Of a stretch of 32,000 nt of DNA, positions 1 through 32,000 are shown in pieces. Source of the DNA: Deltaproteobacteria bacterium. Lineage in GTDB: Bacteria; Desulfobacterota; Binatia; Binatales; Binataceae. Each line of letters starts with the position of its first letter. Positions within the stretch are counted from its first letter, which is position 1. A program made the translations under genes and the position numbers. The notes beneath the pieces are model-generated. The model made no database searches. It was not told the DNA's origin and saw nothing but the letters and a program-made list of their open reading frames with translations. Where the stretch lies: contig JAJYRQ010000004.1 in the NCBI GenBank assembly GCA_021794015.1, positions 72,901-104,900 of the forward strand, in the 5' to 3' direction.

Positions 1-55
1 AAAGCCGGGAAGCTTAGCTGCTGGGACTAGGTCTGAGCGCGTTGGCCGGGGGGAG

Positions 56-640
56 TCAGGCGCGAACTTTTTCCCGGCCCCGCTTGGCCGCGCGCTCTCG
101 CTCCGCAGTGGGTCCCTTGTGCAGGTTGGGCCGCGCCGCCGGAAAGGACTTAGCCTGCTGCTGCGCCTGCGGCTTGGGCGACGGCTTGGCGCCGAGCGCA
201 GGGGCGCTGGAGGGAGCAACTGCGTCCTCCGGCTGCTCGATGGTCTTGAGTTGCCTGATCGCCTCCACGCGCCGTTCTCTCCAGGCCTTCAGCCCGTGAC
301 GCATATAGTCGGGGTTGATGTCGAGCATGTCGCAGATGTTGTCAAACGAGAAGACCCAGTGCTTGTCCTCGTGGTTGATCCACTCCTCGGCATCACGGAA
401 CAGCCGCTGCCCTTTGCTGGTGGGCGAGTCGATGCACTTCATGAAGCATTCGACGGCGTCCTCGAGCACGCTGAGCACGAGCCGCTTCTCACCCTCGAGC
501 AGATGCTTTCGGCGCATCGCTTCGAAGTACTGTACCGGCAGCAGCGTGTCAGGCTCGAAGAGCCCGGGGAGTCGTTCGTCGAGAGTTTCCTTTTCTTGCA
601 TTTTTGTCTCGCGGGGTTTCCGCGCCACCCGTGCCTCCAC
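56..640 (-). CDS. Hypothetical protein: globular N-terminal part plus an Ala/Pro/Lys/Gln-rich basic tail; no family recognised
   Basis: ORF 56..796 overlaps the iscX 3' end in another frame. I prefer the GTG at 640, which lies 5 nt after a GGAGG (plus-strand cctcc, 646-650). The ATG at 601 is the alternative. The sequence (LLPVQYFEAMRRKHLLEGEKRLVLSVLEDAVECF...) looks like a real protein, but I cannot name it. Confidence 0.5.
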   Translation of the reverse strand: MEARVARKPRETKMQEKETLDERLPGLFEPDTLLPVQYFEAMRRKHLLEGEKRLVLSVLEDAVECFMKCIDSPTSKGQRLFRDAEEWINHEDKHWVFSFDNICDMLDINPDYMRHGLKAWRERRVEAIRQLKTIEQPEDAVAPSSAPALGAKPSPKPQAQQQAKSFPAARPNLHKGPTAERERAAKRGREKVRA

Positions 641-677
641 CGCAGCCTCCCTTGGAGAGAAGACGTTGTAAGCGGCT

Positions 678-706
678 ATTATATTCGAATCTTCAGCGAT
701 TTTCAC
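678..706 (-). promoter_or_regulatory. Candidate sigma-70 promoter (GTGAAA-17 nt-TATAAT) for the gene downstream of iscX
   Basis: The minus strand reads GTGAAA atcgctgaagattcgaa TATAAT in a locally AT-rich patch at the iscX 3' end and intergenic region. It is followed by GGAGG and the GTG at 640. Confidence 0.35.
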
Positions 707-911
707 CCTCTGATGAGTAAATTTCGTGCCAGGCCATTTGGATCGCCTCGAGCCGGGCCTCGTTGGAGCCTCCCCCGTCATCGTCGAATTCGTCAAGATC
801 GATCACCCACTGGCGCAGGTCCGTAAACCTGACCTGCAGGGGGTCGAGGCCGGGATGGTTTTCAGCGAGAATCTCCGCGATTTCCTCCGCCTGGTCCCAC
901 TTAAGACCCAT
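693..911 (-). CDS. iscX: Fe-S cluster assembly protein IscX (YfhJ)
   Basis: The 72-aa acidic protein MGLKWDQAEEIAEILAENHPGLDPLQVRFTDLRQWVIDLDEFDDD..SNEARLEAI aligns almost position for position with E. coli IscX ([45 protein letters not shown]). It lies downstream of hscA. Confidence 0.9.
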   Translation of the reverse strand: MGLKWDQAEEIAEILAENHPGLDPLQVRFTDLRQWVIDLDEFDDDGGGSNEARLEAIQMAWHEIYSSEGENR

Positions 912-985
912 GGTGGGGCTCTCCTTGTTGGTGCAGCAGGGTCGTTTTGCGCTGTTCCTTGCCCCGGCGGCCCGTAGACCGCCGC

Positions 986-2848
986 TCAGGGTAACTGTTC
1001 GACCGATTTTCGTTCCAGCGCCTGTTTGATTGCCTGGTTCATGATCCGCTCGGCAAAGGGCGTTGTGAGTTCGTTGAGTTCCTGGGTGAGCCGCGCGATA
1101 AGCTCGTGGTCGGTGCCTAGGCGGGCGGCCTCGAGCCGCGCCGCGCAGCGGTCGATGGCGGTGCGCTCCTGCGGCTCGACCAGCGCCGGGAAGTTGGCAA
1201 GCTGGCGGCGCGCCGCCTGGAGAATCTGGTCCGCCTGGTTGCGCGCGACCGCCAGCATCCGCTGTTCGAGGTCCTGCTCTCCTCGCTCGATCGACTCTTC
1301 GAGCATCCGCTCGATTTCCTCTTCGGTCAGCCCGTAGCTCGGTTTTACCTCGAGTGAGTGCTCACGGCCGGTGCGCTGGTCGCGGGCGGTAACGTTCAGG
1401 ATGCCGTTGGCGTCGATAAGAAAGGTCACCTCGATGCGCGGCGTGCCGGCCGGCGCCGGCTCGAGCGGTCCGAGCTTGAAGCGAGCCAGCGAGCGATTGT
1501 CGTGCGCGATCTCGCGCTCGCCCTGGACCACGTGAATGTCGACGTGGGTCTGGTCGTCCACCGCGGTGGTGAACATTTCGGTGACGCTGGTCGGTATCGT
1601 GGTGTTGCGATGGATGAGCCGTTCCATGACGCCGCCCATCGTTTCGATGCCCAGGGAGAGCGGCACCACGTCGAGCAGAAGCATGTCCTTGCGCCCGCCG
1701 GTCAGAACCGCAGCCTGGACCGCAGCTCCCAGCGCGACCACTTCGTCGGGGTTGATGGAACAAAGAGGCTGGCGGCCAAACAGTTCGGCTACCCGCCGGC
1801 GCACCAGCGGCATCCGGGTTGCCCCGCCCACGAGCACCACCGCGTCGAGCTCCTCTGGCTTGAGCTTGGCGTCCTCGAGCGCGCGCCGGCAGCAGGCCAG
1901 CGTACGGTTCACCAGTGGCTCGGCCATCCTCTCCAGTTGCGAGCGTTCAAGCTCGCGGCGCACCGTTATGTCTGCGGCCTGGAGCACGAGCTCGGTACGC
2001 TCGGCGGCGCTGAGCCTGCATTTGGCGGCTTCGGCAGCAGTTCGGGCCGCCCTCCAAAGCTGCCGGCTTTGACGCAGCGGCGGGGACAACTGCTCCATCA
2101 GCCACTCCTCGATCAGGCGGTCTATGTCGTCGCCCCCCAGGTGCGTGTCGCCGTTGGTGGCCAGGACCTCGAAGATGCCCTCCTTGACGCTTAGCAGCGA
2201 GACGTCAAAGGTCCCGCCGCCCAGATCATATACCGCAATACGGCCCGCCGTCATTGCGTTAAGTCCGTAGGCCAGGGAAGCGGCGGTCGGCTCGTTCACC
2301 AGCCGGACAACTTCAACTTCCGCCAAGCGGCCGGCGTCCTTGGTGGCCTGCCGCTGGGCATCGTTGAAGTACGCCGGCACGGTAATTACCACCCGCTCGA
2401 CCGATTCACCGCTGGAGGCCTTCACCCGCGCCTTGAGCGCGCGCAGGATTTCGGCCGAAACCTGCGGCGGGGTATATAGACGGCCGCTCACCTGGAAACG
2501 CACCACCGGGCCGCCTAAGTCGGCGAAGCTGTAGCGTATGCGGTCCTCGGGCGCGACCTCGGCGCCGCCCAGCCCCATGTAGCGTTTGACGGACCTGACC
2601 ACGACCGCTGCCGGCGCGCTCCCGGCCTGATCGCCAGGACCTTGCCCCCGGCCCCAGTCGTCCAGTTTGCCCTCAAGCTCGGCCGCCTTCAGACCCACGC
2701 CGATTGTGCCCTCCGGGCCCAGCGCTACGACCGACGGCAGCAGGGTTGCTCCGGTGGCGGGATCGCCGATAATCCGCGGGCCGGCGTCTTCCATCACGGC
2801 AATCAGGCTGTTGGTGGTGCCGAGGTCGATGCCGAATATGCGCGACAT
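986..2848 (-). CDS. hscA: Fe-S protein assembly chaperone HscA (Hsp70 family)
   Basis: 620 aa. The N-terminus [15 protein letters not shown] and the motifs [21 protein letters not shown] and [10 protein letters not shown] fit Hsp70. Position after hscB in an isc operon supports HscA. Confidence 0.95.
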
Positions 2849-2917
2849 GGGATTTGGGTCTTTTCTCTCTGCGGTTTACGAAGCAGCGTTCGCCTGGAGC
2901 CGTGGCGGCGATGCCGT

Positions 2918-3559
2918 TCAGTTTTCGGCCGCGGCCGCCAGCGCGCGGTCCATGTCTCTCAGCAGGGTACGCAGGTAGGCGATCTTCGAAAGCGCCTGCT
3001 TGAGTCCCGCGGTCAACTCATCCTGTCCGCCCGCGTTCCGGTCCCAGCGGACGAAATTTCCTTCCAGCTCCCGGTGGGCGCGGTCGAAGCGGCTCCGGAC
3101 CTCCGCGCGCCTGCCTTCGATCTCGCCTCGCAAACGGTCGCGGTCGTTGCCGGCCGGGCTCGCCCCGAGTTCGGCGAGTTGTTCCTGGATTTCGAAGACC
3201 ATTTCGGCCAACTCGGGAGGGACCGTCTTGTTGTCCTCGGCAAGTTTCTCGCCACGCAGCTCGAGCCAGTAAAGCCCACGGCTTATCGGGTCGCGCAGCG
3301 TGCGGTAGCTGCGCGTCAACAGCGCCATCGCCCTAAGGCTTGCCGCGCGAACCGCGGCATCGTCCGTCGCGAAGCGGTCGGGATGGATGCGCCGGCCGAG
3401 CTCGTGATACCTGCTCTCGAGGGCGGCGCCGTCAAGCGCCAACCGGGGCTCAAGCCCCAGCGCCGCAAAACAGTCGAGCTCCTCCCCGAGCGGCCTGCCG
3501 CACCGCTCGCACACCAAGCCTGTGCCGCTCGGCGCTGCGCATGACGGGCACCGGACCAT
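2918..3559 (-). CDS. hscB: Fe-S co-chaperone HscB (J-domain protein) with an extra N-terminal CxxC-x9-CxxC segment
   Basis: J-domain with an HPD motif (RRIHPDRF) and a C-terminal helical HscB-type domain. It lies between iscA and hscA. The N-terminus is MVRCPSCAAPSGTGLVCERCG. Confidence 0.85.
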   Translation of the reverse strand: MVRCPSCAAPSGTGLVCERCGRPLGEELDCFAALGLEPRLALDGAALESRYHELGRRIHPDRFATDDAAVRAASLRAMALLTRSYRTLRDPISRGLYWLELRGEKLAEDNKTVPPELAEMVFEIQEQLAELGASPAGNDRDRLRGEIEGRRAEVRSRFDRAHRELEGNFVRWDRNAGGQDELTAGLKQALSKIAYLRTLLRDMDRALAAAAEN

Positions 3560-3562
3560 CGC

Positions 3563-3877
3563 TCATACGACGAACGATTCGCCGCATCCGCAGCTCCGCT
3601 TGACGTTCGGATTGACCAGCCGAAACCCGGAGGCCATCAATTCCTCGGTGTAATCCAGCTCCGAGCCGTTGACATAAAGAAAGCTCTTCTTATCGACAAT
3701 CAGCAGCGCCCCGTCCCGCGCGAACGACTTGTCGCGTTCATTGGCAGCATCCAGCTCCATCCGGTACTGCAACCCCGAACAGCCCCCACCGACCACTTTG
3801 ACCCGCAGTCCGAGGCCGGGGCGTCCCGCCGTCAACTCGCGAATCTTGCTTGCCGCTCGCTCAGATACCGAAACCAT
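3563..3877 (-). CDS. iscA: A-type Fe-S carrier IscA/ErpA family
   Basis: 104 aa with GGGCSG and the C-terminal CGCGESF cysteine signature. Operon context agrees. Confidence 0.9.
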   Translation of the reverse strand: MVSVSERAASKIRELTAGRPGLGLRVKVVGGGCSGLQYRMELDAANERDKSFARDGALLIVDKKSFLYVNGSELDYTEELMASGFRLVNPNVKRSCGCGESFVV

Positions 3878-4058
3878 CGGCGATTAACCTGCCTGCGGGT
3901 TTTTCTTGCCGCCCGTCCGCTTCACGCCCGAGGCTGCGCCTTGGCGCGACCGACCCCGCCTCGGGTCGTTCCGTGCCGCGCCAGCCAAGCCATACGACCC
4001 CCGACTCCGGGCGGCGCGGGCCAGGGCCTTTCAGGCCCGGCTTCTCGGGCGCTTGGGC

Positions 4059-4478
4059 CTAGGCCTCTGCGGCCGTCTTCTTGGACTGCTCGGCGGCGTT
4101 GCCCCGGTGTTTCTTCCAGTCGCTAATTGCGGCCTTTATCGCATCCTCGGCAAGCACCGAGCAGTGAATCTTTACCGGCGGCAGGTTCAGCTCCTTGACG
4201 ATTACGGTGTTCTTGATCGCCAGCGCCTCGTCGATATGCTTGCCCTTGACCAGTTCCGTGACGTAGCTGGAGGACGCGATCGCGCTGCCGCAGCCGAAGG
4301 TCTTGAACCGGGCGTCCTCGATAACGCCGCCCTCATCGATCTTAAGCTGGAGCTTCATAACGTCTCCGCACTCGGGAGCGCCGACGACGCCCGTGCCGAC
4401 GCTCGGATCGTCCTTTGCGAAGCTCCCGACATTGCGGGGATTGGTGTAGTGGTCAATCACCTTGCTGGAGTACGCCAT
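4059..4478 (-). CDS. iscU: Fe-S cluster scaffold IscU
   Basis: MAYSSKVIDHYTNPRNVGS, GAPECGDVMKL, FGCGSAIASSS, and LPPVKIHCSVLAEDAI (the LPPVK HscA-binding motif). Confidence 0.95.
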   Translation of the reverse strand: MAYSSKVIDHYTNPRNVGSFAKDDPSVGTGVVGAPECGDVMKLQLKIDEGGVIEDARFKTFGCGSAIASSSYVTELVKGKHIDEALAIKNTVIVKELNLPPVKIHCSVLAEDAIKAAISDWKKHRGNAAEQSKKTAAEA

Positions 4479-4517
4479 AAAAACCTCTGTGCTGTGGCAG
4501 GGGGGTTTGTCCCTGAC

Positions 4518-4685
4518 CTAACAAGGCCTTGAGCGATAATCACCCAATTCGAAGGGCCGTCCGGCGATCTCGCGGATTTCTGCGGCAACCCGGTCGTTGC
4601 CGGGCAGCAAGCAGAGCCGCCCGAGCCTTTCGTCCAGGCGGGCGACCTCCCGCCGCCGAGCCGCGGATTTGATTAGCCGCTCCAT
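4518..4685 (-). CDS. Candidate small basic protein (55 aa from the second ATG; 61 aa from 4703) between iscS and iscU
   Basis: The ORF fills most of an otherwise unexplained 210-bp iscS-iscU gap. The ATG at 4685 lies 2 nt after the iscS TAG stop. Third codon positions are G/C-rich like neighbouring genes. I recognise no homology. Confidence 0.3.
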   Translation of the reverse strand: MERLIKSAARRREVARLDERLGRLCLLPGNDRVAAEIREIAGRPFELGDYRSRPC

Positions 4686-4687
4686 CG

Positions 4688-5908
4688 CTAGTCTGTTCTC
4701 CACTGGACCGACTTGAGGTCGATTCCCTCGCGCGCCATCTCATAAAGCGGCGACATTTCGCGCAGCCGCTTTACCTCCTTGGCCACCCGATCGACGACGT
4801 AGTCCACCTCTTCCTCGGTGTTGAAACGGCCCAGGCCGAACCGGATCGAGCTGTGCGCGAGTTCCTCGCCGACGCCCAGCGCGCGGATCACGTACGAGGG
4901 TTCCAGCGTGGCCGAGGTGCAGGCCGAACCTGAACTTACCGCGATGTCGCTGATTCCCATCAGCAGCGACTCGCCCTCGACGTAGGCAAAGCTCACGTTG
5001 AAGTTGCCGGGCAAGCGCTGGGTCGGGTGTCCGTTCAGGTAAACCTCATCCAGCCGCTCGAAAACGCCGGCCTGCAGCTTGTTGCGCAGGTCGGTCAGCC
5101 GGCGCGCCTCGGCGGCCATCTCGGCCGCCGCGATCTCGCATGCCGCTCCGAAACCGACGATCCCCGGCACGTTGAGCGTTCCCGAACGCATCCCGCGCTC
5201 GTGACCGCCGCCGTCGATTATCGGCGCAAGCCGCACCCGCGGTCCCCGTGACCGCACGTACAGCGCGCCCAATCCCTTGGGGCCGTAAATCTTGTGCGCC
5301 GTCAGCGAAAGCAGGTCGATCCCGTCGCGCTCAACGTCGACTCCAATCTTGCCGACCGCCTGCACCGCGTCGCAGTGAAACAGAATCCCCTTGTCCTTGG
5401 CAATCTTGCCGATCTCCGCTACCGGGTGAATCGTGCCAATCTCGTTGTTGGCGTACATGATCGTGATCAGCACGGTCCTGTCGGTGATCGCCTGGCGCAC
5501 GTCGTCAGGGTCCACCATGCCGTACTTGTCCACCGGCAGGTAGGTTACCTCCGCCTTGCCCAGCCGTTCCAAGGCCCGACAACTGTCGAGCACCGCCTTG
5601 TGCTCGGTCACGCAGGTGATGATGTGGTTGCCTTTCTCCCGGTAGAACTCAACGACACCCTTGATCGCCAGGTTGTCCGATTCGGTGGCCCCGCTGGTGA
5701 AAATGATCTCCTTGGACTTGGCGTTAAGCAGCGAGGCGATCGTGGCGCGCGCCTTTTCCACCGCCTCTTCCGCCTCCCAGCCGAAAGCGTGATTGCGGCT
5801 GGCCGCGTTGCCGAACTTCTCGCTGAAGTAAGGCAGCATCGCCTCCAGCACCCGCGGGTCAAGCCGCGTGGTTGCGTGATTGTCCATGTAAATCGGCAGC
5901 TTAACCAT
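4688..5908 (-). CDS. iscS: Cysteine desulfurase IscS (PLP-dependent)
   Basis: 406 aa. [13 protein letters not shown]-type N-terminus, [12 protein letters not shown] (PLP lysine) and the active-site loop [13 protein letters not shown] Shine-Dalgarno precedes the ATG. Confidence 0.95.
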
Positions 5909-6040
5909 CCCTCGTCCTCTCTCGGCGCTTTCCGGTCAGACCGTGCCTCGCTCCGACCTCGGGCCTTGTCAAGAACCCCTTTTGCGGCCTGCTTAAGCCG
6001 CGGCGCTCGGATCAGCTAATAGTGGACCTGTTCAGTCTTC

Positions 6041-6069
6041 TATGTAGACCCGTCTGCGCGGATTGTCAA
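6041..6069 (-). promoter_or_regulatory. Candidate sigma-70 promoter of the isc operon (TTGACA-17 nt-TACATA)
   Basis: The minus strand reads TTGACA (6069..6064), then atccgcgcagacgggtc, then TACATA (6046..6041), about 130 nt upstream of the iscS ATG. No iscR gene lies in between. Confidence 0.4.
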
Positions 6070-6256
6070 GAGGGTTTCCCAGGTGCTCTGACTGCCGGTA
6101 ATAGACGGCCAATTTAGCTGTTCGGCCGCACCGGCGGCTGGGCCATGGGTGCTGTCCTTACGGTCAGGGCCAGGGGCAACGTAGGGCAGTGCAAGACGAG
6201 ATAGCCGGAGTGTTTGGGTGGGGGCTGGATTCGCTGACACGGCCTTGTCGCGCCGC

Positions 6257-8098
6257 TCAGAAGAGCCTGTCCCGAGCGTCTTGGGGCGATTCGTTGGGCA
6301 GGCAACTGGGCACCCGCAGGACCAGTTCACGGCAGACTTCCTCCTCGGCGCGTCGTAAGCGAACGTCCCGCAGTTCGAGCAGGCCCAATCCGGAGTCGAT
6401 CAGGATGTCGGTAAAAGCGATGGCCGGCTTGATGCCCATGGCGTAGCGGCCGCCGTCAACGCCCACTAGTTGTTGCCCGGTCGTTCCCGAGACCAGCGTG
6501 ATGTGCAGGTTGACGTGCCAGCCGGCGACGAGGAAGCCGTAGAGACCTTCGTACGCACTGACATCGCCGTAGACCAGGGCGTCGGCGCCAAGCCAGCGGG
6601 CTAGCTGGCGGGCGGGGACGGCTTCGAGCCGGGACGTGGTCAGGACGGAGTGTGCGGCGAGCGTGGCATCGACCTCGGGCAGCGGCACAATCGTGAATTC
6701 GCGTTGGGCGAGAAAGGCGGTAAAGACCCGGCGAAGCCGGTTGGCGTAGGTCCAGCGCCAGCGGGAGCGCGAGGCGGCGGTGCGAAGCGTGACCGGCACG
6801 CGGTTTACCAGCAGGTTGCCGCTTCCTTCGTAGGCAAAGGGCAGCACCGCGATGCGCTGCGGGGGCCTGCGGCAGTAGTCGGGCGCGACCTTGAGCGCAA
6901 ACATCTGCGGGTCGGTTTCGATCATGCGGTCGAGAATTGTTTTGCGGCCGTGCCTGCGCAATCCAAACTCAGGCAGGAAGAACTGCTCAGGCTTTTCGTC
7001 GGGGTCGCCGTAGCCGGTGGCCAACGCTGCGAGTACCGGCGCGGTGGCCAACGCCGACGGGCCCGGCGGTTGCGCAGCGGTAACTCGCGCCGAGGTCGGC
7101 AGCGTTTCGGCGCTCTGGCTGAGGCCGTTGGGCGGCGCAGGACCCGGCCGCTGGCCGGAGGCGTCCGCTCGGCTGCTCGGCGCCGCGTCGGAGGCCGACG
7201 CGGCCATCGCCTGGCGGTCGCGTGCTTGAGCGGGGCGCCCGCTCAAGACCACCCCGCGCACTCCGCCCACCAGAGGAAAGCGCAGCACGACCTCGCGCGC
7301 GGCTTCCTCTTCGGCGCGCCTTAGGTCGACGTCGCGCAAGTCGGTGGTGTTGAAAGCCGAGTTCATTGCGATGTCGGCCCAATCTACGGCTGGACGGAAC
7401 TCCAGTTTGTAGCGCGTGGCCTCGCCGGCCAGAACGAGATCGCCGGTTTGCCCGGAGACTATGGCAAGTTTGAGGGTTACCTCCCAGCCGGCAAGCAGGA
7501 ACAGGTAGTAGACTTCGTAGTGCAGGACGGCGCCGTAGACAACGGTGTCGGCTCCGAGCCAGCGGGCCAGGGTTTGCGGCGGCACTCGGCTGAGCTTGGC
7601 GTCGTTGGTGATGCCGTGCGCGGCCAGGGCGGCGTCGACCTGCGGGAGCGCGACGGTTTCGAATTCCCGCTGGCTTAGGAAGCCGTGCACGAGCTTGCGC
7701 AGCCGGTTGGAATCGGTCCAGCGCCACTCGGCCAGGCGCTCGGAGTCGCGCATGGTGAGCGGGAGCTTGTCCAGGATGTAGTTTCCGCTGCCGCGGTCAA
7801 CGAAGGGTAGAACGGCGATGCGCAAAGGCGGATGGTGGCGGTACTCGGGCGAGGTTTCGACGCTGACGCCGCCCGGATCGGTCTCCAGAATCCGGTCAAG
7901 CAGCGTCTTTCTGCCGTGTTCCATCGCGCCGTACTCCGGCAGAAACAGCGGCTGAGTGTTGCGCTCCTGCTGGGCCGTCGCCGCGGCGCATCCGGCCAGC
8001 AGGGCCAGCGTTACGAGCCACAACGCGCGCGCACGGCTAGGCCGGCTCCTGCGATGCCGACGACTCGTGCGCCCGTTTCTGTCAGGGCAAAAAGCCAA
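6257..8098 (-). CDS. Lipoprotein with two tandem DUF799/GNA1162-like domains joined by an Ala/Pro/Ser-rich linker
   Basis: Lipobox LALLAGC after an Arg-rich n-region. The TTG start is preceded by AGGGA. Two homologous ~240-aa halves each carry FLPE(Y/F)G..HGRKT(L/I)LDR, RIAVLPF, FL(S/A)QREF, ARWLGAD..VYG, AGW.V.L...(I/L)VSG.TG and LRDV.LRRAEEE. Confidence 0.75.
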   Translation of the reverse strand: MAFCPDRNGRTSRRHRRSRPSRARALWLVTLALLAGCAAATAQQERNTQPLFLPEYGAMEHGRKTLLDRILETDPGGVSVETSPEYRHHPPLRIAVLPFVDRGSGNYILDKLPLTMRDSERLAEWRWTDSNRLRKLVHGFLSQREFETVALPQVDAALAAHGITNDAKLSRVPPQTLARWLGADTVVYGAVLHYEVYYLFLLAGWEVTLKLAIVSGQTGDLVLAGEATRYKLEFRPAVDWADIAMNSAFNTTDLRDVDLRRAEEEAAREVVLRFPLVGGVRGVVLSGRPAQARDRQAMAASASDAAPSSRADASGQRPGPAPPNGLSQSAETLPTSARVTAAQPPGPSALATAPVLAALATGYGDPDEKPEQFFLPEFGLRRHGRKTILDRMIETDPQMFALKVAPDYCRRPPQRIAVLPFAYEGSGNLLVNRVPVTLRTAASRSRWRWTYANRLRRVFTAFLAQREFTIVPLPEVDATLAAHSVLTTSRLEAVPARQLARWLGADALVYGDVSAYEGLYGFLVAGWHVNLHITLVSGTTGQQLVGVDGGRYAMGIKPAIAFTDILIDSGLGLLELRDVRLRRAEEEVCRELVLRVPSCLPNESPQDARDRLF

Positions 8099-8272
8099 TT
8101 TCGAGTCCCTGGAAAGCCGATCCGGCGTACAGGCGCAGCTATTGCTTGCCGAGCGCGGCCGGCGGGTACGGCCGGGCCGGCTCAGCGCGGCCGGCGTATC
8201 GACACTTGCCCAATCGGTCCGCTCCCTCTCGGTGCCGGCGGGCTTGGGAACCTCGGCTAGCGCCGGACCTGC

Positions 8273-9223
8273 TCACACGCCCAGCGCCTTTGCCGCCAGA
8301 AAACTAACTGTCAGCAGCACGGCGAACTCCAGGTGGAGTTGCGCTTCGAGGTTAATTGCCGGGTGGAGCGCTGCGCCCTCGCTTGCGCGGCAAAGCCTAT
8401 GGACCTTAAGCGCGTGCGGCAGCGTTGCCAACACCACCAGGCCCGTAACGGGTACCGTCCGCGTCACCACCCCGGCGAGCACGGCGCCGTAGGCGGCGGC
8501 GTTAAAGCACGCCAACTCCCAAAACGCGCCTCGCCGGCCGAGAATTGTGGCCAAGGTGCGCTTGCCGTGGGTGCTGTCGCTGGCGATATCGCGCAGGTTG
8601 TTCACCTGCAGGATGCCCGATCCGAGAAAGCCCATCGAAAGCGATACCCAGACCGCAGCCGCGGAAAATTTAAGCGCCGTGACGTAATAGGCGCCCAGTA
8701 CGATGGCCGGTCCCAGAAAAAGAAACGACAGCAGATCGCCCAGCGCAAGGTAGCCCAGCGCCAGCGGCGCCCCGGTGTAAAAGTAGCCGGCGGCTACGCT
8801 CGGCACGCCGATGGCCAAGACCGGCCATCCGCATCGGTAGGCAAGCCAGAGGCCGATCGCCGAGCCCAGTGCAAAGGCGGCTACGCCTCCGGCCCAGACC
8901 TGTTCAGGGCGCAAGAAGCGGCGCTGGATGGCCAGGCTTGGTCCAAAATTCTCCACCGCCAGCACGTCGAAGGAGTCCACGCCGCTGACGAAATCGCTGT
9001 AATCGTTCACCAGGTTGGTCCCCGCCTGTATGGCGACCGCGCCGATTAGCGCCAGCACAAACCTCACCGGCGAGAAATGGCCGTGGTAGACGGCCGCCGC
9101 GGTTCCCACCAGCACCGCCCCCGAGGAGACGGTCAGCGTCCACGACCTGGCCGCTACGATCCAGGTCATCAGCTTGCCGGGCCTTCCCTGACTATCCTCC
9201 AAGATCGCTTCTGTCTGCGTCAT
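8273..9223 (-). CDS. menA: UbiA-superfamily prenyltransferase, MenA type (1,4-dihydroxy-2-naphthoate polyprenyltransferase-like)
   Basis: NLVNDYSDFVSGVD (NDYxDxxxGxD) and NNLRDIASDSTHGKRTLA (NNxRDxxxDxxxGKxTL). The N-terminus aligns with E. coli MenA (W...R..TL....A..VGTA.A...GHF.P). Polytopic and hydrophobic. Start uncertain: ATG at 9277, 9223 or 9169. Confidence 0.8.
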   Translation of the reverse strand: MTQTEAILEDSQGRPGKLMTWIVAARSWTLTVSSGAVLVGTAAAVYHGHFSPVRFVLALIGAVAIQAGTNLVNDYSDFVSGVDSFDVLAVENFGPSLAIQRRFLRPEQVWAGGVAAFALGSAIGLWLAYRCGWPVLAIGVPSVAAGYFYTGAPLALGYLALGDLLSFLFLGPAIVLGAYYVTALKFSAAAVWVSLSMGFLGSGILQVNNLRDIASDSTHGKRTLATILGRRGAFWELACFNAAAYGAVLAGVVTRTVPVTGLVVLATLPHALKVHRLCRASEGAALHPAINLEAQLHLEFAVLLTVSFLAAKALGV

Positions 9224-9424
9224 AAGCCCGCGTCCCCGCCATCTTGGCTCTGCGGTACCAGCCACCGGCGCGCCCATGGGCCACCGGTGGCAGAGCCGCT
9301 CGTCGCGGATGACGAAGGTTGAATCTAGCAGGCTCGCCGCCTGGGCTCCACATCTCCCGAGCTGCGGCGAGCTTACTGTCCGGCAGCGGCCGATGCCGGC
9401 GAGGTGCGGTAAAGAGGGCGGACG

Positions 9425-10216
9425 CTACGGCCCTGTGCTGAGAAACTGCTGTTGCTCGCCTTCCAGGACCAGACAGGTCAGAATCCCGCTTTCGTAGGCG
9501 CCGGTGTCGATCCCGATGCGATTGTGGCGTACGTCGGGAGCCGTGCTGATGCAATGCCCGTGCACCACGATGGCGCCGAAATCGGCTTGCGAGGTCACGA
9601 ACCGCTTGCCGATCCAGAGCAGGTCCCGGTCGCTCTGGGCGTCTATCGGGACGCCGGGGCGGACCCCGGCATGAACGAAAAGATAATCACCCTCGCGGTG
9701 GCGGACTTTGAGCGCTCGGAAGAACTGCAGGTGGGATGCCGGCATCTGGCTGGCGACCCGGGCGCGCAGCTCTGCCAGGGCTGCCGCGCTCTGGACCCCT
9801 GCGGGTGGTGTGGCGATCCCGTAGCTGGCCAGGGTGTCGCGCCCGCCGTAGGTGAGCCAATGGCCCCCCGCTTCGTCGTCGCCGTCCAGGAAGCGAAGCA
9901 GGAGGTCTTCGTGGTTGCCCTTGAGGGCGACCGTTTCGAAGCCGGCAAGGGGTTGTCGCACCAGGGTTTCGACCGCGCGGCAGGAGTCGGGACCGCGGTC
10001 GATGTAGTCGCCCAGATAGACCGCCACGCGGCGCACGGCCGTTGCCCGTCGGGCGTTGTCGCGGATCGCCGCGTGGATGCGGTCCAGCAGGTCGGCCCGC
10101 CCGTGAACGTCACCGATCACGTAAACGACGCATCCGGAAGGTACACGCCCGGCGGGCGCTCCCGGCCCCTCGCCCGCCGGCGGCAGACGAAAGGGAGGCG
10201 GAAAAGGCTCATTCAT
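9425..10216 (-). CDS. Calcineurin-like metallophosphoesterase (PPP family, PrpA/ApaH-like)
   Basis: Motifs VIGDVHGR, YLGDYIDRGP, LKGNHE and VHGH. Its ATG overlaps the ubiX stop by 8 nt (GCGGATGAATGAGCC). Confidence 0.8.
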   Translation of the reverse strand: MNEPFPPPFRLPPAGEGPGAPAGRVPSGCVVYVIGDVHGRADLLDRIHAAIRDNARRATAVRRVAVYLGDYIDRGPDSCRAVETLVRQPLAGFETVALKGNHEDLLLRFLDGDDEAGGHWLTYGGRDTLASYGIATPPAGVQSAAALAELRARVASQMPASHLQFFRALKVRHREGDYLFVHAGVRPGVPIDAQSDRDLLWIGKRFVTSQADFGAIVVHGHCISTAPDVRHNRIGIDTGAYESGILTCLVLEGEQQQFLSTGP

Positions 10217-10790
10217 CCGCCGGCTCCGGCCGTTCGCCCCAGCGGCGGAAAAGCGAGTGCTCGATGCCGAACTGGTCGAGCGCCTTGCCGATGGTCTGAT
10301 GGATGAGATCCAGGATCGTCAGGGGACGATGGTAAAAGGCGGGCACCGGCGGCAGAATGACCGCGCCCAGGTCCGCAGCCTCAGCCATAAGCTTCAGGTG
10401 GCCTTTGTGCAGGGGCGTTTCCCGCACCATCAGGACCAGCCGCCGGCGCTCCTTGAGCGTTACGTCGGCGGCACGCCCGACCAGATTTGCGGCCGCCGAG
10501 TTGGCGATCGCCGATAGGGTCTTGATACTGCACGGAGCCACGATCATACCCCGGGTAGGAAACGACCCGCTGGCGGGCGCGGCGCTGAGATCCTCGCTGT
10601 CATAGACCACGTCGGCCATGGCCTTGACTTCGGCCAGCGAGTAGGCGGTTTCGATCTTGAAGTTTCGCGCCGCCGCCTCGCTGATTATCAGGTGAGCCGG
10701 CGCGCCCAGCCTGCGCAGCGCCTTGAGCGTCTCGACGCCATAAATGACGCCCGAGGCGCCCGTGATGGCGACCAGCAGCGGCGCGGTCAC
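10209..10790 (-). CDS. ubiX: Flavin prenyltransferase UbiX (prFMN synthase)
   Basis: 193 aa. LVAITGASGVIYG, MIVAPCSIKTLSAIANS, AADVTLKERRRLVLMVRETPL, PPVPAFYHRP. The GTG start overlaps the upstream stop (GTGA). Confidence 0.92.
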   Translation of the reverse strand: MTAPLLVAITGASGVIYGVETLKALRRLGAPAHLIISEAAARNFKIETAYSLAEVKAMADVVYDSEDLSAAPASGSFPTRGMIVAPCSIKTLSAIANSAAANLVGRAADVTLKERRRLVLMVRETPLHKGHLKLMAEAADLGAVILPPVPAFYHRPLTILDLIHQTIGKALDQFGIEHSLFRRWGERPEPADE

Positions 10791-11188
10791 CGGCGCCTCT
10801 CTGCCTGCTTGAGTCTGCGTATCAGCTTATCGGTTACCTCGCGGCAGTGCATGATGACGGTGCCGAGCCTGCGGCGGTCCAGGCCGTCCCAGTGGACACC
10901 GGCGGCTACGACCACGTTGGTGTTAAGCGCTGCGGCCAACGCTTCGGCGGCCTGTTTGACCACGACGTCTTCCTTGTGGCCCGGGTAGGTCAGGACCGAG
11001 GAGGTGGCGCTGGTCTTCGCCGGGTCGGCCAAGCTTGGGCGAGGTTGAGCGGCGGCGACGGCGCCGATGTGCGGCCGGGTTCCGCCCCATATGAAAACCA
11101 GCAGGTCGGCGCCGATCCGGACTGCTTCGGCTTCGACGCGCAGCGTACGGGTGCTGCTGCGTAGCCGAAGACGCTCTACGGCCGCCAT
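10787..11188 (-). CDS. LpdD-like protein (putative prenylated-flavin chaperone or accessory subunit of UbiD enzymes)
   Basis: ADLLVFIWGGTRPHIGAVAAA ... TYPGHKEDVV ... VVAAGVHWDGL resembles, from memory, Lactobacillus plantarum LpdD (LLIVVTGGTNPHIGDV ... FPSHDGRFHKD ... TITAGIHVNQIT). It is translationally coupled to ubiX. I chose the ATG at 11188; the ORF extends to a TTG at 11257. Confidence 0.6.
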   Translation of the reverse strand: MAAVERLRLRSSTRTLRVEAEAVRIGADLLVFIWGGTRPHIGAVAAAQPRPSLADPAKTSATSSVLTYPGHKEDVVVKQAAEALAAALNTNVVVAAGVHWDGLDRRRLGTVIMHCREVTDKLIRRLKQAERRR

Positions 11189-11383
11189 GACTTGTCGCGC
11201 CGGCCAGCGCCGTGGTTTCGTTGCCGGCCGGCGACGCCCGTGCTCAAGCCGCACCAACGACGCCCGCCAACCCGCACCAGGGCGGGCGGTTTCCTGTCAC
11301 GCGCGGGCCTTTTGGCGTCTTGAACCAGGCTTTCGATGCTTGCGGCTAGAGCGTCGCGCCGCATCCGGTTGTCGGCCGACATC

Positions 11384-13063
11384 TCAGGTCTTGCTTGCCT
11401 TCAACGGGAACTCGGGGGAGTCTGCGGTTAGGCGGCTGTCGATTTGCTGTCGCAGCGCCTTTTTGTCGACCTTGCCCGAATCGCCCACCGTCGGCATCGA
11501 AGCTACCATCTCGAGCCGTTCTGGGAACTTATACCGGGCGATCTTTTTCTCGGCCAAAAAGCGGGTCATCGCTTCAAAGCTGAACGTCCGGCCCGGCCGC
11601 GTCACGACGCAAGCCGCGGCGCGCTCGCCGTACACCGGGTCGGGGATTGCGACCACGGCTACCGCGGCGACTGCGGGATGCTCGTTGAGCAGGCCCTCGA
11701 CCTCGGCCGGGTAGATGTTCTGCCCGCCCCGGATAATCACATCCTTCTTGCGTCCTAGCACCCACAGGCAGCCACGCTCCATCTTGACCACATCCTCGGT
11801 TGTGGTCCATCCCTCGGCGTCAAAGACCTGCGCCGTCAAGGCGGGATCACGGTAGTATCCGGCGGGAGCGTGTGGCCCACGTATCCAGAGCACGCCGGGC
11901 TCGCCGTCAGGCGCTGCCGTGCCGGCGTCGTCGAGCAGCCGCACCTGGTTGCCCGGCAGCGGGCGGCCCACGGTACGGCGGCGCAAATCAGCCGGATCGT
12001 TGACCTGGCAGCCGGAGACCGACCCGCGGTCTTGCGTGCCAAGGTCGCTGGTGATGACGGCACCGAGCCGCCGTTCCGCCTCTTCCGCTAACTGAGGCGA
12101 GAGATAGCCGCCGGCGCAGCGGATGAACCGCAGCGCTGATAGGTCGTAATCCTCGGGTTTGCTTTCCAGCATCCGCACCAGGTGCGTGGGCACGACCCCG
12201 ATGGCGGTGACTCTCTCCCGGGCCATCAACTCAAGCGCAGTTTGCGGATTGAACTCTTCGAGCATCACCGTTTTGGCGCCGACCAGCGGCGCAGCGAAGT
12301 AGGTCAGCGTCCCGGCGGCGCCGCCGGCGTGGGGCGCCACCGCCATGGTCACGTCGTCGGCGCGCAGTTGCCACAGCTCGACGCGCGCCTTCGAGGTGCA
12401 CAGCCGCGGCGCAATCGGCCATTCCACCAGCTTGGGGAGCCCGGTGGTGCCGCTGGTGGTGGTCAGCAGCGCCACATCCCAAAACGGGTCCAGCCGCCGG
12501 CGCGCCAGCGTCGCCGGCTCGGCCTTGTCCAGGTAGTCGCGGGCCGCTCTGACCAGTGAGCGCACGCCAGCCGTGTCGCCAGCCGGAAGCTCCGCGTCGA
12601 AAAGGTAAATTCGCGTCAGGCTGGGGAACCTGCCCATCAGCTCCCGGTACATGGCCAGGTAGTCGAAGTCGCGGTAGCGGCGCGGGATGACCGCCATGCT
12701 GGCCTGGGTCTGCTCGACCATATATTCCAGCTCGGCCTGGCGCAGGTAGGGGTAGGCGGTAAGGGAAATCAGGCCAGCACGCTCGCAGGCGATGCGTGCC
12801 AGGAAGCCGTAGACGCTGTTGGGCGCCTGGACGATCACGCGGGCGTCGCGCGGCAGCCCGTCATCGATCCAGGCCGCCGCGATGGCGTCGACGAGGCGCG
12901 CGGCCTCGGCCCAGGTGACCCGGTAGTTGGAATCGACGAGCGCTTCCCGGTCCGGCCGCTCGGCCGCATTGCGTTGGTAGAAGTCGTAGAAAGTCTCGTT
13001 GGTCCAGTGGCCTTGGCGTACGAACTCGTCCACCATCGGGGGAAGGTAACGGATCGGCCTCAT
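11384..13063 (-). CDS. AMP-forming aryl/acyl-CoA ligase (class I adenylate-forming enzyme)
   Basis: 559 aa. AMP-binding core TTSGTTGLPKLV. The EntE/DhbE-like aryl-acid ligase N-terminus (YR..G.W....F.D...RNA...PDREALVD) and C-terminal motifs (IIRGGQNIYPAEVE, GKVDKKALR) are present. Confidence 0.85.
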   Translation of the reverse strand: MRPIRYLPPMVDEFVRQGHWTNETFYDFYQRNAAERPDREALVDSNYRVTWAEAARLVDAIAAAWIDDGLPRDARVIVQAPNSVYGFLARIACERAGLISLTAYPYLRQAELEYMVEQTQASMAVIPRRYRDFDYLAMYRELMGRFPSLTRIYLFDAELPAGDTAGVRSLVRAARDYLDKAEPATLARRRLDPFWDVALLTTTSGTTGLPKLVEWPIAPRLCTSKARVELWQLRADDVTMAVAPHAGGAAGTLTYFAAPLVGAKTVMLEEFNPQTALELMARERVTAIGVVPTHLVRMLESKPEDYDLSALRFIRCAGGYLSPQLAEEAERRLGAVITSDLGTQDRGSVSGCQVNDPADLRRRTVGRPLPGNQVRLLDDAGTAAPDGEPGVLWIRGPHAPAGYYRDPALTAQVFDAEGWTTTEDVVKMERGCLWVLGRKKDVIIRGGQNIYPAEVEGLLNEHPAVAAVAVVAIPDPVYGERAAACVVTRPGRTFSFEAMTRFLAEKKIARYKFPERLEMVASMPTVGDSGKVDKKALRQQIDSRLTADSPEFPLKASKT

Positions 13064-13115
13064 GGGGAATCGCCTTACTGCGAGCGGTCCTGGCTGCCGT
13101 TCGGCCCCGGCAAGG

Positions 13116-14612
13116 TCAAGTGCCCGGCTTTTTCTGGGTCGAAGGAGCGGCCGGGCGGGTCAGGCGGTCGATCATCTGCGCCACCGGACTTGAGCCGGCG
13201 AAGCCGTACTCATTCCAGCGTTCGGAGACCTTTTGCAGCACGGTCCGGTCCATGAAAATTTCCCGGGGCTTTTTCTTCCACTCAAAGGGCGTGCAGGCGT
13301 CGAGCAGGATGCGGCTGGTTATTTCGCGCGCCTCGATGGGCAGTCCGGGGTCGAGCGGGGTGGAGCGGCCGCGGTCGATAATCTGGGCCGAGCGCTTGGG
13401 ATCGAAGCGGGTTGCCAGCGCCCACATCACGCGGTCCCAGTCGTCGGCGGCGACGTCGTGGTCCACCACAATTACGCCCTTGACGCCGTAGTGCCCGGTG
13501 GTGCTCGCGATCACCGCGTTGGCCACGTGGTTGGAATGCCCGGGGTACATCTGGCGCACCGACACGATCACCCAGTAGCGTCCGCAGGCCTCGGGCGGGA
13601 TGTAGACGCTCTGGATGCCCGGTACGCGCATGGTTTGCAGGTCGGACCAGAGCGTGGCGGTGCGGTTGAGCGACTGGATCATGTGAATGTCGTTGATCGG
13701 CTTACCCACGGTCGTGGCCCAGAAAATGGGATTATTGCGGTGTAGGATGCGCTGAACCCTGAGCGCCGGCTTCGGCCACTCCTCGTCGGCGTTGCCGGAA
13801 TAATAGCCGGTGTACTCGCCGAACGGCCCCTCGGGGTGCAGGTCCTTCGGGTCGATGTAGCCCTCAAGAATAATCTCGGCCGTGGCCGGCAGCTTGAGCC
13901 CGGTAAGATCGGACTCGAACACCGGCACCGGCGCCTGGCGCAAGGCTCCGCAGACGTCGTACTCGTCGGTTTGGGCGCTGACCAGCGTCGAGCTGGCCAG
14001 GAACAGGACCGGATCGCAGCCGATGACGGCCGCGGCCGGCATCACCTCGCCCCGTGCCTCGTGTTGCTTGAGCATCATGTCCCCGTGCTTGCCCTTGATT
14101 ATCTGGCAGCCGGCAAGGTCTTTGCCCAGTATCTGCATCCGGTAGGTGCCCAGGTTGGTCCAGCCGGTTTCCGGGTCTTTGGTCACCAGGTAGACTGCGG
14201 TGCCGATGAAGCGGCCGCCGTCCTCCGGGTAAAACCAGGGAGCGGGAAACATGTTGAGATCGACGCGGCTTCCCGTGAGCACGTTCTCCATTACCGGCGG
14301 CTGCTCGAATAACCGCGGCTTGATCAACTGGCGCGTGGTCAGCTCCATCCAGCGCTTGGAGAGCTGGCTCATCGAGAGAGCGGGGTCCTGCTCAAGACAG
14401 ATGGCGAGGCGCTGCGGCGTGGTAAAGGCGCTGGTCAGGACCGGAATCCGGTACCCTTTGACATTGCTATAGAGGAGCGCGGGCCCCTTCTGCTCTTCGT
14501 TCACCTTGGAGACGTGGCAGAGTTCCAGGTTCCAGTCGACTTCCGTTTTGACCTCGTGCAACACGCCGCGTTCCCTGCACGCGGCGATGAAATCTCTTAG
14601 GTCGCGGATCAT
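13116..14612 (-). CDS. UbiD-family prFMN-dependent (de)carboxylase
   Basis: 498 aa. MIRDLRDFIAACRERGVLHEVKTEVDWNLE.. is a typical UbiD N-terminus, and length and overall pattern fit. GGAGG lies 7 nt upstream of the ATG. Confidence 0.9.
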   Translation of the reverse strand: MIRDLRDFIAACRERGVLHEVKTEVDWNLELCHVSKVNEEQKGPALLYSNVKGYRIPVLTSAFTTPQRLAICLEQDPALSMSQLSKRWMELTTRQLIKPRLFEQPPVMENVLTGSRVDLNMFPAPWFYPEDGGRFIGTAVYLVTKDPETGWTNLGTYRMQILGKDLAGCQIIKGKHGDMMLKQHEARGEVMPAAAVIGCDPVLFLASSTLVSAQTDEYDVCGALRQAPVPVFESDLTGLKLPATAEIILEGYIDPKDLHPEGPFGEYTGYYSGNADEEWPKPALRVQRILHRNNPIFWATTVGKPINDIHMIQSLNRTATLWSDLQTMRVPGIQSVYIPPEACGRYWVIVSVRQMYPGHSNHVANAVIASTTGHYGVKGVIVVDHDVAADDWDRVMWALATRFDPKRSAQIIDRGRSTPLDPGLPIEAREITSRILLDACTPFEWKKKPREIFMDRTVLQKVSERWNEYGFAGSSPVAQMIDRLTRPAAPSTQKKPGT

Positions 14613-14659
14613 CTTCCTACCTCCGGTAAGCTGCTATTGGCCGGCCGCCGTGCTCCGCC

Positions 14660-15739
14660 TCAGCCCAGCCGCTGGCCGGCCAGGATCGTTGAAAGGATCA
14701 GGTCCATGGGCGACGCGCCCGCAGGCGAGGCCGGCACGCGCGCCTTGTTGCTCCAGACGGTCTCGGGGCGCGCCTGCAGGATGAAGACATCGGTTGCTCC
14801 CGCAGTCCCCCGTTCCACCGCCCATTCGAGGTCGAGCGGGTAGCCGTAATGCTGTTCGAGGCGCTTGCCGATGCCCGCCAGCTCGACGATTTCCTCGTCG
14901 CGCAGTGAGGGCGCCTCCTGCAGCTCGGCGGCCAGCTCGAAGCGCCGCGAAACCTGGCTTTCGCGGTCGACCGTATAGTAAACCTGCTTGCGCGAAACGA
15001 CGCGGCGGAGAATCTCCAGGCCGACCTTGTTGACCATGAATTCGTCGGGGGTAACTTCGCCGCCTACCACCGATTCGCCGAAACCGAAGTTGGCGTTGAT
15101 AAGGATGGTCGACGGGTCGCCGTTGGAGGGATTTAGGGTGAACATCACTCCGGCCGCCGATGAATCGACCATCTTCTGCACGCCGACGCAGATCGCCACC
15201 TTGTCGTGGTCGAAGCCCATCCGAGCGCGGTAGGCGAGCGCCCGCGCGCCGAAAAGACTCGCAAAACATCGCCGCACGTACTGCAGCACCTGGCCGGCGC
15301 CACGAATCCAGAGAAAGGAATCCTGTTGGCCGGCGAAGCTGGCGTTGGGCAGGTCCTCGGCCGTGGCGCTCGAGCGTACTGCAACCGCAACCGCCGCATC
15401 GCCGCAACGTTCGCCCAGTCGGCGGTAGAACTCGGCGATCTCGTCTTCCAGTTGTGCGGTGAATGTTGCGCTTTCAAGATGGGCGCGGATTTCGGCGCTC
15501 GCCGCATCCAGCGCTTGCGGGTCGCGGTAGTCGAGCTGTTCGAGGTGCGAAGCGAGAAGGTGCTGCGCGCCGCTCCCGGCCAGAAACTGCCGATAACCCG
15601 CAACGGTTACCGCAAAGCCCGGCGGGACCAGCGCTCCGGCGCGCATCAACTCGCCCAGCGAGGCGCACTTGCCGCCCACCAGCGCGGTCGAACCTTGGCT
15701 GCAGTCGTGCAGCCAGCAGACCAGCGGACTCGCCTTCAT
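14660..15739 (-). CDS. PEP-synthase-like ATP-binding subunit (PPDK_N/ATP-grasp), phenylphosphate synthase beta (PpsB)-like
   Basis: LVGGKCASLGEL..AG..VPPGFAVT is the hallmark N-terminus of the pyruvate-phosphate-dikinase/PEP-synthase nucleotide-binding domain. At ~360 aa (~40 kDa) it lacks a His swivel domain. I prefer the ATG at 15739, preceded by GAGGGAAG, over 15763. Confidence 0.8.
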   Translation of the reverse strand: MKASPLVCWLHDCSQGSTALVGGKCASLGELMRAGALVPPGFAVTVAGYRQFLAGSGAQHLLASHLEQLDYRDPQALDAASAEIRAHLESATFTAQLEDEIAEFYRRLGERCGDAAVAVAVRSSATAEDLPNASFAGQQDSFLWIRGAGQVLQYVRRCFASLFGARALAYRARMGFDHDKVAICVGVQKMVDSSAAGVMFTLNPSNGDPSTILINANFGFGESVVGGEVTPDEFMVNKVGLEILRRVVSRKQVYYTVDRESQVSRRFELAAELQEAPSLRDEEIVELAGIGKRLEQHYGYPLDLEWAVERGTAGATDVFILQARPETVWSNKARVPASPAGASPMDLILSTILAGQRLG

Positions 15740-15821
15740 CGTGCTTCCCTCGACTCCTCGCAACCCAGCGCCAGGGCTTGGTAGGCTGAGGGCGCAGGCG
15801 CTACCGCGCCCTGACGCCGGC

Positions 15822-17669
15822 CTATGGAACGACCGTGATGGTGCCCTCGGAACCGTCGACGCGAATCGTCGTGCCGCTTTTTATCACCGAGGTTGCCGAC
15901 CCGGTGCCGACCACGGCCGGCACACCGTATTCACGGCAGACGATCGCCGCGTGGCACATGACGCCGCCGACGTCGGTGACGCAGGCCTTGATCTTGACGA
16001 ACGCCGGCGCCCACGACGGCGAGGTGGTGGGAGCCACCAGGATTTCTCCTTCCTGGAGTTCGCCGATCTCCTCGACGGAGCGGCAGACGCGAGCCTTTCC
16101 TTCGACCACGCCGGGACTTCCGGCAAAGCCGGTAAGCCGGGGGATGCTGGCTCCGTCGCCCGCCTCGCGCAGCTTCGCCCAGGCGTTGAGCGATTCGTTG
16201 GTTATGCCCCAGAGCACCACGGTAAAAGGCTCCTGGATGATCTCCGGCTTGGTGCCGACGGCCGGCGGCGGCCTCCAGGCGCGAAACTTCTCCATCACGC
16301 CCTTGCGCCACTGGATTTCCTGGGGCCACACCTTGGGACCGCGCGGCTTCACGCCCGTTGCCCAGGCGGTCACCAGGTCCCACAGCGCGTCCTTGATCTC
16401 GGCGCGTTTGAGGTACCAGATGTCCTCGACATCGTGGATAAACCCGTGCTCCTTCATGATTGCGGCGACTTCGCGCAGCTTGTTCCAAAACTCCGAATGG
16501 AACCAGTGCTCGACGTAGAAGAGGTGGTTCTCAACGTAGGGGAAGACAGTCCTGGAGGTGCCGAGGAGCTGATCGAAGGTGGCGCGATCCTGCTCGCTCT
16601 TGATAAGGGCCCGGTATTCGGCGGTGATGCGGTCGCGCTCCGCGCGTATCTGTTCTACCGGACGCTCGATCGCTACGCCTTGGCGAAGCTTGTCAAGGTA
16701 GGTGCGAATCGACGCAAGCGGCAGGTCGAGATCATCATTCCAGCACCTGTCATGGTGGTACCAGCCGGTGCCGGCGGAGATGTAGAACCACGGATCGCGC
16801 ACCTCGGCCAGCGCGGCCAGCCATTTCCGCCCGGCCTCGGTGCCCTTTAGCGCCGTTTCGACCTGGGCGAAGCCGCCGCTTGAACTCAACACGCCGTCAA
16901 CGCCAAGTTCGAGCGCCTTGCGTGCCAGCTTCTTCAGCTCGTCGTCCGGCCGATACATGATGGTCTCGATGCCGGCCACCATCTGCGCCAGCCGCAGACT
17001 CGGAACGTCCGGGAACAACTTGCGGCAAAAATCCAGGAAGGTCACATAGGCCGCGTAGCCGAGATTGAGAAACTCGAAGTGGTACTGCCAGCAGCGAATC
17101 CCCAGGTCGATCAGCTGATCGTAGGCGCGCAGCAGATGGTAGCCCTTGGATTCACCCACGCCTTCGAACACCACGCGGCTGTCCTCGAGCGCCGGCAAAG
17201 GCTCGATCTTGAGCGCGCGCAACTCACCGATGGTTGCCTTGAGCTTGGTCTCCCATTTGGCCACCAGGCGGTCCCAGTTCTGGTAATAATAGCCGGCCCG
17301 TTCCATGAAGTGGGCGACCCGAGCTTCGATTTCCTTCGGATCGGTGACCGGCACCGGGCTGATGTAGAGGTAGCCGTTGACGATTCGGTGGTCTACGCCG
17401 TAGACCGGCGGAATGGCGAAGATGCGGGTGTTGTATTGCGAGAGGGCGAGGAACCAGGCTTCGTCCCAGATGATGTCGAAAGGATACATCGGTTCGGGGT
17501 AGTGTAGCCCGTCGTAAAACCAGAACATCTTCTCTTCGTAGGCGCGCCGCTCCGGGTCGTCCGTCACGAAACGATAGTGGTAGGGGTAGATTCGCTCCCA
17601 ACCCTCGGTTCCCGGGATGGCTTCGACGGCATGGGGAAGCTGGAACTCTGCCTTGGATTTGGCGCTCAT
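15822..17669 (-). CDS. PEP-synthase-like phosphohistidine subunit, phenylphosphate synthase alpha (PpsA)-like
   Basis: 615 aa (~70 kDa). The C-terminal PEP-utilising mobile domain reads GSPGVVEGKARV....GEILVAPTTSPSWAPAF.K..A.VTDVGGVMCHAAIVCREYGVPAVVG (catalytic His). The large N-terminal domain is unrelated to the PEP/pyruvate-binding domain. Confidence 0.8.
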   Translation of the reverse strand: MSAKSKAEFQLPHAVEAIPGTEGWERIYPYHYRFVTDDPERRAYEEKMFWFYDGLHYPEPMYPFDIIWDEAWFLALSQYNTRIFAIPPVYGVDHRIVNGYLYISPVPVTDPKEIEARVAHFMERAGYYYQNWDRLVAKWETKLKATIGELRALKIEPLPALEDSRVVFEGVGESKGYHLLRAYDQLIDLGIRCWQYHFEFLNLGYAAYVTFLDFCRKLFPDVPSLRLAQMVAGIETIMYRPDDELKKLARKALELGVDGVLSSSGGFAQVETALKGTEAGRKWLAALAEVRDPWFYISAGTGWYHHDRCWNDDLDLPLASIRTYLDKLRQGVAIERPVEQIRAERDRITAEYRALIKSEQDRATFDQLLGTSRTVFPYVENHLFYVEHWFHSEFWNKLREVAAIMKEHGFIHDVEDIWYLKRAEIKDALWDLVTAWATGVKPRGPKVWPQEIQWRKGVMEKFRAWRPPPAVGTKPEIIQEPFTVVLWGITNESLNAWAKLREAGDGASIPRLTGFAGSPGVVEGKARVCRSVEEIGELQEGEILVAPTTSPSWAPAFVKIKACVTDVGGVMCHAAIVCREYGVPAVVGTGSATSVIKSGTTIRVDGSEGTITVVP

Positions 17670-17770
17670 GGTGTTCCTCCCGTGCGATGCGGCTGATGCG
17701 CACCCGCTTTGCGTTTCACCCGCGGCCTTTCTTCGGTCCTTCCGCGCAAGGCAATCTGAAGCGGCGTATG

Positions 17771-17786
17771 AGCAAGGGTTATGCCA
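17771..17786 (-). promoter_or_regulatory. Sigma-54 (-24/-12) promoter of the ppsA-like cluster
   Basis: The minus strand reads TTGGCAT-AACCC-TTGCT, matching TGGCAC-N5-TTGCW with exact GG/GC spacing. It lies ~100 nt upstream of the ATG at 17669, and a sigma-54 activator gene is divergent. Confidence 0.65.
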
Positions 17787-17911
17787 ATAGTCTTGCGCTC
17801 AGGCCTGGTTAACCGGCGTTAGCCGGCTTCAGGGTCGCCTGCCGCAGGGATAAATCGCCAAGGACAGGCGCAGCGCGAAGCGTCGGCGCGAGAGGCTGCG
17901 CGAGGCAATTG

Positions 17912-17942
17912 ATGATTTGGTCAAATCATTGGTGAAATCGTT
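17912..17942. promoter_or_regulatory. Candidate activator-binding UAS: 18-bp palindrome plus tandem 12-mers
   Basis: ATGATTTG-GT-CAAATCAT (17912-17929) is a perfect 8+2+8 palindrome. It overlaps the tandem 12-mers GGTCAAATCATT and GGTGAAATCGTT (17919-17942). The element is AT-rich in a GC-rich background and lies ~130-160 bp upstream of the -24/-12 element. Confidence 0.45.
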
Positions 17943-18018
17943 TGATCCGAGCCGGCCCAGGGTGCGAATATGGTCAAGCAATCCTCCCGGTGTTCGCGGC
18001 TTTTGGAGGGCCAGGGCA

Positions 18019-19812
18019 ATGAATCGACCGCAGTTGGCAGGTATCGATTGGATGTCACACGGGACTCCCTGTCCTTTGGCTGTTGCAGCGACCGAATGCC
18101 CGCTTGGCCTCAGCACGCTCGACGCCATTGTGCCGGACATGAGGGACCTGGTCGTGCGCCTGCGCTTTGCGCCGGAAGAGGGCGAGATCCGGCTCGACGC
18201 TGAGCGAGTAGCCATAATGCACCTGTCGACGTTTGCCGCGCTGCGCCGGGAACTTATCGATCGGCTGGGCGTGCCGCAGGCGCGCGGCCTGTTCATGTCG
18301 ATGGGGTATGCCAGCGGGATGCGCGACGCCGGGATGGCGCGTGCCACGCACGCAGGCGACACGGTGCGCAACGCGTTTGTGGTGGGTCTTCAACTGCGAA
18401 GGCTTCAGGGCTTCGCGGCCGCCAAGGTTGAGCGGCTGGAGATCGATGTTGCCGGCGGGTGCTTCGAGGCCGAGTTCGCCGCCTCGGGCTCTTGTGAAGT
18501 CGAGGCCCACCTGACGGTTTACGGCAGTGCCGCGGCTCCGGCGTGCTGGATGCTGGTCGGGTATGCGTCGGGTTATGCCAGCGCGTTTCTGGGTCGTGCC
18601 GTCTTGTTCAAAGAGACCGAGTGCCGAGCGACAGGGGCTGTTGAATGCCGCATCGTGGGCAAGCCGGTGGGTCAATGGAGCGACGAGGAGGACCTGCCTG
18701 CGCTACAGCCGGCGGCAGTTGCCGGCCAGATGCTCGCGCAGCGCTCCTGGCCCGCGTTCGACCCCCGAGCGACCCCTTTGAGCGAGGAGATGGTTGGGCA
18801 GTCGCCCGAATTTGTCGCCGCCTGCCGGCTTTTGCAAAGGGTTGCCGGCACTGAGGCGACGGTACTGCTGCAAGGGGAAACCGGTGTTGGCAAGGAGATG
18901 TTCGCCCGCGCCCTGCACCGCATGAGCAAGCGCGCCCCCGGTCCCTTCGTTGCCGTCAACTGCGCCGCAATTCCGGAAAATCTCATTGAAGCCGAGTTGT
19001 TCGGCGTGGAGAAGGGCGCCTTCACGGGCGCAGCATATTCGCGGCCGGGCCGGTTCGAACGTGCCGACACCGGCACTCTGTTTCTGGACGAGGTGAGCAG
19101 TCTGCCGCTGGCCGCCCAGGCCAAGCTTTTGCGCGCCATCCAGGAGCGCGAGATCGAGCGCGTAGGCGACGTCAAAGCGCGCAAAGTGGACGTGCGGATC
19201 GTGGCCGCAACCAGCGTGAACCTGGCAAACGCAGTCTCAGCCGCGCTGTTCCGCGACGATTTGTATTTTCGGCTAAGTGTGTTCCCCTTGCACATACCAC
19301 CGCTGCGGGCGCGGCGCGAGGATATCCCGCTGCTAGTGCAGCGCTTCGCCGGCCGCTATGCCCGGCTCTACGGGCGCGAGATCGGCGGCCTCACGGCGGG
19401 CGCGCTCGAACGGCTGCTGAACTACGACTATCCGGGGAATATTCGGGAGTTGCAGAACATGGTCGAACGGGCGGTCATCCTTTGCGACAACGGTCGCCCA
19501 CTCGACGTTCAACATTTTCCCCCGTGCGCAGACCAACTGCGGGCGCCGGCAACGGCTGGCTCGGTGGGTGCTGCAGCGCTCGCCTCCCGCGCCAGCACCG
19601 AGGTGCCGGGCGATTGGTCCCCGCTGGTCGAACGCTTTTTCAGCCGCCGCCTGACTTTTCGCGAATTCGAGGAGGCGCTGCTCGCGGAGGCGCTACAGCG
19701 GAGCAATGGTAATCTCTCGGCAGCCGCGCGAATGCTCGGCTTGACCCGCCCGCAGGTTGCTTACCGATTCAAGAAGCGCCAGCGCAGGTCGCTCGAATCG
19801 AGCTGCCGCTGA
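18019..19812 (+). CDS. Sigma-54-dependent transcriptional activator, XylR/DmpR (NtrC) family, with an aromatic-effector-type sensing domain
   Basis: The N-terminal region resembles XylR_N/V4R (RLRFAPEEGEIRLDAERVAIMHLSTFAALRREL...GYASG). AAA+ core: GETGVGKEMFARALH, EKGAFTGA, GTLFLDEV. C-terminal Fis-type HTH: NLSAAARMLGLTRPQVAYRFKK. The ATG at 18019 follows GGAGGG by 8 nt. The ORF-track start at 17917 would cover the palindromic operator. Confidence 0.9.
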   Translation: MNRPQLAGIDWMSHGTPCPLAVAATECPLGLSTLDAIVPDMRDLVVRLRFAPEEGEIRLDAERVAIMHLSTFAALRRELIDRLGVPQARGLFMSMGYASGMRDAGMARATHAGDTVRNAFVVGLQLRRLQGFAAAKVERLEIDVAGGCFEAEFAASGSCEVEAHLTVYGSAAAPACWMLVGYASGYASAFLGRAVLFKETECRATGAVECRIVGKPVGQWSDEEDLPALQPAAVAGQMLAQRSWPAFDPRATPLSEEMVGQSPEFVAACRLLQRVAGTEATVLLQGETGVGKEMFARALHRMSKRAPGPFVAVNCAAIPENLIEAELFGVEKGAFTGAAYSRPGRFERADTGTLFLDEVSSLPLAAQAKLLRAIQEREIERVGDVKARKVDVRIVAATSVNLANAVSAALFRDDLYFRLSVFPLHIPPLRARREDIPLLVQRFAGRYARLYGREIGGLTAGALERLLNYDYPGNIRELQNMVERAVILCDNGRPLDVQHFPPCADQLRAPATAGSVGAAALASRASTEVPGDWSPLVERFFSRRLTFREFEEALLAEALQRSNGNLSAAARMLGLTRPQVAYRFKKRQRRSLESSCR

Positions 19813-19896
19813 TCCACACCTGGTGGCTGCGTGCAGGGGTCGAGACGCCCTGTCGCGATGTCGGCGCCGCCGGCCGACTACCGAGCGAAGGCCGGG

Positions 19897-19913
19897 GACT
19901 GAGCCGCTCAGTC
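19897..19913 (+). terminator. Possible stem-loop downstream of the regulator gene
   Basis: GACTGAG-ccg-CTCAGTC, a 7-bp stem, lies 85 nt after the stop. No U-tract follows, so the call is weak. Confidence 0.25.
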
Positions 19914-20130
19914 TGGCCAGGTCAGGGCGAGTTTTGACTTAGGCCGACGCAGGCCGCGGCCCCTGGAAACCTTGTCGGCAAAATCAGCGGCCCTCCCGTC
20001 CCCGCCGCCTTGGGCCTCGCCGGCTATCCGCTACGGCGACCCGTCCGCCGCTGCGGCCAGGACCGGCTAGCAGCCCAGCAGGGAGGGGTAACGAGCCCTT
20101 CTAATGTCGGGGCTTGCCAAAATAAGGTAC

Positions 20131-20158
20131 TTTACAAAGGTCGCTCCGGGGCTATACT
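20131..20158 (+). promoter_or_regulatory. Candidate sigma-70 promoter of the sdh operon (TTTACA-16 nt-TATACT)
   Basis: TTTACA (20131-20136) and TATACT (20153-20158) sit in an AT-richer patch ~55 nt upstream of the proposed GTG at 20211. Confidence 0.4.
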
Positions 20159-20210
20159 TGGGGCGGCATCCCGGGGGTGCGCCAAGTCTAGTCGAGAGGA
20201 GTGTGCAGGA

Positions 20211-21026
20211 GTGTCCGCAGCGGCTATCTCTCGTTCGCAGGTTGGAGTTGATGGGGTTCGGCTGGGGTTGACCCGGCGGCGCGACCCGTGGTGGGTGCAG
20301 CCGGGGGCGGTTTTTGTCGGGCTTGCGGCTTTCGTTGTGTATGTGACGTGGGCGGGATTGCAGGGGCGCTACTATCGTTTCGGTCCTTATCTCTCGCCCT
20401 TTTACTCGCCTGAATTGTGGGGATCGCCGGAGGCCTGGTTCGGTGCGGCGCCGCCGTGGTGGTACCCGCAGTGGCTTAGGTTTTCGCCCGCGGTCTTCAT
20501 TCTATGGATTCCCGCCGGGTTCCGGCTGACCTGCTACTACAATCGCGGTGCTTACTATAAGGCGTTTTGGGCGGATCCACCAAACTGCGCGGTCGGCGAG
20601 CCGCGCAAAAGCTACTGGGGCGAGAACTACTTCCCCCTCTTGCTGCAAAACATTCACCGCTACTTCATGTACCTGGCGGTTCTGCTCGTGCTCGTGCTGC
20701 TCGATGACGTATGGCATGCGCTATGGTTCACGAACGCCGCCGGTCACCTGCGCTTCGGGATCGGGGTGGGGACGCTGGTGATCACCCTCGATGTTGCTTT
20801 GGTGGCCGCTTACACCTTCGGCTGCCATTCGCTGCGCCATGTCTGCGGCGGTCGGCTTGACTGCCTGGCGGGGCGTCCGGTGCGGGCCGCGCTCTATGAT
20901 TGCACCAGCGGGTTGAACCGTAGGCATATGGCTTGGTTCTGGGTCAGTTTAGCCTGGGTGGGGTTTAGCGACCTTTACGTGCGGCTGTGTGCCATGGGTG
21001 TTTGGACCGACTGGAGAATTCTCTGA
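20211..21026 (+). CDS. Succinate dehydrogenase/fumarate reductase membrane anchor (single large subunit, mycobacterial Sdh1 SdhC-like)
   Basis: Polytopic Trp/Tyr-rich membrane protein directly upstream of sdhA, with stop and start overlapping (TGATG). I chose the GTG at 20211, preceded by GAGAGGAG. The upstream part of ORF 20010.. is Arg-rich and does not look like protein. Conserved-looking motif GCHSLRHVCGG. Confidence 0.65.
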   Translation: MSAAAISRSQVGVDGVRLGLTRRRDPWWVQPGAVFVGLAAFVVYVTWAGLQGRYYRFGPYLSPFYSPELWGSPEAWFGAAPPWWYPQWLRFSPAVFILWIPAGFRLTCYYNRGAYYKAFWADPPNCAVGEPRKSYWGENYFPLLLQNIHRYFMYLAVLLVLVLLDDVWHALWFTNAAGHLRFGIGVGTLVITLDVALVAAYTFGCHSLRHVCGGRLDCLAGRPVRAALYDCTSGLNRRHMAWFWVSLAWVGFSDLYVRLCAMGVWTDWRIL

Positions 21027-22843
21027 TGCTGGCCTACGAGGCGATCCGGCACGATGTTCTGGTGATCGGCGCGGGCGGCGCGGGCCTGCGGGCGGCGATC
21101 GAGGCCTCGGCCGAAGGCGCCTCCGTCGGCGTGGTATGCAAGTCGCTGCTCGGCAAGGCGCACACCGTCATGGCCGAGGGCGGTATCGCCGCGGCGATGG
21201 CCAACGTGGATGAGCGCGACAACTGGAGGGTCCACTTTTCCGACACGATGCGCGGCGGCCAGTACGTCAACAACTGGCGGATGGCCGAGCTTCATGCCAA
21301 AGAAGCTCCGGAGCGGATTCGTGAACTGGAGGCCTGGGGCGCGCTCTTCGACCGCACCGGCGACGGCCGCATCCTGCAGCGCCACTTCGGCGGCCACCGC
21401 TACGCCCGCCTGGTTCACGTCGGCGACCGCACCGGTCTCGAGATGATCCGCACGCTACAAGACCACGGCATCCACCGCGGTATCGAGTTCTACATGGAAT
21501 TTACGGTTTGCGCGCTCTTGACCGAAGGCAACCGGGTGGTGGGCGCGGTGGCCTACAGCCGCGAAAAGGGGACCTTTTTCGTCTTCCAGGCCAAGGCCGT
21601 GGTTTTGGCCACCGGGGGTATCGGACGTTCCTACAGGATTACCAGCAATAGCTGGGAGTGTACCGGTGACGGGTTGGCGCTGGCCTACCGCGCCGGCGCC
21701 GAGCTGGCCGACATGGAGTTTGTGCAGTTTCATCCCACCGGGATGGTCTGGCCGCCGAGCGTTGCCGGTCTTTTGGTGACCGAAAGCGTGCGCGGTGAGG
21801 GCGGCGTTCTGCGCAACAACCAGGGGCGGCGCTTCATGTTCGACGACATTCCCGAGGCTTACCGCGCCCAGACCGCCGACAACGAGGAAGAGGGGTGGCG
21901 CTACACCCAGGGCGACAGGAACGCCCGGCGGCCGCCCGAGTTGGTGACCCGCGACCACGTCGCCCGCTGCATCGTGCGCGAAATCAAGGAAGGCCGCGGC
22001 AGCCCGCACGGCGGTGTGTTTCTCGATATCGCGTGGATCCGGGAGAAAATCCCCAACTCCGCGGAACATATCAAGCGCAAGCTGCCTAGCATGTACGACC
22101 AGTTCCTCAAGCTGGCCGGGATCGACATCACCAAGGTCCCGATGGAGGTCGGCCCCACCACCCACTACATGATGGGCGGCATCCGGGTGGACGGCGATTC
22201 CCAGGTGTCCTCGGTCGAGGGGCTGTTCGCGGCCGGTGAATGCGCTGCCGGGCTGCACGGCGCAAATCGTCTGGGCGGCAACTCTCTCTCCGACCTGCTG
22301 GTCTTCGGCCGGCGCGCCGGACTGTACGCGGCCCAGTTCGCCCGTCAGGCTCAGTGGGTCGAGGCCGACCAGAACCAGGTGCACGCTGTCATCGCGCATG
22401 CTGTCGAGCCGTTCGAGCGCGCCGCGGCGCACCCGGCCGACTCGCCTTACCGCATCCTGGAGGAGCTCCGGGAACTGATGCAGAACCTGGTCGGCATCGT
22501 GCGCACGGGCGAGGAAATGACCCAGGCGCTCGACGGCCTGGCCAAGTTCAAGGAGCGCGCCCTGCGGGTGGGCGTTGTGGGCAATCGCTTCTACAACCCC
22601 GGCTGGCACACGTCACTCGACCTGGACAATCAGCTCATCGTTTCCGAGGCGGTCTGCCGGGCCGCGCTCACCCGCTCGGAAAGCCGCGGCGCGCACTATC
22701 GGCTCGACTACCCGAACAAGGACGTGCGTTGGGGACATATCAACCTGGTCGTACGCCGGGCAGACGATGGCATGGCGGTCGTCGAGCGGCCGCTGCCGGA
22801 GATGCCGCAGGAACTCAAGGCCATTATCGAGGAGATGAAGTGA
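21026..22843 (+). CDS. sdhA: Succinate dehydrogenase/fumarate reductase flavoprotein subunit
   Basis: DVLVIGAGGAGLRAA (FAD fold), FVQFHPTG (covalent-FAD His), HYMMGGI, GECA..GLHGANRLGGNSL, ESRGAHYR. Confidence 0.93.
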   Translation: MLAYEAIRHDVLVIGAGGAGLRAAIEASAEGASVGVVCKSLLGKAHTVMAEGGIAAAMANVDERDNWRVHFSDTMRGGQYVNNWRMAELHAKEAPERIRELEAWGALFDRTGDGRILQRHFGGHRYARLVHVGDRTGLEMIRTLQDHGIHRGIEFYMEFTVCALLTEGNRVVGAVAYSREKGTFFVFQAKAVVLATGGIGRSYRITSNSWECTGDGLALAYRAGAELADMEFVQFHPTGMVWPPSVAGLLVTESVRGEGGVLRNNQGRRFMFDDIPEAYRAQTADNEEEGWRYTQGDRNARRPPELVTRDHVARCIVREIKEGRGSPHGGVFLDIAWIREKIPNSAEHIKRKLPSMYDQFLKLAGIDITKVPMEVGPTTHYMMGGIRVDGDSQVSSVEGLFAAGECAAGLHGANRLGGNSLSDLLVFGRRAGLYAAQFARQAQWVEADQNQVHAVIAHAVEPFERAAAHPADSPYRILEELRELMQNLVGIVRTGEEMTQALDGLAKFKERALRVGVVGNRFYNPGWHTSLDLDNQLIVSEAVCRAALTRSESRGAHYRLDYPNKDVRWGHINLVVRRADDGMAVVERPLPEMPQELKAIIEEMK

Positions 22844-23592
22844 TTCCCAGCACCGCAACGTTTCTTATCTGGCGGGGGGACGCGCAAGGCGGCGCGTTCC
22901 AGGAGTACCGGATCGGGATTTCCGAGGGCATGGTAGTGCTGGATGCCGTCCACCGTATCCAGGCCGAGCAGGATAACACGCTGGCGGTACGCTGGAACTG
23001 CAAGGCTGGCAAGTGCGGCTCCTGCGCCGCCGAAGTCAACGGCCGGCCCAGGCTGATGTGCATGACGCGCCTCGGTGACTTGGCGCTCGACCGGCCGGTG
23101 ACGCTCGAGCCGATGCGCACCTTCCCGCTTTTGCGGGACCTGGTGACCGATGTCTCGTGGAACTTCAGGACCAAGCTGGCGATTCAGCCCTTGCGCACGC
23201 GGCCGGCCGACGCGCCCGACGGCACTTGGCGCATGATGCAGCGCGACGTGGACCGGCCCCAGGAGTTCCGCAAATGCATCGAGTGCTTTCTCTGCCAGGA
23301 CGTATGCCACGTACTGCGCGACCACCGGCTGTTCGACCGTTACATCGGGCCGCGTCTGCTGGTCTACACGGCGCAGCTCGAAATGAACCCCATCGACGCG
23401 GCCGACCGGCTGGGCGACCTCAAAGACCTTCACGGAATCGGCTACTGCAACATCACCAAGTGCTGCACGACGGTCTGCCCCGAGGAGATCAAGATCACCG
23501 ACAACGCGATAATCCCGCTCAAAGAGCGGCTGGTTGACGCTTTCTACGATCCGCTAACCCGTCTGGCGCGCGCGCTCGGGCTGCGCGGCTAG
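22840..23592 (+). CDS. sdhB: Succinate dehydrogenase/fumarate reductase iron-sulfur subunit
   Basis: The GTG at 22840 overlaps the sdhA stop (GTGA). Cluster motifs: CKAGKCGSCAAEVNGRPRLMC (2Fe-2S), CIECFLCQDVC and CNITKCCTTVCP (4Fe-4S/3Fe-4S). The 200 codons upstream in the 450-aa ORF lie inside sdhA in another frame. Confidence 0.9.
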   Translation: MIPSTATFLIWRGDAQGGAFQEYRIGISEGMVVLDAVHRIQAEQDNTLAVRWNCKAGKCGSCAAEVNGRPRLMCMTRLGDLALDRPVTLEPMRTFPLLRDLVTDVSWNFRTKLAIQPLRTRPADAPDGTWRMMQRDVDRPQEFRKCIECFLCQDVCHVLRDHRLFDRYIGPRLLVYTAQLEMNPIDAADRLGDLKDLHGIGYCNITKCCTTVCPEEIKITDNAIIPLKERLVDAFYDPLTRLARALGLRG

Positions 23593-23912
23593 GCGCGCCT
23601 CGAAAGGCCACCAGGTCTGGGTTGCCCCGGGCGCCGGCTGATGCCGCGCCTTTACGGGCGCCGTGTGGGGCTGCGTGGGGAGGACTGCTCTTGTCTTCGG
23701 CCGGGAAACTTTGGCTCGCGCTTAGGGAGTCTTTCCTGGAAAAATCGAGAGTTGGCGCGGCTGTAGCGCTGAAGCCGGTTTGCTAAAAAAGGCGCACCGC
23801 GCGATTTCCGGTCGGAGCGTATAACCCCCGCTCTTTTGCGCGGCGAGCCGGGAAGTTCGCGGCTTGGCTGAGCGGCGCGCCGTCACCGGCCGGAACGAGG
23901 GCGCGGTTCGCA

Positions 23913-26300
23913 ATGCGCCTTCGGCTTGAATTGGCTGTCGTATTGGTCTTTCTGGCGGCCGCCGCGCTGGCGCGCGCCGCGCAGGCGGGCGCCGATCTTT
24001 GGCTCAGCGGAGTTCTCAAGGATGCCTTGGGCAGGCCGATTGCAGGCGCGAAACTGACCGTCCAAAATCGCGCCGGAAGGGTGGTCGCTCGGCTCGTCAG
24101 CGACGCCAAAGGCGAGTTCGCGGTGCGTGGGCTTAAGCCGGGGCGCTACGCAATCGTCGCGCGCCGGCTGGGGTTCAAACCTGCAACCGCGCTGGCGACG
24201 GTTGCACCTTCCGGCGCGCCTGCCCGCGTGGTTCTGTCCCTGGAGTCCGAGCAGGCGCTCCAGGTCCCGGTTCGCGCAAGTCGGCTGGCGCGCGCGCCCA
24301 ACCAGCTCTCCAGCGCCGGCAACAGCGCTTACACCTTTACCAGCCAGGAGATCGAACAGCTTCCCCAGGGCCAGGACACTTCGCTGGAGGGGCTGCTTAC
24401 CCAGATGCCCGGGGTGAGCCAGAGCGTCGACGGGCGGATTCATATTCGCGGCGCGCAGGCCAACTTTCAGTACCAGATCGACGGGATCATACTGCCGTTC
24501 GACTCGAACACCGGCTTCGGCCAGTTTCTAAGTCCGCGCTTTTTCGACCGCGTGAGTCTGCTCACCGGCACGCTGCCCGCCGAGTACGGACTTCGCACCT
24601 CGGGCGTGGTGGACATCAGGAGCAAGCAGGGCTGCAGCCGGGAGGGCGGAAACTTCGAGATGTACGGCGGCCAGCGCGAGACGGCGATGCCCAACTTCGA
24701 GTACGGCGGATGCCGGGGCAACTTCAGCTACTACCTAACCGGCTCGTTCCTGCACGACGACCTGGCCTTCAGCCAGGCCACGCCGGGGCCAAACCCGATT
24801 CACGACCGGACCACCCAGGGCGACCTGTTCGGCTACGCCTCCTACAACCTGAGCCCGGCGGCGCGCCTGACTTTGATCGCCGGCGCCTGGGCGGACGAAT
24901 CGCAATTTCCCGACTGGCCGGGCCAGACGCCGGCCTATCAGCTTGCGGGAGCGAATCCGGCCAACTATCCCTCGCAGGCGATTAACAACACCCTGTTTCA
25001 GCAGGACTACTTTGCAGCGCTGGGCTTTCAGCAGGCGCTTAGCCGGGACCTGAGCTACGACTTGGCCGGCACGGTCCATTACGTAACCCTTTCATTCCGG
25101 CCCGACCCGGCGCCCGACCTTCTGTACCAGGGCGTTTCCTCGCGCGTGTTCCACAGCGACCTTGCGGGGACGCTCCAGGGAGACGTCAGCTACCAGTTGA
25201 ACGAGGCGCACAGTCTACGCGCCGGCTTTTACGCCGGAGCCTATGCCGTCGAGCTAGACGATAGTTCCCTGGTTTTCCCGGTAAACTCGGCCGGCCAGCC
25301 AGGCAACGTTCCGGTGAGCGTGCTCGATGATCTGAACCGGCTCAACTGGCTGTTCAGCGTCTATGCCGAAGACCGCTACCGGTTGACTGACCGGCTGACC
25401 GTTGACTATGGCCTGCGCTGGGACGAGATGGTGTCGTTTGCCGACGCTGGCCAGTTAAGTCCGCGATTCAACCTGCTCTACCAGTTGTCGGCCGCGACGG
25501 CGCTACATGCCGGCTATTCGCGTTTCTTGGCCACGCCCCAGTTCGAGGCGATCACCACCCGCAGCGCCCAGGCGTTTGCCGGTACCACCCAGGCGGTCAC
25601 GGTGCCGACCGATTTCAGCGTATTGGCGGAGCGCGACAACTACTTCGACGCCGGGCTGGTCCATCGGCCGACCCGCTGGCTCACCCTGGAAGAGGACAGC
25701 TACCTGGTGCTGGCGCGCGATGCGCTGGGCGGCGGCCAGTTCGGAGCGGTGCCGATAATCTCGCCTTACAATTACCGTTACGGCCGCACCTGGGGCGCCG
25801 AGACCAGCGCTGCGGCGAGGTTCGGCCGCTTCTGGGCGGACCTGAATTTCAGTTACTCGATCGCCCAGGCGCGCGACCTTATCACCCAGCAATACAACTT
25901 TGCTCCGCTCTCCCAGCTCTCTTACGTTGCCGGCCATTACATCATGCGCAGCCAGGGACAGATTTACACCGTCTCGGGGCAGGTGGGTTATCGCTTCGGC
26001 CGCTATCTTTTGACGGCCGACACGTTTTTCGGCAGCGGTCTTTGGGGCGGCTTTGCCAACACGTTTGAATTCGCCCCGACCTGGCAGGTTGACGTGGCCG
26101 TAGCGCGCAGCTTTGAGCTGCCCGGGGTGGGAGAAGCCACGGCGCGGCTGATGGCGGTCAACGTCTTCGATCGGGTTAATCTGCTCCAGAACGGGACTGG
26201 GCTGGGCGTTTTTGCTCCGGCCTACCTGCCGCGGCGCTCGCTTTACGGAGCGCTGCGCGTGCCGCTGCTGGCCGGTTCCTCTTCCTCCGCAACGCCGTGA
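23913..26300 (+). CDS. TonB-dependent outer-membrane receptor with an N-terminal carboxypeptidase-regulatory-like domain
   Basis: Signal peptide ending ARAAQA. CarboxypepD_reg-like segment: G.L.D..G.PIAGA.LTV.....V...SD..G.F...GL.PG.Y. Plug motifs: LEGLLTQMPGVS, IHIRGA...QYQIDGI. A long beta-barrel with Tyr/Gly-rich strands follows. Confidence 0.85.
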   Translation: MRLRLELAVVLVFLAAAALARAAQAGADLWLSGVLKDALGRPIAGAKLTVQNRAGRVVARLVSDAKGEFAVRGLKPGRYAIVARRLGFKPATALATVAPSGAPARVVLSLESEQALQVPVRASRLARAPNQLSSAGNSAYTFTSQEIEQLPQGQDTSLEGLLTQMPGVSQSVDGRIHIRGAQANFQYQIDGIILPFDSNTGFGQFLSPRFFDRVSLLTGTLPAEYGLRTSGVVDIRSKQGCSREGGNFEMYGGQRETAMPNFEYGGCRGNFSYYLTGSFLHDDLAFSQATPGPNPIHDRTTQGDLFGYASYNLSPAARLTLIAGAWADESQFPDWPGQTPAYQLAGANPANYPSQAINNTLFQQDYFAALGFQQALSRDLSYDLAGTVHYVTLSFRPDPAPDLLYQGVSSRVFHSDLAGTLQGDVSYQLNEAHSLRAGFYAGAYAVELDDSSLVFPVNSAGQPGNVPVSVLDDLNRLNWLFSVYAEDRYRLTDRLTVDYGLRWDEMVSFADAGQLSPRFNLLYQLSAATALHAGYSRFLATPQFEAITTRSAQAFAGTTQAVTVPTDFSVLAERDNYFDAGLVHRPTRWLTLEEDSYLVLARDALGGGQFGAVPIISPYNYRYGRTWGAETSAAARFGRFWADLNFSYSIAQARDLITQQYNFAPLSQLSYVAGHYIMRSQGQIYTVSGQVGYRFGRYLLTADTFFGSGLWGGFANTFEFAPTWQVDVAVARSFELPGVGEATARLMAVNVFDRVNLLQNGTGLGVFAPAYLPRRSLYGALRVPLLAGSSSSATP

Positions 26301-26312
26301 GGCGAACCGGGC

Positions 26313-26333
26313 CGCCGGCCGCTTAGGCCGGCG
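26313..26333. terminator. GC-rich hairpin between convergent genes (possible bidirectional terminator)
   Basis: CGCCGGCC-gctta-GGCCGGCG, a perfect 8-bp stem, lies between the receptor stop (26300) and the minus-strand stop at 26392. No clear U-tract. Confidence 0.35.
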
Positions 26334-26391
26334 TGGACGGCGAGCCGAGCGCAACTGCCAATAGCGCGCGCCTGGCGCAGCAGCGCAGCCG

Positions 26392-27030
26392 TCAGGCGCG
26401 GGGCCGGTTCACAGCGCCAACCACGTAGGGCATGCTGCGCACGGCGTACTGGGCAACCGACGCCAGCGCGAGCGCTGCCGTCGCGCACAGAAGCGCGTTC
26501 CATTGCAGGGGAGGCAAGCCATAGTGCCCGGCCAACACGCCAACTCCGCACACAAAGGCGGCCAAGGTGTAGCCCTTGCCGAGGTAGGTCGGCTTGACCG
26601 GTATCTCCCGCAAAGCGAAAAGACGCGCCGCTCCAAACCCGGCCATCAGCACCAGCTCTCGTGCCACCAGCGCCCCGACAAACCAAGTCGGCAGAAGACG
26701 CGCAAAAACCAGCGCCAGCGCCCCGCTCAAGGCAAAGACCTTGTCGGCCGTCGGGTCCAGCAGCGCCCCGGTCGTGCTGACGCAGCCAAGCCTGCGCGCC
26801 GCCAGGCCGTCGAGCAGGTCCGTCGCCCCTGCCAGACAGAGCACAAAAAGGGCCGGCTCAAGCCTGCCTCGTACGACCAGCAGCACAAAGAGCGGCGCCG
26901 ATAAAAGCCGCGCCAGGCTAAGACAGTTGGGCGCTTGGCGGATAAGCTCCCCGCCGGAACGCACAGCGCAGGCCTGCGAAGCCATCTCGGCCGATCTGTC
27001 GAACCCCTTGCTCATCTCGGCAAAGCGCAC
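26392..27030 (-). CDS. CDP-alcohol phosphatidyltransferase (PgsA-like)
   Basis: DLLDGLAARRLGCVSTTGALLDPTADKV matches DG(x2)AR(x8)G(x3)D(x3)D. Multi-TM. Start uncertain: the ATG at 27030 overlaps the hflX end by 19 nt, with alternatives at 27015 and 26985. Confidence 0.8.
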   Translation of the reverse strand: MRFAEMSKGFDRSAEMASQACAVRSGGELIRQAPNCLSLARLLSAPLFVLLVVRGRLEPALFVLCLAGATDLLDGLAARRLGCVSTTGALLDPTADKVFALSGALALVFARLLPTWFVGALVARELVLMAGFGAARLFALREIPVKPTYLGKGYTLAAFVCGVGVLAGHYGLPPLQWNALLCATAALALASVAQYAVRSMPYVVGAVNRPRA

Positions 27031-28346
27031 GCGGCTGCAGCTTTACGCAGCCGGCCCGCCAGCGGACGGCTGACCACGGCGCTCAGCCGCACCACGCCGT
27101 CGCGGTAGTCCTCTGCAAGCACGCGCCCGTCGCGCCGGGCCATCGCGACCAGGTCGTTGCGCTCGCTGGGAAGCGTCACCCTGACCTCCTCGCGGGGACC
27201 GTCCAATAGCGCGCCGATCGTCTCGACCAGAGCGTCGATCCCGCGGCCGGTCAAGGCTGACACCGCTAAGGCGTCCCCCGCCCACGGAGGCGTGCCTTCG
27301 ACCAGGTCTGCCTTGTTTGCCACAAGCAGGCGCGCAATGTCGGCCGCCCCGATCTCGGCGAGCACGTTTTCCACCACCCGCGCATGCTCCGCAGCCAGGG
27401 GAGAAGCGGCGTCAACCACGTGGAGCAGAAGACCGGCGCCGCGCACTTCCTCCAGGGTGGCCTTGAAGGCGTCGATCAGCGTGTGAGGCAGCCGGTGGAT
27501 AAAGCCAACCGTGTCAACCATGACCGCCCTCACGCCGCCTGGAAGCTTGAGCCTGCGAACCGTCGGATCGAGGGTGGAGAAAGGCCGCGCGGCGGTCTCG
27601 AGACAGGCGCCGGTAACCCGGTTCATCAGGGTGGTCTTGCCCGAGTTGGTGTAGCCGACCAGCGCCACCGTGGGATAGGCCAATTCGGTGCGCCGGCTGC
27701 GCTGCAGCGAGCGCGTACGCTGCACCTCGTCAAGCCTTCGCTTAAGCCGGTCAAGTCGTTGCCGCAGCCGGCGGCGGTCAACCTCGAGCTGCGTTTCGCC
27801 GGGTCCGCGCGTTCCGATTCGGGCGGCCGCGCCTCCTGACACCGCCTGGCGCGATAGGTGTTTCCACTGGCGCACCAGCCGCGGCTGAAGATAGCTGAGT
27901 TGGGCGATCTCGACCTGCAGCTTGCCTTCCAGGGTATGCGCCCGCTGGGCGAAGATATCCATGATGAGCTGGCTTCGGTCGATGACCGGCAGGGCAAGCT
28001 CGCGCTCGACGTTGCGTGCCTGGCCGGGAGTTAGGGCCTGGTCGAAAATAACCAGCGTGGCCGCGTTGGCGCGCGCTTTTTCTCCCACCTCGGCCAGCTT
28101 GCCGCGCCCCACCAGGCCGAAGGGATCGGGCTTTCTCAGACGCTGATAGGTGGCGCCGACCACGCGGGCTCCCGCGCTCTCGGCCAGCGCCCTGAGTTCG
28201 GCAAGCGAGTCCTCGACGCTTATTCCCCCCGGCTCTCCAAGTTCAACCCCGACCAGGAGCGCAAGCTCGGCCTGCCGGCTTAGCTGATCTTTGGTCTCGT
28301 GCAGAGCGGGACCTCGCCGTTTGACTCTCCAAGCTGAACCTAGCAC
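27012..28346 (-). CDS. hflX: Ribosome-associated GTPase HflX
   Basis: HflX N-domain (GKLQVEIAQLSYLQPRL, GPGETQLEVDRR) and G-domain VALVGYTNSGKTTLMN, DTVGF, NKAD. Confidence 0.9.
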   Translation of the reverse strand: MLGSAWRVKRRGPALHETKDQLSRQAELALLVGVELGEPGGISVEDSLAELRALAESAGARVVGATYQRLRKPDPFGLVGRGKLAEVGEKARANAATLVIFDQALTPGQARNVERELALPVIDRSQLIMDIFAQRAHTLEGKLQVEIAQLSYLQPRLVRQWKHLSRQAVSGGAAARIGTRGPGETQLEVDRRRLRQRLDRLKRRLDEVQRTRSLQRSRRTELAYPTVALVGYTNSGKTTLMNRVTGACLETAARPFSTLDPTVRRLKLPGGVRAVMVDTVGFIHRLPHTLIDAFKATLEEVRGAGLLLHVVDAASPLAAEHARVVENVLAEIGAADIARLLVANKADLVEGTPPWAGDALAVSALTGRGIDALVETIGALLDGPREEVRVTLPSERNDLVAMARRDGRVLAEDYRDGVVRLSAVVSRPLAGRLRKAAAACALPR

Positions 28347-28449
28347 AGAAGGCGCTTGTGGTTAAAGCCGCGCGCACCCAACGCCCGCCGTCACCCGGCG
28401 AGCCGAGACAGCGCAGCCGGCATGCGCGCTTGCAGGGGATGCTGCTATC

Positions 28450-29766
28450 GTGGCTGCAGGAAGACCGCGGCGGGCTTTTCTTGGCCGCTGCGGTGCTGCT
28501 CAAGGTTTTCGGACGGCGCCTTTGCTCAAGAAGCTGGCATCAAAAGCTCTGCTCGTTCTGGCCGGCGTGCTGCTGGCCTGGGCTGCCGGCGAGGCGCTAA
28601 TCCGACTGACACCTCTTTATCGGCCGAGCTTTTACACTTACGCCCGCTGGCGCGGCTGGCAGCTTAAGCCGGGCGCGCGCGGCTGGCAGCGGGGTGAGGG
28701 TGAGGCCTTCGTCTCGATAAATCGAGAGGGGTTTCGCGGCCCCGCGCGCAGCGTCCGCAAGCCGCCGGGAACCGTGCGCGTGGCCGTGCTGGGAGATTCC
28801 TACGCGTTGGGAATCGGGGTGGATTACCCGCAGACGTTCAGCGCCGTGATGGAGAGGCGGCTTGCCGGCTGTCCGGCGCTCCTCGGCCGGCGCGTCGAAG
28901 TGTTGGATTTCGGGGTGGACGGCTACGGCACTGCGCAGGAGCTCTTGACCTTCACGCGCCAGGCATCGCGCTACGAGCCCAATGCCGTCGTTTTGACAGT
29001 GACCACGGGTAATGATTTGCGGAACAACTCGGTCATCCTGGAAGGCGACAAGTGCCGGCCGTTCTTCGTGCGGCAAGACGGCCGCCTCGAGCTGGGCGGC
29101 CCGTTCATCGATTCGGCTTGGTTTCGCTTCCAGTGCTTTGCCCGCTTCGAGTCGCGCCATTCGCAGCTCTTGAACCGGCTCGGCGACCTGCGAAGCTTTT
29201 TGCGCGAGCGCTGGCGCGCCGGCCGCCCCAGGCCGAGCCCGAGGCCTGGCGCGGAGCGCGGTCTTAGCGAAGACATCTATAAGCCGCCGCAAAGCGCGGC
29301 TTGGCGCGATGCCTGGAGCGTCACGGAGGACGAGATCACGATGCTTTCACGGCTCGCTAAGAACGACGGTGCGCGCTTTCTGGTCGCCACGCTCAGCAAC
29401 GGCGTCCAGGACCATCCCGACCCCAAGGTTGGCAGCGGCTATGTCGAAGCTCTAGGGCCGGGCGCCGATCTCTTCTACCCCGAGCAAAGAATCACAGCTC
29501 TGGGCCGCCGCAGCGGGTTCCCGGTCCTTGTTCTGGCGCCCAAGATGCGCGCCTATGCCGAAGCTCACCGGGTTTATCTCCACGGTTTCAACAATACCCA
29601 GCCCGGGACCGGACACTGGAACGCCCTCGGGCATCGCGTAGCCGGCCGGCTAATCGCCGACGAACTCTGCCGCCTGCTCGATGCGCGCCGTCAGGGCTCC
29701 GGCTTACCGGCTGGCGAGCCAGCCGGTAAGCCGGCGATCGCGCTGCCTGCCTCGCCGGGCCGCTAA
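28450..29766 (+). CDS. Membrane-anchored or secreted SGNH/GDSL-type hydrolase
   Basis: Block I VRVAVLGDSYALGIGV after a hydrophobic N-terminal helix (ALLVLAGVLLAWAAG). Later GND-like (TTGNDLRNN) and C-terminal HWN..GH elements. Start uncertain (TTG at 28522 is possible). Confidence 0.65.
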   Translation: MAAGRPRRAFLGRCGAAQGFRTAPLLKKLASKALLVLAGVLLAWAAGEALIRLTPLYRPSFYTYARWRGWQLKPGARGWQRGEGEAFVSINREGFRGPARSVRKPPGTVRVAVLGDSYALGIGVDYPQTFSAVMERRLAGCPALLGRRVEVLDFGVDGYGTAQELLTFTRQASRYEPNAVVLTVTTGNDLRNNSVILEGDKCRPFFVRQDGRLELGGPFIDSAWFRFQCFARFESRHSQLLNRLGDLRSFLRERWRAGRPRPSPRPGAERGLSEDIYKPPQSAAWRDAWSVTEDEITMLSRLAKNDGARFLVATLSNGVQDHPDPKVGSGYVEALGPGADLFYPEQRITALGRRSGFPVLVLAPKMRAYAEAHRVYLHGFNNTQPGTGHWNALGHRVAGRLIADELCRLLDARRQGSGLPAGEPAGKPAIALPASPGR

Positions 29767-29940
29767 GCCGGCCCGCCGCAGGATGATAGAGAGGGGGAAC
29801 AACGCGCTGCCGACCCGGACCGCGACCTCCCATTCCGATGGCAATGCGGTCCTGTCTTTCAATGAGTCGCCGCGCCGTTACCCGGCTCGATAGCGCTGCT
29901 GTGCGCTCCCCGTGCCGGCACTGCTACTCCCGCGCTTCGT

Positions 29941-30543
29941 TCACTGCTCCCCCCTGACGCCATCCCGCTGAGAATTCCTTTCCCCTATTTTCTTCAGTCC
30001 TGCGGTGCGGCGACCATCCTTGGGCAGCGCGGCCGCAGCGAAGTGCCAAGCCATCCTGGGCGACGTGCTGAACACACACGTGCCCACCTTCTTCTTGCTC
30101 GGGTCGGTCACAATAAGCTCGAGCAGTGAGTTGGCCGGGTTGACCCGATAGAGTAGACGCGCGAGGGTGCCCCCCTCGTCGATAGTGATGGCCCCTGTAC
30201 CGTCAGGATGCGCGGTATACGTGCCGGAGTAAGGCGTGAAGGGCTGGAAAGTTCCCTGCAAGCTGTTGGCCGCCAGCAGCGCCCCGACATTGCCGCTGCC
30301 GTCAAAGCTCAACTGCCCCGTCACGCTGCCGGCCCCGCCGTCGCTCTTGGACATCATGCGAAAACTGCAGTCACCGATCAGGCTCTCCAAGCCAAAGCGC
30401 GGCGCCGCGGTCGGCGTAGCTTGTGCCCAACTGCGCCGCTGGCTTCTTGGCAGGAGCATCCCCACGCAGACCAGGAGCATGGCGCAGCGTGCGACTTGCG
30501 CAAAGCGAGATGCCTTCGATTGCGTCAGCCGACAACCAGCCAC
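29941..30543 (-). CDS. Hypothetical secreted beta-rich protein
   Basis: Hydrophobic segment CAMLLVCVGMLL followed by ..SWAQA. A Gly/Thr/Ser-rich, beta-strand-like body follows (SVTGQLSFDGSGNVG...YSGTYTAHPDGTGAITIDEGG...LELIVTD). Start ambiguous: TTG 30633, ATG 30612, GTG 30543 or ATG 30480. Confidence 0.45.
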   Translation of the reverse strand: MAGCRLTQSKASRFAQVARCAMLLVCVGMLLPRSQRRSWAQATPTAAPRFGLESLIGDCSFRMMSKSDGGAGSVTGQLSFDGSGNVGALLAANSLQGTFQPFTPYSGTYTAHPDGTGAITIDEGGTLARLLYRVNPANSLLELIVTDPSKKKVGTCVFSTSPRMAWHFAAAALPKDGRRTAGLKKIGERNSQRDGVRGEQ

Positions 30544-30706
30544 CTCAGTTCCAGCGCGTCCTAATTGAGCATCAAGAACACGAATCGCGCCTGTTCCAGC
30601 CGCGGTTCTCATAGACTTAGACCTAACTTCCAAGCCAATCGGCCAAGCGCGTTTCTGATGCTGCTATCATTAAAGAGCCGAGTGAACGTCAGGGCTTGGT
30701 GTATCT

Positions 30707-31234
30707 TTATCTCCGGCCTTCTCCTTGGATCGCGTCCACAAGGTCCGTGGCCGGACCATGGCCCGGCCCACGCGGGCGATTTGCGCCAGACCCAAGGCCG
30801 CCAAGACGCAGCAGGTACGCTTCGTCCTGGCTGGCACCCGAGTAGGAGCCATAGTTTGCGCGAGCGCCTCGAGCGGCCTGTGCCGCGCCGCGCCCGTGCC
30901 CCGGCACGCGGAAACCGTAACCGCCAGGCGATGCGCCCCTGGATGGTTGCGAACCTGACCACAGATAACCCCGATAGTAGGGCACGGACTTAACCCGCCC
31001 TCCAACCCCGGGCGCATAGCCGTCCGGACTGTCCACTGGCGACAAAATCGCCACCCCGCGGGTGGATGGAGCCACGGCTTCTTTCCACCATTGGTATAAC
31101 AATCCAGGCTGCGCTTGGGTAGCCGGGGCGCTTTCCTGCGCGCCCGCCGCCTTCGTCAGTGACAGAAGCGCCGTGAGAGCAACGAAACAGACAACAGCCG
31201 AGGACCAAGGCGTCATGGAAGTGCTGCTTCTCAT
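30707..31234 (-). CDS. Hypothetical secreted Gly/Tyr/Arg/Pro-rich protein
   Basis: Clear signal peptide (SSAVVCFVALTALLSLTKAAGA-QE). The mature part is low complexity (GYAPGVGG, YYRGY, GGYGFRVPGHGRG, GSGANRPRGPGHG). Its ATG overlaps the upstream MFP stop (AAATGAGA). Confidence 0.45.
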   Translation of the reverse strand: MRSSTSMTPWSSAVVCFVALTALLSLTKAAGAQESAPATQAQPGLLYQWWKEAVAPSTRGVAILSPVDSPDGYAPGVGGRVKSVPYYRGYLWSGSQPSRGASPGGYGFRVPGHGRGAAQAARGARANYGSYSGASQDEAYLLRLGGLGSGANRPRGPGHGPATDLVDAIQGEGRR

Positions 31235-32000
31235 TTGTGAGCCAAATTATACTTGATTTTGCTCAGTGTCGTGCCCGAGGCAGGGTTGGCATGGGGCTGC
31301 GAGGTTACACTGGCTGTCAAACGAACCTGCACGGGAGCCTCTTGGCTGAGGTTGGAGAAGTCGCCCACGATCACCCGTTCCGAGCCGTCGAGCGGCTTCC
31401 AGAACACGGTCTCGGCGGCGGCGCCCTCTTCGAGAGGACCGGGCCGGCCAAAGAAGCCGGGGTAAATACCATTCCACGCCTGATTCCCGCCGATGTGGGG
31501 CCCAGGAACCGACACGCGGCGATTGAGCACCTCAGTCCATTTGCTGTCGCTGATGCCTGTCTCGATCTCGACCCGCACCGCCTTGCCATTCTGGTAGAAC
31601 CAGCAGTAGTCCTTGCCTCCGACGTGAACGATAGCATCTTCAGGAACTACCATAGCGTTAGGACGTTCAATGACCACGGTACCGTAGGCGTACATCCCGG
31701 GCAGGATTTGAGTGCTGGTGTGCGGGTCTCCCACGGAAACCATTTGGTGGGAGCCGAGGTCCCGGTATTGCTTCGGGATGTTCGTATTGTCCAGGTCGAT
31801 TTCGGCACGCAGCGTACGGCTGGTGTCGTTGAGGGCCCAGGAGGTACGCGTCACGGCAGCCGTAATCGGTTGGTCGCGGAAAGCCTTGACGAGCACGCTC
31901 GCCTTGCTTCCTCGCTTTACGTAAGCGGCGTCCGCTTCGGGAATGTCAACAAAGACGCGGACCACGTCGGTTCGAACGACGACGTAAACCGGCGCAGCAG
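31231..32000 (-). CDS. Efflux transporter periplasmic adaptor (membrane fusion protein, HlyD/RND-MFP family), 3' part; gene continues beyond the window
   Basis: The frame is open to the window edge (..VYVVVRTDVVRVFVDIPEADAAYVKRGSKASVLVKAF). Typical MFP beta-barrel and membrane-proximal segments are present (LPGMYAYGTVVIERPNAMVVPEDAIV, GKAVRVEIETGISD..WTEVL, ERVIVGD). Confidence 0.7.
   Translation of the reverse strand, partial: AAPVYVVVRTDVVRVFVDIPEADAAYVKRGSKASVLVKAFRDQPITAAVTRTSWALNDTSRTLRAEIDLDNTNIPKQYRDLGSHQMVSVGDPHTSTQILPGMYAYGTVVIERPNAMVVPEDAIVHVGGKDYCWFYQNGKAVRVEIETGISDSKWTEVLNRRVSVPGPHIGGNQAWNGIYPGFFGRPGPLEEGAAAETVFWKPLDGSERVIVGDFSNLSQEAPVQVRLTASVTSQPHANPASGTTLSKIKYNLAHK

Follow-up and report, generated by a model that had tools for sequence, protein, structure and literature searches.

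A probable phenol-activation operon with a single PpcB-type carboxylase and its own prFMN-supply genes

The window, i.e., the whole 32-kb stretch of DNA analysed here, contains seven minus-strand genes running from a PpsA-like subunit through PpsB, a UbiD, a CoA ligase, LpdD, and UbiX to a metallophosphatase, together with a divergent XylR/DmpR-type activator and a -24/-12 promoter. This arrangement, including the motifs quoted for it in a preliminary description, was confirmed by ORFs, motif searches, and Pfam and NCBIfam profile matches, which support each gene assignment. From ppsA onward, the genes are separated by 82, 47, 52, and 195 bp and then overlap by 4 and 8 bp. The starts of LpdD (11188), PpsB (15739), and the regulator (ATG at 18019) were set by public gene calls on identical contigs, the ORFs reaching to 11257, 15763, and 17917, respectively. 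No homologues of PpsC, PpcA, PpcC, PpcD, UPF0261, riboflavin kinase, or Nudix proteins were detected in the window (tblastn, E <= 1e-3), which bears out the earlier claim that PpsC, PpcA, PpcC, and PpcD are missing from it, and hcr, bcr, and bam genes were found neither in the window nor in the 10 kb beyond.

The PpsA-like phenylphosphate synthase alpha subunit (15822-17669, minus strand, 615 aa) scored 1101 bits against NF006152 (cutoff 723) and carries a PEP-utilizers domain at residues 539-609 with the phosphohistidine motif GGVMCHAAIVCRE. It is 66.8% identical to the C-terminal 401 aa of Aromatoleum toluvorans PpsA, 67-69% to the Geobacter/Geotalea loci (69% to Geobacter argillaceus), and 78% to the related locus L028. 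The PpsB-like ATP-binding subunit (14660-15739, minus strand, 359 aa) matches PPDK_N (E = 8.5e-109) and is 56.8% identical to Aromatoleum PpsB. PEP synthase and rifampicin phosphotransferase match the two proteins over single domains only; the possibility that the pair would group with PEP synthases or antibiotic phosphotransferases was thus not borne out. At the locus with an aniline-type arrangement (L076), identity to the window PpsA is just 28%, and that between aniline PasA and D. anilini PpsA only 27% (PMC7500099).

The only UbiD in the window (13116-14612, minus strand, 498 aa; UbiD_N/UbiD/UbiD_C) scored 589 bits against the phenyl_P_beta model TIGR02724 (cutoff 469) and only 196 bits against the PpcA model. 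It remained under the cutoffs of the menaquinone (283 vs 496), E. coli UbiD (238 vs 788), and VdcC (297 vs 650) models, so that its feared placement in a quinone clade did not materialise. Identity is 55.5% to Aromatoleum PpcB, 30% to Aromatoleum PpcA, 72-85% to single-UbiD loci, and 72-79% to PpcB of Geobacter and Burkholderiales loci (72-74% for Geobacter/Geotalea). Judged by sequence, this protein is an equivalog of PpcB, the phenylphosphate carboxylase beta subunit. Residues N153, R158, H176, E217, E261, and E266 are retained and near-invariant among 83 PpcB-type sequences; from the matching residue spacing, we take the Mn ligands among them to correspond to Fdc1 N168, H191, and E233. Fdc1 R173, E277, and E282 are catalytic (PMC8379154).

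The preliminary description regarded the subunit set as non-canonical, which our comparison contradicts. As a rule, the 80 nearest genomic loci have a lone PpcB-type UbiD and lack PpcA, PpcC, and PpcD; a second UbiD occurs in just 4-5 of them and a PpcD-like gene in one only. The gene order is kept in dozens of genomes, with the divergent regulator followed by PpsA-PpsB-UbiD...UbiX (PpsA in 63, PpsB in 69, and UbiX in 64 of the 80). The same single-carboxylase layout, the "ppsA-ppsB-ppcB" type of Geobacter and Desulfatiglans, has already been described in G. metallireducens and in D. anilini (PMC6114531, PMC1924859). Extracts of Geobacter or D. anilini have so far yielded no demonstration of phenylphosphate carboxylase activity for such ppcB-only clusters, and with aniline in vitro, D. 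anilini needed two PpcB paralogues (PMC6114531, PMC7500099). After ppcB, 72 of the 80 relatives carry UPF0261 and 56-59 carry CBS, whereas the window has neither, suggesting that essential partners may be encoded elsewhere in the genome. This absence had gone unnoticed in the preliminary description. The closest relative, L170, whose UbiD is 85% identical, is arranged PpsA-PpsB-UbiD-Lig-CBS-UbiX-phosphatase and adjoins MarR and 4-hydroxybenzoyl-CoA-reductase-like genes; a Georgfuchsia locus is also linked to Hcr-like genes.

Two genes of the operon constitute a cofactor module. UbiX (10209-10790, minus strand, 193 aa) scored 243.7 bits against NF004685 (cutoff 188) and is 56% identical to the copy in the A. 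toluvorans pps-ppc cluster (L087). Its Gln165 corresponds to AnUbiX Q203, the residue that marks the DMAP/DMAPP specificity position, where pps-linked UbiX has Gln or His in 64 of 64 cases and Phe in none (PMC6541611); the Gln suggests DMAPP as the substrate. LpdD (10787-11188, minus strand, 133 aa) matches PF21758 (122.9 bits vs a cutoff of 27, E = 6.7e-36) and the L. plantarum LpdD structures 8pzh, 8p4w, and 8po5 (E = 1e-4), with the GGT-PHIG motif conserved. The earlier view of LpdD as a hybrid gallate-decarboxylase subunit does not hold, since LpdD was described in 2024 as a prFMNH2-binding chaperone (PMC10865409) and 10 of the 80 related loci have its gene directly ahead of UbiX.

UbiX and LpdD also serve gallate and hydroxyarylic acid decarboxylases (PMC10865409), and a MenA-like UbiA prenyltransferase gene (8273-9277, minus strand; UbiA Pfam domain, TIGR00751 menA passed) lies immediately downstream of the phosphatase gene in the same direction, with no clear terminator found between the two. 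Both observations would fit a quinone-biosynthesis or decarboxylase (detoxification) module of UbiD, UbiX, and UbiA to which the PEP-synthase-like pair is merely adjacent. We consider this highly improbable: UbiD exceeds the PpcB cutoff and falls below those of the menaquinone, E. coli UbiD, and VdcC models, none of the 80 related loci has a UbiA homologue, whereas PpsA and PpsB nearly always lie adjacent, and an aromatic-sensing sigma-54 activator controls the operon. The UbiA gene is probably not part of the operon unit.

The metallophosphatase (9425-10216, minus strand, 263 aa) has a Metallophos domain with intact PPP motifs (GDVHG, GDYIDRG, and GNHE), and its gene shares 8 bp with the end of the UbiX gene, stop codon included. 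The AF2 model (pLDDT 85.7) is nearest to RLPH2, lambda phosphatase, ALPH/ApaH, and PnkP, and the nearest folds include the pTyr-specific (aryl-phosphate) RLPH2 and a Shewanella PTPase. In a simple NJ tree without support values, UbiX-linked copies formed their own clade, monophyletic against 26 unlinked homologues. These properties, in a window with no other phosphatase, UPF0261, or CBS gene (tblastn) and a UbiD cofactor site complete enough to be consistent with a self-sufficient homo-oligomer, could indicate a PpcD analogue in a minimal two-component carboxylase, cleaving phenylphosphate at or near the UbiD site to phenolate and making PpcA, PpcC, PpcD, UPF0261, and CBS unneeded. We find this doubtful, as we do the preliminary description's idea of a metallophosphatase replacing the HAD delta subunit, because a 57.6%-identical orthologue sits beside PpcD in the canonical A. 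toluvorans cluster. In addition, phosphatase copies coexist with UPF0261 and CBS in L018, L023, L026, L088, and others, and the gene always follows UbiX and never UbiD. It is found in only 10 of the 80 loci and is therefore dispensable for most PpcB-type systems. Our best guess is a pathway-dedicated, translationally coupled accessory that would act on one of the pathway's aryl phosphates or phospho-enzyme species; supplying DMAP or replacing PpcD is probably not its function.

The ANL-family aryl-acid CoA ligase (11384-13063, minus strand, 559 aa; AMP-binding and AMP-binding_C), a putative 4-hydroxybenzoate-CoA ligase, reached no NCBIfam equivalog. Its gene follows ppcB in 19 of the 80 genome loci, and also in L095, L114, and L170. 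In the PDB, the ligase matches salicylate- and DHB-AMP ligases best; known 4-hydroxybenzoate-CoA ligases are more distant from its subfamily than are these enzymes and the cyclohexanecarboxylate-CoA ligase model. The ortho-hydroxyl-binding residues of DhbE are missing, N235, Y236, and S240 being replaced by G, A, and T.

Upstream of the operon, the promoter TGGCATaacccTTGCT (17771-17786, minus strand) is the sole match to TGGCAYN5TTGCW in the window, with 0.03 expected from shuffles, and stands ~100 bp upstream of ppsA. A further 130-190 bp upstream of this -24/-12 element lie four copies resembling TTGANCAAATC, which we take to be the consensus for XylR upstream activator sites. One copy (17914-17924, minus strand) is the only exact match in the window, the three degenerate copies fall within 64 bp (17914-17977 in all), and the palindrome TGATTTGACCAAATCA lies among the four; we regard them as candidate activator sites and a lead only. 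The activator (18019-19812, plus strand, 597 aa; XylR/DmpR/PheR type) comprises XylR_N, V4R, Sigma54_activat, AAA_lid_14, and HTH_8 domains, and its sensor domain matches PoxR, CapR, and MopR (E = 3e-47 to 5e-40). In A. aromaticum, PheR has been shown to control pps-ppc (PMC10715001). The window activator retains the Zn site CECC, but Arg and Ala replace MopR His106 and Trp134, the pair with which phenol sensors anchor phenol and which 33 of 41 regulator ORFs clustered from related loci keep. The altered effector pocket was likewise overlooked in the preliminary description. A regulator without the anchoring His/Trp suggests that the inducer of the operon may not be phenol.

The pocket thus raises a minor possibility, namely that the same phosphorylate/carboxylate/CoA-ligate chemistry acts on another hydroxy- or amino-aromatic as substrate and inducer (e.g., catechol, hydroquinone, a cresol, or aniline), or that the regulator senses an intermediate of the pathway (e.g., phenylphosphate or 4-hydroxybenzoate). 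The Arg is common to a small subclade (L028, L036, L054, L058, and L073), the uncharacterised ANL subfamily of the ligase has aryl-acid adenylating enzymes as its closest neighbours, and PpsAB-like kinases have branched out to alkylphenols, hydroxyphenylethanones, and aniline (PMC9618137, PMC7500099). However, PpsA is 67-78% identical to PpsA of the His/Trp-regulator loci and Aromatoleum, compared with only 28% at the aniline-type locus L076; UbiD is if anything closer to its counterparts in His/Trp-regulator Burkholderiales loci (79% identity) than to those in Arg-regulator loci (72-76%); and the ligase lacks the ortho-hydroxyl-binding residues of DhbE.

Overall, we are fairly confident that this operon, which follows the Geobacter/Desulfatiglans type and brings its own prFMN-supply genes, serves to activate phenol or a very close phenolic, most likely converting phenol via phenylphosphate to 4-hydroxybenzoyl-CoA; profile and promoter matches support the kinase/carboxylase/ligase logic and sigma-54/XylR-type control proposed earlier. 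With an aromatic effector, the PheR/DmpR-like activator would fire the sigma-54 promoter. By analogy with the Aromatoleum enzymes (57-67% identity), PpsB would move the ATP beta,gamma-diphosphoryl group to the PpsA His, and PpsA would phosphorylate phenol, giving phenylphosphate with release of AMP and Pi. UbiX would make prFMNH2, which LpdD may hold and hand over to apo-UbiD. The single PpcB-type UbiD, which appears to retain the full canonical Mn2+/prFMN-binding and Glu-Arg-Glu catalytic set, would carboxylate para to the oxygen with cleavage of the phosphate ester, yielding 4-hydroxybenzoate. Judging by its position, the ANL ligase would form 4-hydroxybenzoyl-CoA for a reductase encoded elsewhere. 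Here, we show that three features set the locus apart: 1) no UPF0261 or CBS genes, 2) an uncharacterised ANL ligase, and 3) a regulator with Arg/Ala in place of His/Trp. The locus adds a new member to a pathway already known and does not represent a system of a new kind.

The operon at 9425-17669 is real and coherent. It belongs to the known ppsAB-ppcB family of phenol-activation clusters, in a streamlined form that brings its own prFMN maturation module, and is neither a new kind of cluster nor the hybrid of two systems proposed in the preliminary description. The gene set given there for 9425-19812 was borne out. We recovered seven minus-strand ORFs (ppsA, ppsB, a ppcB-type ubiD, an ANL ligase, lpdD, ubiX and a metallophosphatase gene) and one divergent plus-strand ORF carrying the quoted motifs, and Pfam and NCBIfam profile-HMM searches support the assignment of each protein. 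Nothing in the UbiD model scores, the Pps identities or the neighbourhood conservation spoke against the cluster described. Public gene calls on identical contigs yield shorter LpdD (133 aa), PpsB (359 aa) and regulator (597 aa) products.

The two kinase subunits match those of phenylphosphate synthase PpsABC. PpsA (615 aa) has the features of the ~70-kDa alpha subunit, namely a PEP-utilizer mobile domain at its C-terminus and a conserved phospho-His; its sole Pfam domain is the His domain PF00391 (residues 539-609, motif GGVMCHAAIVCRE), and it scores 1101 bits against NF006152 (cutoff 723). PpsB (359 aa) contains PPDK_N only (PF01326, E = 8.5e-109), as expected of the ~40-kDa beta subunit. 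PpsA and PpsB share 66.8% and 56.8% identity with their Aromatoleum toluvorans counterparts, and PpsA is 67-69% identical to the proteins of Geobacter argillaceus and Geotalea toluenoxydans. For comparison, the experimentally supported PpsA of D. anilini shares 42% identity with its Thauera counterpart, and PasA, which phosphorylates aniline, shares 27% with PpsA (PMC6114531, PMC7500099). The CBS-pair gamma subunit PpsC had no tblastn match in the window with either Aromatoleum PpsC or the CBS protein of the comparison locus L088 as query; in Thauera, this subunit merely stimulates the phenylphosphate synthase reaction (PMC6114531). From their sequences, PpsA and PpsB together are predicted to convert ATP and phenol to phenylphosphate, AMP and Pi.

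The carboxylase carries all three UbiD domains and scores 589 bits against the PpcB equivalog TIGR02724 (cutoff 469), compared with ~110-120 bits for AroY. It remained below the cutoffs of the models for PpcA (196 bits), menaquinone-type UbiD (283 vs 496), E. coli UbiD (238 vs 788) and VdcC (297 vs 650). Its identity is 73-74% to the UbiD of G. argillaceus and Geotalea toluenoxydans (72-74% for the Geobacter and Geotalea loci), 55.5% to Aromatoleum PpcB and 30% to PpcA. A MenA-like 1,4-dihydroxy-2-naphthoate prenyltransferase gene (8273-9277, minus strand) lies co-directionally ~150-200 bp downstream of the phosphatase gene, and no obvious terminator was found between the two, the intrinsic-terminator and inverted-repeat scans having given no usable signal. 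This adjoining gene could point to a role of the UbiD in quinone biosynthesis, a reading that we rejected because of the UbiD model scores and because the MenA-like gene has no counterpart in any related locus.

Of the four Thauera-type PpcABCD subunits, the window encodes the beta subunit, while alpha, gamma (Phenyl_P_gamma) and delta (HAD phosphatase) are missing. Within the 32 kb, an Aromatoleum PpcA query matched just the one UbiD gene (30%), and PpcC and PpcD queries returned no tblastn match. A small PpcC-like gene hidden in the 195-bp gap between the ligase and LpdD genes was also considered, and rejected given that none of the fetched loci has a conserved homologue of the 68-aa ORF there. 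This ORF (11176-11382, minus strand) has an Arg/Gly-rich tail and is probably spurious.

The putative cofactor site of the single UbiD is complete. N153, R158, H176, E217, E261 and E266 are spaced almost exactly as N168, R173, H191, E233, E277 and E282 of Fdc1, among which N168, H191 and E233 are ligands for the metal and the prFMN phosphate. R173, E277 and E282 are catalytic in Fdc1 (PMC8379154). All six window residues are invariant or near-invariant across 83 PpcB-type sequences, with His176 kept in 81 and Glu217 in all 83 of the single type. At these two positions, Aromatoleum PpcB (L087:3191-4612) has Arg and Asp instead, and its PpcA (L087:5182-6642) lacks the His. In the heteromeric enzyme, the cofactor site of one large subunit, or of both, may be degenerate. 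The complete residue set of the single type fits a conventional, possibly self-sufficient UbiD. Published biochemistry provides two points of reference: the aniline reaction of D. anilini required two PpcB paralogues in vitro, and no phenylphosphate carboxylase activity was obtained from extracts of Geobacter or D. anilini, whose clusters are ppcB-only (PMC6114531, PMC7500099).

To place the locus among its relatives, we scanned the PpcB alignment against one genome per species, which gave 80 loci with 59-80% identity, and compared their neighbourhoods by tblastn and ORF clustering. The core order, a divergent regulator followed by PpsA-PpsB-UbiD...UbiX, recurs among these loci, as the preliminary description had proposed to check, with PpsA present in 63, PpsB in 69 and UbiX in 64 of the 80. 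Only 4-5 of the loci contain another UbiD; a PpcD-like gene turned up once and a PpcC-like gene not at all, so that one PpcB-type UbiD on its own is the usual state. This single-UbiD layout, earlier regarded as non-canonical, has already been published (PMC6114531, PMC1924859).

The window departs from its relatives in the genes between ppcB and ubiX. The gene right after ppcB encodes a UPF0261 protein in 72 of the 80 loci (L007-L086; e.g., L033:2866-4128, and likewise L088:7364-8635), usually followed by a CBS-pair protein (56/80, plus three loci with a PpsC-like match). Neither gene had a tblastn match in the window, and UPF0261 is likewise missing from L015, L025, L095, L114 and L170. UPF0261 is the family of MarK, which was shown in 2025 to phosphorylate aromatic (phenolic) compounds with ATP and to have a conserved site for phenol binding; a link to phenylphosphate carboxylase is not mentioned in that paper. 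The ppcB-only carboxylases may have their missing partner in this UPF0261 protein. An ANL ligase follows ppcB in 19/80 loci, and LpdD precedes UbiX in 10/80.

Comparison with known clusters places the operon with the Geobacter/Desulfatiglans type. G. metallireducens, in which the cluster Gmet_2100-2102 holds a ppcB homologue only (PMC6114531, PMC1924859), and other Geobacter/Geotalea loci share with the window a contiguous ppsA-ppsB-ppcB, one PpcB-type UbiD and the lack of ppcA, ppcC and ppcD. The Geobacter/Geotalea loci also share the divergent XylR-type sigma-54 regulator and the downstream UbiX (PMC1924859, PMC6114531). Unlike the window, which has the ANL ligase and LpdD between ppcB and ubiX, Geobacter-type loci carry UPF0261 and CBS genes at this place; the window further adds the PPP phosphatase, and its regulator has Arg/Ala instead of His/Trp. 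The phe cluster of D. anilini, like the window, keeps ppsA, ppsB, ppcB and a 4-hydroxybenzoate-CoA ligase gene together, with ppcA, ppcD and ppsC outside the cluster and no ppcC (PMC6114531). However, its ligase is PaaK-like and ~50 kDa, whereas that of the window is a 559-aa DhbE/AliA-like ANL enzyme, and it includes 4-HBCR genes, of which the window has none within ~40 kb. The Thauera aromatica/Aromatoleum PpsABC and PpcABCD systems share the pathway logic and are under PheR-type sigma-54 control (PMC10715001). The A. toluvorans order is ppsA-ppsB-ppsC-ppcB-ppcD-ppcA-ppcC-UbiD-UbiX-riboflavin kinase-Nudix-metallophosphatase, from which the window lacks PpsC, PpcA, PpcC, PpcD, the third UbiD, the riboflavin kinase and the Nudix gene.

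The closest architectures come from uncultured Burkholderiales and metagenome contigs (L170, L015, L025, L095 and L114), with the order PpsA-PpsB-UbiD-Lig-CBS-UbiX-phosphatase and with UbiD 76-85% and ligase 69-71% identical to those of the window. They have a CBS protein before UbiX where the window has LpdD, and L170 has a MEDS/BTAD regulator in place of the sigma-54 activator. In L170 (UbiD 85%), the region 5-10 kb upstream additionally encodes another UbiD, an ORF weakly resembling Phenyl_P_gamma and a ligase of the PaaK type, and a MarR gene with three Hcr-like molybdenum hydroxylase genes lies downstream (L170:1-1945 and L170:17325-21488). The exact seven-gene order of the window was not seen elsewhere except on identical contigs. 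Since each single adjacency is conserved somewhere else, the locus is a modular reshuffle.

The ligase has a confirmed ANL fold but reached no NCBIfam equivalog cutoff, its best models being cyclohexanecarboxylate-CoA ligase (303 vs a cutoff of 792) and DHB-AMP ligase. Among solved structures it comes nearest to salicylate- and DHB-AMP ligases, with benzoate-CoA ligases at only ~125 bits. These matches could suggest a salicylate-/DHB-type adenylase, which would mean ortho-carboxylation; this reading was rejected because N235, Y236 and S240, the ortho-hydroxyl-binding residues of DhbE, are replaced by Gly, Ala and Thr. Homologues at 66-72% identity are numerous and unnamed, several sharing contigs with PpcB-type UbiD genes. 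We assign the protein by context as a putative 4-hydroxybenzoate-CoA ligase, based on its conserved place after ppcB and on the Hcr-like genes nearby: the L170 operon abuts MarR and Hcr-like molybdenum hydroxylase genes, and a similar link occurs in Georgfuchsia.

LpdD was identified with 122.9 bits against PF21758 (cutoff 27), and solved LpdD structures match at E = 1e-4 through the GGT-PHIG motif. Its gene runs 4 bp into the start of ubiX. UbiX itself scores 243.7 bits against NF004685 (cutoff 188) and is 56% identical to A. toluvorans UbiX. The preliminary description had viewed LpdD as a sign of a hybrid with gallate decarboxylase, a view that does not hold, as LpdD is not specific to that enzyme: work on L. 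plantarum in 2024 showed that it binds prFMNH2 and helps to activate apo-UbiD, and its authors noted that it is only rarely located beside UbiD genes (PMC10865409). The window shares with L. plantarum LpdB/LpdC/LpdD the LpdD-family gene directly beside UbiX (LpdB), with GGT-PHIG conserved, and has this cofactor-maturation pair alone in common with it; the window UbiD is of PpcB type, not LpdC/AroY type, and the predicted direction is carboxylation, in contrast to gallate decarboxylation in L. plantarum. LpdD and UbiX are most simply read as a module that would synthesize and deliver the cofactor. Elsewhere, in Aromatoleum (L087:8338-10837), Rhodocyclaceae and Georgfuchsia clusters (L030, L031, L171), UbiX is followed by a Nudix hydrolase, with a CTP-dependent riboflavin kinase between the two in L087 and a PPP metallophosphatase after them in L087, L030 and L031. 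This arrangement looks like an extended flavin/prFMN supply module.

The metallophosphatase matches the Pfam Metallophos domain and has the intact PPP-family motifs GDVHG, GDYIDRG and GNHE (pattern GDxHG, GDxxDRG, GNHE). Foldseek searches with its AlphaFold model (pLDDT 85.7) returned 5vjv, 1g5b and 2qjc as top matches (probability 1.00), the nearest folds being RLPH2, lambda phosphatase, an ALPH/ApaH-like protein, the PnkP phosphatase domain, ApaH and a Shewanella tyrosine phosphatase. It follows UbiX in 10/80 genome loci and also in L088/L089 and several metagenome contigs. That the family is always linked to UbiX was rejected: most metagenomic homologues (46-56% identity) lack any UbiX, UbiD or Pps gene within 8 kb, nor is any other neighbour conserved, and the link is confined to one subclade. 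In a neighbour-joining tree computed without support values, 19 UbiX/pps-linked copies separate cleanly from 26 clearly unlinked ones. Given this split, phenol clusters, among them the classical one of Aromatoleum, appear to have recruited a dedicated phosphatase subclade.

What this phosphatase does was approached through two ideas, both of which lost ground. Its proposal as a stand-in for the HAD-type delta subunit PpcD is weakened by Aromatoleum, where an orthologue (57.6% identity) coexists with PpcD in the same cluster. The idea that it converts DMAPP to DMAP for UbiX is weakened by UbiX Gln165, which occupies the position deciding between DMAP and DMAPP. In characterized enzymes, PaUbiX F181 is DMAP-specific, AnUbiX Q203 is DMAPP-specific and O157 UbiX has H164 at the equivalent position (PMC6541611). 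Gln or His is found there in 64/64 pps-linked UbiX, with or without the phosphatase. Considering its fold neighbours, candidate substrates would be an aryl phosphate or a phospho-enzyme species.

The divergent regulator (18019-19812, plus strand) has an XylR_N/V4R sensor with the CECC zinc site kept, an AAA+ sigma-54 domain and HTH_8. Its sensor domain (18019-18780) matches PoxR, CapR and MopR with E-values from 3e-47 to 5e-40; against the NCBIfam MobR model the regulator scores 505 bits (cutoff 999). In MopR, His106 and Trp134 anchor the phenolic OH (PMC10715001); their equivalents in the window regulator are Arg and Ala. The references MopR, PoxR and CapR all have this His and Trp, as do 33 of 41 clustered regulator ORFs (40 from related loci and the window's own). 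The Arg variant is common to L028, L036, L054, L058 and L073, a small subclade beside otherwise ordinary pps-ppc operons. As enzyme identities do not separate Arg-type from His-type loci, we keep phenol as the likely substrate and flag the inducer as uncertain.

A -24/-12 element (TGGCATaacccTTGCT, 17771-17786, minus strand) is the single match across the 32 kb, against 0.03 expected. Four TTGANCAAATC-like sites lie 130-190 bp upstream of it in the divergent intergenic region (17914-17977); the consensus behind them stems from XylR work. The only exact TTGANCAAATC copy in the whole window is part of the palindrome TGATTTGACCAAATCA. These sites are candidate activator binding sites by sequence, and only a lead.

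The operon is flanked by an Sdh/Frd-like operon on one side and by the MenA-like gene, a lipoprotein gene and an isc cluster on the other, and no hcr, bcr or bam genes were found in the window or in the 10 kb past each end. The Sdh/Frd-like set adjoining the regulator (20010-23592, plus strand) comprises a 271-aa membrane protein with no Pfam match, a flavoprotein and an Fe-S subunit, and shows no evident link to the operon. The predicted lipoprotein (613 aa; 6257-8098, minus strand) has a faint GNA1162-like match and is an internal tandem duplication, its halves having in common long motifs such as FLPE(Y/F)G...HGRKT(L/I)LDR(I/M)(L/I)ETDP and RIAVLPF.

Joining the separate readings gives a more ambitious proposal, which we consider improbable as a whole. 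The phenylphosphate carboxylase of the operon would be minimal and self-sufficient, formed by homo-oligomers of the PpcB-type UbiD, which has a full canonical prFMN/Mn site and would be matured by UbiX and LpdD; ester cleavage would be performed by the dedicated PPP metallophosphatase, not by PpcD or UPF0261/CBS; and the effector of the Arg/Ala regulator would not be free phenol but, for example, phenylphosphate or 4-hydroxybenzoate.

For the question of how ppcB-only clusters carboxylate phenylphosphate, where extracts of Geobacter and D. anilini gave no activity, the operon offers a complete candidate set within ~8 kb. Kinase, single UbiD and ligase are encoded together with UbiX, a putative prFMN chaperone and the dedicated phosphatase, which makes the operon a convenient defined construct for the heterologous reconstitution of a single-UbiD phenylphosphate carboxylase. 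It also lets one ask whether LpdD-assisted cofactor loading was lacking in earlier in vitro attempts. Two wider leads emerge for the family: the almost universal occurrence of MarK-family (UPF0261) proteins with PpcB-type UbiD, and a PPP-phosphatase subclade linked to UbiX in clusters for phenol.

Follow-up and report, generated by a model that had tools for sequence, protein, structure and literature searches.

Much work on UbiD-family carboxylases and decarboxylases is directed at aromatic degradation and biocatalysis, and all of these enzymes need prFMN, which UbiX makes from FMNH2 and dimethylallyl monophosphate (DMAP). Cofactor shortage is a practical limit for these enzymes in foreign hosts. 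To our knowledge, a bacterial source of DMAP is known only from promiscuous enzymes of Escherichia coli. Studies of Geobacter and Desulfatiglans are said to have raised the question of how phenylphosphate carboxylases of the ppcB-only kind manage without a delta subunit. The E. coli source of DMAP, the UbiX substrate, has been given as the promiscuous Nudix hydrolases NudJ, NudB, NudF and NudI together with ThiM, according to PMC12359138, which cites Wang 2018. LpdD, a protein with a Pba3/4-like fold, functions as a prFMNH2-binding chaperone (PMC10865409).

The stretch of DNA analyzed here, 32,000 nucleotides long and hereafter called the window, carries a phenol operon on its minus strand in the order ppsA-ppsB-ppcB-CoA ligase-lpdD-ubiX-MPE, flanked by a XylR-type regulator in divergent orientation (Table 1). 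The label MPE denotes a 263-aa PPP-type metallophosphatase encoded by the putative last gene of the operon. An earlier note on this DNA had placed the MPE ATG inside the end of ubiX, in an 8-nt overlap, and had described a 4-nt GTGA overlap between ubiX and the LpdD-like gene; both were confirmed by direct reading of the sequence. The plus strand at 10205-10219 is ggctcattcatccgc, for which the minus-strand reading is GCGGATGAATGAGCC; here 10216-10214 is the ATG of MPE and 10211-10209 the TGA of ubiX. At the other junction the ubiX GTG (10790-10788) lies over the TGA of the LpdD-like gene at 10789-10787. Overlaps in the window are limited to lpdD-ubiX (-4) and ubiX-MPE (-8), and the remaining operon junctions span 47-126 nt. 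A GGAG lies 7 nt 5' of the MPE ATG. No start but the ATG at 10216 is credible, as the one further in-frame start before the GDVHG motif, a GTG at Val33, would cut away the conserved first strand. The same earlier note had proposed two roles for the phosphatase, namely conversion of dimethylallyl diphosphate (DMAPP) to DMAP for UbiX, and replacement of PpcD, the phosphatase subunit of phenylphosphate carboxylase.

Table 1 Coordinates of the operon genes, their overlaps and the flanking genes in the window
Feature	Coordinates	Strand	Evidence
MPE, PPP-family (lambda-phosphatase-like) metallophosphoesterase, 263 aa	9425..10216	-	PF00149 (Metallophos) 42.8 bits (cutoff 21.5), E 1e-10; motifs; AF2
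8-nt overlap ATGAATGA, MPE start codon within ubiX end	10209..10216	-	Direct sequence reading
UbiX flavin prenyltransferase, 193 aa	10209..10790	-	NF004685 243.7 bits (cutoff 188); TIGR00421 237.2 bits (cutoff 108.9)
4-nt overlap GTGA, LpdD-like gene/ubiX	10787..10790	-	Direct sequence reading
LpdD-like protein (Pba3/4-like fold), 156 aa	10787..11257	-	PF21758 (PAC_bac) 122.9 bits (cutoff 27); weak match to solved LpdD (8pzh), E 1.8e-4, residues 42-138
AMP-forming aryl-CoA ligase, presumed 4-hydroxybenzoate-CoA ligase	11384..13063	-	PF00501 + PF13193
UbiD-family carboxylase, PpcB type (phenylphosphate carboxylase beta)	13116..14612	-	TIGR02724 589 bits (cutoff 469)
PpsB-like phenylphosphate synthase subunit (PPDK_N domain)	14660..15763	-	PF01326 E 8.5e-109
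PpsA-like phenylphosphate synthase subunit (PEP-utilizers mobile domain)	15822..17669	-	PF00391; NF006152 1101 bits
XylR/DmpR-type sigma-54 activator, divergent, presumed phenol sensor	17917..19812	+	XylR_N, V4R, Sigma54_activat, HTH_8
MenA-like UbiA prenyltransferase	8273..9277	-	TIGR00751 124 bits (cutoff 102)

The LpdD-like protein encoded in the window is presumed to be a prFMNH2-binding chaperone, and its relatives adjoin ubiX in 13 of the 80 closest metagenome UbiX loci. It had been considered as a form of PpsC, since the same slot holds a PpsC-like gene in other type B clusters (defined below), and this was rejected for want of similarity. The CoA ligase slot holds homologues of 65-71% identity in five other loci (L013, L036, L053, L090 and L100), the PpsB-like subunit is 53-59% identical to ppsB products of other pps clusters, and the divergent regulator arrangement is also seen in L082 and L167. 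The MenA-like gene lies 148 nt 3' of MPE on the same strand. A terminator scan of the interval between the two genes gave no terminator-like site, with site counts at or below those of shuffles. No MenA homologue was found near MPE in the other loci surveyed, and the gene is probably a separate housekeeping gene outside the module. Neither a PpcD homologue nor a NUDIX domain was found anywhere in the window, MPE included.

In MPE the motifs GDVHG (residues 35-39), GDYIDRG (69-75) and GNHE (100-103) are present, plus HAG and VHGH. The metal ligands, including the C-terminal ligands H182, H219 and H221, and the phosphate-binding Arg74 are invariant across the family alignment; the Arg equivalent to Arg74 is required in relatives for terminal-phosphate (monoesterase) chemistry (PMC2190708). 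The AF2 model of MPE (pLDDT 90) shows an alpha/beta sandwich fold, and a Foldseek search with it returned lambda phosphatase with an E value of 7e-12. The leading fold matches were lambda PP (1g5b), RLPH2 (5vjv), an Ap4A hydrolase (2qjc) and PNKP (4j6o). MPE is predicted to be a cytoplasmic dinuclear-metal phosphohydrolase. It fell below the models for the named relatives: the ApaH model NF001204 gave 37.1 bits (cutoff 176), matching the N-terminal 80 residues only, the PrpA/PrpB equivalogs NF007425 and NF008516 gave 33.1 bits (cutoff 332) and 32.6 bits (cutoff 326), and the PrpE score was far under its cutoff. Nor is MPE a PpcD of the HAD family (TIGR02726, a model that gives 371 bits for the genuine PpcD of L001), as Metallophos is the sole domain of MPE, and it is not a Nudix DMAPP hydrolase, having neither a Nudix box nor PF00293. 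The nearest solved relatives are protein phosphatases, an observation that runs against a DMAPP role. A Rosetta-stone search for fusions yielded one long homologue (P0066, 365 aa), in which the extra part was a low-complexity tail only.

The adjacency of ubiX and MPE, which the earlier note had left to be checked across genomes, is not unique to the window genome. An MPE orthologue lies 3' of ubiX in about 24 loci (17 genome loci, L082-L085 and L165-L167) from varied species and metagenomes. Among the loci surveyed, these linked copies were always found in pps/ppc clusters and none was seen beside ubiX alone. The clusters were of two kinds, type B being the ppcB-only clusters and type A the Aromatoleum-type clusters, and MPE is the only accessory hydrolase common to all of them. 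The ubiX-MPE spacing was -8 to +4 nt in all eight type B loci tested and in L082, L083 and L167. The ubiX-MPE junction is constant although its surroundings in type B clusters are not, with either a CoA ligase or UPF0261 and either PpsC or an LpdD-like gene nearby, and in the seven-gene operon of L082 this junction is the sole overlapping one. NUDIX, riboflavin kinase and PpcD were absent from the available sequence of the type B loci, the window included, except L006, L011 and L025. In type A clusters the order is ubiX, a CTP-dependent riboflavin kinase, NUDIX and then MPE, which places MPE with genes for cofactor supply and outside ppcBDAC, in favor of a cofactor role. The best NCBIfam match of the type A NUDIX was NAD+ diphosphatase, far under cutoff. 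By the E. coli precedent (PMC12359138), this NUDIX beside ubiX could be a DMAPP hydrolase, which speaks against the DMAPP role and would leave MPE in those clusters without that job. A 153-aa ORF between NUDIX and MPE in L165 and L166 was considered as LpdD-like and ruled out; no solved relative of it was found.

The pairing does not extend to UbiX in general. The 80 closest metagenome UbiX loci were surveyed, and 54 of them were informative, having enough downstream sequence. Any PPP-type gene was present in just two of the 54, both of them phenol clusters, so that the broader notion of MPE as a general UbiX partner was not borne out. The pairing was missing from the other 52, including the pps/ppcB clusters L090, L100 and L104 that carry lpdD-ubiX, and UbiX therefore has no general need of MPE. 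Conversely, 63 of 81 surveyed family members, mostly from Alphaproteobacteria, were unlinked to ubiX. Clustering of the ORFs flanking these 63 copies for an ancestral function gave no neighbor group in more than 12 loci, and the largest group (12 loci) was an antisense ORF over the phosphatase gene itself. Among genuine neighbors the best was a sensor-like protein of 709 aa, at 10 loci, followed by a sugar epimerase/decarboxylase at nine and an HldE-like enzyme at seven.

The linked copies form one clade, with bootstrap values of 84% without the window copy, 45% with it and 89% when the window copy was optional. The window copy sits at the base of the clade in the neighbor-joining tree and has both the one-residue insertion of the clade (G112) and R174. 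One member of the clade, L005, is an exception in context, in that IOR-like, rubrerythrin and AOR genes precede MPE and a MarR gene follows it; no ubiX was found within the 5.4 kb upstream of MPE on this short contig. The motif II Asp of GDxxDRG is replaced by Ser or Asn in 16 of the 18 linked copies, and some also lose the His of GNHE. This Asp is kept in all 63 unlinked relatives. The two linked copies that keep it are L010 and the window copy (GDYIDRG), and the latter retains both the Asp and the His of the general-acid dyad. The intact dyad of the window copy, together with the bootstrap value obtained on its inclusion, counts against the DMAPP role. E. coli ApaH, a phosphoanhydride hydrolase of the PPP family, has Ala at the position of the motif II Asp.

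Our tentative reading, to which we give somewhat less than an even chance, is that MPE is a small-molecule phosphohydrolase feeding UbiX by conversion of DMAPP to DMAP. MPE would have been recruited into an anaerobic phenol carboxylation operon, as part of a prFMN supply module with the LpdD-like chaperone and UbiX. It would take the terminal phosphate off DMAPP to give DMAP, UbiX would join DMAP and FMNH2 to give prFMNH2, and the LpdD-like protein would pass prFMNH2 to the PpcB-type UbiD carboxylase, with the stop/start codon overlap coupling MPE synthesis to UbiX synthesis. We infer DMAPP as the substrate, as we do the way in which metabolites flow and physical contact, if any, with UbiX. 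The DMAPP role put forward in the earlier note thus gains from gene position, from the lpdD-ubiX coupling and from an Asp loss like that of ApaH, and loses from the rival NUDIX in type A clusters. As that note had supposed, no description of either of its two roles turned up in the searchable literature. Searches on UbiX or DMAPP with metallophosphoesterases gave no relevant paper, nor did those that combined phenylphosphate clusters with genes for riboflavin kinase, Nudix enzymes or phosphatases, and one on the roles of Asp52 and His76 in lambda phosphatase gave nothing of use.

Insofar as the linked clade is found only with phenylphosphate synthase genes, and never in linkage to ubiX only, its aryl-phosphate association is as strict as its association with UbiX. 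It is possible, if rather unlikely, that MPE is instead a phenylphosphate phosphatase, acting either as a PpcD stand-in that gives phenolate to PpcB or as a safety valve for phenylphosphate and off-pathway aryl phosphates of a promiscuous synthase. A phenolate-delivering, non-homologous delta subunit for a ppcB-only carboxylase would be new, and is counted within the same estimate. The earlier suggestion of a PpcD replacement agrees with the finding that ppcD, ppcA and ppcC are missing from the available sequence of the window and of all type B clusters, but it fits poorly with type A clusters, which hold both ppcD and MPE. Moreover, in the clusters examined MPE never adjoins ppcB and stands at or after ubiX, last in the operon, as would fit a low-abundance cofactor enzyme over a stoichiometric subunit, and the ppcB-only relatives L090, L100 and L104 have neither MPE nor ppcD nearby. 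PPP enzymes of the lambda phosphatase type hydrolyze aryl phosphates such as pNPP well, and the fold neighbor RLPH2 is phosphotyrosine-specific, both in favor of an aryl-phosphate substrate. Also in its favor, PpcD by itself hydrolyzes phenylphosphate only slowly (PMC6114531). Loss of the general-acid Asp could favor release of phenolate, the carboxylation nucleophile, but phenol (pKa ~10) leaves less readily than a phosphoanhydride, so that this loss should impair phenylphosphate hydrolysis; a free phenylphosphatase would also create an ATP-wasting futile cycle.

That MPE is an ordinary regulatory or stress protein phosphatase (Ser/Thr/Tyr/His) travelling with the cluster, for example to reset an enzyme or regulator of phenol metabolism that has been phosphorylated, appears clearly unlikely. 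The unlinked family members (63 of 81 loci), with their shifting contexts beside sensor proteins and polysaccharide genes and not ubiX, would suit such a function, as would the top sequence and fold matches to lambda Ser/Thr phosphatase, RLPH2 and PP5 and the full protein-phosphatase catalytic set of the window copy. Post-transcriptional control of pps/ppc in G. metallireducens, which is reported (Schleinitz 2009), is a further point on that side. Against it, the clusters have no conserved kinase or obvious phosphoprotein partner, most linked copies have lost the Asp, and some the His, that protonation of a poor leaving group like serine or threonine calls for, and a regulator would not be expected to share a conserved stop-start overlap with a gene for cofactor synthesis. 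The positional and active-site evidence for DMAPP would also serve a cofactor-supply hydrolase for another phosphoanhydride (FAD to FMN and AMP, CDP or another nucleotide by-product, or Ap4A-type compounds that the AMP-forming ligase makes on the side), and in type A clusters MPE is paired with riboflavin kinase and a NUDIX of ambiguous specificity. Under such a scheme DMAP would be made by the NUDIX or by host enzymes. We regard it as decidedly improbable: FMN is abundant in cells and DMAP is no normal intermediate of the MEP pathway, so that a cluster with a single UbiX helper should be expected to keep the DMAP supplier, and MPE scores far under cutoff with both the ApaH and the PrpE model. 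Most far-fetched would be a non-hydrolytic MPE, whose dimetal site and invariant Arg would bind FMN or prFMNH2 by its phosphate. Together with UbiX and the LpdD-like protein, it would mature the prenylated flavin or hand it over in an oxygen-independent way. Such a role would explain why the metal ligands and Arg are kept and the Asp and His lost in linked copies, and the fold does have non-hydrolytic members, such as the epimerase MslH.

With DMAP supply as the preferred reading, a phosphatase whose gene overlaps ubiX, and this in a pathway of high demand, offers a cheaply testable candidate for a dedicated DMAP supplier. Should MPE act on phenylphosphate, this would explain how ppcB-only phenol carboxylases function without a delta subunit. 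Either outcome would provide a function for an unexplained gene of anaerobic phenol clusters and a new substrate class for a well-known phosphatase family.

Compared with known systems, MPE is most similar by both sequence and fold to the lambda Ser/Thr phosphatase (1g5b), a group that also includes PrpA and PrpB. Besides the three PPP motifs near the N terminus, the two have the HWLxxGG segment and the His ligands of the C-terminal part in common, but identity is only about 21% and the helical insert after GNHE is longer in MPE. Unlike these phosphatases, MPE lies in a catabolic operon and overlaps ubiX, and most of its linked orthologues are without the motif II Asp. ApaH and PrpE have the superfamily and motifs in common with MPE and prove that the fold can cut phosphoanhydrides. 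ApaH (GDLVARG) is naturally without the motif II Asp, as are most linked orthologues (GDYVSRG); E. coli ApaH is, however, 24% identical to MPE, which does not have the ApaH cap insertions, and the window copy has the Asp. RLPH2 (5vjv) ranked third in the fold search, has a match to the N-terminal motifs with E 5e-5, and prefers an aryl phosphate (phosphotyrosine). It belongs to a plant group named after its resemblance to PPP enzymes of Alphaproteobacteria, the home of most unlinked MPE relatives, but is 18% identical to MPE, has additional C-terminal elements and acts on protein substrates. The E. coli Nudix hydrolases and the prenol kinase ThiM carry out the function proposed here for MPE, DMAP supply (PMC12359138), with unrelated folds and as promiscuous housekeeping enzymes not linked to ubiX, whereas MPE overlaps it. 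Thauera PpcD, the delta subunit (HAD family, TIGR02726), is like MPE a phosphatase from anaerobic phenol clusters, but it has the HAD fold and its gene lies between ppcB and ppcA, together with MPE in type A clusters and absent from the window.

Three minus-strand genes of the window, encoding a 156-residue protein, UbiX and a 263-residue PPP-type metallophosphatase, overlap in series, as read from the sequence and the ORF list. The phosphatase ATG (10216-10214) lies within the final codons of ubiX, whose TGA occupies 10211-10209, giving an overlap of 8 nt (ATGAATGA), and the ubiX GTG (10790-10788) shares GTGA with the TGA of the upstream gene, an overlap of 4 nt. Both overlaps had been described in an earlier note and are borne out by sequence and ORF coordinates. 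GGAG stands 7 nt upstream of the phosphatase ATG, which is the sole credible start because the next in-frame start, a GTG at Val33, would delete the conserved first strand. The remaining junctions of the operon measure 47-126 nt in the ORF list, and the tight packing is therefore specific to these three genes.

Gene identities were assigned with Pfam and NCBIfam. Solved LpdD, a Pba3/4-like chaperone that binds prFMNH2 (PMC10865409), gives a weak match to the PF21758 protein (E 1.8e-4), so the earlier name "LpdD-like" is reasonable. Homologues of PpsC, PpcA, PpcC, PpcD, NUDIX and riboflavin kinase were not found across the 32 kb. The phosphatase gene is followed after 148 nt, on the same strand, by a gene for a MenA-like UbiA prenyltransferase, itself a consumer of prenyl diphosphates. 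None of the other loci compared has a homologue of it close to the phosphatase, so it is probably a housekeeping gene that lies there by chance. A large GNA1162-like lipoprotein gene and an isc-type set also lie downstream. Beyond the divergent regulator, the true start of the iron-sulfur gene is probably later than in the ORF list, because ORFs 20987-22843 and 22240-23592 share a long stretch, read in different frames.

Features of the window and of compared loci (coordinates are those of each locus)
Feature	Locus	Position	Strand	Basis
ppsA-like	window	15822-17669	-	Pfam/NCBIfam
ppsB-like	window	14660-15763	-	Pfam/NCBIfam
UbiD enzyme, phenylphosphate carboxylase beta equivalog	window	13116-14612	-	589 bits, cutoff 469
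Aryl-CoA ligase	window	11384-13063	-	Pfam/NCBIfam
PF21758 protein, 156 aa, LpdD-like	window	10787-11257	-	Pfam/NCBIfam
UbiX	window	10209-10790	-	Pfam/NCBIfam
Metallophos protein (phosphatase), 263 aa	window	9425-10216	-	Pfam/NCBIfam
XylR/DmpR-type sigma-54 activator, divergent from operon	window	17917-19812	+	Pfam/NCBIfam
MenA-like UbiA prenyltransferase	window	8273-9277	-	
GNA1162-like lipoprotein	window	6257-8098	-	
IscS-like cysteine desulfurase	window	4688-5908	-	
IscU	window	4059-4478	-	
HscA-like Hsp70	window	986-2848	-	
Succinate dehydrogenase/fumarate reductase-like flavoprotein and iron-sulfur subunits	window	20010-23592	+	
UPF0261 (PF06792)	L082	7364-8635		
UPF0261 (PF06792)	L083	7367-8635		
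UPF0261 (PF06792)	L167	6425-7675		
Linked phosphatase, P0110/P0115 subgroup	L082	10001-10858		
153-aa ORF	L165	8500-8961		
153-aa ORF	L166	8484-8945		
CTP-dependent riboflavin kinase (PF01982)	L001	8934-9371		
CTP-dependent riboflavin kinase (PF01982)	L165	7564-7956		
CTP-dependent riboflavin kinase (PF01982)	L166	7538-7939		

Phosphatase homologues at 50-60% identity are numerous. Species-representative genomes yielded at least 590 relatives, and among the best 80 of these, surveyed with tblastn, ubiX lay within the flank at 17 loci (including L001), all 17 of them clusters for phenylphosphate synthase (pps) and carboxylase (ppc); the adjacency is not unique to one genome. The linked clusters fall into two architectures. 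Type A resembles the classical phenol cluster of Aromatoleum toluvorans, ordered ppsABC-ppcBDAC-ubiD-ubiX-(CTP-dependent riboflavin kinase)-NUDIX-phosphatase-porin; ppcD, ppcA and ppcC are present, and the phosphatase lies 1.0-3.0 kb past ubiX, the interval holding the riboflavin kinase and NUDIX genes and, in some clusters, one for a PaaK-like ligase or an ORF of 153 aa. Type B, to which the window belongs, has a ppcB-type ubiD without ppcD, ppcA or ppcC in the sequence available, and the phosphatase follows immediately 3' of ubiX. The junction is -8 nt in the window and -4 nt in L006, L010, L020, L025, L082, L083 and L167, whereas L013, L036 and L053 have +3 to +4 nt. In L082 this is the sole overlapping junction of the operon, which terminates there.

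Several other genes vary among these clusters. The LpdD-like gene of the window fills the slot held by a PpsC-like CBS gene in all other type B clusters (compared: L020, L025, L036, L053, L082 and L167). The order lpdD-ubiX-phosphatase was seen in the window only, the nearest lpdD-ubiX pairs (L086, L087, L098, L104) being without the phosphatase. Three type B loci carry UPF0261, of unknown function, between the ppcB-type ubiD and ppsC, a position that belongs to the aryl-CoA ligase in the window and in further loci; its overlap with ubiD in L167 is 4 nt. The 153-aa ORF of type A loci L165 and L166 lies between NUDIX and phosphatase (4-nt overlap with NUDIX in L166) and gave no Pfam match and no solved relative; it bears no resemblance to the LpdD-like protein of the window. 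In phenol clusters of betaproteobacteria the riboflavin kinase gene is coupled to ubiX; the enzyme is archaeal-type and unusual for bacteria, and the junction is an overlap of 4 nt in L001 and of 1 nt in L166, and a gap of 4 nt in L165.

The phosphatase is not a general UbiX partner. In a UbiX-centered scan of metagenomes, a PPP-type gene was nearby at only 2 of the 80 closest UbiX loci, both type B phenol clusters; downstream sequence reached 800 nt or more at 54 of the 80. The LpdD-like gene was a common neighbor (13/80). No phosphatase was found near ubiX in pps/ppcB clusters L090, L100 and L104, the latter two also with an LpdD-like gene. Conversely, the phosphatase was without ubiX linkage at 63 of 81 surveyed loci, mainly in Alphaproteobacteria and in varied contexts that include sensor proteins and genes for polysaccharide or LPS sugars. 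Unlinked alphaproteobacterial relatives (among L002-L081) often adjoin a sensor-like protein of about 709 aa (10 loci, directly upstream, same strand); polysaccharide/LPS sugar genes are their other frequent neighbors. These surroundings hint that the ancestral role was another one, perhaps in regulation.

The window phosphatase has the complete PPP motif set (GDVHG, GDYIDRG, GNHE, HAG, VHGH) and a confident structure model (pLDDT 90). Among solved structures the best matches are lambda Ser/Thr phosphatase, plant RLPH2, trypanosome Ap4A hydrolase, the PNKP phosphatase domain, PP5 and ApaH, whereas its scores against the equivalog models for ApaH, PrpE and PrpA/B stay far under cutoff; it therefore falls within the superfamily and outside every characterized subfamily. 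In PPP enzymes such as PP1 and lambda phosphatase, an Asp-His pair protonates the leaving group. The Asp of GDxxDRG is kept in all 63 unlinked proteins and GNH[ED] is intact in 62, the motif being undetected in one. Ser or Asn replaces the motif II Asp in 16 of 18 linked proteins, and the His is also gone in several (GNRD in L020, GNVE in L026, GNNE in the P0110 type); the window copy and L010 have both residues. Metal ligands and Arg74 are invariant in the alignment. E. coli ApaH, a phosphoanhydride hydrolase, has Ala at the motif II Asp position. The erosion of the dyad in most linked copies points to a putative substrate whose leaving group is good, and away from phosphoserine or phosphothreonine. 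The linked subgroup of homologues P0110 and P0115 has an insertion of about 28 residues in the helical cap, and with GNNE for GNHE and Asn for the motif II Asp both general-acid residues are absent.

In a neighbor-joining tree the linked copies form a single clade with one unlinked member, L005. Bootstrap support was 84% when the window was left out, 89% when its membership was optional and only 45% when it was forced inside, so that its copy is basal or cannot be placed with certainty; it has the one-residue insertion (G112) and R174 of the clade, its other residues being typical of unlinked relatives. L005 (Sulfuritalea MAG, 1-7080) has the order IOR-like TPP-enzyme, rubrerythrin-like protein, tungsten-type aldehyde:ferredoxin oxidoreductase, phosphatase and MarR regulator; in L165 these IOR/AOR genes are found immediately 3' of the phosphatase.

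The phosphatase may convert DMAPP to DMAP, which would feed UbiX, the reading that we prefer, if only tentatively. It is favored by a coupling to ubiX that is both specific and conserved, the position in the cofactor block of type A, the retention of the phosphatase as sole helper hydrolase in most type B clusters, and the active-site drift resembling ApaH; to our knowledge DMAP, unlike FMN, is also no standard metabolite of MEP-pathway bacteria. Against it count the NUDIX of type A and the majority of UbiX genes without a phosphatase, as well as the reports that E. coli Nudix enzymes already make DMAP from DMAPP (PMC12359138) and that a benzene culture has a NUDIX-ubiD-ubiX transcript (PMC5852087).

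Action on phenylphosphate, or another aryl-phosphate role, is rather unlikely: the phosphatase strictly accompanies phenylphosphate synthase, type B lacks ppcD and this enzyme class is proficient on aryl phosphates, all of which would fit, but ppcD and the phosphatase stand together in type A, the gene adjoins ppcB in no cluster, some ppcB-only clusters are without it, and a free enzyme would carry the risk of futile cycling. A regulatory protein phosphatase, conceivable above all for the window copy, in which the dyad is intact, has no conserved partner and would leave the ubiX coupling unexplained, and we regard it as improbable. There is a slim chance that the substrate is another cofactor-related phosphoanhydride, and a non-hydrolytic role is very improbable.

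The extra ORFs (7-11, 13, 14) of the Thauera phenol cluster have long been known (PMC6114531). The literature search returned no function assigned to the phosphatase gene of phenol clusters and no link of any metallophosphoesterase with UbiX or DMAPP, in agreement with the earlier statement that neither the DMAP nor the aryl-phosphate role was known to have been described for a calcineurin-like phosphoesterase. As far as could be determined, three results are new: stop-start coupling to ubiX is conserved, the linked copies form a clade of their own, and the general-acid dyad has been lost within that clade. The phosphatase is a functional variant inside a well-known superfamily, not a new type of system.
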